IMG/VR virus record: IMGVR_UViG_3300045970_000794 | Coordinates: 248,001-312,000 of that record | DNA: 64,000 nucleotides | Direction: 5' to 3' (one strand) | Program-made: the position numbers and the translations under genes | Shown here: positions 1-64,000 of the stretch, piece after piece | Numbering within the stretch: position 1 is the first letter of the stretch | Layout of the letters: the number at the start of each line of letters is the position of its first letter | The notes under the pieces: generated by a model | What the model saw: the letters and a program-made list of their open reading frames with translations, nothing else | Told to the model about the DNA's origin: nothing | The model's database searches: none

Positions 1-74
1 AAAGCATTTTTTATTTTACCAAAATTCTGCATAACATTTATTTATTAATAAATATTGTAATTACTCGAAAGAGC

Positions 75-2144
75 CTATATTTCTCTTAACTTTTTATTAA
101 TATCCTCAATCATATTGTTGATATTATCATTAATCTTTAGGTTTTTATCCGAAATCTTAGTAGTATGTTCACGAATTAATTTATCTTCTGGCACTTGTGA
201 ATTGATTAATCGGTCCATATACATCGATTGATACTTTGATGTTTTAGCATCTAATTTTTCACTAAGCAATTTTTTTTGCTCAGCTAATAATTTTTCAGCA
301 TTCTTTAATAATATTCTGTTAGATTCACCAAATGCTGGGACTTCAGTATCTTCAGCACCAGCTTCACCGCCAGCTTCTGTATCAGCACCAAATTCAGTTT
401 CTGCACCAGCTTCACCACCAGTATCTTCACCACCTTCAACAGGGGTTTCATCACCGAATCCACCACCCCCGAAGCCGCCTCCACCGCCGCCTCCACTAGC
501 ACCAGCATCACCACCAGCTTCTTCACCACCACCAACATCTTCACCAGCAGCAATTTTTTCTAAAGCTTTAGGGTCACCATAAATGTTGTCAACTTTATCA
601 AAGAAACCAGTTTGTTTAATAATAGAAGCTGTTTTAGCAAGTTCAGCAGCCGCAGCTTTTTCAATCCTTTGCTCAAGTAAATCTTGTTTAATTTCTTCAT
701 CACTAAATCCTAGGATTTCTTTTTTAGCTTTTGTCATTGACATTGCTTGGAAACCATTACCAGAATCACCAACTGCATCTCTATATAACGTGATTTTTTG
801 TTGTAAATGTTCAATTTTCAACATCTCAGCTTGAGTTGATGGGTTATTAAGTGTTAGAATGAAATTATCCAATTCATCATCAAAACCTAAAATGTATAAA
901 TGTATGATGGCAATTTTATTTAATTCCATCAATATAGCTTGTTGTATACGGTTAATTGTTCTAGAGAAACGAATATCCATCAATGCTAAATTTTTACCTT
1001 CACCAATAGCAGCATCAAAACCTAAAAATGGTTTTGGAATACGTAAAGCGGTAAATAATTTATTCTGTAAATATTCAATATCAGCAATTTCAGATAAGTT
1101 TGATGCACCTGGTAACGTATCAATTGGGCTTGGTGCGTTTTCATCACGAACTGGAACGAAAATATCTTGGTCTTGCCCTAGTTGATTATACCTTAAATCG
1201 ATTTGCCCTGTTGCTGAATCAACAACTGGTAAACGTTTGAATCTACTTGCAATCTCATTAACATAAGCTGCAACATCATTATCATCAATGTTACCAACAT
1301 ATATCTTATAAATTCTACGTTCTGGAGCTCTAGTAACACGATAAATTAACATCGCATCTTCCGATAACAATAATTGTTTCCAGATTCTACGAGCTTTTTC
1401 AAGTACTGATGTACCATATGGTAATTTTCTATCATCACCTAATAATCTGAAATGCGCTATTTGCCATGAATTGAATTCAACATCTTTGGTTTTCCAATAA
1501 AACTTAATCTTATTATCATACTCAGTTTTAGTACTATCAGAACCCATTACACGACTTCTAGCCAATAACATGTTATATAAATCACCTTCTCTACGTTCCA
1601 TTTCGAAATTAGGCATTTGTCTAGCACCAATAACGCCACCTTTTTCATCAACATTTAAAAACACAAAGTTATCACCATATTTACAAAGATTTCTAGCCCA
1701 TGCTGGTAAATTAGTATGACAATCTAAACGATTGAAGAATAAATCTTCCAATATTGTTTTAACTCTACTACTTTCAGAATAAATGTTTAGAATTTTACCT
1801 TTATCATTAGGTGTTGTTGATTCTTCCATCATAATATCCAATGCGGCCGCAATTTCTGGAAAAAATTCCATAGATTCAAAGTCACTATAAGAACCAATTC
1901 TAGTTACTTCATAATGAATTGATTGTTGATACATTTCTCCATCAACTTTTTGCCATAATTGGCTAAGATAACGATTTTGTTGTGCTTGTGTCTTAGCTAC
2001 ATCATATTCTTGTTTGGATGAAGTTTTTATAATTTCATCACGCCCAATACTATAACGATTAGTTTTTTCTTGAGGAACTTTAACACCTTCTGGACCAAAT
2101 ACTTTATTTAATCGTTGAAATACAGTTAATTTTTTTTCTGCCAT
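75..2144 (-). CDS. Portal protein (T4 gp20-like)
   Basis: YRVTRAPERRIYKIYVGN and AxIEYLQNKLFTALRIP motifs of gp20-type portals; next to TerL; Gly/Glu-rich C-terminal tail. Confidence 0.9.
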   Translation of the reverse strand: MAEKKLTVFQRLNKVFGPEGVKVPQEKTNRYSIGRDEIIKTSSKQEYDVAKTQAQQNRYLSQLWQKVDGEMYQQSIHYEVTRIGSYSDFESMEFFPEIAAALDIMMEESTTPNDKGKILNIYSESSRVKTILEDLFFNRLDCHTNLPAWARNLCKYGDNFVFLNVDEKGGVIGARQMPNFEMERREGDLYNMLLARSRVMGSDSTKTEYDNKIKFYWKTKDVEFNSWQIAHFRLLGDDRKLPYGTSVLEKARRIWKQLLLSEDAMLIYRVTRAPERRIYKIYVGNIDDNDVAAYVNEIASRFKRLPVVDSATGQIDLRYNQLGQDQDIFVPVRDENAPSPIDTLPGASNLSEIADIEYLQNKLFTALRIPKPFLGFDAAIGEGKNLALMDIRFSRTINRIQQAILMELNKIAIIHLYILGFDDELDNFILTLNNPSTQAEMLKIEHLQQKITLYRDAVGDSGNGFQAMSMTKAKKEILGFSDEEIKQDLLEQRIEKAAAAELAKTASIIKQTGFFDKVDNIYGDPKALEKIAAGEDVGGGEEAGGDAGASGGGGGGGFGGGGFGDETPVEGGEDTGGEAGAETEFGADTEAGGEAGAEDTEVPAFGESNRILLKNAEKLLAEQKKLLSEKLDAKTSKYQSMYMDRLINSQVPEDKLIREHTTKISDKNLKINDNINNMIEDINKKLREI

Positions 2145-2190
2145 AATATCTTTTTTATTAATTATAATCTTTTTTTAAATAAAATAAAGA

Positions 2191-2436
2191 CTATTTTACG
2201 TAATCACATGCAACATATGCTGACCTGTGTGTTATCACACCAACCAAATATGTATTATACACATAACTATTTGTATTATCATCACCTTGTGAATATGCTG
2301 TCGCATCACAACCTGTTTTAGGCCTTACATGACCAGTTGTTTTAGCACTTTTATCACTATCACTTGGTTGCCATTGGTAAACATACCCACGAGTAGGGGT
2401 CCTACCAAATATTTTTTTACTCTTATCTAACGCCAT
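2191..2436 (-). CDS. Hypothetical protein between terminase and portal
   Basis: 81 aa ORF co-oriented in the packaging cluster, ATATTTATA motif upstream. Confidence 0.6.
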   Translation of the reverse strand: MALDKSKKIFGRTPTRGYVYQWQPSDSDKSAKTTGHVRPKTGCDATAYSQGDDNTNSYVYNTYLVGVITHRSAYVACDYVK

Positions 2437-2459
2437 ATTAATATTATTTAATATAAATA

Positions 2460-4244
2460 TTATCTCATACCACTAAATAACCATAAGTAATCACCTTTAG
2501 GGTCTTGCATATTCTTAGATACGATTGGTGTGAACTTAGGTTTATTCATTGGCGTTTTGCTACCTTTTGGAACAAAACCAGTATTATATTCATCAGTAGT
2601 ATTTTTACCACCATTAACAACCCAGCTTTTTAGCATCGCCTTAGCTTGATTCTGGACTTTTTCTAAATTTTTAAATGAATGTTCTAACACCCATAATGCC
2701 ATACCTAATGCCATTAATAAATCATCGTGATGACCTTTCATATGGTCTGGCCTACCGTCACGATAAACAAATGTTTTCATTTCGGATGTTAATCTGATTG
2801 AACGTATTTTAACTAAATTCTGTCGGATGCTTTGTTCCAAATGCCCGATTAATGGTAAACGTATTGAATTTACTACTAAACCTGGTTTCTTATCATCATC
2901 CATCACGTGTTTAGCCAAATCTTTTTGGTCTAATAATTTATTACGTTCACTATAATGGATATTTTTATATTTCACTTCAATCAACTTCAATACTGTTGAC
3001 ACACCCCAACCACCAGTAACGTCAACTACTACATATGCATTATACAATAACCCATACTCTTCAACTATTTTTGCTAATAAATCTGGTGGGACTTTACCAC
3101 GATATTCAGCTACTTCTTCCATTGTCGTAAAATCGATAATAACAAAAGTTGAAAAATCGTCACCACCACCACTGGATACGTCAACACCCATTATGTAACG
3201 ATGACCTTCAATTGGTTTTTCCCAAATCCAAATTTCTTTTTTAATACCAGATAGATATTGTGGTTCTTTGCAATTATTTTTAACGTGGAATTCAATAAAT
3301 TCATCATCAATAACCTGACCCCCAGAACCTAGAAATGATACATCTAATTCTTGAGCAATCATTCGTTTATCACCATTCATACCACGACACATTGCTTCGT
3401 ACCATGAAGAAGTTGGTTTATAACCCGTATCTAATTTACTTTTATAGCTTTCAAATGTGAATTCCATTTCAGTGATTACTTCCTCACCTTTTAACCATTT
3501 TAAATCAATATTATAACGGTTATCTTCATACCACTTCATTTCAACAACATTAAAGTCATTATCACCTTTTAGCGAACCATCATATGATTTCCAATACAAT
3601 TCATCGTAACCATTTGGTGTTGAAATTAATGTTGCTTTACCCCCAGTACCTAGCGATGTTAGTGCGGCTCCGAATACTTCATCACCATTATCAATAAACG
3701 CAGCTTCATCCATAACAAGATATGTAGGAGTAAAACCCCTCAACGCATCTTTAGATGTTGCAACCGCTTTGATTTCACATTTATTTGGTAACATTAATTT
3801 TCTATTGGAATCAACTAAGAATATTGATTTTGCTTCTTTTTCAGCATCACCATAATAATCTTCACCCCAAACCCATCTAGGTAATTGTAATAGAAAATCT
3901 TTAATTTTGGCCAAAAATTCTTCGGCCATATCTCTTTTATTTGCTAATATAAGTATTTTTTCTGGACTTTCATCACTAGCAAAACCAACTTTTATCGCTA
4001 AATAAGCCGCCGTTGTGGTTGAAACCCCAGCTTGTCTTGGTTTTGTTACTAAATTAAAACGATGTAATTCATACGCTTGAATTATTTGTCTTTGTCTTGG
4101 AAATAAATAGAATTGTACGAATCCACCCCTACCTTCATTATATGTTTTATCGAACGTCTTAAAATAAGTTTCGATAGCATACGTTGGATTCATCAAACAT
4201 TTAGCATATTCTTGTAATATTTCACCACTAGTTAAATTATTCAT
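2460..4244 (-). CDS. terL: Terminase large subunit (T4 gp17-like)
   Basis: Walker A KPRQAGVSTT, Walker B LVMDEAAF, coupling motif STPNG, nuclease GVDVS and HDDLLMA. Confidence 0.95.
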   Translation of the reverse strand: MNNLTSGEILQEYAKCLMNPTYAIETYFKTFDKTYNEGRGGFVQFYLFPRQRQIIQAYELHRFNLVTKPRQAGVSTTTAAYLAIKVGFASDESPEKILILANKRDMAEEFLAKIKDFLLQLPRWVWGEDYYGDAEKEAKSIFLVDSNRKLMLPNKCEIKAVATSKDALRGFTPTYLVMDEAAFIDNGDEVFGAALTSLGTGGKATLISTPNGYDELYWKSYDGSLKGDNDFNVVEMKWYEDNRYNIDLKWLKGEEVITEMEFTFESYKSKLDTGYKPTSSWYEAMCRGMNGDKRMIAQELDVSFLGSGGQVIDDEFIEFHVKNNCKEPQYLSGIKKEIWIWEKPIEGHRYIMGVDVSSGGGDDFSTFVIIDFTTMEEVAEYRGKVPPDLLAKIVEEYGLLYNAYVVVDVTGGWGVSTVLKLIEVKYKNIHYSERNKLLDQKDLAKHVMDDDKKPGLVVNSIRLPLIGHLEQSIRQNLVKIRSIRLTSEMKTFVYRDGRPDHMKGHHDDLLMALGMALWVLEHSFKNLEKVQNQAKAMLKSWVVNGGKNTTDEYNTGFVPKGSKTPMNKPKFTPIVSKNMQDPKGDYLWLFSGMR

Positions 4245-4380
4245 AAGTTATACTTTTATACTATATAAGTATTTAGAAAAATAAAAATGTTGGTTTTATT
4301 AACTTTTACAATATTTCTTATATTTATTGTTATAACGTTGTATAAACAATTAATAATATTAAAATAAAAACTATTTAATT

Positions 4381-4755
4381 ATGAAAAATGAAACCATAAC
4401 AATTAGGATTGAAGATGAATTGAAAAATGATTTTCAATGTATTTGTAACGAAGAACATACTGATATGTCGGATAAATTATATGAGTATATTATTACTGAA
4501 ATTAAAGCCAAAAAAAATACTATAATTAATACTAATTTTGAAAATATATTTAAATCATTTGGTTATACTAATGTTTTCATAGTGAATTTAGTAATAAATA
4601 AAATAGATAATAAAGAATATCAATTAATGACATTACGATTATCACATGATTATACATTAAGTGATTTTTTAAAAGATAATCAAAATAAAAAAACTTATAT
4701 ATATTTATCTGGTTCAGATTTACCAATTATGATTAGATATTTTACAATTGATTAA
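4381..4755 (+). CDS. Ribbon-helix-helix (CopG-like) domain protein
   Basis: N-terminal TITIRIEDELKNDFQCIC..MSD pattern typical of RHH. Confidence 0.55.
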   Translation: MKNETITIRIEDELKNDFQCICNEEHTDMSDKLYEYIITEIKAKKNTIINTNFENIFKSFGYTNVFIVNLVINKIDNKEYQLMTLRLSHDYTLSDFLKDNQNKKTYIYLSGSDLPIMIRYFTID

Positions 4756-4760
4756 ATAAT

Positions 4761-5363
4761 ATGAAAACTGAAAAACAACAAATTCAATCACAAGAATCAC
4801 AACATAAATATTACATGAAAAATTGTGAAATTATTAAAGTTAAAAAGAAAAAATATTATAATGATAATCGTGAAACTGAGATTAAACGTAAAAGTGAATA
4901 TCAAAAGAAAAATAAAGAAAAGGTAAATGAATATAATCGAAAATATCGTGAAACTGAAAAATATAAATTATGGAAAATAAATAATAAAGAGAAAAATAGG
5001 ATTAATGATAAATTATCTGAAAATAATCGTTTAAAACATAATGCTTTATATAAGTTAAAACACAATATTAGGTCTTTAATTAGAAATTCATTTAAAAATA
5101 AAGAATTTAATAAAAAATCTAAAACAACTGATATACTTGGTTGTTCATTCGAAGAATTTAAATTACATTTAGAATCTAAGTTTGAATCATGGATGAACTG
5201 GGATAATCGTGGCTTATATAATGGCACACCAAATTATGGTTGGGATATTGACCATATTATTGCTCTTGCAACTGCATTGAGTGAAAATGATATAATTAAA
5301 TTAAATCATTATACTAATTTACAACCGCTATGTAGTTATATAAATCGAGATGTTAAAAGGTAA
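4761..5363 (+). CDS. HNH homing-endonuclease-like protein
   Basis: Lys-rich N-terminus, C-terminal WDIDHII..LNHYTNLQPLC..N. Confidence 0.75.
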   Translation: MKTEKQQIQSQESQHKYYMKNCEIIKVKKKKYYNDNRETEIKRKSEYQKKNKEKVNEYNRKYRETEKYKLWKINNKEKNRINDKLSENNRLKHNALYKLKHNIRSLIRNSFKNKEFNKKSKTTDILGCSFEEFKLHLESKFESWMNWDNRGLYNGTPNYGWDIDHIIALATALSENDIIKLNHYTNLQPLCSYINRDVKR

Positions 5364-5423
5364 TATCTCTCCCGATGTAAGCATATTGTATTATTTTATT
5401 AATAAATATGCGTAAAAACGTAA

Positions 5424-6173
5424 TTAGTACTTAAATGGCCAATTATCGGGGTCTCCTTGGGGTAATTTTGGGTCTACCATAGGGAATATAGTAAACTTAT
5501 CCACTGTATCCTTATCCGTCAATAAATTATAAAATAAATCATCACGACCATTATATGTTGATGACATAATCATTTGTCCACCACTTCTGAGTGAATTCGA
5601 TGCTACGTCAAACATTTCTGGGCCATTAATTAGGAATGCTGCATCTGAAATATAAACAATATCAGTCGTATAACCTCTAATTTCACCTGGGTTCACAACT
5701 GAAGTTATTGTACGACCACCAACACCAATAGATTTAATATTTTTATGTCTGAACTTTTCTTTATAATCATTAAAAAGATTATTCCGACTCATTAATATAT
5801 CGGCCATCATAGTGACTATCTGTATTAAATTATTACCAATAACTGATGTTGGTGAAATTATTATTACGTCATTACTATGATAATATGCTTGATAAATTAA
5901 ATAGACGCATACTATTAACCTTTCTCTGGTTCGTTGGTGCTTTGGTATTAGTATGTGCTTATTTGCCATTAGAAGGGTTAATAATACTAAATCTTGGTCA
6001 CCAAATTTATTAGATGATTTATCTAGTATTGTATTAAACTTATCTAATAAAAAATTAATACATTCATCCTTACCGATTGGTGTGAAAAATAATGCTGATA
6101 ATCTAATATTCTCAATAATTGTATCATTTAAAGTGATAAAACTATCGTTATTTAATTTTTCTAATAAATTCAT
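5424..6173 (-). CDS. Truncated, degenerate terminase-ATPase paralog
   Basis: IRGYTTDIVYISDAAFLINGPEMF..SSTYNG aligns with TerL LRGFTPTYLVMDEAAFIDNGDEVF..ISTPNG; no nuclease domain. Confidence 0.7.
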   Translation of the reverse strand: MNLLEKLNNDSFITLNDTIIENIRLSALFFTPIGKDECINFLLDKFNTILDKSSNKFGDQDLVLLTLLMANKHILIPKHQRTRERLIVCVYLIYQAYYHSNDVIIISPTSVIGNNLIQIVTMMADILMSRNNLFNDYKEKFRHKNIKSIGVGGRTITSVVNPGEIRGYTTDIVYISDAAFLINGPEMFDVASNSLRSGGQMIMSSTYNGRDDLFYNLLTDKDTVDKFTIFPMVDPKLPQGDPDNWPFKY

Positions 6174-6192
6174 TAATAAAACATTAAAGTAA

Positions 6193-6212
6193 AAAGCCCC
6201 TATTGGGGCTTT
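6193..6212. terminator. Intrinsic terminator hairpin
   Basis: AAAGCCCC-TATT-GGGGCTTT just after the 6216 stop. Confidence 0.75.
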
Positions 6213-6215
6213 ATT

Positions 6216-7463
6216 TTATAATCCGAAATCTGCTAAATCAATTCCATTAATACCATCCGAATCCAAATATTTTGTTTCTTCAAAGGTTTTTCTTCGTTCA
6301 TCAATAGCTTCATTGAATTCATCTTGTTTCATTTCTTTTTTAACTTGAGCAACAATATTGGTAATAATTTCTTTACCACTTGATGTTCCAGCGAAAATTT
6401 CTTTCATACTAGAATTGAACTCATCAACTGGTAATGATGCTAACTCCATATAAACTTGATGTTTAAGATTAAAATCTTCTGGTTCAAACAGTTTAGTAAA
6501 TCGTTCCCATAAAGCTGGTCCTAATCTCATATCCCATGGTTCAGCAGCTAAGAAATCAGCTTTACCTAATACATATTTTTGAATTTTCTCATCTTCTGGT
6601 AAACCATGTGATGATAATAATTCCATAGCACCTTTAGCTAATTCATGAATTAAAACTGGGAATATCAATGCTTGTGCATGAATCTTTGGTTTATCACCAT
6701 CTTTTTTAGGGAATTCAACACGTACAATACCACCTGGTACTCCACCCTCCATTTTATCAATAATGTAATACATATAATCAGCGGCCGCCATTGTTTTAGA
6801 ATATAAATTAGGGAGCCTAGGATTCATTTCAGATAATTCATTATCAACCATATGAAACATGTGGTGATTTTTCTTAGCGGCACCTTGAGTCATAGCATTT
6901 AATAATCTTCTTTTATAAACTTCAGCATTAGCGTTTTCTAAATCTTTATGACTCTTAAATTCCATACCTTCAACTGGTATTGGTTTAGGATTAAGTTTAG
7001 TACCTTCTAATGATATATTATCAACTAATTCAACTGTAATTTCAACATCTTCATCTGGTATATCAAACTCTTCACGAATCATTTTAATTGCTAATTCTTC
7101 AAGTTCTTTTCTATTAGCTTTTTCACTTACCATACAATCTTTAACCAATGGTAATTGAGCCGCTAATATCATTTCTGGTGTGATATTATCAGAATCAAAA
7201 TATTTTTTAGCATTTTTAACCACATCTTTGAATCTTTCACCAATAATTTTTTCTTCAAAATGTTGTTCATCACCTTCTGGAAATGCTGGGTGTTCACCCA
7301 ATGAGTGATTTCTACGTCTAAGCGCAATTTCTAATTCTGAAGCCATTCTTTCACTATGTTTATCATCATAAGTGATTCTAGATTCATTTAAATTATTATG
7401 ATTATTCTTAACATCGGTTAAGATTTTATCAATCATTTTTGAATATTTGTCTTGTTCTGGCAT
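6216..7463 (-). CDS. Hypothetical protein, probably virion/head cluster
   Basis: 415 aa ORF co-oriented with portal and TerL; no catalytic motif recognised. Confidence 0.7.
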   Translation of the reverse strand: MPEQDKYSKMIDKILTDVKNNHNNLNESRITYDDKHSERMASELEIALRRRNHSLGEHPAFPEGDEQHFEEKIIGERFKDVVKNAKKYFDSDNITPEMILAAQLPLVKDCMVSEKANRKELEELAIKMIREEFDIPDEDVEITVELVDNISLEGTKLNPKPIPVEGMEFKSHKDLENANAEVYKRRLLNAMTQGAAKKNHHMFHMVDNELSEMNPRLPNLYSKTMAAADYMYYIIDKMEGGVPGGIVRVEFPKKDGDKPKIHAQALIFPVLIHELAKGAMELLSSHGLPEDEKIQKYVLGKADFLAAEPWDMRLGPALWERFTKLFEPEDFNLKHQVYMELASLPVDEFNSSMKEIFAGTSSGKEIITNIVAQVKKEMKQDEFNEAIDERRKTFEETKYLDSDGINGIDLADFGL

Positions 7464-7466
7464 ATT

Positions 7467-8018
7467 CTATTTTTTTAAATTTTTAACTTTAATGGTTTCA
7501 ACAACCTTTAATTTGGTATTCTTTTCAATCAATTCAAGTAAATCCTTCTTTTTCATTTTAGGATTAACTTCAGTGCTTTCACCGATTGAAGTTGCCAAAG
7601 TATCAGCTATCATGGTTTTTAATTTATTAAGAGTATTACCATCCATCTGCAATCTTTTAATAAATTCATTAGCTATCGCTAGTTTATCTTTAGGTGCTTT
7701 AGCATTATTAGCAATTGCAACTAATGGCGCATTTTTATCTAATAACATGAAGAATTTTTCTGCTACTTGTGTTAATCCACCGAATTCTTGTTGGTTACTA
7801 GTATCAGTCGCTTGAGCTGGTATATCAGTAGCTTCAGACATACCAAGTGAATTTGTCACTGGTTTTGAAGAAGAAGCGTTATCATCAACCACATGTATTT
7901 CAGTACCAGGTTTTACTTTACTCTGAACATCCTTTACATCATTCTTAGTTGCATATACTACATCCTTAGTATCAGCTTCTTTTAGTTTCAACTTTATCTT
8001 TTCCTGTATGTTTTTCAT
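7467..8018 (-). CDS. Hypothetical protein
   Basis: ATG at 8018 (MKNIQEK) preferred over TTG at 8039. Confidence 0.65.
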   Translation of the reverse strand: MKNIQEKIKLKLKEADTKDVVYATKNDVKDVQSKVKPGTEIHVVDDNASSSKPVTNSLGMSEATDIPAQATDTSNQQEFGGLTQVAEKFFMLLDKNAPLVAIANNAKAPKDKLAIANEFIKRLQMDGNTLNKLKTMIADTLATSIGESTEVNPKMKKKDLLELIEKNTKLKVVETIKVKNLKK

Positions 8019-8418
8019 TTTTACTATTATTAAAGTCAAGTATTATATCTTTTTCATATAATTTATTAGTTACTGAACTAATAGGTTCAGCGAATCTGAA
8101 ACACATTCTAATATCTGGATATTCATCATATTCAGATATATCTTCCCAACCTAACGCAATTACATTGTCTATCGCATCCCACACAGCAAATGTATCACTA
8201 TTTTGGATTAGATTTAACTTAATATCTGATACTAATATCCCAATTTTTTTAACTAAATCTGCTCTAGGTGGTTCTGGATTTCCAGCGGCTGGGTAAACAT
8301 CCCAATCAACACCATCAACATCACTAGTTTTATCCGAAAATAAAAATTCGTATCGATATTGCCCTTCCCAAGTTTTACCAACTTCATTAATATAAATTAA
8401 AAATAATTCAGATTCCAT
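7972..8418 (-). CDS. Hypothetical protein
   Basis: 148 aa; start overlaps upstream stop (TAATG). Confidence 0.7.
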   Translation of the reverse strand: MESELFLIYINEVGKTWEGQYRYEFLFSDKTSDVDGVDWDVYPAAGNPEPPRADLVKKIGILVSDIKLNLIQNSDTFAVWDAIDNVIALGWEDISEYDEYPDIRMCFRFAEPISSVTNKLYEKDIILDFNNSKNEKHTGKDKVETKRS

Positions 8419-9524
8419 TACTTAATACTTGCTTTTGGGTCTGGATTTTCCTTAATTCTAGGAACTTTCCATGGTTTATTTCTTCTTGTTGGTTGACTAT
8501 CTGGTTCTTTAGTCTTAGTGTCTGGTTCTTTAACTGGTGTTTCAATTTCTGGTTCACCATTATCACTAGTACTATTACCTAATAAACTAAATACTTCCTC
8601 AACTGTTTCAGTTAGAAAATTTGCTTTATTGAATTTATCCATAATGATTTTTTCAACAAAGGTACTATAATTTTCACCAATTGGCAAGTTTTCTGCAATA
8701 TTTTGTTCATACTCAATAACAACACCATCTTCAGAATTCTCAGTTATATTAAGAAATGTTTTTCTAAACCATTTATAACCATATGTAACATCACCCGAAA
8801 ATGAATATACTGCGATATCATGTTTTCCATTAGGATATTCAGCCCAAACATATTGGAATTTCTTAGGACCATCTTGTGTATTGATAGTGAATGGTTGCTC
8901 TGTACCGTAATCTTTTAAATAACCAACATACATTTCACCCATTGGGTCCTTAGCTTCTGGTTCTATCCCATCAACTATCATATTTTCTTCAACGTCAGCA
9001 TCATTTGGTAATGCCTCATCACCGCTAAATGAATCTTCTTTATCATTGGTTGGTTCATCTGGATTATCAGTAGGTTCTGAATTTTCATCACCTTGGCCAG
9101 CTGTCTTAATTTTTTTGATTATTTCGTTTTGGTCTTGTCCATCCATATCACCAGTATGTGTTGCGGAAACAACTGAATTAACAGCGAATTTTTCTAGCTC
9201 AAAATCTGGTTGACCTTGAGTTTCACTATATTTTCTCATTGTGGTACCTAATTTACCAGCTAATTGTTGAATGAATTTTTTAGGGTCACTATCTTCGTCA
9301 GCTTCAACGCCAGCGTCAAATGGTTCATCTTCAAATGGCTTATCACCACCGTCTTCAGAACCGCCACCAAAATCACCTAAATCTTCGGAATTGTCACCAA
9401 AACTTGGTTCAGCATCTGGGGTATTTTCTTCACCGCCAGACATAAAATCAGCTGAAGGTGGAGTATCAGACTTTACCTTCAGCTTATATTTTAATTCATT
9501 GAGTTCTTGGACGGACTCAACTAC
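8418..9524 (-). CDS. Acidic low-complexity protein, C-terminal part of a probable -1 frameshift fusion
   Basis: Frame stays open from 9524 (VVESVQELNELKYKLKVKSDTPPSADF) into the Met at 9443. Confidence 0.7.
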   Translation of the reverse strand, partial: VVESVQELNELKYKLKVKSDTPPSADFMSGGEENTPDAEPSFGDNSEDLGDFGGGSEDGGDKPFEDEPFDAGVEADEDSDPKKFIQQLAGKLGTTMRKYSETQGQPDFELEKFAVNSVVSATHTGDMDGQDQNEIIKKIKTAGQGDENSEPTDNPDEPTNDKEDSFSGDEALPNDADVEENMIVDGIEPEAKDPMGEMYVGYLKDYGTEQPFTINTQDGPKKFQYVWAEYPNGKHDIAVYSFSGDVTYGYKWFRKTFLNITENSEDGVVIEYEQNIAENLPIGENYSTFVEKIIMDKFNKANFLTETVEEVFSLLGNSTSDNGEPEIETPVKEPDTKTKEPDSQPTRRNKPWKVPRIKENPDPKASIK

Positions 9525-9535
9525 TTTTTTTTTTT
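9499..9535 (-). other. Candidate programmed -1 frameshift site A_AAA_AAG with 3' hairpin
   Basis: 11 A then G; TTGAGT-N10-ACTCAA stem starts 4 nt downstream. Confidence 0.6.
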
Positions 9536-10162
9536 AATATCATCAAGTGATTCGAAAACATCCTCGATACCTTTTGGTAATACATGCATATTGCAATAGC
9601 CACCATCATCTTCATTTATAGCTTTAGCTATTGATGAACTTCTAGATTCAGTTTGATAAGTTGAACCACATTCGTCACAATCTTCTTCTTTCTCATTTTC
9701 AAGCTCTTCAACAACTTCAGTTACAGTTTCTTCGTCATCACAAGCTTCTTCTTCATAAACTGGATTTTCTTGTTCCATGTTTAATAAATGTTCATTAGCG
9801 AATGTATTGATTTCACTAGTAATACCATAAGATTCAGCAACTACAATAAGTTTACCATTTAAACGTTTAAGTGCTTTCGCATATGTTGGATAGGATTCAT
9901 CATGTTTATTTTGTAATCCACCAATATATTGAAAATCTTCGGTAACTAATGGTCCTTTTTTCTGAGCAGCAATTTTAATGAAATAGTTGTGATTTTCTCT
10001 AACTATTGCATAGATTTTACCATCGGCAGCTTTTTTAGTTAATTCTACCACTGAATTTCTAACACTTTCATTTATAGGAGTTAATTTGTGCATTAAATCT
10101 TGAATATGTTGAAGTTGCTCTTTACCCTTTAAACCTACTGGGTTTATTCTGTTTTGATTCAT
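9521..10162 (-). CDS. Hypothetical protein ending in IKKKK, N-terminal part of a probable frameshift fusion
   Basis: Ends ATT AAA AAA AAA AAG TAG. Confidence 0.75.
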   Translation of the reverse strand: MNQNRINPVGLKGKEQLQHIQDLMHKLTPINESVRNSVVELTKKAADGKIYAIVRENHNYFIKIAAQKKGPLVTEDFQYIGGLQNKHDESYPTYAKALKRLNGKLIVVAESYGITSEINTFANEHLLNMEQENPVYEEEACDDEETVTEVVEELENEKEEDCDECGSTYQTESRSSSIAKAINEDDGGYCNMHVLPKGIEDVFESLDDIKKKK

Positions 10163-10240
10163 ATGTTTATCTTTTTTTAACCATTATTTTTTAATAAATA
10201 TCCTCATAGTAATAAATATATCGATTTTAGCTAATATTCA

Positions 10241-10492
10241 TTATGGTAATGAGTAAGTTCCATTACTATTAACACAGTCCGATACATTAAGTGGACTACC
10301 AATTAAATAAACACTAGTTCCACCACTAATGCTTTGTATTTTTAGATTAATAGTTGTACCGCCAGCCAATGTCATTGCAGTTCCATTTACAACTGTTGTT
10401 GTATTAGCACCAATTACTAATTGACTATAAGTAAATGCGCTAAAATTAGCAGTTGCTGGTGTGTGTACGATACTATCATGTATTCCAATCAT
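10241..10492 (-). CDS. Hypothetical protein
   Basis: 83 aa, Thr/Gly/Ser-rich, beta-strand-like. Confidence 0.6.
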   Translation of the reverse strand: MIGIHDSIVHTPATANFSAFTYSQLVIGANTTTVVNGTAMTLAGGTTINLKIQSISGGTSVYLIGSPLNVSDCVNSNGTYSLP

Positions 10493-10514
10493 AATATTTC
10501 TTATTTAATATATA

Positions 10515-11300
10515 TTATTTATTTAATAAATATAGTGATTCATCCATAACTGTTATAGAATTGATTGAATCATATGCTCTATTTTTTAAATCTGTTAGTC
10601 TTTCTAGGTATTCACCACGCCTTAATACTTTAAAAACAATGTTTTCAATTGAGTATTCACCAGAATGGGTTAATCCTTTTTTTCTCATATCTTTAATCTT
10701 ATCCCAAAGTGGTTGATAAGCTTTCATTACATCATCATACTTTTCAGCCTTAAATAAATCCTCAATCTCATCAATCTCATCAATAATATCAGCAGCTTTC
10801 TGTTTCACAACTTCTTTATCGTATTTAGGCTTTTGTTTCTTAGGTTTTTTAATCCATTCATTATCTTCTAATGAATAAACACCACTAGCAACATGTGGCT
10901 CTTTATAATCTTGAGCGTATAATTCAACATCATAATCATTAACCGTTAAGTCGTGAAGGTCGTTCCAAGAATCTTTCTTTAATTTAAGATATTCTTTAAC
11001 TAAGTCAACATCATCATTAACATCTTTATAATCAATAATGACATGTAAATCAACATCCGAGAATTTGGACCAATTATAATTAGCTAAACTACCTGTTAAT
11101 CTAACATCTTTGATTTCAACCCATGGAATATCTAATGATTCAAAAAAATCATCAGCAATTTTCAATAATTGTTTCCTAACTTCTGGTCTGATTTTATTTT
11201 CAGTAGCCCAAAGTTTTGGATTCAATTTAGGTTTAATTTCAAATGAGTCCAAATTAACGTCTTCTGGATTTAATTTCTCCAATATTAAATGTTCTTTCAT
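10515..11300 (-). CDS. Nucleotidyltransferase (Pol-beta superfamily)
   Basis: GSLANYNWSKFSDVDLHV (GS..DxD) plus DVELY third acidic residue. Confidence 0.8.
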   Translation of the reverse strand: MKEHLILEKLNPEDVNLDSFEIKPKLNPKLWATENKIRPEVRKQLLKIADDFFESLDIPWVEIKDVRLTGSLANYNWSKFSDVDLHVIIDYKDVNDDVDLVKEYLKLKKDSWNDLHDLTVNDYDVELYAQDYKEPHVASGVYSLEDNEWIKKPKKQKPKYDKEVVKQKAADIIDEIDEIEDLFKAEKYDDVMKAYQPLWDKIKDMRKKGLTHSGEYSIENIVFKVLRRGEYLERLTDLKNRAYDSINSITVMDESLYLLNK

Positions 11301-11390
11301 TGATTTTTATTTATAAATATCACTTAACATATTAAAATTCTTAATATTAATTTTAAATATCATCATCATATTTATTATAAATTCTATACT

Positions 11391-11669
11391 ATGAAAAATC
11401 TTATTAAAAACTACAAAAAGAGAATATGTACCACATGGTCTGGTGCGATATTGCATTTAATTATTTTCAATAATCCAGCTAGGCTTGTATTTTTCATTCT
11501 ATTAGCCATTATCGGTTCTATTATTACTCATGCGTTTAATAATGATGCATTATTATTTAAAATTTTAACATTGACAGGAATTTTATATAGTTTCGGATAT
11601 ACTATTATCGTAACTATTATCGCAATAAAAAATTACTTTAATGAATTAATAAAAAAAGCCCTTAATTAA
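11391..11669 (+). CDS. Small membrane protein
   Basis: Two or three hydrophobic segments. Confidence 0.55.
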   Translation: MKNLIKNYKKRICTTWSGAILHLIIFNNPARLVFFILLAIIGSIITHAFNNDALLFKILTLTGILYSFGYTIIVTIIAIKNYFNELIKKALN

Positions 11670-11677
11670 GGGCTTTT
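11654..11677. terminator. Bidirectional terminator
   Basis: Perfect palindrome AAAAGCCCTTAATTAAGGGCTTTT between convergent genes. Confidence 0.8.
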
Positions 11678-11680
11678 ATA

Positions 11681-12643
11681 TTAAATAGCTATCGGTGCTT
11701 TTATTGCTGGGTGTGGGTCATACCCTTCAAATTTGATATCATCATATTTGTAATCAAATATGTTTTTAACTTCTGGATTCAACCAAAGCTTAGGCAATGG
11801 TCTTGAATCCCTACTTAATTGTTCAGCTACTTGGTCAAAATGATTCAAGTAAATATGTGTATCACCTAATGAACATATTAAATCACCCACAACCATGTTG
11901 GTTTGAGCTGCGAACATATGCAATAGGATGGCGTAGGATGCAATATTAAATGGAAGACCAAGGAAAGTATCAACCGAACGTTGATTCCACATTAAAGTGA
12001 GCTTACGAGTTGGGATATTTTTACCTTGTGGGTCGCTCAATATTGTTCTAATCTCCAAGTCAGCATCAATATTTTTACCATGATAGGTTTCTTCCATTGC
12101 TTTTTCATAATCAACACCAGCTAATTCACACATTTCTTTTGTCGTTAACTCATGCGTTTCCAATTGAAACCCATAATGGCAAGGTGTTAAAGCCATTTTA
12201 TCTAGGTCACCAACATTCCATGCACTTACAATCATTCTACGACAATCTGGATTAGTTCTTAATCGGTCAACCATCATTTCGATTTGGTTGATAGGGGTTT
12301 TTGGTATTTGACATACATTAAATGCAGACCAGCTTACCCATTGTTTACCATAGATTGGTCCTAGATTACCATCTTCATCAGCCCACTCATCCCAAATAGT
12401 AACACCATTTTCGTTAAGATACTTAATATTGGTATCACCTTTAAGGAACCATAATAATTCATGGATTACTGATTTCATATGAATTTTCTTTGTAGTTAAC
12501 AATGGAAATCCTTCACTAAGGTCAAACCTTAGCATGCGGCCGAATACTGAAATTGTACCAACGCCAGTGCGGTCTTTTTTTACAACGCCATTCGCTTGAA
12601 TGTCACGTAATAAATCTGTGTAAATTTTATCTGTTTTATTCAT
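11681..12643 (-). CDS. thyA: Thymidylate synthase
   Basis: DRTGVGT, GFPLLTTKK, catalytic PCH, NQRSVDTFLGLPFNIASY, HIYLNH. Confidence 0.97.
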   Translation of the reverse strand: MNKTDKIYTDLLRDIQANGVVKKDRTGVGTISVFGRMLRFDLSEGFPLLTTKKIHMKSVIHELLWFLKGDTNIKYLNENGVTIWDEWADEDGNLGPIYGKQWVSWSAFNVCQIPKTPINQIEMMVDRLRTNPDCRRMIVSAWNVGDLDKMALTPCHYGFQLETHELTTKEMCELAGVDYEKAMEETYHGKNIDADLEIRTILSDPQGKNIPTRKLTLMWNQRSVDTFLGLPFNIASYAILLHMFAAQTNMVVGDLICSLGDTHIYLNHFDQVAEQLSRDSRPLPKLWLNPEVKNIFDYKYDDIKFEGYDPHPAIKAPIAI

Positions 12644-12654
12644 ATTTTTAAATT

Positions 12655-13020
12655 TTATTGTTGATATCTATTATATCTTAATAAGATACCTTTAAAAGGT
12701 ATCATTTCTAACTCTTCTGGTCTATATATTGTTGGTGTTAAACCAACATAAAAAAATATTAATTTTCGACCTAAATCAATTTCATTTTTAAAACAATTAA
12801 TATCTTCATTAAATTCTGTTAATTTATTATTACCAACATCTAATAGTGTTTTCATCATTCGTGTATCCATGCAACGTACACCACTACCATGGATGCATGT
12901 AGTGGCTAGTGCTATAGCGGAATCTAATTGAGCTAATTCTCTGATAAATGGAAATAATGATTCAACCTGATTAACCATTGTATCGTTAAAAATATTAGAA
13001 TTTAGGTTTGATATAGCCAT
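12655..13020 (-). CDS. Hypothetical protein
   Basis: 121 aa ORF. Confidence 0.6.
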   Translation of the reverse strand: MAISNLNSNIFNDTMVNQVESLFPFIRELAQLDSAIALATTCIHGSGVRCMDTRMMKTLLDVGNNKLTEFNEDINCFKNEIDLGRKLIFFYVGLTPTIYRPEELEMIPFKGILLRYNRYQQ

Positions 13021-13086
13021 ATATTGTAATGTATTATAACAAAGTAACCCAGATTTACTTAGTGGGTCTAGTCCATCAATGCAACC

Positions 13087-13134
13087 CTGTAAATTATAGT
13101 GAAAAATTAATTAATTTTTCACTATAATTTACAG
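13087..13134. repeat. Perfect 48-bp palindrome
   Basis: CTGTAAATTATAGTGAAAAATTAA|TTAATTTTTCACTATAATTTACAG, no loop. Confidence 0.95.
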
Positions 13135-13160
13135 CCCATAAAATTGACTCTACAAACGAA

Positions 13161-13183
13161 ATGGGGGTAAAACTTACCCCCAT
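13161..13183. terminator. GC-rich hairpin / terminator
   Basis: ATGGGGGTAA-AAC-TTACCCCCAT. Confidence 0.7.
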
Positions 13184-13223
13184 CACATTTATATTTGGTG
13201 TTTGAAATAAATCCATGAGTGGA

Positions 13224-13664
13224 TTAAGCTAAAACTGCGTTTTTTGATTCTTTAACTTTGTTAATGAAATATTCAACGTTTTCCAAATCTTTAACATCAA
13301 TACTAGATTTGTTTTTACTAGCAATTAATAAAGCTTCCATTGTTGCAATAAGTTGCTTTTCTTCTTTTGACATTTCTTTTGGAGTGTATTTGTGGATTTC
13401 TCTAACTAATGTTGTTGTGTTAACATCAGTTAATCTTTCAGCTGGGTATTGTTTAATTCTACCATTAAGTTCTTTACCTTGACTATCAGATATTTCAAAT
13501 CTGGTATAATCAGTCATTCTAACTCCTTTATATTTGTACTGTGTTCCAGCGTTGAATACTACGGTTAATTCTTGTGTTGCTTTATCATATTTTGATGATA
13601 ATACGTTTGATGAGTTGAATAAACACTCAATTAATGTTCCATTTTCAATTTTTTTTACTAACAT
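13224..13664 (-). CDS. KTSC domain protein
   Basis: SSNVLSSKYDKATQELTVVFNAGTQYKY..S.GK..N..IK. Confidence 0.8.
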   Translation of the reverse strand: MLVKKIENGTLIECLFNSSNVLSSKYDKATQELTVVFNAGTQYKYKGVRMTDYTRFEISDSQGKELNGRIKQYPAERLTDVNTTTLVREIHKYTPKEMSKEEKQLIATMEALLIASKNKSSIDVKDLENVEYFINKVKESKNAVLA

Positions 13665-13689
13665 GGTTCTAAAATTTATTTATTTATTA

Positions 13690-13947
13690 TTATGATTTAT
13701 ATGTTCGATAACCAGCAATTTGGGATAAATGAAATATCCTACCAGTACTAGTTAATGAATGCTCTGGATGTACTTCGTCTTCAACAACGATAGCATAATC
13801 ACCTGTGATAATTAATCCAGCGTCAGTAAATTCTAGTCTAGTTGTTTGTGGGAAATCCTCAGTTTTAGGTATTAGCCCATCACTTTGTTTACTGGTATTA
13901 TTTTTCAATAATAATTCAACTTTACTATATTTTGGTGCTGTGTTCAT
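13690..13947 (-). CDS. Hypothetical protein
   Basis: 85 aa ORF. Confidence 0.6.
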   Translation of the reverse strand: MNTAPKYSKVELLLKNNTSKQSDGLIPKTEDFPQTTRLEFTDAGLIITGDYAIVVEDEVHPEHSLTSTGRIFHLSQIAGYRTYKS

Positions 13948-14054
13948 CGTCTATTTATATTAATTAATATTTATAGAAACAAATATACTAATAAAAATTA
14001 AATAAATCAATAGAAAACATTATAATTTAACTTGTTTTTTAAAAAAATAGTTTG

Positions 14055-14062
14055 TATCTTTG
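14055..14062 (+). promoter_or_regulatory. Bacteroidota-type -7 box for clpC
   Basis: TATCTTTG 22 nt before ATG. Confidence 0.65.
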
Positions 14063-14084
14063 TAAAAAAATAATAATTTAATTT

Positions 14085-16607
14085 ATGGGTAACAGAGAAG
14101 TCGATTCTAAAGTTCAAGAAATTTTACAAAAAGCAATTGCAGAGGCTGACCAATATAATGACACTAAATTTAGGCCAGAGCATATCGTATTATCAATTAT
14201 TGATGATTCGAATAATGAATGTGTTAATATACTTAAAAATTTAGGTATTAATTTAGATAGTTTATATGATTTATTATTAAATTCTGTTAGTAATAATCAA
14301 ATAACACCACGTGTTGGACCTAAATATAATGGTAAAGCACCCCCAAGTGAATTAACTATTAAAGTATTAAATTTTGCTGATAAAGAAGCCGAATTAATGA
14401 ATGACACTAGTATTAATTTAAAACACATCATGTTAGGTATTTTAGATACTGATACACCAGTTACTAGACTCCTTAATGATTTGGATATAACAAGAACATC
14501 GTTTTACGAACAAATTAAAACACAAAATATGAGAGAAGATTATGATTTTGAGGATGATAACAATTCAAAAAAGAACATCCCACCAAGTAATAGGGTGAAA
14601 AAGAATTCTAAAACCCCAGTACTGGACAATTTCTGTAGGGATGTAACCAAAGCTGCTGAGGAAAAAACATTAGACCCAATTGTTGGTCGTGAAAAAGAAA
14701 TCCGTAGGGTTTCTCAAATTCTTTCTCGTAGAAAGAAAAACAATCCAGTTCTTATCGGTGAACCTGGTGTTGGTAAAACTGCATTAGTTGAAGGATTAGC
14801 ACAATTAATCGTTGATGGTAAAGCACCTAGAATTTTATTAGATAAACGAGTTTGTACATTAGATTTATCAGCATTGGTTGCTGGTACAAAATATCGTGGT
14901 CAATTCGAAGAAAGAATGAAAGCTTTATTAAACGAATTGGAGACTAATCCAGATGTAATTATTTTTATTGATGAATTACACACTATTATTGGTGCTGGTA
15001 ATGCTTCTGGTTCGCTGGATGCTTCCAACATTTTTAAACCAGCTTTAGCCAGAGGTGAAATACAAATCATTGGTGCTACTACATTAGATGAATATCGTGA
15101 GAATATTGAAAAAGATGGTGCACTTACTCGTAGATTTCAACAAGTATTAATTGAAGAGCCTACTTTATTGGAAACCAAAACTATTCTTATGAATGTTAAA
15201 TGTAAGTACGAAGACCATCATAAAGTAATTTATACTGAAGAAGCTATTGATGAATGCGTTAAATTGGCTGAAAGATATATTACCGACCGTGCTATGCCAG
15301 ATAAAGCTTTGGATGTTATGGACGAAGCTGGTGCATCTACCAATGTTACTGTTGAAATCCCAGAAATCATTAAAGAATTGGATGAAAAGAAAAAAGCCAT
15401 TCAACAAAAGAAAATGGAAGTTGTTAGAGCTCAGAAATATGAAGAAGCTGCTAAATTAAGGGATGATGAAGGAAAATTGGATGTTGAAATAAAGGCTGCT
15501 AAAGATGCTTGGATTAAACGATTGGATAATAAGAAAACAATTGTTGATGGTGATTTAGTTGCTGAGACAATTTCAATGATGACTGGAATTCCATTAAATA
15601 AAATTTCCAATAAAGAAAATAAAAGGTTACTTCAAATGGAAAGTGAACTCACTAATAAAATCATTGGTCAGAATGAAGCTGTGAGTAAAATTTCTAAAGC
15701 AATTAAACGTAATCGACTTGGAATTAAAGATAAAAATAAGCCAATTGGTTCATTTATATTTCTTGGGCCTACTGGTGTTGGTAAAACATTTTTAGCTAAA
15801 ATGTTAGCCGAATACGTATTTGGTGATACAGATGCATTGGTTCGTATCGATATGAGTGAGTATATGGAAAAACATTCCGTATCTAGATTAATCGGTGCTC
15901 CTCCAGGTTACGTTGGTTATGAACAAGGTGGTCAATTAACTGAGAAAGTTAGAAGAAAACCATACTGTGTAATACTTTTCGATGAAATTGAAAAAGCTCA
16001 TGATGATGTTTTTAATATCATGCTTCAATTATTAGATGAAGGTCAATTAACTGATAGTTTAGGTCGTAAAGTTAATTTTAAAAATACATTAATCATTATG
16101 ACTTCTAATATTGGGGTCAAAGATGCCAATGAATTCGGTGCTGGTATTGGATTTGATACTAAAGCTGGTGGTATTGTTGATGATGATAGAATGCGTTCAA
16201 TCGTTGAAAAAGCGTTGAAAAAGAAATTCAAACCAGAATTCCTTAATCGTTTAGATGATATCGTTACCTTCAATACATTAACCCGTGAAGACATTAGTAA
16301 AATCATTGTAAATGAATTAGGTCGTTTAACTCTTCGTATTAATGAAATCGGTCATGATGTAAAATACAGTAAAGAAGCTGTTGAACATTTAGCTACGATT
16401 GGTTACGATGTTAATTATGGTGCTAGACCATTAGCTAGAGCCATTCAGAAATATGTTGAAGACCCAGTATGTGAGGAAATTCTATCAGATAACATTAAAA
16501 AAGGTGACCAAATCAAAGTTACTTTTGATAAAAAAACTGAAACTCTATTGATTAAAGGTGTTAAAGCTAAATCGGCTGATGTATCAGAACCAGAATCTGT
16601 TGAGTAA
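14085..16607 (+). CDS. clpC: ATP-dependent Clp protease ATP-binding subunit
   Basis: Clp-N repeats, GEPGVGKT and GPTGVGKT Walker A motifs, UVR-like [15 protein letters not shown]. Confidence 0.93.
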
Positions 16608-16609
16608 TA

Positions 16610-16626
16610 TCTGGAATCTCCAGACG
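16610..16626. repeat. 17-bp direct repeat, copy 1 (hairpin)
   Basis: TCTGGAATCTCCAGACG, identical to 17349-17365. Confidence 0.9.
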
Positions 16627-16632
16627 AAAATT

Positions 16633-16660
16633 AAAGAACCGCTAATATTAGCGGTTCTTT
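16633..16660 (+). terminator. Terminator after clpC
   Basis: Perfect palindrome AAAGAACCGCTAATATTAGCGGTTCTTT followed by T run. Confidence 0.8.
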
Positions 16661-16688
16661 TTGTTAATGGAACTATATTTATAGTTAA

Positions 16689-17336
16689 ATGTTTACGATG
16701 GAAGCAAAAAAAGAAAATCTTAAAGGTGGTAATGCTGATGGTCTTACAGCTATTGATTTAGCTAGAAAGCACTCATTATTTATCGGTACAATTGAGAATG
16801 AAATTGAATTAGGTACTAAAATTGAGTCTGAACACACTAAAAATAAAGCAACTGCTAGGGAAATCGCTATGGACCACATATTTGAATTCCCAGATTATTA
16901 TAGCAATAAAAAATTTGGTTTAAAATCTAACGAAAAAAAGTTTGAAAAATCAAAGGAATCTACATCGGAATCATTAAATCGATTAGGAGCGATTTTAAGA
17001 GAGAATATAGGTCTTAACGTAGTTGATGAAGCCTCGAGTGAGATAACGTATAATATCATGTCTAATGACATTGTAGCGGGTGAATTAACCATTAAGATTA
17101 ATCACCCAGATTTGGGTAATGATGTTATTGAAATTCTTAAATTTAATATGGACCCTAGATTTAAAACAATTAAATTGGCTTATGATACAATCAAAACAAT
17201 ATGGTTCATGTTTAAAAAGATAAATAAGATAGTTCTATCACCATCGGATGAATCACTTCAGTTTTGGACTAAGCTAGGTTTTAGTCGATTAAATAATGAT
17301 TATTATTTTATACTTAGAAGTCAAAAATTATTTTAA
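16689..17336 (+). CDS. DUF5661-like domain fused to a GNAT-like C-terminus
   Basis: ELGTKIESEHT..AREIAMDHIFEFPDYY; C-terminal LQFWTKLGF; start may be 16698. Confidence 0.55.
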   Translation: MFTMEAKKENLKGGNADGLTAIDLARKHSLFIGTIENEIELGTKIESEHTKNKATAREIAMDHIFEFPDYYSNKKFGLKSNEKKFEKSKESTSESLNRLGAILRENIGLNVVDEASSEITYNIMSNDIVAGELTIKINHPDLGNDVIEILKFNMDPRFKTIKLAYDTIKTIWFMFKKINKIVLSPSDESLQFWTKLGFSRLNNDYYFILRSQKLF

Positions 17337-17348
17337 CAAAAAAAAACG

Positions 17349-17365
17349 TCTGGAATCTCCAGACG
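17349..17365. repeat. 17-bp direct repeat, copy 2 (probable terminator hairpin)
   Basis: CGTCTGGA-ATC-TCCAGACG between convergent genes. Confidence 0.9.
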
Positions 17366-17373
17366 CTTTTAGT

Positions 17374-17829
17374 TTATTTATCACTCCATTTAGTTTTCGG
17401 TAAGAAACTAGTTAAATCACCCTTACTTTCAACTGCTTTAATAAAAGCATCCCAAGTTTCATCGGTGAAAGTTTCTTTCCAGTTATTCCAATGTTTTAAC
17501 CAATCCCAATATTCTTGACATGGTTGTTTAGTTTCTTCACTGGTGTCACCTTCTTTATTAACTAATTCAAAGTTAACACCGAAACGTTTAGTTTCTTGAG
17601 CGGCTTCACCTTGCATTCTGTTAATTGCCATCATATCTTTCATTACACCACCCATGCTATCTTCTGGTATTTGGCCATTTGCTGCCAAATGATTCATACG
17701 CCAGATGAACGCACCAGCTTCATCAATTACAAAATATAATTCATGTTCTTGACATGTCTCAATGAATTCTTTAAAATTCGCTTTGCCATTTTCTGACTGT
17801 TGTTCTTCATGTTGTTTTTGTTCTTCCAT
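17374..17829 (-). CDS. Hypothetical protein
   Basis: 151 aa, Trp-rich C-terminus. Confidence 0.65.
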   Translation of the reverse strand: MEEQKQHEEQQSENGKANFKEFIETCQEHELYFVIDEAGAFIWRMNHLAANGQIPEDSMGGVMKDMMAINRMQGEAAQETKRFGVNFELVNKEGDTSEETKQPCQEYWDWLKHWNNWKETFTDETWDAFIKAVESKGDLTSFLPKTKWSDK

Positions 17830-17849
17830 TGTTTAAAAATTTAAAATTA

Positions 17850-18533
17850 TTATATTCGTGAAACATCATACCCCGAAAATTTTACGAGATATGATTCTAT
17901 TAAACCTCTATTCTTTAATTTCATATCAGAATTGAAGTATCTCTTAATTGAGCCACCACCACCTAAGTGTGCGGCTGCTAATATGCCAGATTCAGTTATA
18001 AGGATTCCATTAAATATCTTACCGCAATAAGTTGAAATGTAATCATATAAATTTCTTTTATTAATTTTAATTAGTTTAACCATCGCCGCATCTTGTTCAA
18101 CATCAGACCAACATTTTGAACGTAAACTATCTGGTGATTTTGCAAATTTATCCCGAAATAATTTAGCATCATTAATATTGGTACATATCCCAACACCAAC
18201 CAATGTACTAGGTCCAAATTGATATTTACCAATATGACCATTTCGGCTAACAGTAGTATAATCATTATGAGATTCACTATGACCAATAGCATCAATAAAT
18301 TTTTTAATTGGTTTATTTGTAGTAACCGATACAGTTACTCGATTCATGCTATCTAATTTACTACTAACCTTATCTTGTAATAATTCAAATGTTTGAATTC
18401 GTTTTTGTGCACCCTCAATTTTTTCAACTCTAGACTCAATATTAACTAGTTTTATAACAATAACAATTGTTATTGCTATTACTGTGACGAAAAAAAGAAC
18501 TAATAATTTTTTTAATGTTAATAAATTTACCAT
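17850..18533 (-). CDS. Lysozyme-like / lytic-transglycosylase-like protein with N-terminal membrane anchor
   Basis: AIGHSES..Y..GHIGKYQFG..L, ITESGILAAAHLGGGG; ATG at 18533 followed by a TM segment. Confidence 0.65.
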   Translation of the reverse strand: MVNLLTLKKLLVLFFVTVIAITIVIVIKLVNIESRVEKIEGAQKRIQTFELLQDKVSSKLDSMNRVTVSVTTNKPIKKFIDAIGHSESHNDYTTVSRNGHIGKYQFGPSTLVGVGICTNINDAKLFRDKFAKSPDSLRSKCWSDVEQDAAMVKLIKINKRNLYDYISTYCGKIFNGILITESGILAAAHLGGGGSIKRYFNSDMKLKNRGLIESYLVKFSGYDVSRI

Positions 18534-18595
18534 TTGTTTTAGTTTTAGTTTATAGGCAAAATTAATAAAAATTTTTGTAACTACCAAATATTTTA

Positions 18596-19078
18596 TTACT
18601 TTTTTTGTCCTATGTACTCATGACTGAAGCAAATCCTCTCATTATCAGCGTAATGGTTTTTGAAAATATTTAAATGCTTAATATCAGTTCTAAGTTTTTT
18701 ATTTTTTGATGTTGGTTTCCATAGTGGTGACATTGTTCGATAATACCCCATTCTAGGATGTGCAGTCCTAGAGAAATAACGTTTTCCTTCATCTAAATGT
18801 ATTTCACCTATCGCATCTGAGAATCTAACACCGATACCCATACCTTGAAAATCTGGTAAAATAACTGTTCTATGTCCCCTCCAAGCTTGCTTTAAATAAC
18901 CATTCGGCATTGCTATTACCGAACCGAATGCGACTAATATGCCATTCCATAAACCAACGAAACATCTTGATGATTTATGTATATCATCCCTTAAATAGTG
19001 ATGTTCTTTAAACATTTCCCACGTACTGCGGTCTGTGCTATAAATTTCGAGATTGATTTCTGGTCGGACAAAAAAAAA
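18596..19078 (-). CDS. GNAT (Mom-like) acetyltransferase domain in the -1 frame of the ABC ATPase
   Basis: RPEINLEI..WEMFKEHHYL, RTVILPDFQGMGIG acetyl-CoA motif; frame open from the T run at 19070-19078. Confidence 0.75.
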   Translation of the reverse strand, partial: FFFVRPEINLEIYSTDRSTWEMFKEHHYLRDDIHKSSRCFVGLWNGILVAFGSVIAMPNGYLKQAWRGHRTVILPDFQGMGIGVRFSDAIGEIHLDEGKRYFSRTAHPRMGYYRTMSPLWKPTSKNKKLRTDIKHLNIFKNHYADNERICFSHEYIGQKK

Positions 19079-19677
19079 CCGTCATACATTTCACCAGTAT
19101 TCGTATTAATCACCCAATCTGGCTCCAGCCAGTCTAGTATATCCTCATGACATGTTGCTAGGACTAATCCTGTGATATTGGCTTGCTTCACATATCTAGA
19201 TAGTGCAACTGAAGCAGCTTTTGCTACATTACGGTCTACCACTGATGTAAATTCATCAATAACAGCATTATTTTTAACTCTTCTAGCTAATTCAGCTCGG
19301 AATTTTTCACCGTTTGATAATACATGATGTGGTTTATGCCATGCTGGTATTGAATTTAATCCAACAGCACCTAATTTATTTAGAGCATCATCTTCAGTTT
19401 CGAAATGAGATACGATGGCTTTATTTGGGTCCCAAGTTAATATTTCTTCAGTACCAAATTCATGAAGTAATGTAGTTTTACCACTACCACTAGCACCATA
19501 AATAACACCAATCTTAAAATCTTTTGGGATTGTAGGTTTTTCCCATGGATGAAATTTTGACTTACCATTAAACACTAAATCAAAAGCTTTTGATGAAGCT
19601 TTAGTATAGCTATCAATTTCAACAGTTGATGTTAATGGTTCAGATTTTCTAACTAATTTACCAATTATTTTTTCCAT
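18991..19677 (-). CDS. ABC-type ATPase (soluble, GNAT-associated)
   Basis: GASGSGKTT, LSNGEKFR signature, IDEFTSVVDR, ATCH; GFFL slippery tract near the end. Confidence 0.85.
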   Translation of the reverse strand: MEKIIGKLVRKSEPLTSTVEIDSYTKASSKAFDLVFNGKSKFHPWEKPTIPKDFKIGVIYGASGSGKTTLLHEFGTEEILTWDPNKAIVSHFETEDDALNKLGAVGLNSIPAWHKPHHVLSNGEKFRAELARRVKNNAVIDEFTSVVDRNVAKAASVALSRYVKQANITGLVLATCHEDILDWLEPDWVINTNTGEMYDGFFLSDQKSISKFIAQTAVRGKCLKNITI

Positions 19678-19795
19678 GTACAAATATACTTGATTAAAAG
19701 CAATAAAGCAAGTAAAATAATAAAAAAAACAAGAATAGCTCAGAGCGATATTATCACCCTAAGCTATGTCATTATTATAATTAAAAAGTATGCTA

Positions 19796-20011
19796 TTATT
19801 TTTTTCTTCTAATAACCACTTTTGAAAGCTGTTCTTTCAAAACTTTGTTAACTTGTTCTTCAATTACTGAAGCTTGTTTTTTTTCCATTTCAGTAATCCA
19901 TTCTTTTTTCTTTTCAGCTACTGCTTCAGCAACAATACCTTCAAGCATTTTTACCATGTCAGATTCTTTAACTCTAACAACTTTAACTGGATTTGACGTT
20001 TCTTTTGCCAT
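19796..20011 (-). CDS. Hypothetical protein
   Basis: 71 aa, charged helix. Confidence 0.6.
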   Translation of the reverse strand: MAKETSNPVKVVRVKESDMVKMLEGIVAEAVAEKKKEWITEMEKKQASVIEEQVNKVLKEQLSKVVIRRKK

Positions 20012-20107
20012 AATATGCGATTTTAATTAATTAATTTATAGTTATGCACTTAGTCATAAATAAATATAATCAATTAATTGAAAAATCACATACCATGAAA
20101 AAAAAAA

Positions 20108-20584
20108 TTATTTCTTAGCGTATCGGTCAGCGTTGAATGAAGCACAGAATGCGTCTGGTTTTACTTTGTAATCATAACCCATACCCATGATGTAACCTAC
20201 AGCTTGACTCATAGACTTATTTGAATCCCATTTTTCGTTTGAATTAATATCAACGTGGATTTCTAATTTAACATCATATAATTCAAGTAATGGATTAATT
20301 TCATAAGCAATTTCAATTGACTTATAAACTTCCTTCAATAATTTCTGATTAAGAGTTATCTTGTGAGGTTCAATGATTTCAGTATACATAAGTTTACCAC
20401 CTTTACCTTCAGATACTAAGGCAATCATCGTTACAAACTTATGACCACGGCCTTTTCGCTGTGCATCAGTTCCAACACATACTCTTACTTTATTACCTTT
20501 TTTTTGTTCGATAATAATTAATTTTTCTAAATAATCAATGATTGGTTCATTGATTGGTCCGTTTTCTGCTCTTGTCCATTTCAT
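20108..20584 (-). CDS. RNase H-like YkuK (DUF458) family protein
   Basis: VCVGTDAQ, EVYKSIEIA, EIHVDIN, ADRY. Confidence 0.75.
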   Translation of the reverse strand: MKWTRAENGPINEPIIDYLEKLIIIEQKKGNKVRVCVGTDAQRKGRGHKFVTMIALVSEGKGGKLMYTEIIEPHKITLNQKLLKEVYKSIEIAYEINPLLELYDVKLEIHVDINSNEKWDSNKSMSQAVGYIMGMGYDYKVKPDAFCASFNADRYAKK

Positions 20585-20618
20585 AATACAACTTTTTTAT
20601 TTATTTATTATTAAAAAA

Positions 20619-20639
20619 AAAGCCCCTAATTGGGGCTTT
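20619..20639. terminator. Intrinsic terminator
   Basis: AAAGCCCC-TAATT-GGGGCTTT; same family as 6193 and 11654. Confidence 0.75.
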
Positions 20640-22095
20640 AATTATTTTGTCCGTCCACTATATGTGTGGATGGTAGAAGTTTTTTAAGCTTCTTATAATT
20701 TGATTCACCAATATCTTTTTCACTTACCGTGATACGAAACAAGCTACCACCTCTCGTTTTATCTAGTTCCGCAATTTCATCTGGAATATTCTCAATAGGG
20801 TTACCTATTAAGTTCATAAAGTCCAAATTCTTTAATTTACCAATTTCTTTAGGTAAAGATTTAATTTTATTACCCGAAATTGATAATAATTCTAATTTTG
20901 TTAAATTACCAATTGATGGGTGTAATTCATGCATATCTAATTTCATTAATAGTAATGAATCTAAATTCTTAAATTTTGATATATCAGGTAATTTAGGTAC
21001 CACTCTATTTTGTAATTTTAACATTGGTATATCAGCATCTAAAAAATCGAATAAACTTTCAGTAAAACCAAATTGAATTAAAAAGTCTAAATATAAATTA
21101 TTATCTATCGTCTTTAATTGTCTAGCCATACTGTCTAGCTCAGCGTGAAAGAATTCTGAAACACCCTCACTCGTTGATAAAATTGGTTCATATATATTAA
21201 CATTTGAACCATTTGTTCTATCTTTTATTTGCCTAGTCTCAAAATGAATTTGATAACATTCTTTTGATTCACCAGTAAACAATTTATTATTTATTATAAT
21301 ATAAATATTCGAATTTTTACCATTAGGCTTTTTGCTATTTTTAGTGTAACTGTCGAACATTGAATTACCAGGTTTAGTTGTACACCAACCAGCAAAATTA
21401 TTCATAACACAATTCGCATCAGTAGTTAATGGAATGAAAATAGTCCATTTCCTATCACGATATGGAATAATCGCTTGACCTAAATTAACAAAATTATTCA
21501 TTTGCCTCTCTAAATTTGAAGCTTCTCTCTCCATAAATGGGTCTACAGCATCAAATAACTGTGATAAAGAACGATATTGATTAATGTTTGATGCGTTATA
21601 TTTTAAATCTTCCCATTTTAAATTCGTTTCATCTTTATGGTGATTAAGCCATTTCCGATGTTCATTCGTATTACACCACTCAATAAATTTATGTTTACGT
21701 TTATTTTTTTCAAATAAAATTAAATATTCTTTAGCTACAGTTAAATCTTCTTCCGAAAATCTAATTGCATCTGGAATTCGCTCATCTTTAATTAAACGTT
21801 TAAATGTATTCAACATCCATTGAAGATTAGTTTTATTAACAGTTGGGTCAGCAAGAATCATATTAGTGAATATTTTTGCACTAACAGATATTTTAACTGT
21901 TGGCTTTCTTTTATCCTCTAATGTAATTTTTTTAATCGCAATTATATCATTAGATAGTCCTCTAATAAATTCATAATGAATTATATTATTCTTATCATTT
22001 GCTGATTCCTCAATTGCTTTAGCTTCTTCTACTGTAAAAACATCAAATTCTTTTGCTAAATAAATTAAACGCTCTTTATTATTAACATTACTCAT
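20638..22095 (-). CDS. Protein with C-terminal leucine-rich repeats
   Basis: LHPSIGNLTKLELLSISGNKIKSLPKEIGKLKNLDFMNLIGNPIENIPDEI. Confidence 0.8.
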   Translation of the reverse strand: MSNVNNKERLIYLAKEFDVFTVEEAKAIEESANDKNNIIHYEFIRGLSNDIIAIKKITLEDKRKPTVKISVSAKIFTNMILADPTVNKTNLQWMLNTFKRLIKDERIPDAIRFSEEDLTVAKEYLILFEKNKRKHKFIEWCNTNEHRKWLNHHKDETNLKWEDLKYNASNINQYRSLSQLFDAVDPFMEREASNLERQMNNFVNLGQAIIPYRDRKWTIFIPLTTDANCVMNNFAGWCTTKPGNSMFDSYTKNSKKPNGKNSNIYIIINNKLFTGESKECYQIHFETRQIKDRTNGSNVNIYEPILSTSEGVSEFFHAELDSMARQLKTIDNNLYLDFLIQFGFTESLFDFLDADIPMLKLQNRVVPKLPDISKFKNLDSLLLMKLDMHELHPSIGNLTKLELLSISGNKIKSLPKEIGKLKNLDFMNLIGNPIENIPDEIAELDKTRGGSLFRITVSEKDIGESNYKKLKKLLPSTHIVDGQNN

Positions 22096-22111
22096 AATAA
22101 AATATTTTATA

Positions 22112-22142
22112 CAAATATACTATTTTATGTTCAAAATGTCAA
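22112..22142 (-). promoter_or_regulatory. Promoter for the LRR gene
   Basis: TTGACA-17-TATATTTG (TAnnTTTG -7 box). Confidence 0.6.
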
Positions 22143-23197
22143 CTTTTTTTATTTATTAATTCATTTATTACTTCAATAACTAAGTTTGGTGTTGTAACTA
22201 ATGTAGTTGAATAATCAACATTATTCAAATCTTGATTAGCAGTAATTCTACTGATACCAGATTTAAATTCATGCCACCATGGAGTTACATCACTAATCAT
22301 AACCACATGCGTTCCAACCGCCCACGATAGCCAAGCTAAACCAGAGCTAACACCAATATAAAATTCAGCACCCTCAATGTCTGAAATCCTATCTTTCAAT
22401 TCAATTGGACCCGTTTTATTAATTACATTATTTAATTGGGTTGGTTCCTTTGAAATTACTACCACTTTAAAACCGTTTTCGTTTAAGTAGTCAACAATTA
22501 ATTGCCAACCACCAGCATATTTCCACGATTTATCAGTTGAACTACCGAATTCCGAAATGCAGACATATTTCCCACCATAATCTTTTTTTGGTAAATCACG
22601 ATAACCAATTTTTGGTTTAACTTCCACATAATCTAAACCTAATGTTTTAGATGCGACCTTTTGTAATGTCACATTAGTTGATATTACAGGTGAATATTTA
22701 AAATTAATTTCAGTTACCGCACCAATATAGAATTGACTGTATAAGTTTTTAATTACTGTATTAGGTTCAACAAATAATATTTCTGGGTATTCGGTGTAGA
22801 ATAAATGGTTATGAAATGTTGAACATATCATATCACAATTATATTTCTTTCGATACTCTTCTACATACGGCATCCACGCTATGTTATCACCCAATGCATA
22901 AGCATCAATCTTAATATAAACTTTTTTAAATGTAGGGTCATATTCATTCGAATAAACAATCTCATTTTTAGAATTAATAACATGAATCAACCAATCAATA
23001 TGCCATTGCCTACTACCAATGATTGTATTATTTATAGCACAATCGCCACTAAAAATCAATTCATTGGTATTTTTATCGATGAATAAAACGTGAAATACTT
23101 CAGTATTATTTGGATTACCAAATATCGTGACTTTTGGATTATGGCCTTCTAATGGGTTAGTGACAACATAATCTACTTTAAAATTAACATCTAACAT
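22139..23197 (-). CDS. Glycosyltransferase, autotransporter O-heptosyltransferase/GT9-like
   Basis: ALGDNIAWMP, FYIGVSSGLAWLSWAVG..VMIS. Confidence 0.75.
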   Translation of the reverse strand: MLDVNFKVDYVVTNPLEGHNPKVTIFGNPNNTEVFHVLFIDKNTNELIFSGDCAINNTIIGSRQWHIDWLIHVINSKNEIVYSNEYDPTFKKVYIKIDAYALGDNIAWMPYVEEYRKKYNCDMICSTFHNHLFYTEYPEILFVEPNTVIKNLYSQFYIGAVTEINFKYSPVISTNVTLQKVASKTLGLDYVEVKPKIGYRDLPKKDYGGKYVCISEFGSSTDKSWKYAGGWQLIVDYLNENGFKVVVISKEPTQLNNVINKTGPIELKDRISDIEGAEFYIGVSSGLAWLSWAVGTHVVMISDVTPWWHEFKSGISRITANQDLNNVDYSTTLVTTPNLVIEVINELINKKS

Positions 23198-23207
23198 GAA
23201 ACAATAT

Positions 23208-23537
23208 TTAATGATTTATAGCGAAACTGATTATTTTTTGATGTAGTCTAACTAATTCTGGTGTATGATTAATTGATTTATTAATAACATCAATACAAAC
23301 TTTACTCGGGTTTTCATTATCCGTTAATCTATATTGCAATTCTTTAACTAACATCATATTTTTGATATTATTTTTTAACTCTAATATCACTTGATTATAC
23401 GTGGCCCACTCATCTTTAACACAAAACTCACCCAACAAAAGCTTTTCGGTAATTGTTTCCTCATACTTATGTTCCAAAAAGGTCTGAAATTCTCCATACC
23501 GTTCTCTTAGGGCTGATTTTATTCGAGTTGAGTCCAT
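23208..23537 (-). CDS. Hypothetical protein
   Basis: 109 aa ORF. Confidence 0.6.
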   Translation of the reverse strand: MDSTRIKSALRERYGEFQTFLEHKYEETITEKLLLGEFCVKDEWATYNQVILELKNNIKNMMLVKELQYRLTDNENPSKVCIDVINKSINHTPELVRLHQKIISFAINH

Positions 23538-23794
23538 TATGTTTTGATGTGAATATTCATTAACGTTTGATAAATCTCATTCTCATCTAGCTCTAGCTCA
23601 TTAGATAATATTTTCGATAATTCTTTAAATAGTTTAAGTACCCCTAGATATATCTTATCTTTAAGTTTATCATCCACTTCAGTTTTTTTAACCTTACCCC
23701 TAATTGAGTAATAATTTATCATACTACGGGCTATTAGCTTGGTCTCAACAGGATAATTTTTTTCACAGTATTTTATGATAAAGTCATTGCTCAT
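23537..23794 (-). CDS. Hypothetical protein
   Basis: 85 aa, coupled stop/start. Confidence 0.6.
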   Translation of the reverse strand: MSNDFIIKYCEKNYPVETKLIARSMINYYSIRGKVKKTEVDDKLKDKIYLGVLKLFKELSKILSNELELDENEIYQTLMNIHIKT

Positions 23795-24114
23795 TACATT
23801 GGAATATTAGCTGATAACTGGAAATTTCCGTCCTTAAACTTACCATTAATCCAATCATTTATTACTTGTGCTATGAATTTAATATCAACATTAGTGAATT
23901 TAGATTTAATGTAATCAATTAAATTATCTTTTAAAATCACTTCCCCATCAACCTTACTTACAATACTTGGTTCAGTACTATATTCGTCTAAGGTTTCATC
24001 CCGTTTTACGCCGATTTTAGGTTCGTATGATGTATTCAAAAACCTAACCATTTTCTCAATGACAGTTTGTTGATTTTCATTAACCAATTCCTTATAAATT
24101 TTTATGATATTCAT
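23794..24114 (-). CDS. Hypothetical protein
   Basis: 106 aa, coupled stop/start. Confidence 0.6.
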   Translation of the reverse strand: MNIIKIYKELVNENQQTVIEKMVRFLNTSYEPKIGVKRDETLDEYSTEPSIVSKVDGEVILKDNLIDYIKSKFTNVDIKFIAQVINDWINGKFKDGNFQLSANIPM

Positions 24115-24177
24115 ATTAATAATTACTTTATTATAAATATCAGATAATATAGGACAAATTCAATTTATACTTTAAAC

Positions 24178-24567
24178 TTACCTATTAAACACCTTTTCAA
24201 CTGAATTATAAAACAAATCAATTGAAATTTTAGCCACTTCTTCGAATTCAACATATGATTTATCGTAAAAGAAATGACTTATTAAATAATAAGCTTCATC
24301 AATATTGAATCCAAATATATCAATTATCTTTTCAATTAATTCAGCTTGAATATTAATAGTATCCTTAGATGCCCACACTGATTTATTATTAACACTTGCC
24401 AATGTATTAATTTCTAATCGTAGTTTATCGCACCAATGAGTGAAAGTCCTAAATTTACCTTTTTTTCTAAATATTTTAATTGCTTCTTCACAAATAAATA
24501 AATCAATACGGTTCCGCATTCTATTATTCATTTGATTAAACATTAATTCTATTTTATTATTTTCCAT
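24178..24567 (-). CDS. Hypothetical protein
   Basis: 129 aa; TATCTTTG box at 24577-24584. Confidence 0.6.
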   Translation of the reverse strand: MENNKIELMFNQMNNRMRNRIDLFICEEAIKIFRKKGKFRTFTHWCDKLRLEINTLASVNNKSVWASKDTINIQAELIEKIIDIFGFNIDEAYYLISHFFYDKSYVEFEEVAKISIDLFYNSVEKVFNR

Positions 24568-24627
24568 AATTATTCACAAAGATATTGATTTTTTAATTAA
24601 AAATCACTATATTTCAATAAAAAGTTT

Positions 24628-25041
24628 ATGGAAATCGATTTATATTTAAAAAATAAAGTTCAGTCATTCACCACAAAACACTATTATGTTGATGATGATA
24701 ATTATTTAAGAACATCTTCTGATGAATCTTGTTCACCAAGTAACCTTTATGATGATGTTATAAATATCTTTGGTTTGGATAATGATTTTGCGTATTTAGT
24801 AGTGGTTGAGTGGTTATTTATTAATGAAATGGCTAACATTAAACTTGAATGGTGTGGTAGATTCACATCACCTGGTGTCAGCACCATAGAACGTGATAAT
24901 AGTATATGTTTCTCTGGTACTAGCAACGTTGCAATTGGAATGTATGCTAGCTATGGTAATACTGGTGGTTATAGTCATGCTGAGGGTAATAGCTCAACTG
25001 CTGTTTATCATTATGACGATTGCTTTGTAGTTAAAGGATAA
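24628..25041 (+). CDS. Hypothetical protein
   Basis: 137 aa ORF. Confidence 0.55.
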   Translation: MEIDLYLKNKVQSFTTKHYYVDDDNYLRTSSDESCSPSNLYDDVINIFGLDNDFAYLVVVEWLFINEMANIKLEWCGRFTSPGVSTIERDNSICFSGTSNVAIGMYASYGNTGGYSHAEGNSSTAVYHYDDCFVVKG

Positions 25042-25046
25042 TTAAT

Positions 25047-25325
25047 ATGGCTCATGAAGACATTGAGGAAAGAGTTTATAAATATTTGTATCGTCATTTT
25101 CCAATTAAACGATTGAAAGATGATAGTACCAAACGTTTTAGACGTGGAATAGTAATTTACGATTCTTTTACAACTAAAAAAATGTTTTTTAATCCTAAAG
25201 AGAATGCCCATAAACTATATTCAGCAATTTATGATGATTTAGTATTGGTATTTGGATTAAATTCCGAAGATTTAACACCAATATTATTCAAATATCTATA
25301 TTTAAACAAATATTATAAATCTTAA
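25047..25325 (+). CDS. Hypothetical protein
   Basis: 92 aa ORF. Confidence 0.6.
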   Translation: MAHEDIEERVYKYLYRHFPIKRLKDDSTKRFRRGIVIYDSFTTKKMFFNPKENAHKLYSAIYDDLVLVFGLNSEDLTPILFKYLYLNKYYKS

Positions 25326-26269
25326 CCTTTATAATTTACAATAATTTTATCCAATAATGTTTTATTAGCTAAAACATCAATCCATTCAGCTGGAATATTA
25401 TCAACACCGTATAATATGGCCGCTAAGCCACCAGTTACTGCTGCGGTAGTATCAGTATCATCACCTAGGTTTACTGCCTTTAAAACAGCCTCAGAATAGC
25501 TATTACTGTTAATTATACACCAGATACTTGATTCCAATGTTGATATAACAAAACCACTACCCGATATATCATCTTCAACCACATCTTCTAATGTACCTAA
25601 TATCCTATCAAATGGTGACATATCCTTAATAATAGTTGGGTATTGGGTGATGAAATTTCGTATTTTATCTTCAGTTATAATTAATGCGACTAACTTTGCC
25701 ATTCCATAATTAATTTTATCCTTACAATTAATTAATGCGATTGCATATTCAACCAAAAAGAAACAAGCAAACTTACAATTAATATGAGCATGCGTTAAGC
25801 TTGAAACCTCACTAACAATTCGATATCGCTCATCTATTGTCATGTTTTTCACTAATGGAACTAATGCTAATGTCCTCATTAATGAACCATTACCTTGACT
25901 TCCTTGATGTACCCCACCGCATTCAGTCAATGGGTATCGCCTAGATTTAATATTATCAATACCATTGATTGTAGCAATCCCAGCATCGAAAACTTTATTA
26001 TGAGCCGTAAATTCAGCTCCATAATACCAATTAACAAAATTATTTGCGATTTTATCTAGATTATAGCCATCACTAATACCATCGGAAATTGCCAATAGGA
26101 GTGATGTATCGTCAGACCATGTACCAGCTACTTGATTATGACTGCCGTTACCGAACATAGTTGTTACTGGTTTATCTTTTAATCTACTTCGTTTAATAAA
26201 TTCAACTGGTACACCTAATGCATCACCAACTGCGGTGCCATAAACTATGGCATTCATCAATTTATTCAT
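25322..26269 (-). CDS. ADP-ribosylglycohydrolase (DraG/ARH family)
   Basis: GDALGVPVEF, WSDDT, GNGSLMR, GDDTDTTAAVTG. Confidence 0.92.
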   Translation of the reverse strand: MNKLMNAIVYGTAVGDALGVPVEFIKRSRLKDKPVTTMFGNGSHNQVAGTWSDDTSLLLAISDGISDGYNLDKIANNFVNWYYGAEFTAHNKVFDAGIATINGIDNIKSRRYPLTECGGVHQGSQGNGSLMRTLALVPLVKNMTIDERYRIVSEVSSLTHAHINCKFACFFLVEYAIALINCKDKINYGMAKLVALIITEDKIRNFITQYPTIIKDMSPFDRILGTLEDVVEDDISGSGFVISTLESSIWCIINSNSYSEAVLKAVNLGDDTDTTAAVTGGLAAILYGVDNIPAEWIDVLANKTLLDKIIVNYKG

Positions 26270-26280
26270 TTATATAAGAT

Positions 26281-26856
26281 TTAATTTATTTTCTGAAATA
26301 TTAGTTCATTAAAATATTTGCAATTATAACCATTAATATTTTCATATGCTTCCTGTACATAGAATTTAACAATGTTATTATTATAATCATCCAAATATGC
26401 TCTAATTACCCTAGAAGAACCACCAAGATTCATTTGATTTGGGTTCGTAATTGATGGGTCCTCAACGATAGTCCAATTATTTTGAGTTACATAAAACCCA
26501 TATAATTCAGTTGAATCACCATTTAAAATAAATTTACCATAACCTGGTACTTGATTAGGTTTAGTAAATTCCCAAGTAGTAATGTTTTTCTCAATAACTT
26601 CGAAATCAATCATAGCACCAGAATACCTTAAACTACTAGTTAGTTTAGTTGGGTTGAAATGCGAATATTTAATTTTTTGGCCAGTAGTCGAGTTTTCAAT
26701 ATACATGTACGCATCCAATAATAACCATTTACCATAAATGGATACGCTGGGTGTTTGTGTTGTATCTTGTGTTGTTGGAACTAGAGTTTCCTCTTTTTGA
26801 CAACTAACGAATACTGTCGTTAGTAATACTAAAAAAACTAATAAATACTTTTTCAT
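26281..26856 (-). CDS. Putative lipoprotein
   Basis: MKKYLLVFLVLLTTVFVSC lipobox. Confidence 0.7.
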   Translation of the reverse strand: MKKYLLVFLVLLTTVFVSCQKEETLVPTTQDTTQTPSVSIYGKWLLLDAYMYIENSTTGQKIKYSHFNPTKLTSSLRYSGAMIDFEVIEKNITTWEFTKPNQVPGYGKFILNGDSTELYGFYVTQNNWTIVEDPSITNPNQMNLGGSSRVIRAYLDDYNNNIVKFYVQEAYENINGYNCKYFNELIFQKIN

Positions 26857-26929
26857 GATTATAGCGTTTTAATTTGACTACAAAGATAAAAAAAATATTT
26901 GGAATAAAAAAATTTTTTAAGCTATTTTT

Positions 26930-27658
26930 TTATTTTTTTGATTCTTGGTATTGCTGAAGTATTGTTCTTCTAAGGTTAAGGTCATTTAAAATATCTAACA
27001 CACTCACACCATGCTTTAACGCATAATCTCTTAATGCTAATTTTTCTTCCATAGGACTTAATGTTAGTCTATTCTTCTTAGCATCATTCATTTTAGCTAA
27101 TTCAGAATCTTTCCTTTCTTTTTTTCTAGCTAATAAATAATCTTTCTGTTGTATTTCTTTAGAATCGGTTGTATACACATCCTCACCTTCAATATTATTA
27201 CTCAAAAATTCTAAGATATCATTCCCGAAGAAAGCTAATACTTTAATCACAGCATCTTCCATTGGTGATTTACCAACTGGTTTACATGTTTTTTCTGGCT
27301 GGTCTGGGTGTTGAATATTAGTACATGATTTAACGAAGAAAGTCCTTTTTTGACCATAACCACTATCATTATAAGTACCAGCCTCACGTTTATCTAAAAT
27401 TGAAGTCATTTTACCCATAAAGTTTCCATTAGGATATAAATCAATTTGATAAAGGCCGTCACCATGATATAAATCACCATAATTTGGGTTTGATGCAACT
27501 AATTTCATTGCATTAAAAATTCGTTCTTTGGCTTTTGTGATAACAGCATCACTTGATTTAGCGGTTATTTTACCGCCGCTAGGATTGGATGGTGTATGTG
27601 TGGATAGTCTACCCTCAGTTAATTTCCTTCTTAATATTTTCTGAATCAAATCATACAT
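26930..27658 (-). CDS. Hypothetical protein
   Basis: 242 aa; ATATTTATA upstream. Confidence 0.65.
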   Translation of the reverse strand: MYDLIQKILRRKLTEGRLSTHTPSNPSGGKITAKSSDAVITKAKERIFNAMKLVASNPNYGDLYHGDGLYQIDLYPNGNFMGKMTSILDKREAGTYNDSGYGQKRTFFVKSCTNIQHPDQPEKTCKPVGKSPMEDAVIKVLAFFGNDILEFLSNNIEGEDVYTTDSKEIQQKDYLLARKKERKDSELAKMNDAKKNRLTLSPMEEKLALRDYALKHGVSVLDILNDLNLRRTILQQYQESKK

Positions 27659-27689
27659 AGTTGATTATTTTCATATAAATATCTAGAAA

Positions 27690-27974
27690 TTAAAACAAAT
27701 CAACCTCTTCCTCATCTTTAATAAGAGTATGGCAACCAAGATATGGTGCTATTTTTTCGAGTGTTTCATCCTTACAATATAATAATGAATAATTATAGTG
27801 TATTAATATTTCACCCTCCATTATTTCATGTAATACTGTAGAAATTTCACTATGATTGAAGAATACCATTTCAATAACATTCCAATCTAGTCTATATAGA
27901 CAATAGTCATAATCGTCTAACCATTTAAAAGGGGTTGTTTCCCCATACTTTTGTTTTTTTCTTATTATTTTCAT
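27690..27974 (-). CDS. Hypothetical protein
   Basis: 94 aa ORF. Confidence 0.55.
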   Translation of the reverse strand: MKIIRKKQKYGETTPFKWLDDYDYCLYRLDWNVIEMVFFNHSEISTVLHEIMEGEILIHYNYSLLYCKDETLEKIAPYLGCHTLIKDEEEVDLF

Positions 27975-27982
27975 ATCCTAAT

Positions 27983-28501
27983 TTAACATTCGTTTACCCT
28001 ATCAATAGATTTTAATTTCATTTTAAGACGGTATACATACTTTTCATCCCAATCCACATTGTTTTTATCGCAGCAATCAGTACATGCTATACCATGTACC
28101 TTATTATACCTATATAATTTACCATTACATACTGGACATTCATACTCATAATTGTAACTAGGTACATTAATATCATTAGCATCAACGGTTGTTTTACCAT
28201 TACCACCTATTTTAATAAAGATTTTACGCCAATTATCACAATGTAATGCGCTTTTATATCTTATATATGCTAATGCATGAGCAATTTCATGAATTATAGT
28301 ATCAATAATCACATCCATATTATCATTTACATTACATAAAGAAACAGAATATGATAATGTAATCGTTTTATTAACAAAATCACAAGTACCGAAAGAAATT
28401 TTTGATGAATTAAACCCAAATTTCCAACCACGAGCTAATAATCCATGTTCATACATTAATTCCATAGCGTTTTTAGCGACATCTAATAATTTTTCTTTCA
28501 T
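27983..28501 (-). CDS. SprT-like zinc metalloprotease
   Basis: IIHEIAHA..H..W, C-terminal CxxC pairs; ATG at 28501. Confidence 0.8.
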   Translation of the reverse strand: MKEKLLDVAKNAMELMYEHGLLARGWKFGFNSSKISFGTCDFVNKTITLSYSVSLCNVNDNMDVIIDTIIHEIAHALAYIRYKSALHCDNWRKIFIKIGGNGKTTVDANDINVPSYNYEYECPVCNGKLYRYNKVHGIACTDCCDKNNVDWDEKYVYRLKMKLKSIDRVNEC

Positions 28502-28580
28502 ACTTTGCAAAGATACAACAATTTACTTCAATTTTCAAGATAAATAGTGAAAAATATTTGCATTTTAATTTTATTTATAT

Positions 28581-28588
28581 TATCTTTG
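28581..28588 (+). promoter_or_regulatory. Bacteroidota -7 box
   Basis: TATCTTTG with TTTG about 20 nt upstream. Confidence 0.65.
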
Positions 28589-28610
28589 CCATTAAATTAA
28601 TTAAAATATC

Positions 28611-29294
28611 ATGAAAAATAAAGAAATCGAAAGAAAATTCCTAATTAATGAGCTTGATTTACCAGACCTTTCATTATTATCCTATATGGATATAACCCAA
28701 GGGTATTTACCTGATATGTGTAACTCATATACCTATCGATTACGACATGTATTACATTATTCATGTGATAAAAGCGTTGTGGGTGAAGAATATTTCCAAA
28801 CTATTAAAGGTAAAGGTACCAAAATGCGCCCAGAATACGAAATTAATATGATGTATCAACAATTTCATGAACTATGGCCCCTATGTAGTGAAGTTACTAT
28901 ACATAAACATAGGTATATTATCAATTCACTTAATGACCCAACTGAACATTACTACTTAGACATATATAAAAATGGTGTATTAGGATTATATACTGTAGAA
29001 GTTGAGTTTAAAACATTAGAAGAATGTAATTCATTTATACCACCAGACTGGTTTGGTGTTGAATTAACCGAAGATTCTAGGTTTAGTAATTATTCATTAG
29101 CCATGAATGGGTTCTATGATATAATTGGTAATGGTTATATGTGGAAATGTGTTGACTGTGAAAAAGAATTCTTTAAAAAACCTAAACATATCTGCGTTAA
29201 TGGTGTTAAAAATAACTCACCAAAATTTTTATTCATACCATCTAATTTGAAGCCAGATATTGATTTAAATAAAGGGTTTAGAGCTTTAGAATAA
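28611..29294 (+). CDS. CYTH domain protein
   Basis: EIERKFL N-terminal motif, VEVEF, YSNxSLA-like motif. Confidence 0.85.
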   Translation: MKNKEIERKFLINELDLPDLSLLSYMDITQGYLPDMCNSYTYRLRHVLHYSCDKSVVGEEYFQTIKGKGTKMRPEYEINMMYQQFHELWPLCSEVTIHKHRYIINSLNDPTEHYYLDIYKNGVLGLYTVEVEFKTLEECNSFIPPDWFGVELTEDSRFSNYSLAMNGFYDIIGNGYMWKCVDCEKEFFKKPKHICVNGVKNNSPKFLFIPSNLKPDIDLNKGFRALE

Positions 29295-29335
29295 AAATTT
29301 ATCAATAAAAACTTGTTTATTAAAATTATTATTTA

Positions 29336-29343
29336 TATCTTTG
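29336..29343 (+). promoter_or_regulatory. -7 box for the envelope operon
   Basis: TATCTTTG 34 nt before ATG 29378. Confidence 0.6.
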
Positions 29344-29377
29344 CAGTTCAAATTGTAAAACTAAATTATTAAAATTT

Positions 29378-30091
29378 ATGGGATTCCTACAAAAATTAGG
29401 TCTGGTTGAAGAAACCGAACCTGTGGTAGAAGAAACTACCGAACAAATACCTTCAGAAACAAAAACTGTTGTGGCTAAAACTGAAGTAAAACAAACCACA
29501 CCTAAAAAATCAACTCTATCTTTTGCTCCATCAACTACAACATCATCAATTGGTGGTGCTATCGTTGGTAAAGTTAATAGCGACATATATGATAAGTTGT
29601 CAGTTGCTATTGAAGAAAACAATTTAGATGGTAATGATTTCTTAGAATTCATGCAGTCATTAACTAAAATGGCTAATCTTGTTGTTGATGAAAAAACCAA
29701 ATATAATATGGTTTTCGCAACATTAACTACTTCATCTGGTGGTATGACTTTAGACCATTTGATTGATTCTATCTCACATTATATTAATGTGATTAACAAT
29801 GAAAAATCTACATTTAAATCTGAAATGCAGAATGCATCCGCTGAAATGGTTGGTGAAAAAGAAAAAGCTGTTGAAACATTAACTAAAACTGCTCAAGAAA
29901 AAGCCGACCTTATCCAAAAATTAACCCAAGAAATTCAAGAAATTAATGGTGATATTAATACGCTTAAATCTGAATCCGAAGAATCGAAAGTTGTTATCGC
30001 TCAGAAAGAAGCTGATTTTGATGTTACCGTTAAACAATTAGAATCTCAAATTCTTGAGTTTAAAGATAAAATCGTTCAACATATCAAATAA
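29378..30091 (+). CDS. Coiled-coil protein, first gene of the envelope operon
   Basis: DFLEFMQSL motif, long heptad C-terminus. Confidence 0.7.
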   Translation: MGFLQKLGLVEETEPVVEETTEQIPSETKTVVAKTEVKQTTPKKSTLSFAPSTTTSSIGGAIVGKVNSDIYDKLSVAIEENNLDGNDFLEFMQSLTKMANLVVDEKTKYNMVFATLTTSSGGMTLDHLIDSISHYINVINNEKSTFKSEMQNASAEMVGEKEKAVETLTKTAQEKADLIQKLTQEIQEINGDINTLKSESEESKVVIAQKEADFDVTVKQLESQILEFKDKIVQHIK

Positions 30092-30125
30092 TTAAATAAA
30101 TTAAATAACTTAAAAAAAAGTAAAA

Positions 30126-31133
30126 ATGGAAAACAGTTTAGAACAAGGTGTGAAAAAGTTTTTCGACAAACCAGAAGGTAAAGTTGGAAAAGGATTTCTA
30201 GTATTAATTGGATTAGGTCTTTTATTTGTATTATACAAAGCATTACCTTATATCCTAATTTTATTAACAAATACATTGCATGCGATGTTATTGTTAGGTG
30301 CAATTCTTTTAATTATCTTTCTTGTAACCAACAAAAAGGTTCAAATGTTATTCTCATTTGGATTTCAAATGGTAATGAGGTGGATTACTGGGGTTTTTGT
30401 TGAATTAAATCCTATTGCGATTATCAGAATTCATATTGAAAATCTAAAACATAATCATAGTGCTATGGATGTTCACATTGGTGCGTTAGGTGGTGAAATA
30501 CGTGGACTTGAAGCTAAGATTAAAGATAATAAACAAAACATCGAAAAAAGTCTAAGAATAGCATCTTCAGCTAAAGAAAGCGACCAAAAAGGTCAAGCTT
30601 GGATTGAAGCTAGAAAAGCTGGTCGTAGAAAAGATGGTACTATTAAACTAACTGATTTATTAACTAAGCTTAAAAAAATCTATGATGTTTTAACTAAAAT
30701 GTATGAAATTTCTGGTTTCGTTATCGAAGATTTGGAAGATGACGTTCAAAATAGAGAAACTGAATATATTTCTATTAAAAAAGCCCATGCCGCTTTAATG
30801 TCTTCAATGTCAATCATTAAAGGTAACCCTAATGAAAGAGCTATGTTTGAATTAGCATTAGAAAAAATGGAAGAAGAAATTTCAACCAAACTTGGAACCA
30901 TGGACAGATTTATGGATATGTCAGCTAATTTAGTTGCTGGTATTGATATCGAACAAGGTATCTTCGCAGAAGATGGTATGCTTATGTTAGAAGAATACGA
31001 AAAAGGTGGTTTTGATGCTTTCTTAAATGATTTCGGTAAAATGCCTTCTGGTAATAACGTTGATGAAAATGAATCATTAAAGTCTACTGGTATTAAACCA
31101 TTGAAGAAAAATGCTGACGGTAAATATTTCTAA
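30126..31133 (+). CDS. Membrane-anchored coiled-coil (PspA-like) protein
   Basis: Two N-terminal TM segments then long amphipathic helices. Confidence 0.6.
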   Translation: MENSLEQGVKKFFDKPEGKVGKGFLVLIGLGLLFVLYKALPYILILLTNTLHAMLLLGAILLIIFLVTNKKVQMLFSFGFQMVMRWITGVFVELNPIAIIRIHIENLKHNHSAMDVHIGALGGEIRGLEAKIKDNKQNIEKSLRIASSAKESDQKGQAWIEARKAGRRKDGTIKLTDLLTKLKKIYDVLTKMYEISGFVIEDLEDDVQNRETEYISIKKAHAALMSSMSIIKGNPNERAMFELALEKMEEEISTKLGTMDRFMDMSANLVAGIDIEQGIFAEDGMLMLEEYEKGGFDAFLNDFGKMPSGNNVDENESLKSTGIKPLKKNADGKYF

Positions 31134-31161
31134 TAATTTAAACTTAAATAAAAATAAAACT

Positions 31162-31962
31162 ATGCAATATTTTAAAAGAAGATTCAAAACAAAGCGATTT
31201 ATAGTACTTATCGCATTAACTACTGGGTTAATTGTATTCCTATCGCTTACATCATCAGCACAGGAAGCTAAATTCCCAATCAAAGCTGATTCAACTATCG
31301 TTGATACAGTTAAAAAAGAATGCCTAAAACCAAGCTTATTCGGTAGCGGTATGCTTGTTAGTCAACACGTTTGGCGTGGAGTTTTACTCGATAGTAAACC
31401 AAATATTCAACCAAATATCGGTGTTGGTATCGGTGGTTTTGAATTTGGTGCATTTGGAACCGTTAGTTTCTTTAATGACTATTCTGAAGTAGATGTTTAT
31501 GCATCATATACTTATAAATCATTTAAGTTAATGGTAACAGATTTCTACATTGATTTAGGTGGTTCATCAAAGTCTCAAGATTATTTCGACTATTCTGATA
31601 CTGCTGGATATCATCACGTAATGTGTGATTTAATATTTATCGGTAGTGAAGCGATACCAGTTAGAGTTACTGCGTCAACTATGTTACATAGTGGATGGGA
31701 TGTAGACTCTCTAAATAAACCTAAATTCACAACATATTTAGAAGCTAGATACTTACGTAATGATTTCGAATTCTTTGTTGGTGGGATAACTGGTCAAAGT
31801 GATTTCTACCTTAACAAAAACAATGGATTTAATATAATTAATGTGGGTGCCGCATACAATTATCATTTAAGATTCAATGAAATTGAGATTCCATTATCCA
31901 CTCAATTGTGTGTTAATCCTCAATTGCAGAAAGCTTACCTAACTTTTTTAGTAATTTTTTAA
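31162..31962 (+). CDS. Outer-membrane beta-barrel (TorF/TIGR02001-like putative porin)
   Basis: Signal peptide, SQHVWRG..QP..G..FGAFG, EVDVYASY, terminal Phe. Confidence 0.6.
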   Translation: MQYFKRRFKTKRFIVLIALTTGLIVFLSLTSSAQEAKFPIKADSTIVDTVKKECLKPSLFGSGMLVSQHVWRGVLLDSKPNIQPNIGVGIGGFEFGAFGTVSFFNDYSEVDVYASYTYKSFKLMVTDFYIDLGGSSKSQDYFDYSDTAGYHHVMCDLIFIGSEAIPVRVTASTMLHSGWDVDSLNKPKFTTYLEARYLRNDFEFFVGGITGQSDFYLNKNNGFNIINVGAAYNYHLRFNEIEIPLSTQLCVNPQLQKAYLTFLVIF

Positions 31963-31980
31963 AAAAAAAGTGTTAAAAGA

Positions 31981-32012
31981 TTTGGAGAATAGAAATATTC
32001 TCCGTATCTTTG
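31981..32012 (+). promoter_or_regulatory. Promoter with a GAAA hairpin in its spacer
   Basis: TTTG-GAGAATA GAAA TATTCTCC-G-TATCTTTG. Confidence 0.75.
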
Positions 32013-32065
32013 CACTTCAGAATTAAACTAAAATGTTTTTTATTAACAATTAAAATTTTAAAACT

Positions 32066-33595
32066 ATGAGTAACACAATGTTAACAGTTAAAAAACCAGG
32101 TGGTATTACAACCCGTGGTAAAATCGTAATCGCAACTTTATTTGTTGGATTACTTGCAATCCTTTATTTCTCGTTCAGAGATAAAATTACTAAATTCGCT
32201 GGTGGTGCAACTAGTGGTGATGTGATTAAAATTGGCGTTGTTACATGGCCAGGTTATATCGGCGGTGAATACATGAACAACGGTTTTGCACCAAATATGG
32301 AATGCCGTTTCTATAAAGAATATGGTATTCAAGTTGAATTTAAAGTTCTTAACGATTTCTTAGCATCTAGAAAAGCTTTCGAATCTGGTGAAGTTGACCT
32401 TTTATGGTGTACTGCCGATGCTTTCCCAACTGAAATGGGTAGAGAAGGTACAATGGCTTTAAGTAATCCTAAATTCCTTTTCCAATCTGACTGGAGCCGT
32501 GGTGGTGATGCGATTGTTGTTGATATGTCTATCGATAAAATTTCTGACCTTAAAGGTAAAACTGTAGCTGTTGCTGAAGGAACTCCTAGTCACTCATTCC
32601 TTATTAACTTACTTAAAGCTAATAACATGACATTATCCGATATTGATGTGAAATCAGTACCAAGTGCTGTTGACGCTGCCGATGTTTTTAAACAAGGTGC
32701 ATGTGTAGCCTCAGTTGTATGGTCACCAGATGATATCGATTGTCTTAAAAAAGTTTCTGGTTCTAAAGTTTTAGCCTCTACTAAAGAAGCAACATATATT
32801 ATTGCCGATGGTTTTATTGCTAAAGACGAATATATTAAAAAGAACATTGAAAAATTACAAAAGCTTTACGATGGTTGGATGGTCGGTGCTGCTGAAATTA
32901 ATGCAAATAAAGATGGTGCTAGAAATAAAGCCGCAAAAATATTAGCCGATAATTTCCAAATGACTGAAAAAGATGCGTTAGCTTCACTTGATAACGTTAG
33001 ATTAGCCAATCACGGTGATAATAAAAATTTCTTCGGTCTTGGTGAATCAAATTGCGTAACTGGTGATATGTTATACACTACTATGTCTGGTGAATATCAA
33101 AAAATTAAAAAAGTTGAAAATCCTTTAATGTGGAGAGAAGTATCTGACGCAGTATTAGTTAAAGCATCAACCTTAACTGGTAACGGCCAATTAGCTGAAG
33201 TTAGTAAGAAATTTACCCCAGCTGGTTCAGATGTTAAAGAACGTAAAGCTTATTCTACTAAGAAAGTAACTATCAACTTCCCAAGTGGTTCTTATGCATT
33301 AACTGGTGAAGCTAAAGCTAAAATCAATAGAGAATACTCTGAAATTGCTAAAACCAATGGTGGTGCTAGAATTAGAGTAGAAGGAAATACTGATAACTCA
33401 GGTAATCCTAACTTTAACCAAACACTTTCTTATAATAGAGCTAAAGCTGTTGCAGAATATTTAACAAATCAATTTGGATTTGACTTCAATAGGTTCATTG
33501 TAATTGGAAATGGTTCTAAGCATGCAATAGATGCTGGTTCAAAAGGTGATGATGAAAATTATAGAACTACAGATTTCGGATTAATAAAAGAGTAA
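32066..33595 (+). CDS. ABC substrate-binding protein (SsuA/NMT1-like) fused to an OmpA-like C-terminal domain
   Basis: TWPGYIG, QSDWSRGGDAIV, DLKGKTVAV; IRVEGNTD..N..LS..RAKAV..YL. Confidence 0.85.
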   Translation: MSNTMLTVKKPGGITTRGKIVIATLFVGLLAILYFSFRDKITKFAGGATSGDVIKIGVVTWPGYIGGEYMNNGFAPNMECRFYKEYGIQVEFKVLNDFLASRKAFESGEVDLLWCTADAFPTEMGREGTMALSNPKFLFQSDWSRGGDAIVVDMSIDKISDLKGKTVAVAEGTPSHSFLINLLKANNMTLSDIDVKSVPSAVDAADVFKQGACVASVVWSPDDIDCLKKVSGSKVLASTKEATYIIADGFIAKDEYIKKNIEKLQKLYDGWMVGAAEINANKDGARNKAAKILADNFQMTEKDALASLDNVRLANHGDNKNFFGLGESNCVTGDMLYTTMSGEYQKIKKVENPLMWREVSDAVLVKASTLTGNGQLAEVSKKFTPAGSDVKERKAYSTKKVTINFPSGSYALTGEAKAKINREYSEIAKTNGGARIRVEGNTDNSGNPNFNQTLSYNRAKAVAEYLTNQFGFDFNRFIVIGNGSKHAIDAGSKGDDENYRTTDFGLIKE

Positions 33596-33612
33596 CAATC
33601 ATTAACTAAATG

Positions 33613-33642
33613 AAAAAGCACCTAAAATTTTGGGTGCTTTTT
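33613..33642 (+). terminator. Intra-operon hairpin/terminator
   Basis: AAAAAGCACC..GGTGCTTTTT between the binding-protein and permease genes. Confidence 0.65.
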
Positions 33643-33656
33643 TTAAAAACTTTAAT

Positions 33657-34619
33657 ATGGAAACATTCAAATCCCTTTTTAAATTAGGTGGAACAATCTC
33701 TAATAGATTATCTACCATTGTTGGAGTCTTAGGATTCGTATTCTTAATGGCTGTTTGGTATATTATTACCAGTGCAACTGGTTGGGTTAAACCTCAAACA
33801 ATTCCAAGCCCAAATAGTGTTCTATTCGCTTTTGTTGAAATGTTTTCAAAAGACCAGTTTTTACTTATGGTCTGGAAACCGTTATTGCTTTTAATTGGTA
33901 TTATTATTACATTATATTTCATACCATTCACAAAATTTTTAGTTAATTACGCCATTAGTGCTCTATTAATTTTATTCGCAATTTACCTTTTGATGGGTAA
34001 TTTCATAATGAAAGATGCACCAATTTCAATGAATATCTTATATTCACTACAACTAAATGTCGCTGGATATCTTAAAGCAATATTAATATCGATACCAATC
34101 GGATTCTTAATCGCATTATTCCCTTTACTAAGAAGTATGTTCAGTAAATATATCGATGCAATTAGATATGTTCCATTAACTGGTCTTATCGGTGTGTTCA
34201 TCGCATGGTTCGGAATCGCTTCTGGTATGAAAATTAATTTCCTAGCTTTTGGTATCATCGTATACCTATTACCTATCGTTGTTCAACGTGTTTATGAAAC
34301 TGAAAAAATTCACTTAGATACTATATTCACACTAGGTGCTAATAGCTGGCAAACGTTCCGTAAAATATACTGGCCATCCGTTATTTCTAAACTAATAACT
34401 GATATTAGAGTTATCACTGCAATATCTTGGACCTATATAATCGTAGCTGAAATGGCTAACAATGAAGGCGGTCTTGGTGGATTTGTATATACTTGCGCTA
34501 GACAAAGTAGATTGGATAAAATATTTGCTGTAATCCTTATTATCGTTATAATTGGATTCTTACAAGACATTCTATTCAAATGGTTAGATAAAAAAATTAA
34601 TAAATTTAAATACGTATAA
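33657..34619 (+). CDS. ABC transporter permease (NitT/TauT-like)
   Basis: Multiple TM segments; EAA-like TLGANSWQTFRKIYWP; SWTYIIVAE..GLG. Confidence 0.9.
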   Translation: METFKSLFKLGGTISNRLSTIVGVLGFVFLMAVWYIITSATGWVKPQTIPSPNSVLFAFVEMFSKDQFLLMVWKPLLLLIGIIITLYFIPFTKFLVNYAISALLILFAIYLLMGNFIMKDAPISMNILYSLQLNVAGYLKAILISIPIGFLIALFPLLRSMFSKYIDAIRYVPLTGLIGVFIAWFGIASGMKINFLAFGIIVYLLPIVVQRVYETEKIHLDTIFTLGANSWQTFRKIYWPSVISKLITDIRVITAISWTYIIVAEMANNEGGLGGFVYTCARQSRLDKIFAVILIIVIIGFLQDILFKWLDKKINKFKYV

Positions 34620-34621
34620 TC

Positions 34622-35530
34622 ATGGGTTATTTCGATTCAAAAAAAGATACTAAAGTAATTAGTGATATCGTTAGAGGTACTAGCGAAGAACCAACCGTTA
34701 AAGCCAAAACAATTAAATTTGATGAGTCAAAATATGACCCAATTGATAAAATTCAATTGAAGAATATCAATCAAGTTTATACTGATAAAAATGGTAATAA
34801 AAATGTTGTATTCAATGACTTTGACCTTGATATTAAAGATATTAAAGGTGGTGGTCAGTTCACAGTTATTGTCGGTGCCAGCGGTTGTGGTAAATCTACA
34901 TTGCTAAGATATATTGCTGGTCTTCAAAAACCAACATCTGGTGAAATATACCTTAATGGTAATCTAAGAACTAATAATGATAGAGTTGGTATGGTTTTCC
35001 AACAATACTCTTCAATGACATGGGCTACAGTACTTGAAAATGTTGCATTACCATTGCAGTTAAAAGGTGTTTCTAAAGCTGAAAGAGAAGAACAAGCTAT
35101 GGAAATGATTAAAATCGTTAACCTTGAAGGTCATGAAAATAAATTCGCACAATATCCAATCCTTAGTGGTGGTCAATTACAACGTGTAGCTATTGCTAGA
35201 AGCTTAATGGCTAATAGTGAAATGCTATTACTTGATGAACCATTCGGTGCCTTAGATATTAATACTAGATTGAGAATGCAAGATATGCTAATCGATATCT
35301 GGTCCAAAGTTAAAGGTGACCCAACATTCATTTTTGTTACCCACGATTTATCCGAAGCGGTTTATCTTGCTGATGAGATTTATGTGTTAAAGGCTAACCC
35401 AGGTGAAGTGTGTGAATTCATCGAAATTGATATCCCGATGAAAAGAACTTCAGCAATCAAAAGGACTCCAAAATTTATGGAATATGTTCACCACCTTGAA
35501 GATTTAATGATGAAGATTAATATCAAATAA
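34622..35530 (+). CDS. ABC transporter ATP-binding protein (NitT/TauT-like)
   Basis: GASGCGKST, LSGGQLQR, LLLDEPFGALD, VTHD. Confidence 0.95.
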   Translation: MGYFDSKKDTKVISDIVRGTSEEPTVKAKTIKFDESKYDPIDKIQLKNINQVYTDKNGNKNVVFNDFDLDIKDIKGGGQFTVIVGASGCGKSTLLRYIAGLQKPTSGEIYLNGNLRTNNDRVGMVFQQYSSMTWATVLENVALPLQLKGVSKAEREEQAMEMIKIVNLEGHENKFAQYPILSGGQLQRVAIARSLMANSEMLLLDEPFGALDINTRLRMQDMLIDIWSKVKGDPTFIFVTHDLSEAVYLADEIYVLKANPGEVCEFIEIDIPMKRTSAIKRTPKFMEYVHHLEDLMMKINIK

Positions 35531-35532
35531 TA

Positions 35533-36012
35533 ATGAATTTTAGAAGTAAACAAAATTTTAATTATTATGGTATTTTTAGATACATTAAAGCTGGGTCTCG
35601 ATTGCCACGTAAAATTAAAAAATGTGTATTAGGGTATAGAATGAGTAAAACGCAAATTAAAAAACATTATAATAATAGCGTTTTATTCGTTCACCAATAC
35701 CAATCTTCGACCTCATTAAGTGTTGATGTTATTTGCCCAGAATGTGGTTGTTATTGGACTATAACTGAAAATCATGGTGCCGAATATCCAGAAGTATATA
35801 TTACTGAATATTGCGCTAGATGCCACTGTTTGATTGGTAGTGCCGATAATTCACCAACATACCTTTTCTATGAATGTGATGATAATGAGTTCGTTAACAA
35901 ACATAAAATTAGAACCATTTTTATGATAAATCGTGAGAGATATGAGGGTAAATTAAAAGAAAAAGAACGCTCAATGAATAAAAATAACACCGATTTCTGT
36001 GACTTTTTTTAA
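35533..36012 (+). CDS. Hypothetical protein with CxxC pairs
   Basis: CPECGC and CARC. Confidence 0.6.
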   Translation: MNFRSKQNFNYYGIFRYIKAGSRLPRKIKKCVLGYRMSKTQIKKHYNNSVLFVHQYQSSTSLSVDVICPECGCYWTITENHGAEYPEVYITEYCARCHCLIGSADNSPTYLFYECDDNEFVNKHKIRTIFMINRERYEGKLKEKERSMNKNNTDFCDFF

Positions 36013-36026
36013 AATAGACGATTAAT

Positions 36027-36521
36027 ATGGCAATGAAACTAGATAAACCTATTGTAGTTGAATCAACTACATTGGTTAATAAACAAAATGTAATGGTTTG
36101 CTTACAAACTGACCAAACGATTAGACTTAAACTAAAATCAGCTGATTCAAAAGTGTTAACTATTAGTGTTGAAGATTTATATAAATTCCTTCAAACTAAA
36201 GATAATCCAATACCAATTAAAAAAGTTGAAGTAACACCATCAGTACCAGAAACTAAAATCAATAAATCTAATTTAGAAGTTAGAGACTGTAATGATAATG
36301 AACCATTATTCAATATGCAAGATTTTAGAAGTGCTTATATGATTCTTCCAATACCTTACGATGTTAAGGTCAAACTTGAAGCTAAAACATCAGAGTTATT
36401 AGGATTATATAAACGTAAAAAATCAGATAAAACTGAATCCACTGAGAAAAATAGTGTTCAAGTTGGTGTATCCGCTTCCGAAAGTACTACAACCGAAAAA
36501 AAGAAACGGAAAAAATCATAA
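36027..36521 (+). CDS. Hypothetical protein
   Basis: 164 aa ORF. Confidence 0.65.
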   Translation: MAMKLDKPIVVESTTLVNKQNVMVCLQTDQTIRLKLKSADSKVLTISVEDLYKFLQTKDNPIPIKKVEVTPSVPETKINKSNLEVRDCNDNEPLFNMQDFRSAYMILPIPYDVKVKLEAKTSELLGLYKRKKSDKTESTEKNSVQVGVSASESTTTEKKKRKKS

Positions 36522-36971
36522 TTCATAAACTTTAAAGTATTCTTTAAACTTACGTCTGGGGATGAGGTAGCCAACTGTATTGCTGTCTTTATCCCCAGAA
36601 TTAGTTACCTTCCGAAAATTATTATCATCAATAAGCTTACGTAAATCATTACTTAAAATATACCATATTTGTTTTCTAAAAGGTAAATAAAATACATACC
36701 AATCAGCTTTCGTTACACTTAAACCAGATGCCTTACCCCTACACTCAACTTCAACAAATAAATTACCATTATCAAACCCAGCTCTGCAATATTCATCAGT
36801 CTTTATTTCATACGTTTTATCAATGCCAGACTTTTTAACCATGAAATCAAATTTATTATCATTATTAACATCAACTAACGTTCCATTAGTCATACTTAAT
36901 ACATGCTCTAATACTACTTTCTCACCATCTTGCCCTGTGATTATATCCCTATTGAAATTATACTGTCCCAT
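36516..36971 (-). CDS. PD-(D/E)XK nuclease-like protein
   Basis: FDF..YEIKTD..GNLFVE..SGL..TKADW. Confidence 0.65.
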   Translation of the reverse strand: MGQYNFNRDIITGQDGEKVVLEHVLSMTNGTLVDVNNDNKFDFMVKKSGIDKTYEIKTDEYCRAGFDNGNLFVEVECRGKASGLSVTKADWYVFYLPFRKQIWYILSNDLRKLIDDNNFRKVTNSGDKDSNTVGYLIPRRKFKEYFKVYEL

Positions 36972-37041
36972 ACCTTTATTTTTATCTAATGATACGCATT
37001 TTTATTCAAATAGTCAAATATTTATCATTAAATAAACTATT

Positions 37042-37551
37042 ATGCAACGAATTAAACTAACAGAAAAACAAGCTTGTTTAGTACAAGAAATCATTAAAGA
37101 AGCCGAATCATTCGAAAATAATGATAATGAAACTAGATTCAATACTCTATTTAAAGGTTATACTAATATTATTAAAAAATATGTTAATGAAATCAACGTA
37201 TTATATAATAAAGTAAGCGTTGAACCAGTGGATTTAACACCAGAAGAATTACTAGATATCTTTAATAAATGTCATGGGATTATTAAAGCATCACATAATA
37301 TTGGAATGAAGTTCGAATATAGTCTTAAAACACTATCCGATGAAGAATTTAGTCAATTTGGTGATGATTTAGATATTGAAATGGATAATATTAGAATGCT
37401 TTTATCACATAAAGCTGATGTGGTATTAGATTTTGTTAATCTTTACGATAAAGCTAAAGATAATCCAGAAGAATTCGATGCAAAACTAGTTCATCTAAAT
37501 AGTTTAGGTGAAAAATATTTCTCAGATATCAAAACAATTAATATTGATTAA
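37042..37551 (+). CDS. Hypothetical protein
   Basis: 169 aa; ATATTTAT upstream. Confidence 0.6.
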   Translation: MQRIKLTEKQACLVQEIIKEAESFENNDNETRFNTLFKGYTNIIKKYVNEINVLYNKVSVEPVDLTPEELLDIFNKCHGIIKASHNIGMKFEYSLKTLSDEEFSQFGDDLDIEMDNIRMLLSHKADVVLDFVNLYDKAKDNPEEFDAKLVHLNSLGEKYFSDIKTINID

Positions 37552-37591
37552 AATAATCAATAAAATTCTTGCATATTAAATTTATTTATCT

Positions 37592-37599
37592 TATCTTTG
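37592..37599 (+). promoter_or_regulatory. Bacteroidota -7 box
   Basis: TATCTTTG before the YqeY gene. Confidence 0.6.
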
Positions 37600-37622
37600 C
37601 ACCATAATTTAAAAATTGTTTT

Positions 37623-38030
37623 ATGGGAAATCTTAAAAATACCATCATTGGCGATAGAGATATGGCTATGAAAATGCATGATGCAGCCTTAACCAGCGTT
37701 CTTAGAACACTTATTGGTGAACTTGACCGAGTAGATAAAAATCCATCCGATGATGTTGTACTTAAAACAATCTCAAAAATAGTTGATGCTAACATTGAAT
37801 TCAATATGAATGAATTCGAAACAGCTATCCTATCCCAATACCTTCCAAAAAAATTAAGTGAACTTGAAATTACTACTATAGTTAAACATCAAATCACTAC
37901 CAACCAATATACTGGTATGAAAGATATGGGTAAAATAATGAAATTCTTCCAAGATAACTACCCTAGTCAATATGATGGTAAATTAGTTAGTAACATTATT
38001 AAAACAGAACTCCTAATCCCCGCCAATTAA
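37623..38030 (+). CDS. GatB/YqeY domain protein
   Basis: E..IL..YLPKKLS, KDMGKIMK, DGKLVS. Confidence 0.85.
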   Translation: MGNLKNTIIGDRDMAMKMHDAALTSVLRTLIGELDRVDKNPSDDVVLKTISKIVDANIEFNMNEFETAILSQYLPKKLSELEITTIVKHQITTNQYTGMKDMGKIMKFFQDNYPSQYDGKLVSNIIKTELLIPAN

Positions 38031-38071
38031 ATGGAGGGGCTGGGGTGGTTTTTAATTTAGCTACCAAACAC

Positions 38072-39262
38072 ATGGAATATAAAGAATTAGCATCATACGG
38101 CGATGAAAGTGTTACGAAACTATTAGATATGTATCGAAATGATAAATATAATACTAGAGTCGTATACTATAATAGTCGTGAAAAAGCAATCAAATGTAGA
38201 TTAGCCGCTTTCATTAAAGAAGATAATACATTTGAATTAGCTATATTCAAAAAAACTTGGGGTATATCCAAAATTAATGTGATTTATAGTCGAGAAGTTA
38301 AAGAAATGTCAATATTTAAATCCAAAAAAGGATATTATACCGTTAAAGGTAAATTGATTAAACCATTAATTCTTAATGATATTTGGCTAAGTAGATTCTC
38401 AAAAGAAATATTGTTATTCATTAAAGATTATATACCTTTCATTGAACTACAAGTTAAACATAATCTACTTGTTCATAAATCATTTAACTATATCATTGAA
38501 CATAAATTAACTTCATTAAAGAGAATGACCATATTTGAGTATGGTATTCCTTATTCTAGAATTAAGAAACTAATGGAAAGACCATCATTCTATGACTCAT
38601 TACCCGATTTTAAAAGAGTGCTTTATTATAATAAAGAGTATATTACCAAACTAGAAAATATTAATCTGGAAATCTTTGATAAACAACATCATTTTCATAT
38701 ATTCAGCGATGCTGCCAAAATGGCCCGATGTCTTAATGTTAAAATCAATGCATCATGGTCAATTAAAAGACTTAAAGAAGAACATGATAATTTAGCGGTT
38801 ACATTAACCGAAATAGTATTCACAGCCGATAATCGAGAATTATCTATTAGTAAAGTATATAGAGACTTCTCAATATTCGCCAACTATCGACTATTACAAA
38901 CAACTAAAGAATTAGCACTAGAAAGCCAAAAACAAAAACATTGCATAGTGACTTATTCTAACAAAGTTAATATGCATGCTTGCGGTATCTATCACATTGA
39001 TGGATATACCCTAGAATTAATAATTAGCTCAAATAAATTAGTCATTAACCAATTCAGAGGATATGGCAATGATGATGCACCCGATGAATTAAAACAATCA
39101 GTTCAACTTAAATTGGATGAATATCACCAAAAACTTAATGGTGAAAATAAAAAAATTAATGACACAATTAATATCTTTAGTAGTGACTTTGATAATCTTG
39201 AACAAGTTCAACAAATTAATATGGTTAACCTTGCTAATGATGATATATTAAATATTTTTTAA
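38072..39262 (+). CDS. PcfJ-like domain protein
   Basis: ELALES..QKHCI.TY, TLEL, QFRGYGN. Confidence 0.65.
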   Translation: MEYKELASYGDESVTKLLDMYRNDKYNTRVVYYNSREKAIKCRLAAFIKEDNTFELAIFKKTWGISKINVIYSREVKEMSIFKSKKGYYTVKGKLIKPLILNDIWLSRFSKEILLFIKDYIPFIELQVKHNLLVHKSFNYIIEHKLTSLKRMTIFEYGIPYSRIKKLMERPSFYDSLPDFKRVLYYNKEYITKLENINLEIFDKQHHFHIFSDAAKMARCLNVKINASWSIKRLKEEHDNLAVTLTEIVFTADNRELSISKVYRDFSIFANYRLLQTTKELALESQKQKHCIVTYSNKVNMHACGIYHIDGYTLELIISSNKLVINQFRGYGNDDAPDELKQSVQLKLDEYHQKLNGENKKINDTINIFSSDFDNLEQVQQINMVNLANDDILNIF

Positions 39263-39281
39263 ACTATAAACATAAAAACAA

Positions 39282-39644
39282 ATGAAAAATTTACTCTGGA
39301 GAAAAAAAGGTCAAAGACTTTATCTTACTGAAAAAGCTGAAGAAGTTAAAGTATTAGCACCAGATGTTGTTGAAATTACTAACTTCAAAAAAGATGCTGA
39401 GGGAAATTCAATTAATGTTATTGATAAAGTATACATATTAAAAGTTGAAGAAGCTCGTAGCTACCATTATAACTACAAATTCAATAAAAATGATGACGAT
39501 GCAATCAACATCCATAACACAAATATGTTGGCCGAATCAGTTGAAGCTATACCATCAAAATATAAAATAATAAACCCAACAGCTAAATTAACTATTGAAG
39601 AACCTTCTTTCAATATCAGCGAAAATTTAACTAAAAGCAATTAA
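39282..39644 (+). CDS. Hypothetical protein
   Basis: 120 aa ORF. Confidence 0.6.
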   Translation: MKNLLWRKKGQRLYLTEKAEEVKVLAPDVVEITNFKKDAEGNSINVIDKVYILKVEEARSYHYNYKFNKNDDDAINIHNTNMLAESVEAIPSKYKIINPTAKLTIEEPSFNISENLTKSN

Positions 39645-39679
39645 TTCTAACAATAACAATTAATAAAAACAACAAAATT

Positions 39680-39961
39680 ATGCCAAACGTAAGAGAAGAT
39701 TATTACGAAACAAATTCCATTGCCTCTGGTAGAGCAAGCTATAGCTGCGAATGCTGCGGTGGTACAATTAAAAAAGGTGACCCATCTGATGTCCATAAAT
39801 TCTACCCAGAATTCGATTCACGCAGAACTCACCCTAAATGTTCCAAAAAATTCTTAGATGGATTTTATTGCCCAGAATGCGGGCAATGGTGCGAAAAACT
39901 TATAGAACATAATGGCGGCGAATTCTGTCAAGAATGCTTTGATGAAGTATCAAAATATTAA
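39680..39961 (+). CDS. Zinc-finger-like protein
   Basis: CECC, HxxC, CPEC, CQEC. Confidence 0.65.
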   Translation: MPNVREDYYETNSIASGRASYSCECCGGTIKKGDPSDVHKFYPEFDSRRTHPKCSKKFLDGFYCPECGQWCEKLIEHNGGEFCQECFDEVSKY

Positions 39962-39963
39962 TT

Positions 39964-40320
39964 ATGAGCGGAGGACGATATACCAAAAAAATACCACCAT
40001 ACGTTTATTTCGTTGGTGAAGATGGTAATTGGATTCAAGGCCCCTATGTTAATCCCCCTAAACGTGATGACTATCGGAAATTTAAGGTTTTCGAAATATC
40101 ATCACATATGGGGGTTGAGATAGTTAAAGCCGATGACCAATTTATTGACCTAGTGTTTAACTCAATCATAACTAAACTGGAAACAGAGGATAAACTTATC
40201 ACCGAAGCTATCGGTGATATAATCGTAATAGCTAAATTGAATGATTACGAAACAGCAATAGAATTAATTAAAAAACAATTTATTGTTATTGATAAACAAG
40301 ATATACACAATGGAAAATAA
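39964..40320 (+). CDS. Hypothetical protein
   Basis: 118 aa ORF. Confidence 0.6.
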   Translation: MSGGRYTKKIPPYVYFVGEDGNWIQGPYVNPPKRDDYRKFKVFEISSHMGVEIVKADDQFIDLVFNSIITKLETEDKLITEAIGDIIVIAKLNDYETAIELIKKQFIVIDKQDIHNGK

Positions 40321-40510
40321 CGAAATACTCAAAACTTCAGATGTGTGGCAAAAAGAATACCCACATATCACAGTTCTCGACTCAGATGGTTGGGATAGGA
40401 AAAATTATCAATACTCTTGGTTCGAAGAAAAAATAACCTATGCGGAATATACTAATAGACTAATGATGTCAACTTGTATGGGATTTAACCCAGAAATGAA
40501 ACAGCAATAA
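40310..40510 (+). CDS. Hypothetical protein
   Basis: ATG 40310; DSDGWDR motif. Confidence 0.6.
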   Translation: MENNEILKTSDVWQKEYPHITVLDSDGWDRKNYQYSWFEEKITYAEYTNRLMMSTCMGFNPEMKQQ

Positions 40511-40654
40511 TCCCCATGAGGAAAATTTTCCCAAAAAAATTTTTTGTCATCCAGAAAAAATAAAAAAATAGGGTCGATATATAGGCAAAAACACTATACC
40601 CCAAAATTTCTAAAAAAATTTTTCCGAGGGTCCGACCCCCAACCTTACGGGCGT

Positions 40655-40712
40655 GGGAGGGGGGGTGTAAAAGGGGGGATACGGGAGGTAGGGGTAACGG
40701 AGGGGAGGGGGG
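40655..40712 (+). other. G-run tract with G-quadruplex potential
   Basis: GGG-A-G7-TGTAAAA-G6-ATAC-GGG-AGGTA-G4-TAACGGA-G4-A-G6. Confidence 0.8.
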
Positions 40713-40783
40713 TATATTTATTTTTAATATACTCTTTACTTTTTAATTTTTATTAGTATTTATAATATATAAATTAATATATT

Positions 40784-41401
40784 ATGGAGAATAAGATAAA
40801 GAAAAAATTAAAGAGAAGAGGAAATAAATTATATCAAACATATTTTTTTAATCCTGACAATATCATCAATGAAATTATCAATCAAATTGATAATAATGAA
40901 ATAATTAATGAAAATAATTGTGAAACTGTTTTTAATATTAGTGATAAAAATATTCCATTAGTATATGAATTGATTTCTTATTATCCTAAAAAGTTAAAAG
41001 AATTAAAATATATAAATGATGAAACGATAAATGAATTGTATAAAGTATATGGTGAAACTATATCAATAATAAAAGAGAATAGAGATGGTCGAACAAATGT
41101 ACGTGGTAAAATAACTAATAGTGCATTGTCACGAGCAAAGTTATATAATTTACCATGTGATATTATAAGTGAAGATATTATTTTAGTACGGACTTGTAAA
41201 TATTTAAACATACCAATTCAATACGGAAATTCATCATCAGCAAATAATTCACCTTCAATAGATAAAATAAATCCAAATTTAGGTTATGTAAAAGGTAATA
41301 TTGAAATAATATCAATGTTAGCTAACAATATGAAGAGTTCAGCAACTATTGAAGAGTTATTAACTTTTTCAAAGAACGTATTAAAAATTTATCAAAGATA
41401 A
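40784..41401 (+). CDS. HNH-like (His-Me finger) endonuclease
   Basis: C..L..P...SPSIDKINPNLGYVKGNI.IIS..AN.MKS. Confidence 0.7.
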   Translation: MENKIKKKLKRRGNKLYQTYFFNPDNIINEIINQIDNNEIINENNCETVFNISDKNIPLVYELISYYPKKLKELKYINDETINELYKVYGETISIIKENRDGRTNVRGKITNSALSRAKLYNLPCDIISEDIILVRTCKYLNIPIQYGNSSSANNSPSIDKINPNLGYVKGNIEIISMLANNMKSSATIEELLTFSKNVLKIYQR

Positions 41402-41475
41402 AAAGCTAAAAATATAATAATTATTGCAAATAGACTTAATAACAGTTTAAGGTTAAATTTTTCAATATTATTCAT
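41392..41475 (-). CDS. 27-aa hydrophobic peptide (not in ORF track)
   Basis: MNNIEKFNLKLLLSLFAIIIIFLAFYL directly behind promoter module P1. Confidence 0.4.
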   Translation of the reverse strand: MNNIEKFNLKLLLSLFAIIIIFLAFYL

Positions 41476-41489
41476 GATAATAATTTTTA

Positions 41490-41560
41490 ATTAATATGTT
41501 ACAAAGGTAATAAAAATAAAGTTACCAAACAAATTATTCAGTAACTTTATTTAATATATT
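41490..41560 (-). promoter_or_regulatory. Module P1 (with inverted repeat)
   Basis: -7 box TACCTTTG 41509-41502. Confidence 0.7.
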
Positions 41561-41563
41561 AAT

Positions 41564-41908
41564 TTAAGCAATCATTGATTTTCGTTTAACTAATCTACTT
41601 TCAACCACATCGAATGCTTTAGTTTTATGAACGTCTTCGCTAACTTCATCGATAGAAAGGATAGCAATTAAAGATTTTTTAACTAGAGGACTTTCAACCA
41701 CATCAAATGCTTTAGTACTTTGTTTATCGGCACTACATTCATCGATAGAAAGGATAGCCACATCGATATTGGTGCTGGGATTAATCGAAGGCAAAGCGGT
41801 ATCGTAGCTGAATGATACGAAAGTATCATCATTAGATGTTTGTACTTGTGCATTAGCACAGAAAGTTAGAGTAAATAAGCAAATTGCGAACATGATTAAG
41901 TTTTTCAT
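41564..41908 (-). CDS. Secreted protein with two 31-aa internal repeats
   Basis: Signal peptide; AILSIDE..TKAFDVVES twice (93-bp period, 41597-41758). Confidence 0.65.
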   Translation of the reverse strand: MKNLIMFAICLFTLTFCANAQVQTSNDDTFVSFSYDTALPSINPSTNIDVAILSIDECSADKQSTKAFDVVESPLVKKSLIAILSIDEVSEDVHKTKAFDVVESRLVKRKSMIA

Positions 41909-41920
41909 AATTTTAAAATT

Positions 41921-41988
41921 TTAGGTTAATAATATAATACAAAGGTAAATAAAATAAATGAGAAAAACAAATATTATTTAATATATTT
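41921..41988 (-). promoter_or_regulatory. Module P2
   Basis: -7 box 41947-41940. Confidence 0.8.
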
Positions 41989-42312
41989 TGCTAAATAATT
42001 ACGATAATTTTGTCTATATTTTTTATAGTATTGTTTTTTAATAATATTAAGATTATAACCAATGGATTCCAATTCATTTTTTAAATCATTATATTCGGTT
42101 TCAGTAGCTAATTTGGATATTGAAACGCAATGCAAATACATTGCTTCAGAGTGTTGTCCGTTATGCATATATGATAATATATTACCACGACTTGATTCTA
42201 TTTCATAAGGGAATAAAGCAATAATATCACCTTCTTTAAATTTTCTGAAAATTACATCAGTTTTATTAATATCTTTTTTAAACGGGAATAAAGTAATATT
42301 ATCTTTTTTCAT
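41974..42312 (-). CDS. Hypothetical phage protein
   Basis: VIFRKF..IIALFP..SY.H.GQHS; follows P3. Confidence 0.7.
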   Translation of the reverse strand: MKKDNITLFPFKKDINKTDVIFRKFKEGDIIALFPYEIESSRGNILSYMHNGQHSEAMYLHCVSISKLATETEYNDLKNELESIGYNLNIIKKQYYKKYRQNYRNYLAKYIK

Positions 42313-42324
42313 GGTGTTTTGGTT

Positions 42325-42394
42325 TTAGTATTGATTAATATAATGCAAAGGTAATATAAATAATTGAGAAAAACAAATATTATTTAATATATTT
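42325..42394 (-). promoter_or_regulatory. Module P3
   Basis: -7 box 42353-42346. Confidence 0.85.
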
Positions 42395-42589
42395 TTAAAT
42401 ATAATATTTATCAGCTGTAAATTGTTTATCAAAAACGACCATACTATTTGATTTTGAAGGGTATTTATTAACTAAATTAATAGCTTCATCACGTGTTAAG
42501 CCTCTTCTTATTATTTCACGTCTTCTTGAAACTCTGAACACTTTATATACTTTATAAGTTCCAATGTATTTTTTTTCAATTGTTTTCAT
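42395..42589 (-). CDS. Hypothetical protein
   Basis: 64 aa; follows P4. Confidence 0.65.
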   Translation of the reverse strand: MKTIEKKYIGTYKVYKVFRVSRRREIIRRGLTRDEAINLVNKYPSKSNSMVVFDKQFTADKYYI

Positions 42590-42600
42590 AGTGGTTTGTT

Positions 42601-42670
42601 TTAGTATTGATTAATATAAGACAAAGGTAATATAAATAATTGACAAAAACAAATATTATTTAATATATTT
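42601..42670 (-). promoter_or_regulatory. Module P4
   Basis: -7 box 42629-42622. Confidence 0.85.
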
Positions 42671-42730
42671 TTATTTTTATTTTATATTGCTTGGTATCAT
42701 TGTATTATAGAGAAAAGATGAAAATAAATT

Positions 42731-42800
42731 GAAAATAATTGCATTTTTATTTGGTAGATTAAAATAATTGTTGTAGATTTGCAATATCAAATTAATCAAT
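42731..42800 (+). promoter_or_regulatory. Module P5 (class B upstream element)
   Basis: -7 box TAGATTTG 42774-42781. Confidence 0.75.
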
Positions 42801-42822
42801 TTAACCACTAAAACATATTATT

Positions 42823-43395
42823 ATGAAAAACGTAGAAATTCAAATTATCGCTTCTGACAATGCAACTAGAGTTATTAACACTTTAAAAAATGCAGTTAGA
42901 AAATCACCTACAGGCGTTTCAATGATTAGCATTAGAAATTATACTAATAGTTACAATGAAATTAGTAACTCACGTATTAACATTGGTGCAAGTTACGAGA
43001 ATGCAAAACAAAAAGATATTAACTTTTTGAAAGCCCTTGACATCACTACATTAGAGAATAGAAAATCTGACGTTGTTACTTTAGAAATGGCAAGAATTGA
43101 ATTAATCAAATCTTTTGAAACACCCGATAAAAATCGTTCTAATGGTCAAATCGATGCTTATACTCATATTGTAAGCGGTTTAAAAGTACATAATGAAACT
43201 TCTAGGGTATATATTTATGGTTTGAGAGTAGCAAAGGAAGTTATTGTAAAAGGTGAATATCCAGTAGTGAATAGCAAACCACTTACTATTGCAAAAAATG
43301 AATTGAGAAAATTGTTAAAAACTAATGAATTTGTAAATTTTGCAATTGATATGACTGAAAGTATTCGTGCAAATGGTGAAGAGTTAACATTCTAA
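42823..43395 (+). CDS. Hypothetical protein
   Basis: 190 aa with own promoter and terminator. Confidence 0.75.
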   Translation: MKNVEIQIIASDNATRVINTLKNAVRKSPTGVSMISIRNYTNSYNEISNSRINIGASYENAKQKDINFLKALDITTLENRKSDVVTLEMARIELIKSFETPDKNRSNGQIDAYTHIVSGLKVHNETSRVYIYGLRVAKEVIVKGEYPVVNSKPLTIAKNELRKLLKTNEFVNFAIDMTESIRANGEELTF

Positions 43396-43412
43396 GCTAA
43401 TCAACTAAAATT

Positions 43413-43444
43413 AAAAGGGGTGAATTTATTCACTCCTTTTTTTT
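43413..43444 (+). terminator. Intrinsic terminator
   Basis: AAAAGGGGTGAA-TTTA-TTCACTCCTTTT plus T run. Confidence 0.8.
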
Positions 43445-43603
43445 GTTCTTATAAATTTAAGCTATTAATTAAATAGGTAATAATATAAATTAGGCTTCAT
43501 TAGATAAGCTATAAACGACTTTAATAATGTTTTAATATTTGGATATAGTTTGGATATTGGAGTGCCTTAAATCGCTTTAAAATGCTTAATGAAAATAATT
43601 ATA

Positions 43604-43669
43604 AAATATATTAAATAATATTTGGAATTATAGATTTTAATTTGTACCTTTGCATTATATTAACCAATA
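43604..43669 (+). promoter_or_regulatory. Module P6
   Basis: -7 box TACCTTTG 43645-43652. Confidence 0.85.
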
Positions 43670-43682
43670 AACCTTTTATATT

Positions 43683-43958
43683 ATGGAAACTACATTGAAT
43701 ATGAATGAACACAAATTTTATGTCTTAACTGATGATACTGGTAAAATAGTTGCTATCATTAGGACTGAAAGTATTCCACCATTTTGGAATAAGATTGAAC
43801 AAGCTATTAGAGAAGACCTTTGTTTAGAAAAGGATGTTAAAGTTAAATTAGTATCTAGTATTAGTCAGAATGAGAATACAACTATTTTCATTGATATTGA
43901 ATTTGGTGGTGGTATATGGGTTGGTAGTTATGAGTTAACGCAAACGGCGGTATATTAA
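43683..43958 (+). CDS. Hypothetical protein
   Basis: 91 aa with own promoter and terminator. Confidence 0.65.
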   Translation: METTLNMNEHKFYVLTDDTGKIVAIIRTESIPPFWNKIEQAIREDLCLEKDVKVKLVSSISQNENTTIFIDIEFGGGIWVGSYELTQTAVY

Positions 43959-43964
43959 ACAAAG

Positions 43965-43988
43965 AAACCCAGTAGAGATACTGGGTTT
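43965..43988 (+). terminator. Intrinsic terminator
   Basis: AAACCCAGTA-GAGA-TACTGGGTTT plus T run. Confidence 0.85.
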
Positions 43989-44028
43989 TTTTTTGGTATG
44001 ATACACAATTTAAAAGATACACAATTTA

Positions 44029-44042
44029 TACACAAATGTGTA
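44029..44042. promoter_or_regulatory. TACAC-N4-GTGTA palindrome 1
   Basis: TACACAAATGTGTA, preceded by two ATACACAATTT half-sites. Confidence 0.6.
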
Positions 44043-44099
44043 CTTTCTGAAAAATATTAGTATTTATTAGTAAATAATATATTATTAATATTTTAATTT

Positions 44100-44738
44100 A
44101 TGCCATATAAAGATAAAGATAAAGAAAAACAATACCAAAAGGAATACAGAGAAAAGAATAAAGAATATTTCGAAGAATATCGAAAAATACATAAATATAA
44201 AAATAATAAATCGTATCAGGAATATAGTGAAAATAATAAAGAATCGTCCAAAAAATATTATAAAACTAAGGATAAAATTGTATTACAAAAAAAAGAATAT
44301 TATGAAAATAATAAAGAAAAATTAAAGCAATCTCAAAAGGAATGGCGAGAAAATAATAAAGATTATACGAATAAAATTGCTCGTAATAAATATAAAACAG
44401 ACCCATTATTTAAACTTAAACGAAGTATAAGGCGTATAATTGCTTTCAGTCTTAAAAATAAAGGACTCAAAAAAACCAGTAGAGCACACCTTATTTTAGG
44501 CTGTTCTTTTAATGATTTTAAAACTCATATTGAATCGAAATTTGAATATTGGATGACTTGGGATAACTATGGTTTATATAACGGTACGTTAAATTATGGA
44601 TGGGATATTGACCACATTATACCATTAGCAACGGCAATAAATGAAGATGAAGTGATTAGATTAAATCATTATACTAATTTGCGACCATTATGTAGTCATA
44701 TTAATCGGGTAATAAAACGTAATAAAATTGTGTATTAG
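44100..44738 (+). CDS. HNH homing-endonuclease-like protein (paralog of 4761-5363)
   Basis: GLYNGT.NYGWDIDHII.LATA..E.....LNHYTNL.PLCS.IN shared with 4761. Confidence 0.75.
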   Translation: MPYKDKDKEKQYQKEYREKNKEYFEEYRKIHKYKNNKSYQEYSENNKESSKKYYKTKDKIVLQKKEYYENNKEKLKQSQKEWRENNKDYTNKIARNKYKTDPLFKLKRSIRRIIAFSLKNKGLKKTSRAHLILGCSFNDFKTHIESKFEYWMTWDNYGLYNGTLNYGWDIDHIIPLATAINEDEVIRLNHYTNLRPLCSHINRVIKRNKIVY

Positions 44739-44944
44739 GTATAGCGTTTACTAACTTCCTCCACGTATTTAATAACCATTTGAGAATGTTCTGTGGCTTT
44801 TTTCACGTAGTCGACATTAGGGTAATAGATTTTTCTATTAGGGTAGTTTTTCTTAACGAATTCAATAAGTTCCATAAGAACATCATTAGTATTATCGAGA
44901 GCGGTAAGAATGAGTTCACGTTCATCTATTTCTAATTGATTCAT
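44735..44944 (-). CDS. Hypothetical protein
   Basis: 69 aa; follows P7. Confidence 0.6.
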   Translation of the reverse strand: MNQLEIDERELILTALDNTNDVLMELIEFVKKNYPNRKIYYPNVDYVKKATEHSQMVIKYVEEVSKRYT

Positions 44945-44954
44945 AAGATTATTG

Positions 44955-45000
44955 GTTAAAGGTTAATGCAAAGATAAGGATAATATTTCTATTATCCAAA
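44955..45000 (-). promoter_or_regulatory. Module P7 with GAAA hairpin spacer
   Basis: TTTG-GATAATA GAAA TATTATCC-T-TATCTTTG. Confidence 0.75.
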
Positions 45001-45011
45001 TTTTTTTGCAT

Positions 45012-45404
45012 TTATTTTAATTGGTTATAAAAAATACCTTTTTCAGCATTTTCAAGGTCTTTACCAGTTGCTCCACGAAACCAAGCATCCCAATAAGTTC
45101 TTTGACAACTAGAATCCATTAAACGACCAATAATGATTTCTCTAATGTTTTCTTTATATGCTTGCATATCGCTTAATAAGTGGTCTGCAATGTCTTCATT
45201 TGATAACATAATATTTTTTACTGTAACATCTTTATTTAGTTTTAAAAATGTTTCCTCATACTTAGCTTTAGCTTCTTCTAATGTTTTAGCATCCACAATA
45301 CACCATTCTTCGGAGTTAAAAGAAGCTTCTTCAACTGTATTGTACTGTGTTAATGTTTCACACTTACAATCATCATCAATATCATATCCTAATATAAATT
45401 TCAT
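45012..45404 (-). CDS. Hypothetical protein
   Basis: ATG 45404 (MKFILG); the track start is a promoter TTG. Confidence 0.6.
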   Translation of the reverse strand: MKFILGYDIDDDCKCETLTQYNTVEEASFNSEEWCIVDAKTLEEAKAKYEETFLKLNKDVTVKNIMLSNEDIADHLLSDMQAYKENIREIIIGRLMDSSCQRTYWDAWFRGATGKDLENAEKGIFYNQLK

Positions 45405-45414
45405 AGCAGTAAGT

Positions 45415-45484
45415 TTTAATTGGTTAATACTTTGCAAAGATACTACAAATAATCCACATTACCAAATATTATTTAATATATTTT
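45415..45484 (-). promoter_or_regulatory. Module P8
   Basis: -7 box 45442-45435. Confidence 0.85.
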
Positions 45485-45500
45485 ATTCCAGTAAATGGGG

Positions 45501-45532
45501 AAAGGCTGTCCCCCACTACAAGGACAGCCCTT
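45501..45532 (-). terminator. Terminator hairpin
   Basis: GGCTGTCC..GGACAGCC stem. Confidence 0.7.
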
Positions 45533-45563
45533 TAACAAAATAATCAACCTTAAAAATAATCAC

Positions 45564-46109
45564 TTATTTAAATAAATCAAAAATAATTTCTTCTTTACAA
45601 TAACTTGGTACTTCAATTTCCAGACTTATCACATCCCTAGCCCATGTACCAATTAATTCAACATTACCTTTTTTTGCTTCGTGGTTAATATGATAATCAC
45701 CGCCGCCACGTCCGTTGCCTTCGCAAGTCATTAAAGGAAGTGGGTGTATAATCCAACCGTCAACATCAACACATTTTCTTTTATCAATGAATTGATTTTT
45801 GCTGTGGTTAACCAAGTAAGGGAATATTTCTCTTTTGATAACTGTATCAACTGGATTAACTTTTGTTTTATCAGCACATCTACCATATACATTGGATTTA
45901 AGACCTTTGCATTCATCAGCATAATCACCAGCCCAAACAACCCTTTGTGGCTTCTGCATTATTAAACTTTCGAATGCACCAACAAATCTGTTTAACAACC
46001 AAGAATGTTCCATAAGGTTAAGACCATTGTCATAGTCATGAGAATATATCCATGCTTTGACTGTTCTTTTATTGTCGCCTAAAATGGCGGGGTTATAATA
46101 CTGTCCCAT
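45564..46109 (-). CDS. Hypothetical phage protein
   Basis: ATG 46109 (MGQYY); LMEHSW, HPLPLMT..GNGRGGGD. Confidence 0.7.
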   Translation of the reverse strand: MGQYYNPAILGDNKRTVKAWIYSHDYDNGLNLMEHSWLLNRFVGAFESLIMQKPQRVVWAGDYADECKGLKSNVYGRCADKTKVNPVDTVIKREIFPYLVNHSKNQFIDKRKCVDVDGWIIHPLPLMTCEGNGRGGGDYHINHEAKKGNVELIGTWARDVISLEIEVPSYCKEEIIFDLFK

Positions 46110-46119
46110 AATATAAAGT

Positions 46120-46171
46120 TTTAATTGGTTAATATGATACAAAGGTAAGTAAAATATTTTAATAAACCAAA
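46120..46171 (-). promoter_or_regulatory. Module P9
   Basis: -7 box 46147-46140. Confidence 0.75.
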
Positions 46172-46551
46172 CTTTTTAACACTTTTCTTTCAATTACTTC
46201 ACTTTTTGCAAAGAAACATTGTTTACCCGATAAACTTGGAACATAGTCACTAACAACATACTCAACTAATACGAATCCATGTTTTAAGATTTCTCTATTA
46301 TACCCTTTAAACCATTTACGCAATTTATTAATGGTATCACAAGTGGAATAATATTTACTAATCATACCACGATGTGAGACTGGTAAATCTTCATATAATA
46401 TTGGGTGCCCATCTGATTTCCAACTATGTTCACGACAAACCTTACGTTGAAAATCCAATACCTCCTCAACATTATTGAATGGTTTCTCATCTGCTCTATA
46501 AAAACCATCCTCATCGAATGGGCTTTCATAACGATATATAGTCATTTCCAT
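46159..46551 (-). CDS. Hypothetical protein
   Basis: 130 aa; carries the leader motif but no promoter. Confidence 0.65.
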   Translation of the reverse strand: MEMTIYRYESPFDEDGFYRADEKPFNNVEEVLDFQRKVCREHSWKSDGHPILYEDLPVSHRGMISKYYSTCDTINKLRKWFKGYNREILKHGFVLVEYVVSDYVPSLSGKQCFFAKSEVIERKVLKSLVY

Positions 46552-46584
46552 AATACGATTGGTTTAATTGATTAATACTAACAC

Positions 46585-47175
46585 TTATTTGTTATAAAAC
46601 GTTGTGTATGCTTTATAGCTTTTTGAAATTGTATTATGATAATCGTCTTCATTTTTTAAACTTAAAGCAGTTATTAAAACATTCAGAATTTGAACGAGTG
46701 AATATAATTTTAAATTTTCTTGGTTATTACAATCAATATAATTGGTTTTATTATTATAATAATAACCGTATGCGCTTGTCCTTGTAAGTTTATTAAATAC
46801 TTCATAAAATCTAATTAACAATTCATTTTCATTATAAAGTTCTTTAAACTCTGTTGCTAACTTGTTTTTTATATCATTAGTCCAATTATCAACAATCAAT
46901 GAGTAAATAACGCCAAAAAAATAGTTTGGATGTTCCCTTAATCCCATATCCCAACATCTTTGTATAAAATCTGAATGTGTGAAACCTCCAAAAGTATTTT
47001 TATTTCCAATTGTCATTGTTGGAATGAGTAAAAACCCATAATTTCGTTTATCCCTTTTAATACGATTATTTTCATCTAATAAGAATTTTGCTTCATTAAC
47101 ATTTGCAAATAACACCCAAAAAGGATTTGGGCTAAATGATTTACATAATAATAAACCGCTTTCAATATTTTCCAT
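46585..47175 (-). CDS. Hypothetical protein
   Basis: 196 aa; follows P10. Confidence 0.6.
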   Translation of the reverse strand: MENIESGLLLCKSFSPNPFWVLFANVNEAKFLLDENNRIKRDKRNYGFLLIPTMTIGNKNTFGGFTHSDFIQRCWDMGLREHPNYFFGVIYSLIVDNWTNDIKNKLATEFKELYNENELLIRFYEVFNKLTRTSAYGYYYNNKTNYIDCNNQENLKLYSLVQILNVLITALSLKNEDDYHNTISKSYKAYTTFYNK

Positions 47176-47186
47176 GATTTTTGGTT

Positions 47187-47275
47187 TTAGTATTGATTAA
47201 TATAATGCAAAGGTAATAAAAAAAAGTTGCTATCCAAATTTTTTAGCAACTTTTTTCATATTATTTAATATATTT
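47187..47275 (-). promoter_or_regulatory. Module P10 (13-bp inverted repeat over the -33 box)
   Basis: -7 box 47215-47208; arms 47220-47232 and 47244-47256. Confidence 0.8.
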
Positions 47276-47792
47276 TACCAACTTGAACCATATTCACAAT
47301 AGCTAGAAATACCATTTATCTCATCAGCTTTCAATTCTCTAATGATAGGTGCTAACATTTTAACGGTATCTTTAAGGTCACCAAAATAGCTTTCATCATA
47401 TTGAGTACCACCAAAAAAGAAACCACTTTGACTTGGCAATAATCTTTCAGCTACCTTTGGGCTTTTTGATTTAACAACTCTTCTACAAAGTTCAATCAAT
47501 GTTTCTAATTGATTTAAACTAACTTCATAATCGCCACAATCGTCATTACCCTCTTGAACGTTCTGAACAAACCAAGCATGAATTTGATTAGATTTGCACC
47601 AGTAAGCAACGTTTTCAGTGATTTCAGTTACTCGTTTGAATTTGATGTTAATTTGATGTTAATTTTGACTTTCTTTTCACCTTCATTTTCGATGTAAACT
47701 TTTCTTGAAATGTCAATAACACCTTTAACCTTATTGTGTTCGTATTGAGCACCAATGTAGGTTTTTTTACTTAAATACATATCTAGTCCCAT
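47275..47792 (-). pseudogene. MGLDMYL-type phage gene frameshifted by an 11-bp tandem duplication
   Basis: TTTGATGTTAA x2 at 47641-47662; removing one copy gives a 168-aa ORF with YWCKSNQIHAWFV. Confidence 0.8.
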
Positions 47793-47803
47793 AATATAAA
47801 GTT

Positions 47804-47874
47804 TTAGTATTGATTAATATAATGCAAAGATACAAAATATAATTCAAATAAACAAATATTATTTAATATATTTT
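47804..47874 (-). promoter_or_regulatory. Module P11
   Basis: -7 box 47832-47825. Confidence 0.85.
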
Positions 47875-47886
47875 TAATTATTTTAC

Positions 47887-48082
47887 ATAAATAATGGGTT
47901 AGGTAACCACACCTAACCCAAATAATCAATTAATCAATATACTAAACACACTATGAAGACGTACTCAGTTTCTTTAAATAGTTAGTAGCTACCTCCGAAT
48001 TCAACCCTTAGTAAATCTATTAAGTACAAGTCAGTAGAAAGTTATGTACTTCGAGGGTAATTGCTATCTAACTATAATTTCT
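47887..48082 (-). ncRNA. Candidate structured small RNA (about 195 nt)
   Basis: Own promoter P12, no ATG, long bulged stem (48068-75 with 47978-85; 48050-66 with 47986-99), terminator 47895-47920. Confidence 0.55.
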
Positions 48083-48087
48083 TTTTG

Positions 48088-48119
48088 CAAAGATACAACA
48101 AATAATTTACTTTACCAAA
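48088..48119 (-). promoter_or_regulatory. Module P12 (core only)
   Basis: TTTG 48119-16, N20, TATCTTTG 48095-88. Confidence 0.7.
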
Positions 48120-48514
48120 TATAATTGCAACGATTTATTAATTTCTTTTAAATAAGCTTCTGCTTCTGTTTTATTATATAAAGCATATCTATCCATTTGC
48201 TTACCATTATAAGGTTTTAATGTAACAACATCAATTACTTTGCCATCTCTATTAACAAAATAATAATAAGTTGAGCAAGCTGGCATTCCACTTGCTAATG
48301 ATTTACCCCTAGATGGAATGTATTGATTTGATTTCAATTCAAACTGTGGCGGTATTGCTGCTAAATAAAATACTACTTTTGATACATCAGATTTACATAC
48401 TACAGTTCTGAATTTTCTACCTGTGATTTTAACATCCTCTTTAGTGAAATTACTCTTTTCATAAGTGATTCCTTTTCTTGTAAATTTCTCGGGTAATACT
48501 GTAAATGTTTTCAT
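48107..48514 (-). CDS. Hypothetical protein
   Basis: ATG 48514 (MKTFTV). Confidence 0.65.
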   Translation of the reverse strand: MKTFTVLPEKFTRKGITYEKSNFTKEDVKITGRKFRTVVCKSDVSKVVFYLAAIPPQFELKSNQYIPSRGKSLASGMPACSTYYYFVNRDGKVIDVVTLKPYNGKQMDRYALYNKTEAEAYLKEINKSLQLYLVK

Positions 48515-48523
48515 GGTATAAAG

Positions 48524-48594
48524 GTTTAATTGATTAATATAATGCAAAGATACAATAAATAATTTAATCTACCAAATATTATTTAATATATTTT
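48524..48594 (-). promoter_or_regulatory. Module P13
   Basis: -7 box 48552-48545. Confidence 0.85.
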
Positions 48595-48622
48595 TAATAT
48601 ATTTTTAATTATTTTTCAAAAT

Positions 48623-48653
48623 AAAAGGGTTAGTCTACGGAACCAACCCTTTT
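48623..48653 (-). terminator. Terminator hairpin
   Basis: AAAAGGGTT..AACCCTTTT. Confidence 0.65.
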
Positions 48654-48690
48654 AACTCGACACCTGCCGCCAACTGAGTAATTAAATTAC

Positions 48691-49062
48691 TCAATATTTT
48701 GAATCCTTAACAGCCTTTTGAATTAGCTTAATAGCTTCAATACACTGCTCGGGAGTAATAGCCTTATACTTTTTATTACATTTGATATGATTGTAAATTT
48801 TTTCAGCTTCACAACCACTTGGTAAATTGGTATTCCAATCCTTTTCTTTTGCAAATCCAACTCCAATTCGTGTGAATTTTGGAAAGCCAACAATAGCTTG
48901 GTCTTTATGTAACTTCACTCTGAAAACCCAATAGTTTTCATCGATTGGTGGGGTTATCATTATAACTCCACGGTTGCCATTACTGAAAATTGAACTCACA
49001 TCACCTTTGAAATATTCATTGAATTCAACTACTAACTTAGGTACTTCTGTTTTTGTTTCCAT
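48691..49062 (-). CDS. Hypothetical phage protein
   Basis: 123 aa; TPPIDENYW..GFPKF..DWNTNLP. Confidence 0.7.
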   Translation of the reverse strand: METKTEVPKLVVEFNEYFKGDVSSIFSNGNRGVIMITPPIDENYWVFRVKLHKDQAIVGFPKFTRIGVGFAKEKDWNTNLPSGCEAEKIYNHIKCNKKYKAITPEQCIEAIKLIQKAVKDSKY

Positions 49063-49073
49063 GATAAATAGTT

Positions 49074-49142
49074 TTTATTGATTAATATAATGCAAAGATA
49101 AGTAAAATATTTTAACCCACCAAATAAAAATGCAATTATTTT
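49074..49142 (-). promoter_or_regulatory. Module P14 (class B)
   Basis: -7 box 49100-49093. Confidence 0.85.
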
Positions 49143-49480
49143 TACATTGTTGAAATTATTTCCTCAAGTATAGCAATCCTTTTTTTAGTATAGAATATAT
49201 TATGTGGGAACCAATTAAGGTTTTTATCCCTTTTACGTTTCGGACAATATTTGTCTAACTCTATATAAACGTTTTCATCCTCATAAAAGCTAAAAACTTT
49301 AGATTTAGCATCCCATGTATCTATATTCAATATTTCACAAGCACGACTAATAGCAAGACATATACCATTATAGTAAATAGGGTACCCTTTTTGAATTTTA
49401 TTATCTTCAACACGTTCTTTAATAAACTTTAACGCCTCTTGATAAATCTTTTTCCTTAATTTAGTTGTATTTCTTGGCAT
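49142..49480 (-). CDS. Hypothetical protein, paralog of 60826-61185
   Basis: LRK.IY..L....G.C..I..IEL..Y.P..WFP..KRI.ILE. Confidence 0.65.
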   Translation of the reverse strand: MPRNTTKLRKKIYQEALKFIKERVEDNKIQKGYPIYYNGICLAISRACEILNIDTWDAKSKVFSFYEDENVYIELDKYCPKRKRDKNLNWFPHNIFYTKKRIAILEEIISTM

Positions 49481-49492
49481 GATATAAAAGGT

Positions 49493-49579
49493 TTATTGAT
49501 TAATACTTTGCAAAGATAATAAAAAGATAGTTACTAACCTAATTTTTTAGTAACTATTTTTCATATTATTTAATATATT
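49493..49579 (-). promoter_or_regulatory. Module P15 (11-bp inverted repeat)
   Basis: -7 box 49518-49511; arms 49527-37 and 49547-57. Confidence 0.8.
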
Positions 49580-49886
49580 ACCAAACACTTCCAAATAAGT
49601 TTTTGTTAATATCAACTTTAGTCTTACACCAGTCAATTATTGTTTCAGCATAATAACTTGTTGTTAAGTCACTAAGGAACATATACAATTCTCTATATGT
49701 ATTACCAGTACCAACTGTTACAACCCTACGTGTAAACTCTTCAGCTTTACTTTGGTCACTGGAACTCCTTGTACCTTTTGAATAGTCCCATTCTTTTCCA
49801 ATAACAGTAATTGCTTTTTTTGTTGTTTCTACAGTGATAATGCCACCTTTAGCATATTCACCAATTTTCCAAGTCTTTGTTGCCAT
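49578..49886 (-). CDS. Hypothetical protein
   Basis: ATG 49886 (MATKTWK). Confidence 0.65.
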   Translation of the reverse strand: MATKTWKIGEYAKGGIITVETTKKAITVIGKEWDYSKGTRSSSDQSKAEEFTRRVVTVGTGNTYRELYMFLSDLTTSYYAETIIDWCKTKVDINKNLFGSVW

Positions 49887-49895
49887 AATATAATA

Positions 49896-49966
49896 GTTTA
49901 ATTGATTAATATGATGCAAAGATAAAACAAATAAATGAGAAAACCTAATATTATTTAATATATTTT
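49896..49966 (-). promoter_or_regulatory. Module P16
   Basis: -7 box 49924-49917. Confidence 0.85.
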
Positions 49967-49980
49967 TATGCGCACACATG

Positions 49981-49994
49981 TACACCTTTGTGTA
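49981..49994. promoter_or_regulatory. TACAC-N4-GTGTA palindrome 2
   Basis: GTACACCTTTGTGTAC. Confidence 0.6.
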
Positions 49995-50185
49995 CGTGAT
50001 TGTTAGCTTTTAATAATAGCCAAATAAAAATAAATACATCCCTACAACCAACGATAATAGAGCGGTAAATAATATACTGCATTTAACAACCAAACAACTT
50101 GGTTAATCGGGTGGAAGTGGTATAACTAATGTCCCTAATGAAAAAACAATTGCTAATACTAATAGAAATAATATAAGTCCCATGA

Positions 50186-50554
50186 TTAAAGAATATTAGT
50201 TGAAATAAAAATTGCGGCTGGTTTAACATCTAAATAGATTACTAATCCATTACCACGTTTAATACCATACTTAGCATATGGCATATTAACAACACGCACC
50301 AATGGCTTTCTTACACCACTTGCTCTCCAAATGGCTTCGAGGTCTTCTTGAGAAAGAACATGGAATGTATTTCTACCTTCGGTTCTGAATATAGGTTTAC
50401 CCCTTTCAGCATCTTTAATTATCCTTAATTCAATTGATAACTTATTTGCTTTATTAGCATTAGATTTCCATTTAAAAGAATCCACTGTTAACTTTTCCCT
50501 TTTCTTATCGAGTGCCTTTATTTCAGCAGTCAATTCATCAATGTTCTTTTTCAT
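50186..50554 (-). CDS. Hypothetical protein
   Basis: ATG 50554 (MKKNIDE). Confidence 0.6.
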   Translation of the reverse strand: MKKNIDELTAEIKALDKKREKLTVDSFKWKSNANKANKLSIELRIIKDAERGKPIFRTEGRNTFHVLSQEDLEAIWRASGVRKPLVRVVNMPYAKYGIKRGNGLVIYLDVKPAAIFISTNIL

Positions 50555-50558
50555 ACCT

Positions 50559-50732
50559 TTATGTTGTTTTAAAATTACCACACGATTTACATCCATTTTT
50601 ACGACCATCACCTGGTGCATATAAACACCCTCGACATTCATACCAATCAATCACTCTAGGATTTTTTTTAGGTTTGATTTTAATACCCTTTATATTTGCT
50701 ACAATGCTTGGTTTAATTATAATACCTTCCAT
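50559..50732 (-). CDS. 57-aa Cys-rich protein (not in ORF track)
   Basis: MEGIIIKP..WYECRGC..GCKSCGN; fills the gap between neighbours. Confidence 0.5.
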   Translation of the reverse strand: MEGIIIKPSIVANIKGIKIKPKKNPRVIDWYECRGCLYAPGDGRKNGCKSCGNFKTT

Positions 50733-50737
50733 GATTT

Positions 50738-51205
50738 CTATTTTTTAAGTAATTGAATATAACCAACCCAATATTCCATAACATCAAATTTTTCGCTTGG
50801 TTCTGTATCATCGTCAGTATCATTACACAAATCTTGAAAATCATTTAATGAGTATACATCAACTATACAATTAAATGCACTATGAACATCTTTTAATGTA
50901 TTGAACTTTTCATTTGCATATGTTTCAACAATCTTACGACCACTACGATTATCTCTAATTGGAACTAAAGCAATATGTGTTTCATATACCTTTTCTTTTT
51001 CATCAATGGTAATACCATGTCTATTAAGAAAAGTAGTCCATTGATGATATAATAAAGGGTGACAAGCTGTAGCCCCAACAAATTTACCGTCTTTAAGACG
51101 AATTTCACCCATTGAATCCCCAACTTTGAATCCAGTTCCTTCTAACTCGACATCACCTTTTTCAGCGAAGGCAACTATTTTTGTTTTGGTTGTTTTGAAT
51201 TTCAT
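50738..51205 (-). CDS. Hypothetical protein
   Basis: 155 aa; follows P17. Confidence 0.65.
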   Translation of the reverse strand: MKFKTTKTKIVAFAEKGDVELEGTGFKVGDSMGEIRLKDGKFVGATACHPLLYHQWTTFLNRHGITIDEKEKVYETHIALVPIRDNRSGRKIVETYANEKFNTLKDVHSAFNCIVDVYSLNDFQDLCNDTDDDTEPSEKFDVMEYWVGYIQLLKK

Positions 51206-51214
51206 AACAATTTA

Positions 51215-51285
51215 GTTTAATTGGTTAATAATACTACAAAGATAATAAATTAAATTGACATTACCAAATATTATTTAATATATTT
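51215..51285 (-). promoter_or_regulatory. Module P17
   Basis: -7 box 51244-51237. Confidence 0.85.
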
Positions 51286-51291
51286 TAATTA

Positions 51292-51489
51292 TTATTTTAA
51301 TTCTTTTACATCCTTTGATATCACTACATATTCTTTAAGAAGCTCCTCATATAATGCCTCATCTTGCTCATGCAGCTTATTAAATAATACGCCAATGTTG
51401 CTATCTTTGGGGGTTAATGATTTATTTTTAATTGCTCCCATTTTACCCCGAATAAGGAATTCCAGTTTTTTAAGGTCTTTACTACTCAT
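51292..51489 (-). CDS. Hypothetical protein
   Basis: 65 aa ORF. Confidence 0.6.
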   Translation of the reverse strand: MSSKDLKKLEFLIRGKMGAIKNKSLTPKDSNIGVLFNKLHEQDEALYEELLKEYVVISKDVKELK

Positions 51490-51501
51490 CGCTAATAATA
51501 T

Positions 51502-52107
51502 TTAAACGTTATCAATTTTCTTTAACTCATTATCAATGTAATCATATACCTCCTTGGCAATGTCACCTGTAACTTCTGAATAAACGCCAGTTCTGAACCG
51601 CTCTTCTGTAGCATTAACATGAACCTCAAGCTTTTTTCCATTATAATCCACATCGTAAATCTCAATCTTAGTGGTAAGAGTCATTGAACTATTTTTAGCT
51701 TTCTTTTCTTTTACCCTAGCCAAGACATCCATAACACCTCGCTTTGCGATATAATTAACATCCATTACCGTGAAACCATTAGCATACATTAAAATGATTT
51801 CTGATATTGGAACGGAGGTTACAATTAATTTATCTGGATTTCTCCAATCTGAACCCATTATTAACGTTTGTCCATCATCCTCTGGATTAGGAATCAAATT
51901 CACATATTGGAAATTGTATGTTACTGTGTCACCACTCATGTCGTCATCAATCTGAACATCAAATAACGGCTCATCATTCATATCGTTAACCGTGTCCCAA
52001 TCCGAAAAACTTTCGAACTCTATAACTTGAACAGGTAAGTTGGTACCCACTACTAAATATTGTTTCTCCTTAACATTTAGGTATACTTTATCAATTGTTG
52101 CATCCAT
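51502..52107 (-). CDS. Hypothetical protein
   Basis: 201 aa; follows P18. Confidence 0.6.
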   Translation of the reverse strand: MDATIDKVYLNVKEKQYLVVGTNLPVQVIEFESFSDWDTVNDMNDEPLFDVQIDDDMSGDTVTYNFQYVNLIPNPEDDGQTLIMGSDWRNPDKLIVTSVPISEIILMYANGFTVMDVNYIAKRGVMDVLARVKEKKAKNSSMTLTTKIEIYDVDYNGKKLEVHVNATEERFRTGVYSEVTGDIAKEVYDYIDNELKKIDNV

Positions 52108-52119
52108 GGTTTATATTGT

Positions 52120-52183
52120 TTTAAATGATTAATTACAAAGGTATGTAAAATAATTCTTATTACCAAATCTTATTTAATATATT
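52120..52183 (-). promoter_or_regulatory. Module P18
   Basis: -7 box 52143-52136. Confidence 0.75.
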
Positions 52184-52519
52184 ATCAGTTTTTTCCACGG
52201 GCTTCTTTATGCTATTCAACTCAATTCTTTTTGGTTCAATTGTTACCTTTACATATTCACCAATAATTAATGTATTCTGGTTTTTAACATATGCATTAAC
52301 ACCATTACGAATATATTTTTCGGCACTATCCAATTGAACTACATTGGTACAACTGTCCACAACCTTTTTAATCCGTAAGGAATAACGCTTGAGGAATTCA
52401 TCCAATTCAATTTTATACTTCGCTTGTCTGACCTCAGAATCAAAACTATTAAATGTATCGCTAATTGTTTTAATTACACTATCAAACGTATCATTCGCTT
52501 TATTAAGAAGACTTTCCAT
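52160..52519 (-). CDS. Hypothetical protein
   Basis: 119 aa; follows P19. Confidence 0.65.
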   Translation of the reverse strand: MESLLNKANDTFDSVIKTISDTFNSFDSEVRQAKYKIELDEFLKRYSLRIKKVVDSCTNVVQLDSAEKYIRNGVNAYVKNQNTLIIGEYVKVTIEPKRIELNSIKKPVEKTDNILNKIW

Positions 52520-52531
52520 AGTGTAAAAAAG

Positions 52532-52601
52532 GTTAATTGGTTAATATGATGCAAAGATAAAACAAATAAATGACAATTCCAAATATTATTTGATATATTT
52601 T
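52532..52601 (-). promoter_or_regulatory. Module P19
   Basis: -7 box 52559-52552. Confidence 0.85.
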
Positions 52602-52714
52602 TTATAATGTGAAAATTATTAAATTTCCCTAGGGGACAAAACTCTTACATCCCTTGATAACCCATTATATACATTTTATCTATATCCTTCTGAAAGCCCA
52701 TATGAAAATAAATT

Positions 52715-52765
52715 GAAAATAATTCACTTTTTATTTGGTAGTTTAATTTATTTTTTGTACCTTTG
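52715..52765 (+). promoter_or_regulatory. Module P20 (class B)
   Basis: -7 box TACCTTTG 52758-52765. Confidence 0.8.
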
Positions 52766-52918
52766 TTCTGTCATTATAAGACATGTTGGTACCACCACAG
52801 TACCAAGAGGTATACTCCAACCTACACCATATTTTTTTTACCATATATTTAGATATATACATAACCTACATACGTATCAATAACAAAAAGGGAATGAGTA
52901 TTACACCCACCCCCTTAA
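52766..52918 (+). ncRNA. Candidate small RNA, copy A
   Basis: TGTCATTA..AGAC.TG and AGGTATACTCCAAC shared with 54922-54976; TTGGTAC-N7-GTACCAA hairpin. Confidence 0.4.
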
Positions 52919-52940
52919 AGAAAATAATATTAACTAAAAA

Positions 52941-53921
52941 CTATCTTAATACATAATCATTTTGACCTGTAACTTCTAATGCAAAATTAAATGATTGCAT
53001 ATTAGTTCTATAATTAGTACCAACACTTAAACTTTCAAGTTGACCATTCTCACGTTTTGGGTGTGATTTAGCATGATTAGTCCAACTAGTTACCCCATTG
53101 TGTAATCCAAAAATTGTATTACCTTTTTGGTTCATTTCTTTTTTAATGTGGGAATATAATGTGTCCATTGCATTTAAAGTTTTACCACTATCAACACCAA
53201 CCTTAGCAGTCAATCTATCAACACCTAATAATTCTCTTACTAAACCATCAACTAAATTTTGTGTACAGGCTGTTGAGTGGAATTTATTATAAATCTCAAT
53301 TTGTTTCATACTTTCGTTTAATGCTAAACGAATTAAACTTGGTAACTCAACCATTTTACCCTCTAACGACGCACTATGTTTTAACTTCATTTCACCCCTT
53401 TTATAAAAACGAAAAAATTGATTTGAACAGCTCATTACCATATCTGAAATTCCTACACCTAATCCAGTGCTACCATCATTAGAATCAATAATGGTAATGT
53501 ACTTTTTAATGCTATCATTACCAACTTTTGAAAATCCATCAATAGCTAACTGAATAAACGTTTTACGCCCACCATTCAAACAACCAGCTTTGCTTACATT
53601 TAACTCACCAAAACCATTCATACCACGTAACACCAATTCAACAACATCATCATTTTGGCTCACATGATAACTAGCTTTGGTAGTGTTAATGATTTCCATA
53701 CTTTGAGTATTTAATAACCCAAAATATGTGGTGCGAATTGATTTCTGTTTTTTAGCTTTACCAAATAAGCCAACCATTGGAACTTTCTCAATACGAAAAT
53801 TTAAACCATTGTCAACCAAGATTTTTTTCACTTGATTTTTAAGTGCTCTTTCTTGCTTTTTAGCATTATTAGTTTTTTGTGCCATAGCTTCTTTTTCAAA
53901 ATTTACGATTTCTGTTTTCAT
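52941..53921 (-). CDS. DUF932-family protein
   Basis: AGCLNGGRKTFIQL, DSNDGS..G..MVMSCSNQF, KHSAS; ATG 53921. Confidence 0.75.
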   Translation of the reverse strand: MKTEIVNFEKEAMAQKTNNAKKQERALKNQVKKILVDNGLNFRIEKVPMVGLFGKAKKQKSIRTTYFGLLNTQSMEIINTTKASYHVSQNDDVVELVLRGMNGFGELNVSKAGCLNGGRKTFIQLAIDGFSKVGNDSIKKYITIIDSNDGSTGLGVGISDMVMSCSNQFFRFYKRGEMKLKHSASLEGKMVELPSLIRLALNESMKQIEIYNKFHSTACTQNLVDGLVRELLGVDRLTAKVGVDSGKTLNAMDTLYSHIKKEMNQKGNTIFGLHNGVTSWTNHAKSHPKRENGQLESLSVGTNYRTNMQSFNFALEVTGQNDYVLR

Positions 53922-53930
53922 GATATATAG

Positions 53931-54000
53931 TTTTAATTGATTAATATAATGCAAAGGTAAGTAAAATATTTTAATCTACCAAATATTATTTAATATATTT
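53931..54000 (-). promoter_or_regulatory. Module P21
   Basis: -7 box 53959-53952. Confidence 0.85.
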
Positions 54001-54013
54001 TCAAATTATTTTA

Positions 54014-54676
54014 CTAATGTTGTACGAAACACACGTTATTCTTAGTTATACAGTAAGTACACTCCAAACCACATTTAATGTTTTTACTACTTGTAACAGG
54101 GCAAATAAATGATTTATGATTTGCTTTTAACTCATTGCAATACTCAATACTACCAAAATTCAATTTACCATTGATGAAACTACTTATTAAATTGAAATTG
54201 CTATTAGTCTTAATAACACTAAAATCTAATAAACTTTCTACCTTGGTATATACATAAAATTTAATATGTGGAAATAAACCAATAATATCATTCCAAAAAT
54301 CAATATATGATTGACTGAAAAAGTCACCACTAGAATGAATCCTTACCACAGTCCTTTTTGTTTCACTTAATTGTGTTACAATTAATTCCTTTAATAAACT
54401 TGGATTGTTTAAAAACAATTCATGATTAACAGTACGATACAATTCAGTATCTACATATTGAACCTCAGCCTTTTTTGCATAGCAACTTGCTTTGCAGTCC
54501 ACACAATTTAAACAAGTTTTTACACTTGGTAAATCAAAGATAAGAATATTATGTAACTTGCTATTACCATTAACTAATCTATTCTTATTAATATAGATGT
54601 AATTAAATAGTAATTCACGAGTATTGGTTTGTTTGCTGTAATCTCTGAATGTCCTAGATAAATCAAAATTGTTCAT
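54014..54676 (-). CDS. GP88-like (phage Gene 88) Cys-cluster protein
   Basis: FDLPSVKTC..C..C..CYAKK, VRIHSSGDF, FYVYTK, C..C..C; ATG 54676. Confidence 0.6.
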   Translation of the reverse strand: MNNFDLSRTFRDYSKQTNTRELLFNYIYINKNRLVNGNSKLHNILIFDLPSVKTCLNCVDCKASCYAKKAEVQYVDTELYRTVNHELFLNNPSLLKELIVTQLSETKRTVVRIHSSGDFFSQSYIDFWNDIIGLFPHIKFYVYTKVESLLDFSVIKTNSNFNLISSFINGKLNFGSIEYCNELKANHKSFICPVTSSKNIKCGLECTYCITKNNVCFVQH

Positions 54677-54689
54677 AGTGTTTCGGTTT

Positions 54690-54759
54690 AAGTGATTAAT
54701 AACATATTGCAAAACTACAAAAAATATTTCATATAAACAAATATTATTTAATATATTTT
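54690..54759 (-). promoter_or_regulatory. Module P22
   Basis: -7 box TAGTTTTG 54717-54710. Confidence 0.75.
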
Positions 54760-54870
54760 TCATATACTATATAAGATATTAATTGTTGGCTCAAACCCTC
54801 TGAAACCCCTATGGCAACTCAAAAACATTCTTATTCCGTGAATAAGAATGATAGCAAATTAAAATATTTT

Positions 54871-54921
54871 GAAAATAATTCACTTTTTATTTGGTAGATT
54901 AAATTATTTTCACTACCTTTG
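54871..54921 (+). promoter_or_regulatory. Module P23 (class B)
   Basis: -7 box TACCTTTG 54914-54921. Confidence 0.8.
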
Positions 54922-55020
54922 TATTGTCATTAAGACGTGACGATACCCACAACGGTCTCGGAAGGTATACTCCAACATGCAATGTTGTCGGTGGAACACT
55001 CCAATATGCCCGCTATTTTC
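54922..55020 (+). ncRNA. Candidate small RNA, copy B (3' end uncertain)
   Basis: Shares motifs with copy A; CAACAT-GCA-ATGTTG hairpin. Confidence 0.4.
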
Positions 55021-55278
55021 CTATGGGGAAATATTTGGAATTGTAAATTATTATTTGTAAGTTTGCATATGATTTAAATGGGACTGCGGTCCCACTGAAT
55101 TTGCTCGCTCATTAAATAAATGGGTTAGCCTTGCCATTCCTATTACTGAATATATCAGCGATACGGATTCCTATACCCATTTTTTTGCGAATTTGGGCAT
55201 CGGCATAGCTATTTCCAAAAATTTCTGGCGAAAAATATTAACAAAAATTTTTGCACAAGTCCGATTCCTATTAGAATA

Positions 55279-55314
55279 TACTATGGAATCTACTGTGGAA
55301 TATACTATGGAATA
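55279..55314. repeat. 12-bp tandem repeat x3
   Basis: TACTATGGAATC TACTGTGGAATA TACTATGGAATA. Confidence 0.85.
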
Positions 55315-55425
55315 TATTGTAAATTCCCTATAGGTGTAGGTAATTTTCTTAGGGGCTATAAAGGTGATTTTATATCATTTTTATGGGGAGTTATAGCTAT
55401 GGGAAAAATAAAACGATGAAGCATA

Positions 55426-55439
55426 TACACAATTGTGTA
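55426..55439. promoter_or_regulatory. TACAC-N4-GTGTA palindrome 3
   Basis: TACACAATTGTGTA. Confidence 0.6.
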
Positions 55440-55626
55440 CTTATGCTGGCATAGAGGCTCTTAGGAATCTCCATTTTTTACCACATTTTCCCACAAAGCC
55501 CCATACTTACCCCCATATAGTAAGGGGAACGTGGTTTAGAATGTATAGGGGCATATCTTATTATATTAGGCTATATAAAGCTCTGTAATGGATTAAAAAG
55601 TATATGGTGGGGCAGAAGTATAAAGA

Positions 55627-55640
55627 TACACATTTGTGTA
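55627..55640. promoter_or_regulatory. TACAC-N4-GTGTA palindrome 4
   Basis: TACACATTTGTGTA. Confidence 0.6.
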
Positions 55641-55650
55641 TTAGAGGGGC

Positions 55651-55932
55651 TTAAAATGAGTTAGTATTATCTAGTTCATTTTGTATAAATTGTATGGCTT
55701 CCATGGGTGACAATTTATTAATATCTCTATATAGCAGTTCATGAGATTGTCTAAGGAGGTGTTTTTGTATAGTTGATTCATCGAATGATTTGGATATAGA
55801 TTTAATGGACTCCAAGTACCTTACCCAATTAGAGTTGTTATTATAGTAGCCTAAATTTTCAGAGAATGTTTTAGCTATTCTATCATACTCGATATATTTG
55901 AATAGATTATATTGTTTATCTTCAAGTGCCAT
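55651..55932 (-). CDS. Hypothetical protein
   Basis: 93 aa, bracketed by palindromes 4 and 5. Confidence 0.6.
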   Translation of the reverse strand: MALEDKQYNLFKYIEYDRIAKTFSENLGYYNNNSNWVRYLESIKSISKSFDESTIQKHLLRQSHELLYRDINKLSPMEAIQFIQNELDNTNSF

Positions 55933-55953
55933 AATAATTTTTTATTGAATAAG

Positions 55954-55967
55954 TACACATTTGTGTA
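55954..55967. promoter_or_regulatory. TACAC-N4-GTGTA palindrome 5
   Basis: GTACACATTTGTGTAC, 21 nt upstream of ATG 55932. Confidence 0.6.
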
Positions 55968-56213
55968 CCATGGGATGGGTATTATTCGGTAATATATATA
56001 CCATCAAATTCTTCATCACAAATACAATCATAGTCTTTAATAAATCTTTTTGATTGTGCTATTATTTTATGACCATTGACGACCATTGAAAATTCTATGT
56101 AGTAATACATTTTTCTTCTCTAAGAACTTTAATTTCGAAAAATTCTTGGGTTTTTCTTTGACCTTCTTCTGAGTCAAGGAACTTTTTTAATTCATCTATA
56201 TAGCTCATAATAT

Positions 56214-56387
56214 TTATTTATTTTCGATATGATTATGCATTAATTTCAATACCCAAGCGTTTTCAAACTCATACAGTCCACATTCTTCATTAGCTTTTTC
56301 TTCGGTATCATAATATTTTATTTTACCTTCTTTATTTTTCATGAAGTCCATATTTCTAAGGTCTATTATTACAAATTGTCCTTTCAT
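56214..56387 (-). CDS. 57-aa hypothetical protein (not in ORF track)
   Basis: MKGQFVIIDLRNMDFM..; TAATG-coupled to the upstream ORF. Confidence 0.5.
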   Translation of the reverse strand: MKGQFVIIDLRNMDFMKNKEGKIKYYDTEEKANEECGLYEFENAWVLKLMHNHIENK

Positions 56388-56536
56388 TATAATAATTCTT
56401 CATTTTTATGTACATTCAATCTAAGAAAATCATTACAAACTCTTTCACCTTCATCGTTATAATAAAGTAAATGAATATAGTCATCAGTTTTAAGTGCTTT
56501 CAAGTCACTCATTTTTAAAACTTCACCTTTTCTCAT
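56387..56536 (-). CDS. 49-aa hypothetical protein (not in ORF track)
   Basis: MRKGEVLKMSDLK..; directly behind P24. Confidence 0.45.
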   Translation of the reverse strand: MRKGEVLKMSDLKALKTDDYIHLLYYNDEGERVCNDFLRLNVHKNEELL

Positions 56537-56560
56537 AAGATTATGTATTTGATTAGAGCA

Positions 56561-56592
56561 CAAATTTACAACAAATAATTTAAATAACCAAA
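56561..56592 (-). promoter_or_regulatory. Module P24 (core only)
   Basis: TTTG-N20-TAAATTTG. Confidence 0.6.
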
Positions 56593-56595
56593 TTT

Positions 56596-56964
56596 TTATT
56601 CAACTATTTTAATTTGCCCTCTCATTTCATTGAGTTTATCGTAATGTTCTATCATAATTTTACAGCTATGCGTATGATTGAGCTCACAATTATAATGTAT
56701 GTCATCCCAATGGTCTTTTTTATTAATTGTGCATGTGGTACATGGGTTATTTTTCTCATGCCATTCTTGTATTGGTTTATGTGCAATAGCCCACTTTTCA
56801 TTATAAGCATCACGTTTATCCCATGAATCGGTTAATGATACTCTGGTTTCATCATTACCAACATTCGTGATATCAATCTTAATGTATTTGAGCATTTGTT
56901 CTAGAAAATTCAAATTATTTTCTTTTTCGATTACTTCTATGATTTTATCTTTATAACTTCCCAT
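56596..56964 (-). CDS. Hypothetical protein with Cys/His cluster
   Basis: CTTC..HYNC..H.HSC. Confidence 0.6.
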   Translation of the reverse strand: MGSYKDKIIEVIEKENNLNFLEQMLKYIKIDITNVGNDETRVSLTDSWDKRDAYNEKWAIAHKPIQEWHEKNNPCTTCTINKKDHWDDIHYNCELNHTHSCKIMIEHYDKLNEMRGQIKIVE

Positions 56965-57394
56965 TTTCCATTAGTTTTTCGATTAATATTTTACCTTCAT
57001 TAAAGGTAGTATCTTTTAGTGTGTCACAGATTTCAGCATAGAACTTTTTGATATAGATGATAGCTTCATCAAAAGGAAGGTTGAACATATCTTTAAGCTC
57101 TTCTGTTGCTGCTACGACATATAAATACTCATGTTCAATTGGTTTTTCTGCATTTACTATATTATCGTATATTGTATCGATAGTAGATTTAAATAAATCA
57201 TTATCACCATGGACTTGAGTGGTTAAATAATTGAATAGATAGTTATAAAACCAAGTTAATTCGGTTTGTCTGAACAATTGATATTGTTTATCATCAATCA
57301 ATTTAGCATCTTCTGGAAAATTAAACATAGGTTGCCAATCAGTTCTGATACAACCATACTTCATTCTCATTCCCTCACCATTAAAATCTCTCAT
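56951..57394 (-). CDS. Hypothetical protein
   Basis: 147 aa ORF. Confidence 0.6.
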   Translation of the reverse strand: MRDFNGEGMRMKYGCIRTDWQPMFNFPEDAKLIDDKQYQLFRQTELTWFYNYLFNYLTTQVHGDNDLFKSTIDTIYDNIVNAEKPIEHEYLYVVAATEELKDMFNLPFDEAIIYIKKFYAEICDTLKDTTFNEGKILIEKLMENGKL

Positions 57395-57396
57395 GG

Positions 57397-57606
57397 TTAT
57401 TGTTCTTTATGGAAGACAGTATTGCCGATGATGATAATATTATAACCATATTCTCTCATTCGATAGTCAGAGATACCCATAGCGGTTCTGAGTTGGTCGA
57501 ATTCGTCTTTAGTTAGTTGATGCACTTCACCTTCGAAAAATTTTGAAGGAAGTAGCTCCAATATTGGCATGCTTAATGCTTTTTGTAATGCTTCGTCTTT
57601 AGTCAT
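57397..57606 (-). CDS. Hypothetical protein
   Basis: 69 aa ORF. Confidence 0.6.
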   Translation of the reverse strand: MTKDEALQKALSMPILELLPSKFFEGEVHQLTKDEFDQLRTAMGISDYRMREYGYNIIIIGNTVFHKEQ

Positions 57607-57618
57607 ATTGTTTAGTAT

Positions 57619-57918
57619 TTAAGATTTTCTTTGAAAATTTAGTGAACCACTGGCAACGCAACCCCATACATGATATTTTTTACCATAAAATAGCGTAATA
57701 TCATCAATTAATGACCAATCCATATCGCAACCATTAACATTTCCTAGGATATTTGTACTAGAAGTTTTGGAACCGATTATCATATCCAATACCGCATCAA
57801 TTGTATATGGTGCAATTTCACTATGGTAATGATAGTATTCACCCATTTTCAAGTGAACCAATTCAGTCATTATGTCATTCCTAATAATCTCATATTTTTT
57901 CTTCTCTTCACTAGTCAT
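57619..57918 (-). CDS. Hypothetical protein
   Basis: 99 aa ORF. Confidence 0.6.
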   Translation of the reverse strand: MTSEEKKKYEIIRNDIMTELVHLKMGEYYHYHSEIAPYTIDAVLDMIIGSKTSSTNILGNVNGCDMDWSLIDDITLFYGKKYHVWGCVASGSLNFQRKS

Positions 57919-57930
57919 AGTCTATAGTAT

Positions 57931-58179
57931 TTACCATTTACGTTTAAATTTATCAATAGCTTCACCGATACGATTAAAATTACCTAGTCGTTTGCCATCT
58001 GAATCATCATATACACCACCACCACCATAATGATATGTTCTATTAGCGTCCTTATATTGTTGGGTGAACTCTTTAAATCCGAATAATTTTTCAAACCAAT
58101 TGGGTGTAAATGTTACCTCAAAAATCAGTCGATTTGATGGTCTAACCTCCACTACTTGTTTAACATTAGTTATTTTCAT
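57931..58179 (-). CDS. Hypothetical protein
   Basis: 82 aa, coupled start. Confidence 0.6.
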   Translation of the reverse strand: MKITNVKQVVEVRPSNRLIFEVTFTPNWFEKLFGFKEFTQQYKDANRTYHYGGGGVYDDSDGKRLGNFNRIGEAIDKFKRKW

Positions 58180-58388
58180 TAGATTTCAGTTAATAATTGA
58201 TTAATAGTCTCATCAATATCTTTACGAATACCTATGTTTTCTTCTAACATAGATTTAAAAAACTCTCTATAAACAACATCTGTCATTATGTTTTCTACGT
58301 TTACCTCTGAGTAACCAAATTCTTTTAGGTTTTTTACACCACCCTCTAACAAATGTTTTCTAATACCTTTGCTTGTTGTTAAATCCAT
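58179..58388 (-). CDS. Hypothetical protein
   Basis: 69 aa ORF. Confidence 0.6.
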   Translation of the reverse strand: MDLTTSKGIRKHLLEGGVKNLKEFGYSEVNVENIMTDVVYREFFKSMLEENIGIRKDIDETINQLLTEI

Positions 58389-58395
58389 AATATTA

Positions 58396-58743
58396 TTACT
58401 TTACGATTTCTTTTAATCTTTTTAATTCAGCACGCAATGTTGCTTCCCATTGTGTAATATGATGTTTTTGCAATCTTATTGCTTCATCCTTATTGAGGGT
58501 GAACCATTTATTTATTTTAGTAGGACCATAAAGAAAGACATATAATACATTTTCACTATCATCATAGTTATTATGATAATTCCAGCTACCGTTATTAGCT
58601 ATCAATCCTTTACATTCAATAATTTCCAAGTCATCATCTAAAGTGAAAACTGGGTATTCAGTATTAGCTTTCAATACTTTAAGATAGTCTTCAACTATTT
58701 GACCTCTATTAGAGGGTAATATTACTTTATGTTTTAATTCCAT
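58396..58743 (-). CDS. Hypothetical protein
   Basis: 115 aa ORF. Confidence 0.6.
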   Translation of the reverse strand: MELKHKVILPSNRGQIVEDYLKVLKANTEYPVFTLDDDLEIIECKGLIANNGSWNYHNNYDDSENVLYVFLYGPTKINKWFTLNKDEAIRLQKHHITQWEATLRAELKRLKEIVK

Positions 58744-58778
58744 TGGTATTATTTTATTTTAAGTAAATAATTTAATAT

Positions 58779-58997
58779 TTAATCTCTTGGAATATTCTTT
58801 AAAATGAATGCTTTGTTTTCCTGTTGGCAGTGAGGACAATCAAGCCCGATATATGCATAAGGTCCATTAGGACATCCACATGGCATGTCACAATCGCATA
58901 CGAAGTAATCAGTTCTAAATTCAGCATCGCCAGTGAATGGTTGACCACATTTGGAACATTCAAGTTCAAGAGTTATTTTTGTTATTTTATTTGCCAT
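58779..58997 (-). CDS. Cys-rich zinc-binding protein
   Basis: CSKC, CDCDMPCGC, CPHC; ATG 58997. Confidence 0.6.
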   Translation of the reverse strand: MANKITKITLELECSKCGQPFTGDAEFRTDYFVCDCDMPCGCPNGPYAYIGLDCPHCQQENKAFILKNIPRD

Positions 58998-59214
58998 CGC
59001 TATTTTTTTTAAAAGATAATTTACCAATCTTTTTAACTGGTGTACATACATCACACCTAGTATATTGTGTTTGTTCTAGGTCACCAGTATTATTAGGCTC
59101 ATGATTACCTTTACGTCCAATACCAATTGAGTAATTCTCACTTATTTTAATGAAAATATTTCCATTTGGTGACTCCCAAACATCATAAATGTCTAAATCT
59201 TTTTCTAGTTTCAT
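58987..59214 (-). CDS. Hypothetical protein
   Basis: 75 aa; follows P25. Confidence 0.6.
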   Translation of the reverse strand: MKLEKDLDIYDVWESPNGNIFIKISENYSIGIGRKGNHEPNNTGDLEQTQYTRCDVCTPVKKIGKLSFKKNSDGK

Positions 59215-59235
59215 GGCTATAGTATTAATTTTTTA

Positions 59236-59267
59236 CAAAGATATATAAAATAAATTAAAAAACCTAA
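59236..59267 (-). promoter_or_regulatory. Module P25 (core only, weak -33)
   Basis: TATCTTTG 59243-59236. Confidence 0.5.
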
Positions 59268-59272
59268 TAAAA

Positions 59273-59455
59273 TTATTTTTTTCTTGTGAAAAAATGTTGT
59301 ATTATTTGTAATGGGAATACCCAAGGGCCAATAAGTGCTAACCACCCATCATTTTTAGATGGTGGTGATTTAGTTTTGCTAGATAATCTATAATAATAGA
59401 TAAAATAGATAGAAACAATTAAACCTATTAGGTAATAAGAAATTAAGTAAATCAT
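59273..59455 (-). CDS. Small membrane protein
   Basis: Two hydrophobic segments. Confidence 0.55.
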   Translation of the reverse strand: MIYLISYYLIGLIVSIYFIYYYRLSSKTKSPPSKNDGWLALIGPWVFPLQIIQHFFTRKK

Positions 59456-59483
59456 AATTTTAAAACTTTAAATTGTTAATATT

Positions 59484-59696
59484 TTAAACGGTACCTAATG
59501 TATCACCACAATCATTTACAATCCATATAACACCATTTTGATTATCATCAATGTATTTGATTCGATTTCTACACGGTTTATCAGTAAAGCCATCGGCGAA
59601 CATAAGCCCAAAGAAGAATAGGAATGCAATTGTTATTATCATTATTTTACCAGTTAATGTTAATCCATCACCGATATCAAAGCTTGATTTCTTCAC
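59484..59696 (-). CDS. Small membrane protein
   Basis: One TM segment, GTG start. Confidence 0.5.
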   Translation of the reverse strand: MKKSSFDIGDGLTLTGKIMIITIAFLFFFGLMFADGFTDKPCRNRIKYIDDNQNGVIWIVNDCGDTLGTV

Positions 59697-60150
59697 GTTC
59701 TTTTAGTCTTTTTTTATGTTTTAACATTCGTCTATATAATTCTTCAACAATATCGAATGATACCTGAGTACATCCAATAATAAACTTATCAATACCAAGG
59801 TTTACAATATGTTCACCAATTTTAATTGGAAGGTCTGGTACTTCATAACCTTCTGGCATATCTGATAATTCTAGATTTTTTACAGAATAACTTACGTTTG
59901 CAAGGTCATCAGTAGTTTTAACATCAGCATAATCAACTGGGTATGCACTGAAAAAGCCAAGTCTTCTTAACTCATCATGAGCTGATTCAATAGCATTTTG
60001 GCAAAGGTATATTTTTTTATGTTCAACATCATTGAAGATTAAACCATCTATCATCTTTGACCGATACATAGCAGTAAAATAGGTACCACTGGGTACTTTA
60101 TCCCAATGTATCACATGAACAGTTTCTTCTGTTAAATATTTTTTATCCAT
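59677..60150 (-). CDS. Hypothetical protein, tandem paralog A
   Basis: Aligns over its length with 60155-60598; ATG 60150. Confidence 0.65.
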   Translation of the reverse strand: MDKKYLTEETVHVIHWDKVPSGTYFTAMYRSKMIDGLIFNDVEHKKIYLCQNAIESAHDELRRLGFFSAYPVDYADVKTTDDLANVSYSVKNLELSDMPEGYEVPDLPIKIGEHIVNLGIDKFIIGCTQVSFDIVEELYRRMLKHKKRLKEREEIKL

Positions 60151-60154
60151 GGGA

Positions 60155-60598
60155 TTAATCTTTTTTATCAATTAAGTTATCAGCGATTTTACGTACCAAA
60201 TCATTGTCAATAGTTGTACAACCAACTTTGATGTGACCTTCCTTTATTTCAAGTTTATAGTCACCAATTCTTATTGGTAAGTCTGGTGTAACAAAACCTT
60301 CTTGTACATCAAGAATTTCAATATTTCTCATACTACCATAACCACCAAATTCCAATTCAGCAACAGTTCTTATAGTGTTATAATTTAAAGTGAATCCAAA
60401 TTTATACCCTAAATTGTTTGGTGCATCTGAACCTTGAGCAAAATCTTGGCATAAAATTATCTTTTTATCATCTACATTATTAAATATAAGACCAGATATT
60501 GGGTTTTCGTTATAAATCGCTCTAAATTCAGTACCAGTTGGTACATTTTCCCATCTGATATATTCAGTAACTTGTTTTCTAATACAATTTTCATTCAT
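60155..60598 (-). CDS. Hypothetical protein, tandem paralog B
   Basis: I.W..VP.GT.F.A.Y....I.GLIFN.V..KKI.LCQ; PDLPI.IG; GCT. Confidence 0.65.
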   Translation of the reverse strand: MNENCIRKQVTEYIRWENVPTGTEFRAIYNENPISGLIFNNVDDKKIILCQDFAQGSDAPNNLGYKFGFTLNYNTIRTVAELEFGGYGSMRNIEILDVQEGFVTPDLPIRIGDYKLEIKEGHIKVGCTTIDNDLVRKIADNLIDKKD

Positions 60599-60610
60599 AA
60601 TATTATAGTT

Positions 60611-60823
60611 TTAAAGGTTAACGTATTTGTTAATAAATTTCATGTTGCACGTTATATTGGCTAATGCAAAACAAACTGGAATTGATATTAACATAAGGAA
60701 CATCCAGTTTGGATTCTCAGTAATTAACATAAGGATTGCTGGTGCAACTCCAATGATAAATGGTGTTAAAATACAAAATAATATCCAATAAAAAGAAACC
60801 ACTCCTAATAAAAATTTTTTCAT
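60611..60823 (-). CDS. Small membrane protein
   Basis: Two TM segments. Confidence 0.6.
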   Translation of the reverse strand: MKKFLLGVVSFYWILFCILTPFIIGVAPAILMLITENPNWMFLMLISIPVCFALANITCNMKFINKYVNL

Positions 60824-60825
60824 AA

Positions 60826-61185
60826 TTATTTTTTAAAGGTTAATAATATTACTTCAAGTATATGAATTCTTTTTAGAATATCTTCACTAGTATATGATGG
60901 AAACCAGAAGCATGAGCTATTGAAGTGTGGGTCATAGTAATTAACATATGGTTTATAAGCCATTAGTTCAATGAGCCAGCAATCGTTACTCTCTAGGTCA
61001 AATCTATTCTCATTAGCATCCCGCCAATTTACTATTGGTCTGGCACCGTATAGAATACCATTACAAAATCCTTCACCAAATACATCATTCTCTTTAAGTT
61101 TCACTATAAGATATTTGAGCATTGCTTTATAGATTCGTTTCCTTAAAGCTGGAGTATTTTTAGTGCTTTTAGTTAGTCGTATCAT
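60826..61185 (-). CDS. Hypothetical protein, paralog of 49142-49480
   Basis: ATG 61185 (MIRL). Confidence 0.6.
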   Translation of the reverse strand: MIRLTKSTKNTPALRKRIYKAMLKYLIVKLKENDVFGEGFCNGILYGARPIVNWRDANENRFDLESNDCWLIELMAYKPYVNYYDPHFNSSCFWFPSYTSEDILKRIHILEVILLTFKK

Positions 61186-61371
61186 TGCAAACGGCTTTAT
61201 CTTTAAGTTGAAAATCCATTTCATTAATGATGGTTTTCAATATTTTAATTCTTTTTGTCATACCACGCTTATTATCATTGAACCAGTATCCAAAATAACC
61301 ACCATAATTATTTTTTGGCTTATATTTAAGAAGCCCAGTAAAAATAATACTCTTGATAAAAAATTTTTCAT
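61169..61371 (-). pseudogene. Frameshifted or truncated third member of the 49142/60826 family
   Basis: ATG AAA AAT TTT TTA, then -1 frame GLLKYKPK..YWF..TKRIKILKTII. Confidence 0.45.
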
Positions 61372-61373
61372 AA

Positions 61374-61610
61374 TTATTTAGTTTTATTACGTTTAGCACA
61401 GAATTTACAATTACCTTTGTGAGCGGCCCAGTCATTGTTTTGACCATAAATAGAGCCAACATACTCACAGCCATCAATGACATATGTATTGATAGGAGTA
61501 TAGTTAACAGAATAGCCACTAGGCTTTGTAGCCACATTATCCTCTTGCCGTTTTGGTAAACAAGATGTGATTAAGATTGATATAAGAATCAATGGAATGT
61601 ATCTTTTCAT
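61374..61610 (-). CDS. Putative lipoprotein
   Basis: MKRYIPLILISILITSC lipobox; HKGNCKFC. Confidence 0.6.
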   Translation of the reverse strand: MKRYIPLILISILITSCLPKRQEDNVATKPSGYSVNYTPINTYVIDGCEYVGSIYGQNNDWAAHKGNCKFCAKRNKTK

Positions 61611-61611
61611 A

Positions 61612-61956
61612 TTAGTTTACGATTTGTGATTTCTTTGCTACGATGATACTATCATTTTCTGATATGATGGATTCAATATTAATAACCTTACCAGTGTTTT
61701 GGTTATTGATGATAATAGTTGATTGGTGGCTTTTACCAACGCTATAGGTTGTTGAGTTAACAGCTCCATTAAGTACAGCAACTTTAACATAACTACCGCT
61801 ACCAGTTGACATATCATAAATTTTAAGACCTTTTAATTCTTGAGAAAGCTTTTCTTCAGCACCATTTAATGTATTTCTAGTGGTACCAGCATCTTCACAA
61901 GAAGAGAAAGCGATTGCTAATAATAATACACCTAAAACTAATGTAATTTTTTTCAT
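61612..61956 (-). CDS. Putative lipoprotein
   Basis: ATG 61956, MKKITLVLGVLLLAIAFSSC lipobox. Confidence 0.7.
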   Translation of the reverse strand: MKKITLVLGVLLLAIAFSSCEDAGTTRNTLNGAEEKLSQELKGLKIYDMSTGSGSYVKVAVLNGAVNSTTYSVGKSHQSTIIINNQNTGKVINIESIISENDSIIVAKKSQIVN

Positions 61957-61969
61957 AGGATATAAGATT

Positions 61970-62036
61970 TTAAGTATTAATTTGATGCAAAGATAAATAA
62001 AATATTTTAATCTACCAAATAAAAATGCAATTATTT
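61970..62036 (-). promoter_or_regulatory. Module P26 (class B)
   Basis: -7 box 61995-61988. Confidence 0.8.
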
Positions 62037-62047
62037 TTATAGCTATA

Positions 62048-62419
62048 TTATTTTTTATGTTTAACTTCACTTGCTCTACGTTTAATATCAGCATCAAGCC
62101 ATATCATATTAGTATGTTTTATAATTGCCTCATTAACCCATTTAAGGACATCAGTTGGGTTATAATAATGCACATGATTAATATATTCGGATTCTATTTT
62201 ATCTTCAAACATTGCATTAGTACCAATTAAATAATCATCACACCAATCAACAACTTTAATTTTAAACCATAATATCTTAACGATTTTATACGCTTTTAGA
62301 TTAACATAATGGCTTGTTGACCAATCTCTAGTCCAAAACTTACTACGCATGTGAGCTTTATAAAGAACACCATCAATTGTTGTGGTGAACGTCTTATTTT
62401 CTTCAATTAGTTCTTTCAT
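62048..62419 (-). CDS. Hypothetical protein
   Basis: 123 aa ORF. Confidence 0.6.
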   Translation of the reverse strand: MKELIEENKTFTTTIDGVLYKAHMRSKFWTRDWSTSHYVNLKAYKIVKILWFKIKVVDWCDDYLIGTNAMFEDKIESEYINHVHYYNPTDVLKWVNEAIIKHTNMIWLDADIKRRASEVKHKK

Positions 62420-62420
62420 A

Positions 62421-62633
62421 TTAGCAATGTAGTACTAGACAAGATACCATCCAATAAATTAAAAAACAAATAGCTAAACATGCCGCAATACCAAACCAGC
62501 ATAATATACCAAACAAGGTATTTATAATGCGTTCCTCTAAATCTTCATCAAATGTATGTAATACACCGTTACCCATATAATAGGCCCCAACAAAGAATAT
62601 TGCAATGCCTATAAACGTTAAAATTGCTACCAT
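62421..62633 (-). CDS. Small membrane protein
   Basis: Two TM segments. Confidence 0.55.
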   Translation of the reverse strand: MVAILTFIGIAIFFVGAYYMGNGVLHTFDEDLEERIINTLFGILCWFGIAACLAICFLIYWMVSCLVLHC

Positions 62634-62644
62634 AGTTTTAATTT

Positions 62645-63562
62645 TTAAATTTTATTATTTCTTACTGAATCTTTTATTTCGATATAAATGGTTGATGCCA
62701 TTGGATATTTCTTCGTGACATCAAGTTTGATTTGCTCAATAGTATCTTCAATATCATAAGCTACTTCATCATCTTCAATATCCAATGATAATAATAACAT
62801 GAACTGGTTTTTACCTATGAACATTGTTTGAATCTTATTGATATGTTTTACCATATGATATTGCCCGATAATATGTTTAATATCATTTCTTATTTCCCTC
62901 GGGGCACTCTCACCAATAATTAACTTTCTGAGCTCATTAGAGAGCGTATAAGCGATTATCATCAGAATTAGACCTACAACTATGGAACCGATTGCATCGA
63001 ACACTGGAGAGACTGTAACAGCTAAAATTGTGGTGATGGCTACAACGATTAATCCGAATAATGCAACCATATCTTCTAGGATAATAACCAATAGGTTTGT
63101 ATCACTAGTATCAATGATTTTACGGAAGAATGAATCCTTACTGATTGTTTTGAATTGATTATAAGCAACTCTGAATGAGTTGAACTCTAAAATGATACCA
63201 ATACCAAGAACGATGAAGGACCAATAAACATGATGTATTGGTTCTGGCTTTGATAGTTTTTCAATTCCCTCATAAAGCGAATAGAATCCACCAACAAAGA
63301 ATAATAGTATTGCTACCATGAATCCCCAGAAATATTCTTCCTTACCATAACCGAATGAATGTAGTTCGGTTGGAGCTTTAGATGTTCTTTTATTACCAAT
63401 CAACAAGAACACTTGATTGCAACAATCAGCTGTTGAGTGAATGGCTTCGGCCAACATAGCAGTACTAGTAGTAACGACAGCTACAACGAATTTTATGGCT
63501 GCGATGATTGCATTACCAATAAGTGCGACCATAACGGCCTTCATTGAATTAGGTTTAGACAT
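62645..63562 (-). CDS. Cation diffusion facilitator (CDF) transporter
   Basis: SxAMLAEAIHSTAD, H.FGYGKEEYFW, EDMVAL, C-terminal dimerisation domain. Confidence 0.9.
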   Translation of the reverse strand: MSKPNSMKAVMVALIGNAIIAAIKFVVAVVTTSTAMLAEAIHSTADCCNQVFLLIGNKRTSKAPTELHSFGYGKEEYFWGFMVAILLFFVGGFYSLYEGIEKLSKPEPIHHVYWSFIVLGIGIILEFNSFRVAYNQFKTISKDSFFRKIIDTSDTNLLVIILEDMVALFGLIVVAITTILAVTVSPVFDAIGSIVVGLILMIIAYTLSNELRKLIIGESAPREIRNDIKHIIGQYHMVKHINKIQTMFIGKNQFMLLLSLDIEDDEVAYDIEDTIEQIKLDVTKKYPMASTIYIEIKDSVRNNKI

Positions 63563-63866
63563 TTTGTTTAAGTATTTCTATTAGTTTAATACGCTTAGCT
63601 AGGAACCAAAGGCCACCTTGATTAGTAGGTCTTTTAAATTCTTCGAACTCTTCAATTTCAAGTTTAATCCAGACTCTACCTTTTTCGGATAGATGTGGTG
63701 CCACTGGCTCTGATGTACAATGCCAAAACGGTCTCACTTTATAACCATTTGTTGGATGACATTCAGCTTCCATCCATTCATTAAATGGAAGGACCTTTGA
63801 TTTATTAATGAAGAGTGGTGTTATATCACCATTCTTTTTTACTCTACAAAGTTTATATGCTAGCAT
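63555..63866 (-). CDS. Hypothetical phage protein
   Basis: 103 aa; AECHPT.G..VRP.WHC..APHLS. Confidence 0.65.
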   Translation of the reverse strand: MLAYKLCRVKKNGDITPLFINKSKVLPFNEWMEAECHPTNGYKVRPFWHCTSEPVAPHLSEKGRVWIKLEIEEFEEFKRPTNQGGLWFLAKRIKLIEILKQNV

Positions 63867-64000
63867 TATCTATATATTTTTCTAGTTTGACTATTAATAC
63901 ATTTTGGGTTGATGCATTTGTATTCACCGAATATCCCTAGGAATCCGCTACGAACAACTGATGAGCCACATCTAATACAACATTTAGTACTACCTTCACG

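What the first reader, a model, noticed from the sequence alone, without database searches (positions are those of the whole stretch)
29378..35530. Complete six-gene trans-envelope module on a phage
Seen: co-oriented coiled-coil protein, TM-anchored PspA-like protein, TorF-like outer-membrane barrel, SsuA/NMT1-like binding protein fused to an OmpA peptidoglycan-binding domain, permease and ATPase, with promoters at 29336 and 32005. Together they cover outer membrane, cell wall and inner membrane. Inference: an envelope-spanning uptake or stress apparatus (nutrient import for the virocell, membrane stabilisation or superinfection exclusion). Whole ABC importers with a porin are unusual phage cargo, and the substrate is unknown.
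Basis: partly seen in the sequence, partly recalled or inferred. Interest (0 to 1): 0.78.

Follow-up and report, generated by a model that had tools for sequence, protein, structure and literature searches.

The report
Phage PspA-like plus ABC-importer envelope module
A complete 362-kb phage of Bacteroidota carries an operon joining a membrane-anchored PspA/Vipp1-like protein and a coiled-coil partner to a cell-wall-tethered ABC importer, plus an outer-membrane barrel in this lineage only; the five-gene core recurs in Lak megaphages, other huge phages and many Bacteroidota, has been noted in the literature, and has an untested role.

Summary
The six co-oriented genes are real, sit at the stated coordinates, and lie on a genuine, closed phage genome. 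A is a coiled-coil protein. B has two transmembrane helices and a PspA/Vipp1-like hairpin. C is a divergent Gcw_chp/TorF-like barrel. D is a SsuA/NMT1-type binding protein with a membrane anchor and an OmpA domain. E is the permease and F an intact ATPase. Both "promoters" are Bacteroidota-type -33/-7 promoters of a class reused across this phage.

The conserved unit has five genes, not six. A-B-D-E-F occurs in that order in 31 IMG/VR viral contigs and, with model-confirmed synteny, in Lak-A1 and the 735-kb phage LR756501. The other 14 Lak megaphages carry D. D was matched in at least 555 bacterial species genomes, nearly all Bacteroidota among the 80 kept. The barrel is an insertion limited to the window's clade.

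All six genes are under purifying selection, and an independent metagenome holds the same junctions. The bacterial operon was described computationally in 2024, and PspA next to complete ABC transporters in huge phages in an October 2026 preprint.

Best reading: an envelope-maintenance module coupled to solute import, taken into the phage programme. Substrate and role in infection are inferred, not shown. The module is a new variant of a known kind, of moderate interest.

The parts
29312..29345 (+). Promoter of the A-B-C unit: a weak -33-like cTTGt, then an exact -7 box TATCTTTGCA at 29336-29345. The ATG of A lies 42 nt after the start of the box.
29378..30091 (+). A: 237-aa cytoplasmic protein with no TM segment. 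Residues 1-66 are disordered, 68-118 form a 3-helix bundle, and 125-235 form one long helix (coiled-coil former). It is the conserved partner of B, and its fold has no annotated relative.
30126..31133 (+). B: 335-aa inner-membrane protein. It has two TM helices (about residues 23-45 and 50-70), an alpha0-like helix (70-94), then a PspA/Vipp1 (ESCRT-III superfamily) helical hairpin (96-231) and two further helices.
31162..31962 (+). C: an outer-membrane beta-barrel of the Gcw_chp/TorF-like kind, with a Sec signal peptide. The ORF opens at 31111, but the likely start is Met18 at 31162. It is an insertion specific to this phage lineage.
31981..32014 (+). Promoter of the D-E-F unit: -33 TTTGG (31981-31985), a spacer holding the palindrome GGAGAATAGAAATATTCTCC (31984-32003, also scored as terminator-like), and the -7 box TATCTTTGCA (32005-32014).
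32066..33595 (+). D: 509-aa protein. It has an N-terminal TM anchor (about 19-37), a periplasmic class-II solute-binding domain of the NMT1/SsuA/TauA kind (about 55-360), a linker, and an OmpA-like peptidoglycan-binding domain (405-498) with the NTDxxG...LSxxRA motif intact.
33630..34619 (+). E: ABC permease (BPD_transp_1, TauC/SsuC-like) with an EAA-type loop, EMANNEGG, at residue 274. The start codon is uncertain: TTG at 33630, or the ATG at residue 10 of the translation (33657).
34622..35530 (+). F: ABC ATPase (TauB/NrtD-like) with Walker A, Q-loop, LSGGQ, Walker B and H-loop all present.

Best explanation
The block is a phage-resident copy of an envelope module of Bacteroidota, in two linked halves.

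D-E-F half (shown by homology). This is a type-I, binding-protein-dependent ABC importer. Its binding protein D is fixed in place: an N-terminal helix holds it in the inner membrane and a C-terminal OmpA domain holds it to peptidoglycan.

A-B half. B is an integral inner-membrane protein whose cytoplasmic part has the PspA/Vipp1 (ESCRT-III superfamily) hairpin fold. A is its constant coiled-coil partner.

How it works (inferred). B, with A, assembles on the cytoplasmic face of the inner membrane and stabilises or reshapes it, as PspA and Vipp1 do. Meanwhile the tethered importer brings in a small solute of unknown identity that serves the same envelope or osmotic homeostasis.

The barrel (inferred). 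In the window's lineage a Gcw_chp/TorF-like barrel, C, was inserted between B and D. It probably gives that solute a way across the outer membrane.

Expression (inferred). The phage transcribes the block from two host-type sigma-A promoters of the class that also precedes its runs of small genes. The module is therefore probably made by the host polymerase, likely early. Its likely purpose is to keep the inner membrane sealed and energised through the long infection cycle of a huge phage.
For: Parts:
- Pfam and NCBIfam hits for D, E and F, with intact motifs.
- Profile-profile match of the B family to 20 canonical Bacteroidota PspA: probability 90.7%, E 1.2e-6, 168 columns, in register from the shared DP(I) motif.
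- 23 of 51 B-family members hit PF04012 at E <= 0.01, best 1.9e-7.
- In the B model the hairpin has pLDDT above 90. The top Foldseek and VIA-align matches are Vipp1 and PspA: 6zvs TM 0.88 by target, 8qhx rmsd 1.6 A over 138 residues, Z 12.3-13.5.
- C matches Gcw_chp-type barrels at TM 0.71/0.84, and 7 of 21 family members hit PF09694.

Unit:
- The order A-B-D-E-F is kept exactly in 63 loci, in all viral loci, in Lak-A1 and in LR756501.
- Pairwise distances of the five proteins correlate at r 0.71-0.94.

Function retained in phages: dN/dS is 0.05-0.24 for all six genes among four phage genomes.

Phage programme: promoter class.

Not an artefact:
- Closed genome.
- An independent sample bridges the Z-A and C-D junctions with zero differences.

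Literature: the same component set is described in bacteria (PMC11237479), and PspA beside complete ABC transporters in huge phages.
Against: - The window's own B does not reach PF04012 or PF03357, even at E <= 10.
- Profile searches of PDB sequences return only generic coiled coils.
- VIA-align Z-scores of unrelated helical hairpins come within 1-2 units of the Vipp1 matches.
- A shows no detectable relation to PspA or to B.
- The AAA+ ATPase that accompanies the operon in 19 bacterial loci is absent from the phage.
- The substrate is unknown: all binding-protein hits lie far below the equivalog cut-offs.
- No expression data exist: no RNA run was listed.
- Nothing shows that the two halves touch each other. 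Co-inheritance would also follow from plain linkage.
Confidence: 0.55

Rival explanations
1. Plain nutrient-uptake auxiliary gene set. D-E-F, with C as a porin, imports a nitrogen, sulfur or carbon source such as a sulfonate, taurine, nitrate or urea-like solute to feed virion production. A and B are only accessory or unrelated neighbours.
For: D, E and F fall in the NitT/TauT family (SsuA, TauA/C/B, NrtB/D, putative urea binding protein). F matches PHROG families classed as auxiliary metabolic or host-takeover genes. The barrel insertion makes sense for uptake. Bacillus phage G keeps E, F and two D copies without A or B.
Against: A and B are kept next to D-E-F in that order in 63 loci across phages and bacteria that share under 30% identity in A and B. 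The OmpA tether and membrane anchor of D are invariant and are not features of ordinary nutrient binding proteins. No hit reaches any substrate-specific cut-off.
Confidence: 0.2
2. Conflict module. The PspA-like B, with A, repairs or pre-empts inner-membrane damage caused by host abortive-infection effectors or by competing phages. Alternatively, the tethered complex blocks DNA entry by superinfecting phages.
For: PspA-family proteins counter membrane damage (established knowledge; summarised in the papers read). The promoter class is shared with runs of small genes that look like early host-takeover genes. The viral versions are long resident and fast-diverging: mean identity in B is 28% among viral copies against 60% among bacterial copies.
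Against: There is no match to any PADLOC defence family beyond generic ATPase and MotB-like domains. The same operon is chromosomal and widespread in Bacteroidota with housekeeping neighbours. An importer has no obvious part in such a role.
Confidence: 0.15
3. Artefact or dead cargo. The block is host DNA mis-assembled into a phage bin, or a recent transfer that is decaying.
For: The closest named relatives of D are bacterial proteins at about 50% identity. GC is slightly higher in the block, 0.31-0.33 against about 0.29 nearby.
Against: The genome is closed at 362 kb with a 127-bp overlap. A single 27-kb contig at even depth spans the block, and a second sample and study bridges the junctions. 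Phage-type promoters sit inside the block. Four phage genomes keep all six genes at dN/dS 0.05-0.24. The virus/bacterium label changes only twice on the B tree.
Confidence: 0.02

Closest known systems
Bacterial PspA / TM-anchored divergent Snf7 / AAA+ / ABC ATPase / permease / PBPb-OmpA operons (Ravi et al. 2024, mSystems, PMC11237479; example OGG56892.1)
   Same: It has a binding protein with a signal anchor and an OmpA domain, a permease, an ABC ATPase, a membrane-anchored divergent ESCRT-III-superfamily protein and a further coiled-coil protein. The direct bacterial orthologues in Bacteroidota share the window's gene order.
   Different: The phage has no AAA+ ATPase. Gene order differs from the published Handelsmanbacteria example. 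A is not detectably PspA-like. The window's lineage adds an outer-membrane barrel. The published description is purely computational.
Phage-encoded PspA next to complete ABC transporters in huge phages (Yuan and Chen, bioRxiv 10.64898/2026.10.24.761521, Oct 2026)
   Same: It reports huge phages, a PspA-family gene, and an adjacent binding protein, permease and ATPase (15 cases). It also reports beta-barrel outer-membrane proteins near transport genes.
   Different: I could not tell whether the preprint's 15 cases are this family. B is TM-anchored and misses the Pfam PspA model. The preprint text read here does not mention the OmpA fusion of the binding protein, partner A, or the presence of this module in Lak megaphages.
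PspA / Vipp1 (IM30), the bacterial ESCRT-III superfamily
   Same: It has an alpha1-alpha2/3 hairpin in register, a preceding alpha0-like helix and following helices. Profile-profile homology supports the match.
   Different: PspA and Vipp1 are peripheral membrane proteins. B is integral, with two TM helices. B falls below Pfam thresholds. Polymerisation has not been tested.
NitT/TauT-family ABC importers (SsuABC, TauABC, NrtABCD)
   Same: The permease and ATPase families match, and the binding-protein fold class matches.
   Different: The binding protein is membrane-anchored and fused to a peptidoglycan-binding domain. All scores are far below the equivalog cut-offs, so the substrate cannot be transferred.
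Gcw_chp (PF09694) / TorF-like and Phenol_MetA_deg outer-membrane barrels
   Same: The predicted fold matches at TM 0.69-0.72 by query. 7 of 21 family members hit PF09694. C has a signal peptide.
   Different: The window's protein itself has no Pfam hit. The family is tiny: 21 proteins were found among 5.8 billion. Every context examined lies inside this phage module.

Membership tests
PspA/IM30/Vipp1 (PF04012; ESCRT-III superfamily), for B | Match to the Pfam model above its gathering score | tested here: not met
   The window's B has no hit, and the whole phage genome has none even at E <= 10. 23 of 51 relatives hit below threshold, best 1.9e-7.
PspA/IM30/Vipp1 (PF04012; ESCRT-III superfamily), for B | Profile-level homology to canonical PspA | tested here: met
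   hhalign of the B family against 20 Bacteroidota PspA gives probability 90.7%, E 1.2e-6 over 168 columns, with B 95-276 aligned to PspA 24-207.
PspA/IM30/Vipp1 (PF04012; ESCRT-III superfamily), for B | alpha0 helix plus alpha1-alpha2/3 helical hairpin fold | tested here: met
   The model has helices 70-94, 96-151 and 155-231, with pLDDT above 90 in the hairpin. Vipp1 and PspA are the top matches. The margin over unrelated hairpins is small.
PspA/IM30/Vipp1 (PF04012; ESCRT-III superfamily), for B | Self-assembly into rings or rods, and membrane binding or remodelling | not testable with these tools
   This needs purified protein, liposomes and electron microscopy.
Type-I ABC importer, NitT/TauT family, for D-E-F | ATPase with Walker A, Q-loop, LSGGQ, Walker B and H-loop | tested here: met
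   GASGCGKS at 85, VFQ at 125, LSGGQ at 181, MLLLDE at 201 and VTH at 239. PF00005 E 6e-29.
Type-I ABC importer, NitT/TauT family, for D-E-F | BPD_transp_1 permease with an EAA loop | tested here: met
   PF00528 E 7e-17. EMANNEGG at residue 274.
Type-I ABC importer, NitT/TauT family, for D-E-F | Cognate solute-binding protein of known specificity | tested here: inconclusive
   NMT1 and SsuA_fam hits lie well under the curated cut-offs, for example 54 bits against 163.5. The nearest solved structures are SsuA, NrtA-like and TauA at E 1e-10 to 5e-7.
OmpA-like peptidoglycan-binding domain (PF00691), for the C-terminus of D | Pfam match above cut-off with the conserved NTDxxG...LSxxRA motif | tested here: met
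   58.7 bits against a cut-off of 27.2. The motif is at residue 441 and invariant across 18 homologues.
Gcw_chp/TorF-like outer-membrane barrel (PF09694), for C | Pfam match or shared barrel fold, plus a signal peptide | tested here: inconclusive
   The window's protein has no Pfam hit. 7 of 21 relatives hit, best 2.9e-9. Atlas models match at TM 0.71 by query and 0.84 by hit. A signal peptide is present.
PspA / TM-Snf7 / AAA+ / ABC / PBPb-OmpA operon (PMC11237479) | PBPb+OmpA binding protein, permease, ABC ATPase and TM-anchored ESCRT-III-like protein in one operon | tested here: met
   literature.
PspA / TM-Snf7 / AAA+ / ABC / PBPb-OmpA operon (PMC11237479) | Linked two-domain AAA+ ATPase | tested here: not met
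   It is absent from the 362-kb genome and from all 31 viral loci. It adjoins the module in 19 bacterial loci.
PspA / TM-Snf7 / AAA+ / ABC / PBPb-OmpA operon (PMC11237479) | A separate soluble PspA | tested here: not met
   A shows no profile or fold similarity to PspA. Only isolated weak hits exist in relatives.
Known anti-phage defence systems (PADLOC) | Match of any component to a defence-system model beyond generic domains | tested here: not met
   Only generic ABC-ATPase, MotB-like and coiled-coil hits were found.

The most novel reading that the evidence does not exclude
The A-B-D-E-F module may be an old, largely vertically kept organ of huge Bacteroidota phages rather than a recent host loan. 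In this reading an integral-membrane ESCRT-III-like machine, tied to a wall-tethered transporter, lets the phage actively reshape or reseal the host inner membrane. It might do so to build or protect an infection-specific membrane state, or to survive membrane-targeting abortive infection. The bacterial copies could even descend from phage ones. What allows this reading: viral copies are far more diverse than the sampled bacterial ones, the virus/bacterium label changes only twice on the B tree, and the carrier phages share only about 30% identity in TerL. The bacterial sample was biased towards the nearest 80 genomes and the trees are unrooted, so direction is not shown.
Probability: 0.15. 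Interest if true: 0.8.

Novelty: new variant of a known kind. Interest (0 to 1): 0.45.

Why it matters
Huge phages, including the Lak megaphages of human and animal guts, consistently keep a multi-gene apparatus aimed at the host envelope. The finding ties a large, unnamed family of membrane-anchored PspA/Vipp1-like proteins (about 1,600 clusters at 50% identity, with no Pfam model) to a fixed partner set. That offers a defined system for asking what bacterial ESCRT-III-like proteins do when coupled to transport, and how large phages manage membrane integrity during long infections. Bacterial orthologues occur in cultured Aquimarina and Tenacibaculum species, and a partial version occurs in the cultured Bacillus phage G, so the question can be tested at the bench.

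Tried and rejected
- Profile searches of the A and B families against PDB sequences gave only generic coiled coils.
- hhalign of A against B, and of A against PspA, gave nothing.
- The A model has no PDB match. Its AFDB matches are only uncharacterised kin.
- PF04012 and PF03357 searched against the whole phage genome gave no match.
- The bacterial AAA+ partner was searched in the phage genome and not found.
- The barrel C was searched in LR756501 and not found. G and H, the two genes after F, have no homologue in any related locus, so they are not part of the module.
- PADLOC gave no defence family.
- No RNA runs were listed, so expression is untested.
- A DNA-level search of GenBank phages found only the permease and ATPase genes of LR756501. 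Protein-level search was needed to find the Lak phages and phage G.
- A single-sequence scan of viral contigs found only three close kin. An alignment-based scan was needed.
- The hairpin at 31983-32004 was first considered a terminator between C and D. It lies inside the spacer of the D promoter and recurs in another promoter, so its role is open.
- The SaoA and SaoP names from NCBIfam come from an unrelated selenium-linked transporter and score far below cut-off.
- D was not modelled, so the ligand pocket was not examined.

Full report
**Setting**

The window is bases 248,001-312,000 of a 362,102-bp IMG/VR virus record that CheckV rates 100% complete. I found an exact 127-bp terminal overlap, so the assembly closes on itself, and overall GC is 30.1%. 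The window holds a T4-like portal gene (75-2144, minus strand), a large terminase gene (2460-4244, minus strand) and a ClpB-like chaperone gene. It contains no tRNA genes.

**Observation**

I call them A to F.

- **D (509 aa)** has one N-terminal hydrophobic helix. It then has a solute-binding domain of the NMT1/SsuA/TauA kind and a C-terminal OmpA domain. PF00691 scores 58.7 bits against a cut-off of 27.2, and the NTDxxG...LSxxRA motif is intact.
- **E** is a BPD_transp_1 permease with an EAA-type loop.
- **F** is an ABC ATPase with every catalytic motif present.
- **A, B and C** have no Pfam hit of their own.

**Protein B**

B starts with two hydrophobic helices.

- Of 51 family members, 23 hit PF04012 (PspA_IM30) at E <= 0.01. 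The best is 1.9e-7, and no other family recurs.
- I collected 20 canonical PspA genes from Bacteroidota genomes. A profile-profile comparison with the B family gave probability 90.7% and E 1.2e-6 over 168 columns. It runs from a shared DP(I) motif, with B residues 95-276 aligned to PspA 24-207.
- An AlphaFold2 model built on the family alignment has a helical hairpin (96-151 and 155-231) at pLDDT above 90. A helix at 70-94 precedes it.
- Foldseek's top PDB hits are Vipp1 and PspA. Examples are 6zvs at TM 0.88 by target with rmsd 1.9 A, and E. coli PspA 4whe at TM 0.72. CHMP1B and Asgard ESCRT-IIIB follow.
- VIA-align gives Z 12.3-13.5 for Vipp1 and PspA, with model residues 73-228 aligned to Vipp1 2-157. 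Unrelated hairpins reach Z 11-12, so fold evidence alone would be weak.

Taken together, B is a membrane-anchored, divergent member of the PspA/Vipp1 branch of the ESCRT-III superfamily. It nevertheless fails the Pfam membership test itself. A profile of the family finds 1,617 clusters at 50% identity among 1.84 billion representatives, all about 320-360 aa long.

**Protein A**

A has no hydrophobic segment. Its model shows a disordered N-terminus, a small 3-helix bundle (68-118) and one 110-residue helix. It has no PDB match, and its AFDB matches are only uncharacterised kin. No profile similarity to B or to PspA was found. It is a constant coiled-coil partner of unknown fold class.

**Protein C**

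C has a signal peptide. The family consensus starts at Met18, so the gene probably begins at 31162 and does not overlap B. Its Atlas model matches Gcw_chp-type and Phenol_MetA_deg barrels of Bacteroidota at TM 0.69-0.72 by query and up to 0.84 by hit. Seven of 21 family members hit PF09694. The family is tiny: only 21 proteins were found among 5.8 billion.

**Promoters**

- Within one mismatch the window holds 30 such sites against 10 expected, and none of 100 shuffles reached 30.
- The 14 exact copies share the consensus AATA..T..AATAATATTTGG, a 19-nt spacer, then TATCTTTGCA, with an ATG about 38-40 nt later.
- That is the -33 TTTG / -7 TAnnTTTG layout of Bacteroidota sigma-A promoters (established knowledge).
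- Most copies precede small minus-strand genes at 44.9-52.6 kb.
- The D promoter has a perfect -33. The A promoter has a weaker one.
- A palindrome in the D promoter's spacer (31984-32003) recurs in the promoter at 44976. The scan had scored it as terminator-like.

So the block is wired into the phage's own transcription scheme as two units, A-B-C and D-E-F. The host is almost certainly a member of Bacteroidota.

**Not an artefact**

Two pond metagenomes hold the region.

- In one, probably the source sample, a single 27-kb contig at depth 56 spans 28300-34299 without a difference.
- In the other, from a different sample and study, contigs without differences bridge the upstream gene into A, and C into D.
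- Among the window's phage and three relatives, dN/dS is 0.05-0.24 for all six genes. dS is saturated, so the ratios are rough but clearly below 1.

**Distribution and synteny**

D has more than 1,600 homologues. Bacterial ones, at about 50% identity, are named [quoted passage not shown].

- In Bacteroidota chromosomes the neighbours are A-like, B-like, D, E and F in the same order.
- An alignment-based scan found 31 IMG/VR viral contigs, 11 of them 200 kb or longer and the largest 676 kb. It also matched at least 555 bacterial species genomes. The 80 that were kept are nearly all Bacteroidota, such as Saprospiraceae, Aquimarina, Tenacibaculum and Chitinophagales.
- The order A-B-D-E-F is exact in 63 loci and holds in all viral loci. 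C occurs only in the window and its nearest kin.
- More distant C homologues, at 47-49% identity, occupy the same slot between B and D.
- In GenBank phages, D is in all 15 Lak megaphages of Prevotella (41-42% identity), in the 735-kb phage LR756501 (36%), and twice in Bacillus phage G (27%).
- Lak-A1 has the full A-B-D-E-F set, and so does LR756501. Phage G has E, F and two D copies but no A or B.
- The carrier phages are only distantly related, with TerL about 30% identical over its N-terminal domain.
- An AAA+ ATPase adjoins the operon in 19 bacterial loci. It is in no viral locus and not in this phage genome.

**Evolution**

- On a D tree, viral sequences are deep and paraphyletic, and the sampled bacteria form a crown clade.
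- On a B tree the virus/bacterium label needs only two changes, against 23 when shuffled. Mean pairwise identity is 28% among viral copies and 60% among bacterial ones.
- Distances of the five proteins correlate at r 0.71-0.94.

This fits long residence of the whole unit in phage genomes with few exchanges. However, the bacterial sample was the nearest 80 and the trees are unrooted, so no direction can be claimed.

**Literature**

- Ravi et al. 2024 (PMC11237479) describe bacterial operons with PspA, a membrane-anchored divergent Snf7, an AAA+ ATPase, an ABC ATPase, a permease and a PBPb+OmpA binding protein. They suggest a link between membrane remodelling and solute transport.
- Of the Lak papers listed, those that hold "Lak phage" in title or abstract show zero occurrences of "ABC transporter" and "OmpA".
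- D also falls in an existing PHROG of unknown function, phrog_25518.

**Mechanism**

*Shown by homology:*

- D-E-F is a binding-protein-dependent importer whose binding protein is anchored in the inner membrane and tied to peptidoglycan.
- B is an integral inner-membrane protein with a PspA/Vipp1-like cytoplasmic domain.
- C is an outer-membrane barrel.

*Inferred:*

- B, with A, stabilises or reshapes the inner membrane.
- The importer handles a solute tied to the same homeostasis.
- C supplies outer-membrane passage in this lineage.
- The phage makes the module from host-type promoters to keep the membrane sealed and energised during a long infection.

The rivals are plain nutrient uptake, a conflict or exclusion role, and artefact. 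The first two are not excluded. The last is refuted. PADLOC gives no support for a known defence system.

**Verdict**

It is recurrent rather than unusual cargo, and the kind has been described computationally. The substrate, the expression pattern and the role in infection remain untested.

Noticed in passing
window 44967-52559 and 61986-61995 (minus strand), also 28506-28515 and 37592-37601: There are 14 exact copies of TATCTTTGCA with a shared extended consensus: AATA..T..AATAATATTTGG, a 19-nt spacer, then the box, then an ATG about 38-40 nt later. Most precede small genes in a tight run. This looks like a host-polymerase (Bacteroidota sigma-A) promoter class for an early or host-takeover gene block. 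Genome-wide there are 30 exact copies, concentrated at 270-300 kb.
   Followed up: partly
window 31984-32003 and the spacer of the promoter at 44976 (minus strand): Two promoters of this class carry nearly the same palindrome in their spacer, GGAGAATAGAAATATTCTCC and GGATAATAGAAATATTATCC. It may be an operator for a shared regulator.
   Followed up: no
L147 (Prevotella phage Lak-A1, MK250016.1) 3376-9742: Lak megaphages of human and animal guts carry the full A-B-D-E-F module, about 4.5 kb downstream of their TerL. Of the Lak papers listed, those that hold "Lak phage" in title or abstract show zero occurrences of "ABC transporter" and "OmpA".
   Followed up: partly
L146 (Bacillus phage G, JN638751.1) gp243-gp250: A cultured 498-kb phage of a Gram-positive host has the permease (gp243), the ATPase (gp245) and two tandem D paralogues (gp249, gp250). 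It has no A or B. gp246-gp248 lie between them and have no assigned function.
   Followed up: partly
L148 4952-5990: In one metagenomic relative of the six-gene version, B is split into two ORFs of 163 and 164 aa. This may be a frameshift, a sequencing error or decay.
   Followed up: no
L003/L004 9759-12409: In 19 bacterial loci, mostly Saprospiraceae and Chitinophagales, A-B-D is not followed by E-F. In one Chitinophagales genome it is followed instead by a 636-aa Cys-rich secreted protein and a 245-aa lipoprotein-like protein, neither with a Pfam hit.
   Followed up: partly
window 14085-16607, 20638-22095, 25322-26269, 38045-39262, 52941-53954: Other cargo in the window: a full-length ClpB-like two-ring AAA+ chaperone, a leucine-rich-repeat protein, an ADP-ribosylglycohydrolase, a PcfJ-like protein and a DUF932 protein.
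   Followed up: no
window 28611-29294 and 35533-36521: The upstream gene (227 aa, weak CYTH hit, phrog_6660) has its own promoter box at 28581 and recurs in two relatives, but not next to the module. The two genes after F (159 aa, Cys-rich; and 164 aa) have no homologue in any related locus.
   Followed up: partly
L038 and L039 (contigs binned as Bacteroidia/Bacteroidales MAGs): Their D proteins, at 60-62% identity, are sister to the window's phage clade rather than to the bacterial crown group. They may be phage contigs binned into bacterial MAGs. No other gene shared with the window's phage was found in their flanks.
   Followed up: partly

Follow-up and report, generated by a model that had tools for sequence, protein, structure and literature searches.

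A terminator-like hairpin predicted inside the promoter spacer of a class of Bacteroidota-phage promoters

The closest described counterparts of the element considered here are the PeSL (promoter-early stem-loop) cassettes of T4-like phages (Arbiol et al. 2010, PMC2839356; Comeau et al. 2014, PMC4122927). These short composite units join a promoter for the host primary sigma factor to a stem-loop, are repeated many times between small ORFs of early or hyperplastic regions, and show evidence of recombination within the cassettes. The PeSL stem-loop was shown to terminate upstream transcription and lies next to the promoter, beside an AT-rich region and the -35 box. Three other systems also invite comparison. 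Intrinsic (Rho-independent) terminators consist of an A-tract, a hairpin, and a U-tract. The intercistronic RNase III processing hairpins of the T7 early region are imperfect hairpins of about 20 bp in early polycistronic RNA that define and protect 3' ends; they have a characteristic internal loop and are not promoters. The N4 virion RNAP recognizes promoters as extruded DNA hairpins with a 5–7-bp stem and a 3-nt loop, and these promoters lack -35/-10 boxes.

We analyzed a 64,000-nt window (positions 248,001–312,000) of the 362,102-bp pond phage genome IMGVR_UViG_3300045970_000794. A preliminary description had reported that two promoters 13 kb apart in this window share a GAAA-loop hairpin spacer with a compensatory base change, and this observation is confirmed. 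Site A is TTTGGAGAATAGAAATATTCTCCGTATCTTTG at 31981–32012(+), and site B is TTTGGATAATAGAAATATTATCCTTATCTTTG at 45000–44969(−). The two 32-mers differ at positions 7 (G/T), 20 (C/A), and 24 (G/T), and because positions 7 and 20 pair in the 8-bp stem, a G:C pair becomes T:A. None of 100 dinucleotide shuffles gave a match, and these are the only two copies in the whole genome, also when the stem and the inner loop bases are left free.

Both sites have the Bacteroidota sigma-A layout of a -33 TTTG and a -7 TAnnTTTG separated by about 19–21 nt, here TTTG-N20-TATCTTTG. In site A the -33 box is at 31981–31984 and the -7 box at 32005–32012; in site B they are at 45000–44997 and 44976–44969. The consensus position of the -7 box (-12 to -5) is taken from PMC9723704. 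TTTG-N18-21-TAnnTTTG occurs 31 times in the window against 4.3 expected, a 7-fold enrichment, and on the viral contigs designated here L041 and L007 (L numbers denote contigs recovered in our scans) it occurs 24 times against 0.76 and 30 times against 1.2, each time just upstream of ORFs. The -7 box ends 53 nt before the ATG in site A and 24 nt before it in site B.

The inner hairpin fills the spacer, and its base includes the last G of the -33 box. In site A the 5' arm GGAGAATA is at 31984–31991, the GAAA loop at 31992–31995, and the 3' arm TATTCTCC at 31996–32003 (hairpin 31984–32003(+)). In site B the 5' arm GGATAATA is at 44997–44990, the loop at 44989–44986, and the 3' arm TATTATCC at 44985–44978 (hairpin 44978–44997(−)). 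A second, outer helix pairs the six bases before the -33 box with the A-n-n-T-T-T of the -7 box; in site A its 5' arm AAAGAT is at 31976–31981(+) and its 3' arm ATCTTT, inside the -7 box, at 32006–32011(+), which in RNA would be the U-rich tract after the hairpin. The full predicted fold of site A spans 31969–32016(+) and adds a third, outermost helix, AGTGT/GCACT, which rests on folding alone; its predicted RNA energy is -21.2 kcal/mol (z -8.1). The full predicted fold of site B spans 44965–45012(−), with outer arms AATGCAAA and TTTGCATT and an RNA energy of -15.3 kcal/mol (z -4.7). The usual G at -5 is A in site B, giving an A·C mismatch with the C of the -7 box. Two non-hairpin promoters of the same phage fold at only -1.6 and -3.0 kcal/mol. 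No Rfam family was matched at the gathering threshold anywhere in the window.

Hundreds of sites of the same design occur in other viral contigs. More than 119 viral loci match TTTGG-N6-GAAA-N6-CCTTATCTTTG, and a further 68 loci carry other -7 boxes. The loop is GAAA in nearly all copies, with one GGAA and one AAAA. Counts here were made with alignment and pair-count tools or by eye on alignments. The preliminary description had named absence of covariation in other copies, together with wild-type behavior of stem mutants, as grounds for rejecting its proposal, and covariation is clearly present. On 126 related sites the covariation score is 0.379 against 0.159 shuffled (0/500). On 51 distinct near-perfect hairpins, 98.3% of cells pair against 68.5% shuffled and the score is 0.771 against 0.188 (0/500), whereas sliding the partner gives at most 0.148. 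The compensatory change is therefore not an accident of two sequences.

The outer helix covaries as well. A G at -5 is present in 24 of 26 TTATCTTTG hairpin promoters but in about 2 of 16 non-hairpin promoters with the same -7 box. The -5/+5 pair is G·C in the TTATCTTTG class, A·T in the TTATTTTTG class, and T·A in the TTATATTTG and TTACATTTG classes, and the -4/+4 pair becomes G·C with TTACATTTG, and with TTACCTTTG in L031 and L190. Taken alone, the outer helix gives a covariation of 0.158 against 0.088 shuffled (0/500).

All 21 transition-type stem defects are G·T on the sense strand and none is A·C, indicating that the selected fold is single-stranded and sense. This finding argues against both a duplex operator and a symmetric cruciform. 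The palindrome could in principle be an operator for a dimeric repressor that co-regulates the two transcription units, as it spans 20 bp between the -33 and -7 boxes and the change between the two window copies is symmetric. However, at least 45 different stem sequences occur, several within one phage: L041 has GGAATTGT, GGAAAAGT, and GGAAAGTA, and contig 3300016474_000543 has GGAGAATA, GGAGAATT, and GGATAAGT. Across the 51 distinct arm pairs it is complementarity that is conserved, not sequence, and strand-asymmetric defects mean nothing for a duplex site, leaving the operator reading close to refuted.

Gating of the promoter by a DNA structure, the preliminary proposal in general form, is also unlikely. 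In this view, the palindrome would extrude under negative supercoiling, removing the 20-bp spacer and burying the -7 box to switch the promoter off, or the fold would be bound by a structure-specific protein, such that promoter activity would depend on DNA topology or on transcription from upstream. Consistent with this possibility, the palindrome spans the whole promoter including the -7 box, the predicted DNA folds (-12.3 kcal/mol for site A and -9.7 for site B) are well below shuffles, and the hairpin keeps an exact register with the promoter boxes. That register is, however, also forced simply by fitting 8+4+8 nt into a 20-nt spacer. A cruciform needs both strands to fold, yet the 21 wobble defects would be A·C mismatches on the other strand. 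Eight-bp arms are short for extrusion, and the closing pairs are mostly A·T or T·A rather than the C·G that makes GAAA DNA mini-hairpins unusually stable.

The preliminary interpretation, a structure- or operator-gated promoter class with a parallel in N4 and a link between the transporter operon and an early gene, is only partly supported. The sites have the layout and position of promoters, the spacer hairpin is a selected structure, and the unit downstream of site A (32066–35530(+)) is indeed an ABC transporter operon. By Pfam it encodes a substrate-binding (NMT1/phosphonate-bd) plus OmpA-domain protein (32066–33595), a permease (33630–34619), and an ABC ATPase (34622–35530); PHROG 25518 was also matched in this unit. 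The N4 analogy is not supported. Both are small DNA-encoded hairpins associated with phage early transcription, but here the host-type -33/-7 boxes are intact, the stem is 8 bp, the loop is 4 nt, and selection is on the sense strand. Pfam searches of the phage detected no T7-like or beta/beta' RNAP domains, although the profile for the T7-like enzyme (PF00940) also gave no hit in any control genome and N4-like virion RNAPs are very divergent. Nothing specifically links the transporter operon to the small ORF downstream of site B (44735–44944(−), 69 aa), which has no family hit and no relatives among the viral contigs searched, so there is no evidence that the promoter travels with that gene. 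The two sites are simply this phage's two members of a class found in many phage contigs.

Site A follows a co-directional ORF (31111–31962(+), 283 aa) whose transcript would run into the hairpin and whose stop lies 18 nt before the -33 box, and site B follows one (45012–45437(−), 141 aa) whose stop lies 11 nt before it; neither ORF has a family hit. All 17 hairpin promoters examined follow a co-directional ORF, and in 16 of them the stop codon lies 1–29 nt before the -33 box, whereas 8 of about 29 non-hairpin promoters in the window sit at divergent junctions. This evidence is weak, however, because early-gene arrays are mostly co-directional anyway. The anatomy is that of an intrinsic terminator: a complementary A-rich 5' flank, a stem whose base is GG/CC in all copies, a GNRA tetraloop, and at once a U-rich flank (T-TAnnTTTG in DNA), on one strand only and right after a stop codon. 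A terminator scan flags site A, and the same hairpin core followed by plain T-runs occurs as ordinary terminators in other contigs, for example L010, L012, L014–L016, and L018.

We favor, with a probability of about 0.5, the reading that each site is a composite cassette acting at two levels. As double-stranded DNA it would be an ordinary host sigma-A promoter that starts the downstream unit about 5 nt after the -7 box, a position inferred from PMC9723704, at roughly 32017 for site A and 44964 for site B. When RNA polymerase reads through from the gene upstream, the same bases would be transcribed and fold into the GAAA-capped stem, with the A-rich arm (AAAGAU) pairing with the U-rich -7 box (UUAUCUUUG). 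The result would be an intrinsic terminator, or at least a 3'-end-forming and stabilizing hairpin, that ends the upstream transcript a few bases before the next one begins, with the -7 box doubling as U-tract. The analysis establishes the sequence anatomy, the covariation of both helices, the sense-strand specificity, the co-directional context, and the spread across phages. That the folded molecule is RNA and that the cassettes promote recombination are inferences. That the fold terminates transcription, rather than only being processed or stabilizing the 3' end, and where transcription starts are also inferred, as a search of sequencing runs returned only two DNA runs from pond metagenomes that contain the sequence. 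Termination may be partial because the U-tract is interrupted (UUAUCUUU) and the stems of the two window sites have only 2–3 G·C pairs. Such punctuation is also not generally required, as 24 of the 26 promoters with the strict consensus in this phage's gene arrays have no hairpin.

Conservation of the outer helix is not needed for termination as such and would equally fit an RNase III-type processing site or a DNA-level fold. It is possible, although we consider it unlikely, that the long imperfect hairpin in read-through RNA is cut by a double-strand-specific RNase or blocks 3' exonucleases, by analogy with the T7 early region. Sense-strand specificity, selection on the outer helices, the interrupted U-tract, and a total paired length of about 20 bp at site A, in three helices with small internal loops, are compatible with this view. 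On the other hand, the outermost helix is seen only by folding the two window sites, a GC-based stem preceded by an A-tract and directly followed by U-rich sequence is the classic terminator layout, and the same cores serve with plain T-runs elsewhere.

Compared with PeSLs, these units are likewise composite primary-sigma promoter plus stem-loop cassettes repeated between small ORFs, with up to 12 copies per 26-kb contig and arrays in L041 and L007. They differ in that the stem-loop is nested in the spacer rather than adjacent to the promoter, with the -7 box serving as U-rich tail and as 3' arm of an outer helix, and in the nearly invariant loop, the promoter grammar (TTTG/TAnnTTTG), the hosts (Bacteroidota), and the phages, which are not T4-like as far as tested. 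Unlike an ordinary intrinsic terminator, the element has the interrupted UUAnnUUUG of a -7 box as its U-tract and would at the same time be a promoter for the next gene. Literature searches found PeSL papers but nothing describing spacer-nested hairpins in Bacteroidota phage promoters, although the incomplete library searched means that this is not proof of novelty. We tentatively suggest a widespread and so far undescribed class of bifunctional signals in phages of Bacteroidota, in which one cassette of about 40 nt ends one transcript and starts the next within a few bases; a stronger version is that hairpin formation by incoming transcription directly tunes firing of the embedded promoter. 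Promoters and terminators are usually treated as separate signals, which a 2026 preprint still calls a dogma, whereas the comparative data from many uncultured phages show selection for a terminator-like fold and a promoter in the same bases. The class gives a rule for annotating transcription units in Bacteroidota phage genomes, which are mostly uncultured and include jumbo phages, offers compact, insulated expression parts for Flavobacterium and Bacteroides engineering, and extends the PeSL idea of mobile promoter-terminator cassettes beyond T4-like phages. The strand-asymmetry test (G·T against A·C) is, in addition, a cheap general way to tell RNA or single-strand folds from duplex palindromes.

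A blastn search of three cassettes against 50,697 phage records found no cultured phage with a nested hairpin. The Riemerella phage hit has a separate terminator and a plain promoter, the Flavobacterium FCL-2 hit lies in coding sequence, and the 635-kb uncultured phage LR745206 has only partial hairpins. In 596 Gb of bacterial genomes the pattern gave only 44 loci, mostly single non-hairpin Bacteroidales promoters, and it is therefore not a general host motif.

The repeated cassettes probably also act as recombination points between small ORFs, as PeSLs do, where crossovers map to the loop (PMC2839356). That they are mainly recombination modules, kept because they let small ORFs be shuffled within and between phages with the hairpin as a by-product or as a target of a recombination protein, is very unlikely, as this does not explain the compensatory changes, the tolerance of G·U only on the sense strand, or the covariation of the outer arm with the -7 box; a recombination role is compatible with, rather than an alternative to, an RNA function. 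Many copies per contig flank small ORFs. The whole 32-mer of site B recurs unchanged in L007, L011, L013, L028, and L144, and it is found on viral contigs of 28 kb to 288 kb and on a small contig of a Bacteroidales MAG. In a comparison that included no pair of near-identical genomes, chimeric hairpins carry the left arm of one family and the right arm of another, as in L041:9210 (GGAATTGT/ACTTTTCC), L113 (GGATAAGT/TATTATCC), L081, and L088.

The window lies at positions 248,001-312,000 of a complete 362,102-bp virus record with direct terminal repeats, is about 30% G+C, and was found in pond metagenomes. The preliminary description reported two promoters with a shared GAAA-loop hairpin spacer and a compensatory change, and this observation is confirmed exactly. 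The two 32-mers differ at positions 7, 20, and 24, and positions 7 and 20 are partners in an 8-bp stem (GGAGAATA/TATTCTCC against GGATAATA/TATTATCC) closed by GAAA. Both have the layout of a Bacteroidota primary-sigma promoter (TTTG, 20 nt, TAnnTTTG), a pattern that occurs 31 times in the window against 4.3 expected and almost always just upstream of an ORF. In Flavobacterium psychrophilum, the sigma-A box TAnnTTTG lies at -12 to -5 (PMC9723704), and the predicted start sites are therefore near 32017 for the plus-strand site (site A) and near 44964 for the minus-strand site (site B). These are the only two hairpin-type promoters in the genome, which has 26 promoters of the strict form TTTGG-N19-TAYCTTTG. 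More than ten promoters at window positions 41480-62050, mostly on the minus strand, share a conserved cassette of about 75 nt that extends well beyond the -33/-7 boxes (AAAAATATATTAAATAATATTTGG...TAYCTTTGCATTATATTAAYCAAT), whereas a second subclass has AAAATAATTGCATTTTTATTTGG upstream. Spacer classes such as TGTCAATTTAATT and GATTAAAATATTTTAC also recur in other phage contigs (L041 and L007).

Each of the two sites lies 11-18 nt after the stop codon of a co-directional ORF. Site A precedes genes that together encode a complete ABC importer (32066-35530, plus strand): a membrane-anchored substrate-binding protein of the NMT1/phosphonate-binding type fused to a C-terminal OmpA domain, then a permease and an ATPase. 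The fusion protein matches PHROG 25518 (unknown function) over its full length, indicating that other phages carry it too. Site B precedes a 69-aa minus-strand ORF for which no relatives were found. This ORF and a 212-aa plus-strand ORF converge (44100-44944), and their ends overlap by 4 nt. The 212-aa protein is lysine-rich and, by eye, has an HNH-like DH...N...N motif near its C terminus, although Pfam gave no hit.

The two sites belong to a large class. A scan of viral contigs for the 20-mer with the covarying pair left free found 30 loci. About 23 sites, several of them on the same contig, carry the whole promoter plus conserved flanks, and all of these have G..C or T..A at the free pair with the exception of one degenerate site (C..A) seen on two contigs. 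Freeing all six inner stem positions (TTTGG-N6-GAAA-N6-CCTTATCTTTG) gave more than 119 loci, a lower bound, with up to 12 copies on a 26-kb contig. The stems differ widely (GGAGAATT, GGATAAGT, GGAATTGT, GGAAAAGT, GGAAAGTA, GGATAATC, GGATATGT, GGTAGTTT, and others), but their arms are complementary. A scan with other -7 boxes added 68 loci and many GC-richer stems, such as GGTGGAAT, GGTGGAGT, GGGGAATT, GGCGAATA, and GGAGGATA. On all 126 sites of the first set, which include plain promoters that only share the anchors, covariation is 0.379 against 0.159 shuffled (0/500), and sliding the partner gives at most 0.144. On 51 distinct hairpins with at most one non-Watson-Crick pair, 98.3% of cells pair and covariation is 0.771 against 0.188. 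The loop is GAAA in nearly all copies of the GGA[G/T]AA family, with one GGAA and one AAAA.

The same pattern is rare in 596 Gb of bacterial genomes, where 44 loci were found, most of them single non-hairpin Bacteroidales promoters. The multi-copy cases sit on small contigs (L144, L146, L174, and L182) of one MAG of an uncultured Bacteroidales, KTt_bin-0938, which carry several hairpin promoters with the same stems as the viral contigs and are probably phage contigs binned with the host. The class is therefore phage-associated, and the hosts are Bacteroidota. In addition, two Microviridae records from pig faeces (MG945230.1:999-1068 and MG945214.1:1074-1142) hold a stretch of about 70 nt that is 74-76% similar to the cassette, next to the VP4-like gene.

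A second helix spans the promoter. Within one phage contig (L041), all seven perfect hairpin promoters read AAAAAAGATTTGG upstream, whereas non-hairpin promoters with the same -7 box read AAATAAATTTGG, AATAATTTGG, and similar. AAAGAT is the complement of the ATCTTT in TTATCTTTG, and G at -5 is present in 24 of 26 hairpin promoters with TTATCTTTG but in about 2 of 16 non-hairpin ones. When the -7 box changes, the upstream arm changes with it: TTATTTTTG goes with AAAAATTTGG (A·T), TTATATTTG with AAATATTTGG (T·A), TTACATTTG with AAATGTTTGG (G·C and T·A), and TTACCTTTG with AGGTTTGG in two unrelated cassettes, those of contigs L031 and L190. On the 69-site alignment, the -5/+5 pair is AU 22, UA 13, GU 3, and UG 1. 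For both helices together, 84% of cells pair against 70.8% shuffled, and for the outer helix alone, covariation is 0.158 against 0.088 shuffled (0/500), with slides at most 0.096. The whole fold consists of an A-rich arm, a TT/TT internal loop in which the TT of the -33 box faces the TT before the -7 box, the 8-bp stem, and GAAA. Folding of the two window sites adds a third, outermost helix (AGTGT/GCACT at site A and AATGCAAA/TTTGCATT at site B), which rests on folding alone. The predicted RNA energies are -21.2 and -15.3 kcal/mol, compared with -1.6 and -3.0 kcal/mol for two non-hairpin promoters of the same phage.

The pattern of stem defects bears on which molecule folds. The 51 hairpins were chosen by a strand-neutral rule, at most one non-Watson-Crick pair, and among them the sense strand has 21 G·U cells and 7 other mismatches, whereas the antisense strand has 0 G·U cells and 28 mismatches. 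Because a single transition in a duplex palindrome gives G·T or A·C on a given strand with equal chance, 21 to 0 is a strong asymmetry even allowing for relatedness, and the wobbles fall at six different pair positions. A duplex operator has no use for wobble pairs, and a cruciform needs both strands to fold. The selected fold is therefore single-stranded and on the sense strand, which in practice means RNA made by read-through from upstream or, less likely, the non-template DNA strand. A sequence-specific operator is also ruled out by the variety of stems within single phages.

All 17 hairpin promoters whose surroundings were listed follow a co-directional ORF, and in 16 of them the stop codon is 1-29 nt before the -33 box. 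In the window, 8 of about 29 non-hairpin promoters sit at divergent junctions. If that rate applied, 17 of 17 would have a probability of about 0.004, although this is a rough figure from one genome. On the minus strand of contig L007 (7195-7772), three identical hairpin promoters lie within 580 bp, and no minus-strand ORF of 35 aa or more lies between the copies at 7359-7390 and 7195-7226. This arrangement may represent a promoter-to-hairpin unit for a small RNA or a micro-ORF.

An A-tract, a stem with G·C pairs at its base, a GNRA loop, and a U-rich tail directly after a gene make up the layout of an intrinsic terminator. A simple terminator scan flags site A, and other contigs (L010, L012, L014-L016, and L018) use the same hairpin core with plain T-runs as ordinary terminators. 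We therefore read each cassette as a putative terminator, or at least a 3'-end-forming hairpin, for the upstream transcript, nested in the promoter of the next unit with the -7 box serving as the U-tract. That the structure is real and selected is established by the sequence comparisons, but the steps from sense single strand to RNA, and from RNA hairpin to termination, are inferences made from sequence alone. Processing or stabilization of the 3' end would fit nearly as well, and we cannot exclude a DNA-level switch. In the terminator reading, upstream RNA would end a few bases before the new start, which would insulate neighboring units and avoid occlusion of the promoter by incoming polymerase. 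Site B would stop read-through from about 17 kb of co-directional small genes before the last small ORF, the one that converges on a plus-strand gene.

The interpretation offered in the preliminary description is only partly supported, as the mechanism is probably RNA-level punctuation rather than an N4-like or operator-gated promoter. The analogy with N4 hairpin promoters fails on loop size, the presence of boxes, and strand. No Pfam-level match to multisubunit RNAP beta/beta' domains or to T7-like RNAP was found in this 362-kb phage, which fits reliance on host RNAP, although one of these searches was uninformative and divergent phage RNAPs could have been missed. No Rfam family matches, and literature searches found no description of spacer-nested hairpins in Bacteroidota phage promoters.

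The closest described system is the PeSL of T4-like phages, a repeated composite unit of a strong sigma-70 promoter and an adjacent stem-loop. The stem-loop terminates transcription in reporter assays, and the units mediate shuffling of small ORFs, with crossovers mapped in the loop (PMC2839356 and PMC4122927). The present cassettes appear to work like PeSLs in outline but depart from the PeSL geometry, because the stem-loop is inside the spacer and shares bases with both boxes, and they also belong to a different promoter grammar and host phylum. Some hairpins (L041:9210-9241, L113:8-39, L081:7687-7718, and L088:5032-5063) are chimeric, with the left arm from one stem family and the right arm from another family present in the same or related contigs, as if cassettes had recombined at the loop.

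What the first reader, a model, noticed from the sequence alone, without database searches (positions are those of the whole stretch)
40511..40760. G-quadruplex-like tract and A/T-tracts at the architectural boundary of the genome
Seen: in very AT-rich DNA, six runs of 3-7 G within 58 nt on one strand, preceded by clustered AAAATTTT tracts and C-runs. It has no credible ORF. Left of it are long conserved genes; from 41.4 kb the promoter-cassette array points back toward it. Inference: a genome end or pac site, a replication origin or terminus, or a transcription barrier.
Basis: partly seen in the sequence, partly recalled or inferred. Interest (0 to 1): 0.65.

Follow-up and report, generated by a model that had tools for sequence, protein, structure and literature searches.

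The report
Conserved G-run element of jumbo phages
The G-rich tract is real and belongs to a roughly 200-base non-coding element, present once per genome and conserved in over a hundred uncultured large phages of Bacteroidota; it is most likely where DNA replication starts, but this is not proven.

Summary
Window 40,649-40,712 holds 42 G in 64 nt, against a genome mean of 8.5. It contains all three G runs of six or more and the only canonical G4 motif in the 362-kb phage genome. Phased A/T tracts and C runs precede it.

It is not a local oddity. Its core 16-mer, GGGGGGATACGGGAGG, occurs in at least 134 distinct AT-rich phage contigs with the same layout, although their terminases are only 41-60% identical to ours. 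The layout is A/T-tract palindromes, then C runs, the 16-mer, then G runs.

In relatives the element heads a long block of leftward-transcribed genes. Perfect DnaA boxes are strongly enriched within 200 nt of it. Assemblies often break inside it, at scattered positions.

The window's copy passes a family profile test, but it has no DnaA box and an HNH endonuclease gene sits directly downstream. I found no skew inflection, no Rfam family and no significant RNA fold. The terminase is T4-like and lies 36 kb away.

Best reading, at confidence 0.4: a replication-initiation site, possibly primed by an R-loop or G4. The rivals are a transcription control hub, a packaging site or genome end, a small RNA gene, and a T5-iss-like site.

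The parts
40520..40546 (+). A/T-tract palindromic motif 1 (GGAAAATTTTCCC, then A7T6). It corresponds to the TTTTCC(G/A)GAAAAATTTC repeats of relatives.
   Evidence: Sequence, tracts, relatives. Lies inside the profile match 40,522-40,631.
40551..40577 (+). Two A tracts followed by the box AGGGTCGA. Relatives carry (G)GGGGTC(G/A) at the matching place.
   Evidence: alignment.
40599..40625 (+). C run plus A/T-tract motif 2 (CCCCAAAATTTCTAAAAAAATTTTTCC).
   Evidence: Local alignment to L266 runs from here to the end of the G tract.
40626..40640 (+). Palindromic box GAGGGTCCGACCCCC. It corresponds to GGGGATTATCCCC / GGCATTGACCCCCC of relatives.
40649..40712 (+). G-run cluster: 42 G in 64 nt and the only G4 motif of the genome.
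40673..40688 (+). Invariant 16-mer GGGGGGATACGGGAGG, the signature of the family.
   Evidence: 78 viral contigs and more than 120 metagenome contigs. No match in 400 other Bacteroidota genomes.
40713..40783 (+). Extremely AT-rich spacer up to the start codon of the HNH gene. It may be an unwinding element, or it may be the 5' flank of the inserted endonuclease gene.
   Evidence: The 70 nt starting at about 40,715 hold 66 A/T, the top 0.017% of genome windows. 40,757-40,806 resembles the start of the second HNH gene at 44,080-44,129 (D8).
40784..41401 (+). HNH / endonuclease VII-like homing endonuclease gene. It sits where relatives have DnaA boxes.
   Evidence: phrog_3322 at E = 6.6e-22 and phrog_1035.
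40310..40510 (+). Small conserved phage gene ending directly before the element, transcribed towards it.
   Evidence: phrog_11725 at E = 2e-21.
41913..42687 (-). First three of six repeated host-type promoter cassettes (-33 TTTG, 20 nt, -7 TACCTTTG), each upstream of a small - strand gene and pointing towards the element. Further copies lie at 45,408, 47,181 and 47,798.
   Evidence: Repeat family D1; promoter pattern count 30 against 5.

Best explanation
The tract is this phage's copy of a conserved, single-copy, non-coding DNA element of a clade of uncultured AT-rich jumbo phages. These phages have T4-type terminases and Bacteroidota-type promoters.

The most likely function is as the site where phage DNA replication is initiated. 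Proposed mechanism, all inferred:
1. The phased AnTn tracts give a bent and easily opened flank.
2. The invariant 16-mer and the neighbouring G/C runs bind a conserved protein, either from the phage or from the host.
3. Transcription running into the G-rich strand, here from the + strand operon that ends at 40,510, makes a G-rich RNA. That RNA stays paired to the C-rich template as an R-loop, which G4 folding of the displaced strand would stabilise, and it primes leading-strand synthesis. This is how T4 oriF/oriG, ColE1 and mitochondrial OH work.
4. In most relatives, host DnaA bound to adjacent boxes would then help load the phage's DnaB-like helicase. The boxes often sit in the loop of a G-arm/C-arm inverted repeat.

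The window's copy has lost the DnaA boxes and the TATATAA box, and an HNH endonuclease gene abuts it. It may therefore be a reduced variant, or a copy that has moved.

What is shown: the element exists, it is conserved and single-copy, DnaA boxes associate with it, and its gene context is as described. Everything about the mechanism is inferred.
For: 1. It is unique and extreme within the genome.
2. The 16-mer occurs in 78 viral and more than 120 metagenome contigs. About 134 distinct AT-rich loci share the order A/T motifs, C runs, 16-mer, G runs. It does not occur in 400 other Bacteroidota genomes.
3. The TerL proteins of the two carriers whose TerL was compared (G003 and G001, which carries a variant core) are only 41-44% identical to ours, so neutral DNA would not be conserved.
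4. A profile of the upstream part alone, built from 117 relatives, picks window 40,522-40,631 as the best hit in the whole genome (E = 0.023). The full profile gives E = 3e-4.
5. Perfect DnaA boxes: 25 lie in bins 0-200 and 12 in the other bins out to +-1500 nt. The independent metagenome set gives 39 in -100..+200 and 17 elsewhere, with 26 of 30 in one orientation. In G010, 4 of the genome's 6 perfect boxes lie within 1.1 kb of the element. In G007, 2 of 10 lie about 100 nt from it.
6. In 30 of 64 loci with a box there is an inverted repeat of at least 8 bp around it, and the arm sequences differ between loci.
7. In relatives the element heads a block that is 87-100% leftward-transcribed.
8. 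The genome has a DnaB-like helicase but no DnaA.
9. Known precedents: T4 oriF/oriG are a promoter plus an unwinding element that form an R-loop; ColE1 and mitochondrial OH use G-rich hybrids or G4 (PMC4412123); G4 is essential in HCMV oriLyt (PMC11350156, abstract as listed).
Against: - The window's own copy has no DnaA box with one mismatch or fewer within 4 kb, and the whole genome has only one perfect box, 253 kb away.
- It also lacks the TATATAA box of relatives.
- About half of the relatives have no perfect box nearby.
- There is no GC-skew inflection, although skew here follows the direction of transcription.
- In relatives no strongly AT-rich segment follows the boxes.
- Some relatives have C runs where others have G runs, and 22 of 109 have no canonical G4 motif. 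A long G-rich transcript is therefore not universal.
- The gene context in this window is convergent, which differs from relatives.
- A second non-coding region with 12-nt iterons at 54.8-55.65 kb is a rival place for an origin.
- There is no replication, R-loop or protein-binding data of any kind.
Confidence: 0.4

Rival explanations
1. Transcription control hub. The element would be a compound regulatory region at the head of the early, host-transcribed gene block. Its bent A/T tracts would act as upstream promoter elements, the 16-mer and G/C runs would be operator sites for a phage regulator, the DnaA boxes would tune a neighbouring promoter, and the G runs might also stop read-through.
For: - In relatives it lies at the head of a long one-directional block of small genes.
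- In one relative (L121, read by eye) the leftmost A/T motif overlaps a plausible -33 TTTG of the first leftward gene.
- In type I relatives the DnaA box occupies the -33 place of a TAACTTTG promoter in front of a conserved gene (read by eye).
- In G009, mini versions (an A run plus GGGGGTAGGGGG) recur upstream of three small genes.
- In this window it lies between convergent units, next to the cluster of host-type promoters.
Against: - Promoter regions rarely keep an invariant 16- to 20-mer across phages whose TerL is about 42% identical.
- The element occurs once per genome, whereas promoters are many.
- No -33/-7 or sigma-70-type promoter is found inside 40,511-40,760.
- The context differs between this genome and its relatives.
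Confidence: 0.2
2. Packaging recognition site or physical genome end. The small terminase subunit would bind the bent A/T tracts and the G-run repeats, and the DNA would be cut here.
For: - It is single-copy, with bent A tracts and repeated short motifs, as in known pac sites.
- Contigs very often end in it: 6 of 57 viral contigs, 14 of 49 whole metagenome contigs, and one Bacteroidota MAG contig. The 297,623-bp contig G001 both begins and ends inside its G-run cluster.
- Our record is only a circular assembly with a 127-bp end overlap, so its true ends are unknown.
Against: - The break points scatter from about -74 to +96 nt. That fits assembly failure in a G-rich, structure-prone stretch of variable length.
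- Contigs of 27 kb and 4.6 kb from two runs cross the site without a difference.
- TerL is of the T4 gp17 type. From established knowledge, T4 gp17 packages by headful without a fixed site. It lies 36 kb away.
- DnaA boxes have no role in packaging.
- G001's two ends share no terminal repeat.
Confidence: 0.1
3. Gene for a small G-rich non-coding RNA. It would be transcribed from the TATATAA-like box and start in the G run.
For: - In most relatives a conserved TATATAA or TATTTAA directly precedes the 16-mer.
- C runs upstream and G runs downstream can pair into a two-tier hairpin in many relatives.
Against: - The window copy lacks the TATA-like box (it has TGTAAAA).
- Its fold is no better than shuffled sequence: z = -0.78 on the + strand and -1.49 on the - strand.
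- There is no Rfam match, even at E <= 1.
- In L120 and L156 the upstream C run is a G run, which abolishes the nested hairpin.
- In the relatives inspected by eye (L086, L090, L134) the hairpins are not followed by a T run.
- Sequence downstream of the core is poorly conserved.
Confidence: 0.08
4. A DNA-entry or anchoring site like the proposed injection stop signal of phage T5. There, a conserved non-coding region with DnaA boxes is proposed to hold the incoming DNA, through membrane-bound DnaA, at the border of the first-expressed genes.
For: The T5 iss region is a conserved, complex non-coding region with ordered DnaA boxes beside the pre-early genes. In some T5-like phages an HNH endonuclease gene splits it (bioRxiv 10.1101/866236). 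Here too there are DnaA boxes in relatives, an adjacent block of small genes with host-type promoters, and an abutting HNH gene.
Against: - The T5 model is itself a hypothesis.
- T5 has long terminal repeats and fixed ends, for which there is no evidence here.
- There is no sequence similarity to T5.
- The window's copy has no DnaA box.
Confidence: 0.07

Closest known systems
Phage T4 origins oriF (uvsY) and oriG (gene 34): R-loop origins
   Same: Both are short non-coding sites in a phage with T4-type packaging genes. In T4, transcription into the site forms a persistent RNA-DNA hybrid that primes replication (PMC4412123). Here a + strand operon runs into a G-rich non-template strand that is followed by very AT-rich DNA.
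   Different: There is no MotA-type middle promoter and no sequence similarity. The G/C-run cluster, the invariant 16-mer and the DnaA boxes of relatives are unknown at T4 origins. R-loop formation was not tested.
ColE1 RNA II origin and mitochondrial CSB II / OH (G-rich hybrid or G4 priming)
   Same: A G-rich non-template strand downstream of a promoter gives a stable hybrid or G4 that sets the priming site (PMC4412123). From my own knowledge, ColE1-type plasmids also carry a DnaA box just downstream, used to load the helicase on the displaced strand. That order, G-rich then DnaA box, matches most relatives.
   Different: There is no homology, and no RNase H or Pol I dependence is known. Some relatives have C runs in place of G runs. 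The window copy has no DnaA box.
DnaA-dependent origins (bacterial oriC, P1 oriR)
   Same: Clusters of consensus TTATCCACA boxes in fixed orientation lie beside AT-rich DNA in relatives.
   Different: Relatives have only 1-5 boxes and about half have none. The window copy has none. The dominant conserved feature is a G-run core that was not found in 400 sampled Bacteroidota genomes.
Phage lambda ori iterons
   Same: Short repeats built of C3-5 and G3-5 arms round an A tract, giving intrinsically bent DNA bound by an initiator (from my own knowledge). The G/C-run plus A-tract boxes here have the same flavour.
   Different: Lambda ori lies inside the O gene and has four regular 19-bp iterons. 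Here there is no regular iteron and no O-like gene was identified.
Phage T5 injection stop signal region
   Same: A conserved, complex non-coding region with DnaA boxes at the edge of the earliest genes, interrupted by an HNH gene in some members (10.1101/866236).
   Different: A different phage type, no sequence similarity, no known terminal repeats here, and the function in T5 is itself only proposed.
G4-dependent viral origin (HCMV oriLyt)
   Same: A G4 motif inside an origin is needed for replication (PMC11350156).
   Different: That is a eukaryotic virus with an unrelated sequence and unrelated proteins.

Membership tests
The conserved G-run element family defined here (uncultured AT-rich jumbo phages) | Exact 16-mer GGGGGGATACGGGAGG | tested here: met
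   Window 40,673-40,688. Found in 78 viral contigs and more than 120 metagenome contigs.
The conserved G-run element family defined here (uncultured AT-rich jumbo phages) | Homologous upstream part (A/T-tract motifs, GGGTC box, C runs) in the same order and orientation | tested here: met
   An nhmmer profile without the 16-mer, built from 117 relatives, gives 40,522-40,631 on the + strand as the best hit of the whole genome, E = 0.023. The full profile gives E = 3e-4. Collinear local alignment to L266.
The conserved G-run element family defined here (uncultured AT-rich jumbo phages) | One copy per genome, in non-coding DNA | tested here: met
   It is the only G4 motif and the only cluster of G runs of six or more, and no protein family matches the overlapping ORF. 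Relatives G003, G007 and G008 show no second three-run G cluster, but G009 and G010 have extra paired G runs within a few kb of the element.
The conserved G-run element family defined here (uncultured AT-rich jumbo phages) | Position at the head of a leftward-transcribed gene block | tested here: not met
   In relatives 87-100% of the upstream coding sequence is on the - strand. In the window the upstream genes are on the + strand.
DnaA-dependent origin (oriC type) | Cluster of DnaA boxes | tested here: not met
   No box with one mismatch or fewer within 4 kb of the element, and one perfect box in the whole genome, at G000 34,929. The feature is met in many relatives.
DnaA-dependent origin (oriC type) | Adjacent AT-rich unwinding element | tested here: inconclusive
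   The 70 nt after the G tract hold 66 A/T, the top 0.017% of the genome, but they may belong to the inserted HNH gene. Relatives show only modest AT enrichment, at -200..-100.
DnaA-dependent origin (oriC type) | Supports initiation of replication | not testable with these tools
   This needs plasmid replication or marker-frequency experiments.
T4-type R-loop origin | Promoter directing transcription into the site | tested here: inconclusive
   No promoter pattern lies inside the element. The + strand operon, with host-type promoters at 28.6 and 32.1 kb, runs into it.
T4-type R-loop origin | Persistent RNA-DNA hybrid | not testable with these tools
   No RNA runs hold this sequence.
G-quadruplex-forming sequence | Four or more G3+ runs with loops of 1-7 nt | tested here: met
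   Also present in 87 of 109 relatives.
G-quadruplex-forming sequence | Folds into a G4 in vitro or in vivo | not testable with these tools
   Needs circular dichroism, DMS footprinting or polymerase-stop assays.
Packaging site / genome terminus | Pile-up of molecule ends at a fixed position | not testable with these tools
   Only Logan contigs are available. They cross the site unbroken. Contig breaks in relatives are scattered.
Packaging site / genome terminus | Lies in or beside the terminase genes, with a terminase type that cuts at a fixed site | tested here: not met
   TerL is at window 2,460-4,244, 36 kb away, and its best matches are T4 gp17-type terminases. That T4 gp17 packages by headful is established knowledge, not a result here.
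Known RNA family (Rfam 15) | Match to a covariance model | tested here: not met
   No match at gathering score in the window. None at E <= 1 at the element in L001 or in five relatives.

The most novel reading that the evidence does not exclude
This is the first phage replication origin built around a G-quadruplex or R-loop-forming G-run core. A still unknown protein would recognise the invariant 16-mer, and in most members the element would recruit host DnaA to a box held in a G-arm/C-arm hairpin. That would make it a new origin architecture shared by a large clade of uncultured Bacteroidota jumbo phages.
Probability: 0.2. Interest if true: 0.8.

Novelty: new variant of a known kind. Interest (0 to 1): 0.6.

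Why it matters
Very little is known about how large phages of Bacteroidota start replication, package their DNA or switch gene expression, and none of the phages carrying this element has been cultured.

A single-copy element with an invariant 16-mer gives three things. It is a precise handle for experiments such as pull-downs, plasmid replication tests and G4 or R-loop mapping. It is a marker for recognising this phage clade in metagenomes. And it explains a practical nuisance, because assemblies of these genomes often break exactly here.

If it is an origin, it would link host DnaA and G-rich or R-loop priming in a phage, a combination I did not find described in my literature searches.

Tried and rejected
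- **Phage database.** Near and distant DNA searches of the element and its surroundings found nothing.
- **Neighbouring protein.** Loci related to the PcfJ-like neighbour protein: none.
- **Rfam.** No family in the window, at the element, or in five relatives.
- **RNA fold.** The element folds no better than shuffled sequence on either strand.
- **Skew.** Whole-genome cumulative GC skew shows no inflection at the site and follows gene direction.
- **Reads.** Only contigs of two pond-metagenome runs were available, so termini could not be tested. The contigs cross the site.
- **DnaA boxes in our genome.** None lie near the element. The single perfect box lies in what looks like a tRNA gene array.
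- **Conserved downstream gene of relatives (about 184 aa, 22 of 57 loci).** No Pfam, PHROG, PDB sequence, protein-atlas or Foldseek match (the model has pLDDT 81), and the gene is absent from our genome. It therefore says nothing about function.
- **Flavobacterium phage immuto.** Its only paired G run is in an unrelated intergenic spot.
- **Host mimicry.** The idea that the 16-mer copies a host chromosomal site was rejected: there was no match in 400 other Bacteroidota genomes.
- **TATAAATA box.** The idea that the TATAAATA at the left edge in relatives is a rightward late promoter was dropped. In our genome its complement, TATTTATA, is the form enriched upstream of ORFs (47 against 19), so it more likely belongs to the leftward gene.
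- **Similarity to G000 102,956-102,997.** This is ordinary AT-rich sequence.
- **Tandem repeats.** My first tandem-repeat script printed nothing because of a fault. TRF replaced it.
- **Second region.** The iteron of the second non-coding region has no exact relative in viral contigs.
- **Human-gut metagenome contigs.** Three metagenome matches came from assemblies labelled human-gut metagenome. These are microbial contigs. I left them out of the contig-end list and did not study them further.

Full report
**What the window is.** The window is bases 248,001-312,000 of a 362,102-bp IMG/VR phage record. The record has 30% G+C. Its two ends overlap by 127 bp, so it is a circular assembly and its true ends are unknown. 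About 89% of it is ORFs, mostly on the - strand, with + strand blocks at 208-241 kb and 277-293 kb.

The large terminase lies at window 2,460-4,244 on the - strand. It matches Terminase_6N, and its best matches are T4 gp17-type terminases, at 29% identity to Flavobacterium phages. The genome has a DnaB-like helicase but no DnaA.

The repeated cassettes at 41.9-47.9 kb read, on the - strand, TTTG, 20 nt, TACCTTTG. From established knowledge this is the Bacteroidota -33/-7 promoter form. Thirty ORFs have this pattern upstream, against 5 in the reverse-complement control, and they are concentrated at window 41.5-52 kb. One contig carrying the element was binned into a Bacteroidota MAG. The host is therefore probably a member of Bacteroidota, and the genes to the right of the finding are transcribed by the host polymerase, so they are presumably early genes.

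**The observation.** It is correct.
- Window 40,649-40,712 holds 42 G in 64 nt. The genome mean is 8.5 (sd 3.4) and the next best window has 32.
- All three G runs of six or more, and the only canonical G4 motif on either strand of the genome, lie here.
- AnTn tracts and C runs precede it.
- The only ORF across it, 70 aa from a TTG start, matches no family.
- Upstream lies a small conserved phage gene (phrog_11725). Directly downstream lies an HNH / endonuclease VII-like gene (phrog_3322).
- The cumulative GC skew shows no inflection.

**It is a conserved element.** A distant relative (G003, TerL 41% identical) has a G-run cluster that shares a long exact stretch with ours. The shared 16-mer, GGGGGGATACGGGAGG, occurs in 78 viral contigs. 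About 70 of these are AT-rich (27-40% G+C), and many are 200-335 kb long. After removing duplicates there are 57 plus 77 distinct AT-rich loci. The 16-mer does not occur in 400 other Bacteroidota genomes, about 1.4 Gb, so it is neither a chance word nor a host chromosomal motif.

The loci share one layout:
1. Two to four near-palindromic A/T-tract motifs of the type TTTTCC(G/A)GAAAAATTTC.
2. A GGGGTC box.
3. A palindromic box of the type GGGGATTATCCCC.
4. One or two C runs.
5. A TATATAA-like box.
6. The 16-mer, which continues as GGGG(A)GGGGGTA.
7. A variable cluster of G runs, sometimes C runs, separated by TA-rich spacers.

A canonical G4 motif is present in 87 of 109 relatives.

The window's copy has these parts in the same order. 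A profile made from the upstream part alone, without the 16-mer, finds window 40,522-40,631 as the best hit of the whole genome at E = 0.023. The full profile gives E = 3e-4.

**Context in relatives.**
- To the left of the element, 87-100% of coding sequence is on the - strand, so it is transcribed away from the element. To the right the strands are mixed. This was seen in the viral set and again in the metagenome set.
- The flanking genes are mostly small, unknown and not shared with our genome, apart from homing endonucleases.
- Perfect DnaA boxes (TGTGGATAA on the G-rich strand) are strongly concentrated next to the element. The viral set has 25 in the first 200 nt downstream and 12 in all other bins out to +-1500 nt. 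The metagenome set has 39 in -100..+200 and 17 elsewhere, with 26 of 30 in one orientation.
- In G010, four of the genome's six perfect boxes lie within 1.1 kb of the element. In G007, two of ten lie about 100 nt from it.
- In 30 of 64 loci with a box, an inverted repeat of at least 8 bp surrounds it. The arms are usually a G run and a C run, and their sequences differ from locus to locus. No chance control was run for this count.

**How the window's copy differs.**
- It has no DnaA box with one mismatch or fewer within 4 kb.
- It has TGTAAAA where relatives have TATATAA.
- Its upstream genes run towards it rather than away from it.
- The HNH gene begins 72 nt after the last G.
- The AT-rich stretch between the G tract and that gene is extreme: 66 of 70 nt are A/T, the top 0.017% of the genome. 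It may belong to the endonuclease insertion, because part of it resembles the start of the second HNH gene at 44.1 kb.

**Genome end or assembly break?** Contigs end at the element far more often than chance allows.
- Six of 57 viral contigs end within about 75 nt of it.
- The Bacteroidota MAG contig starts 9 nt before the 16-mer.
- 14 of 49 whole AT-rich metagenome contigs end within about 110 nt of it.
- The 297,623-bp contig G001 both starts and ends inside its own G-run cluster.

However, the end points scatter from about -74 to +96 nt relative to the 16-mer, and G001's two ends share no repeat. In our own sample, contigs of 27 kb (depth 56) and 4.6 kb (depth 8) cross the site without any difference. 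I read this as assembly failure in a G-rich, structure-prone stretch of possibly variable length. That itself fits strong secondary structure. Contigs cannot show molecule ends, so a real terminus is not excluded.

**RNA or DNA?**
- No Rfam family matches.
- The window's element folds no better than shuffled sequence.
- In many relatives the C runs and the 16-mer can pair into a two-tier hairpin. Two relatives, L120 and L156, have a G run in place of the first C run and lose that hairpin.
- In the relatives inspected by eye (L086, L090, L134), the hairpins around the DnaA boxes are not followed by T runs, so they are not intrinsic terminators.

The weight of evidence favours a DNA-level element, possibly one that acts when single-stranded.

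**Most likely function.** A single-copy, bent, repeat-rich non-coding site with an invariant core, oriented DnaA boxes beside it, and a position at the head of a one-directional gene block is best explained as a replication-initiation site.

T4-type phages are known to start replication from R-loops made by transcription into an unwinding element. ColE1 and mitochondrial OH use G-rich hybrids or G4 for the same purpose (PMC4412123). A G4 is essential in the HCMV lytic origin (PMC11350156). Here a + strand operon with host-type promoters at 28.6 and 32.1 kb runs into the G-rich non-template strand.

I put this reading at 0.4. The window's copy lacks the boxes, about half of the relatives lack perfect boxes, the G-versus-C polarity of the distal runs varies, and nothing was measured. 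The rivals are a transcription control hub (0.2), a packaging site or end (0.1), a small RNA gene (0.08) and a T5-iss-like entry site (0.07; 10.1101/866236).

**A second candidate region.** Window 54,764-55,650 is another long non-coding stretch. It has a host-type promoter on the + strand, four 12-nt tandem units, two A/T motifs like those of the element, and an RNA fold with z = -3.6. It could be a structured RNA or an iteron-type origin. It lowers my confidence that the G-tract element is this phage's only, or main, origin.

**Novelty.** I found no description of this element in the paper searches I ran, and no match in the phage database or in Rfam. The kind of thing is known: a phage cis element, probably an origin. 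The architecture appears new. It combines an invariant G-run core that is the sole G4 motif of an AT-rich genome, A/T-tract palindromes, and DnaA boxes that often lie inside G/C-arm inverted repeats.

Noticed in passing
window 54,764-55,650: An 887-nt stretch with no ORF over 51 aa. It has a Bacteroidota-type promoter on the + strand (TTTG near 54,891; TACCTTTG at about 54,916-54,923), four 12-nt tandem units GAATATACTATG at 55,274-55,320, two A/T motifs like those of the G-run element (55,210-55,253), and two copies of the palindrome ATACACAATTGTGTA. The RNA fold of 54,925-55,650 gives z = -3.6 against 20 shuffles. No Rfam match at E <= 1, and no exact relative in viral contigs. It may be a roughly 700-nt structured RNA or an iteron-type origin.
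   Followed up: partly
window 41,913-47,890 (six cassettes) and genome-wide: The repeated 93-nt cassettes upstream of small - strand genes carry the Bacteroidota -33 TTTG / -7 TAnnTTTG promoter form with a 20-nt spacer. Thirty ORFs in the genome have this pattern, against 5 in the control, mostly at window 41.5-52 kb. This points to a Bacteroidota host and an early-gene region.
   Followed up: partly
window 40,195 to 40,896: One low-depth contig in run X1 (depth 6.9 against 56.5) joins 40,195 to 40,896, skipping 700 nt. The skipped part includes the element and the start of the HNH gene. Only 21 letters lie on the shorter side, so this may be a related phage or an artefact.
   Followed up: no
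window 32,066-35,530: Three + strand genes look like an ABC transporter: a 509-aa protein, a multi-pass membrane protein, and an ATPase with a Walker A motif and the LSGGQ signature, read by eye from the translations. This would be an auxiliary metabolic module in a phage. No family scan was run on them.
   Followed up: no
window 37,623-39,262: A YqeY-like protein (PHROG name: tRNA amidotransferase, E = 3.7e-25) followed by a 405-aa PcfJ-like protein.
   Followed up: no
window 44,100-44,738: A second HNH / endonuclease VII-like gene 3.3 kb to the right of the first. Its N-terminal half is made of lysine-rich repeats (D3, 100). Relatives of it lie within 1-5 kb of the element in nine other phage contigs.
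   Followed up: partly
G000 33,500-35,150 (outside the window): A 1.6-kb stretch without ORFs that contains many GGATTCGAACC-type motifs on the - strand. It looks like a tRNA gene array, and the only perfect DnaA box of the genome lies inside it. No tRNA scan was run on it.
   Followed up: no
L090 (G009) 8,723, 9,146 and 9,629; L091 (G010) 185,505-190,270: In two relatives, short versions of the motif (an A run followed by GGGGGTAGGGGG, or G10) recur in the intergenic regions of small genes within about 3 kb of the main element, all in one orientation.
   Followed up: partly
window 41,585-41,758: An 81-nt direct repeat at 93-nt spacing inside the 114-aa - strand ORF 41,564-41,908, which starts with a signal-peptide-like segment. 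This is a small secreted repeat protein (D7).
   Followed up: no
window 4,001-5,000: The lowest G+C of the window (21%), with reversed skew. It lies next to the terminase gene and holds two small + strand ORFs. It may be an insertion.
   Followed up: no
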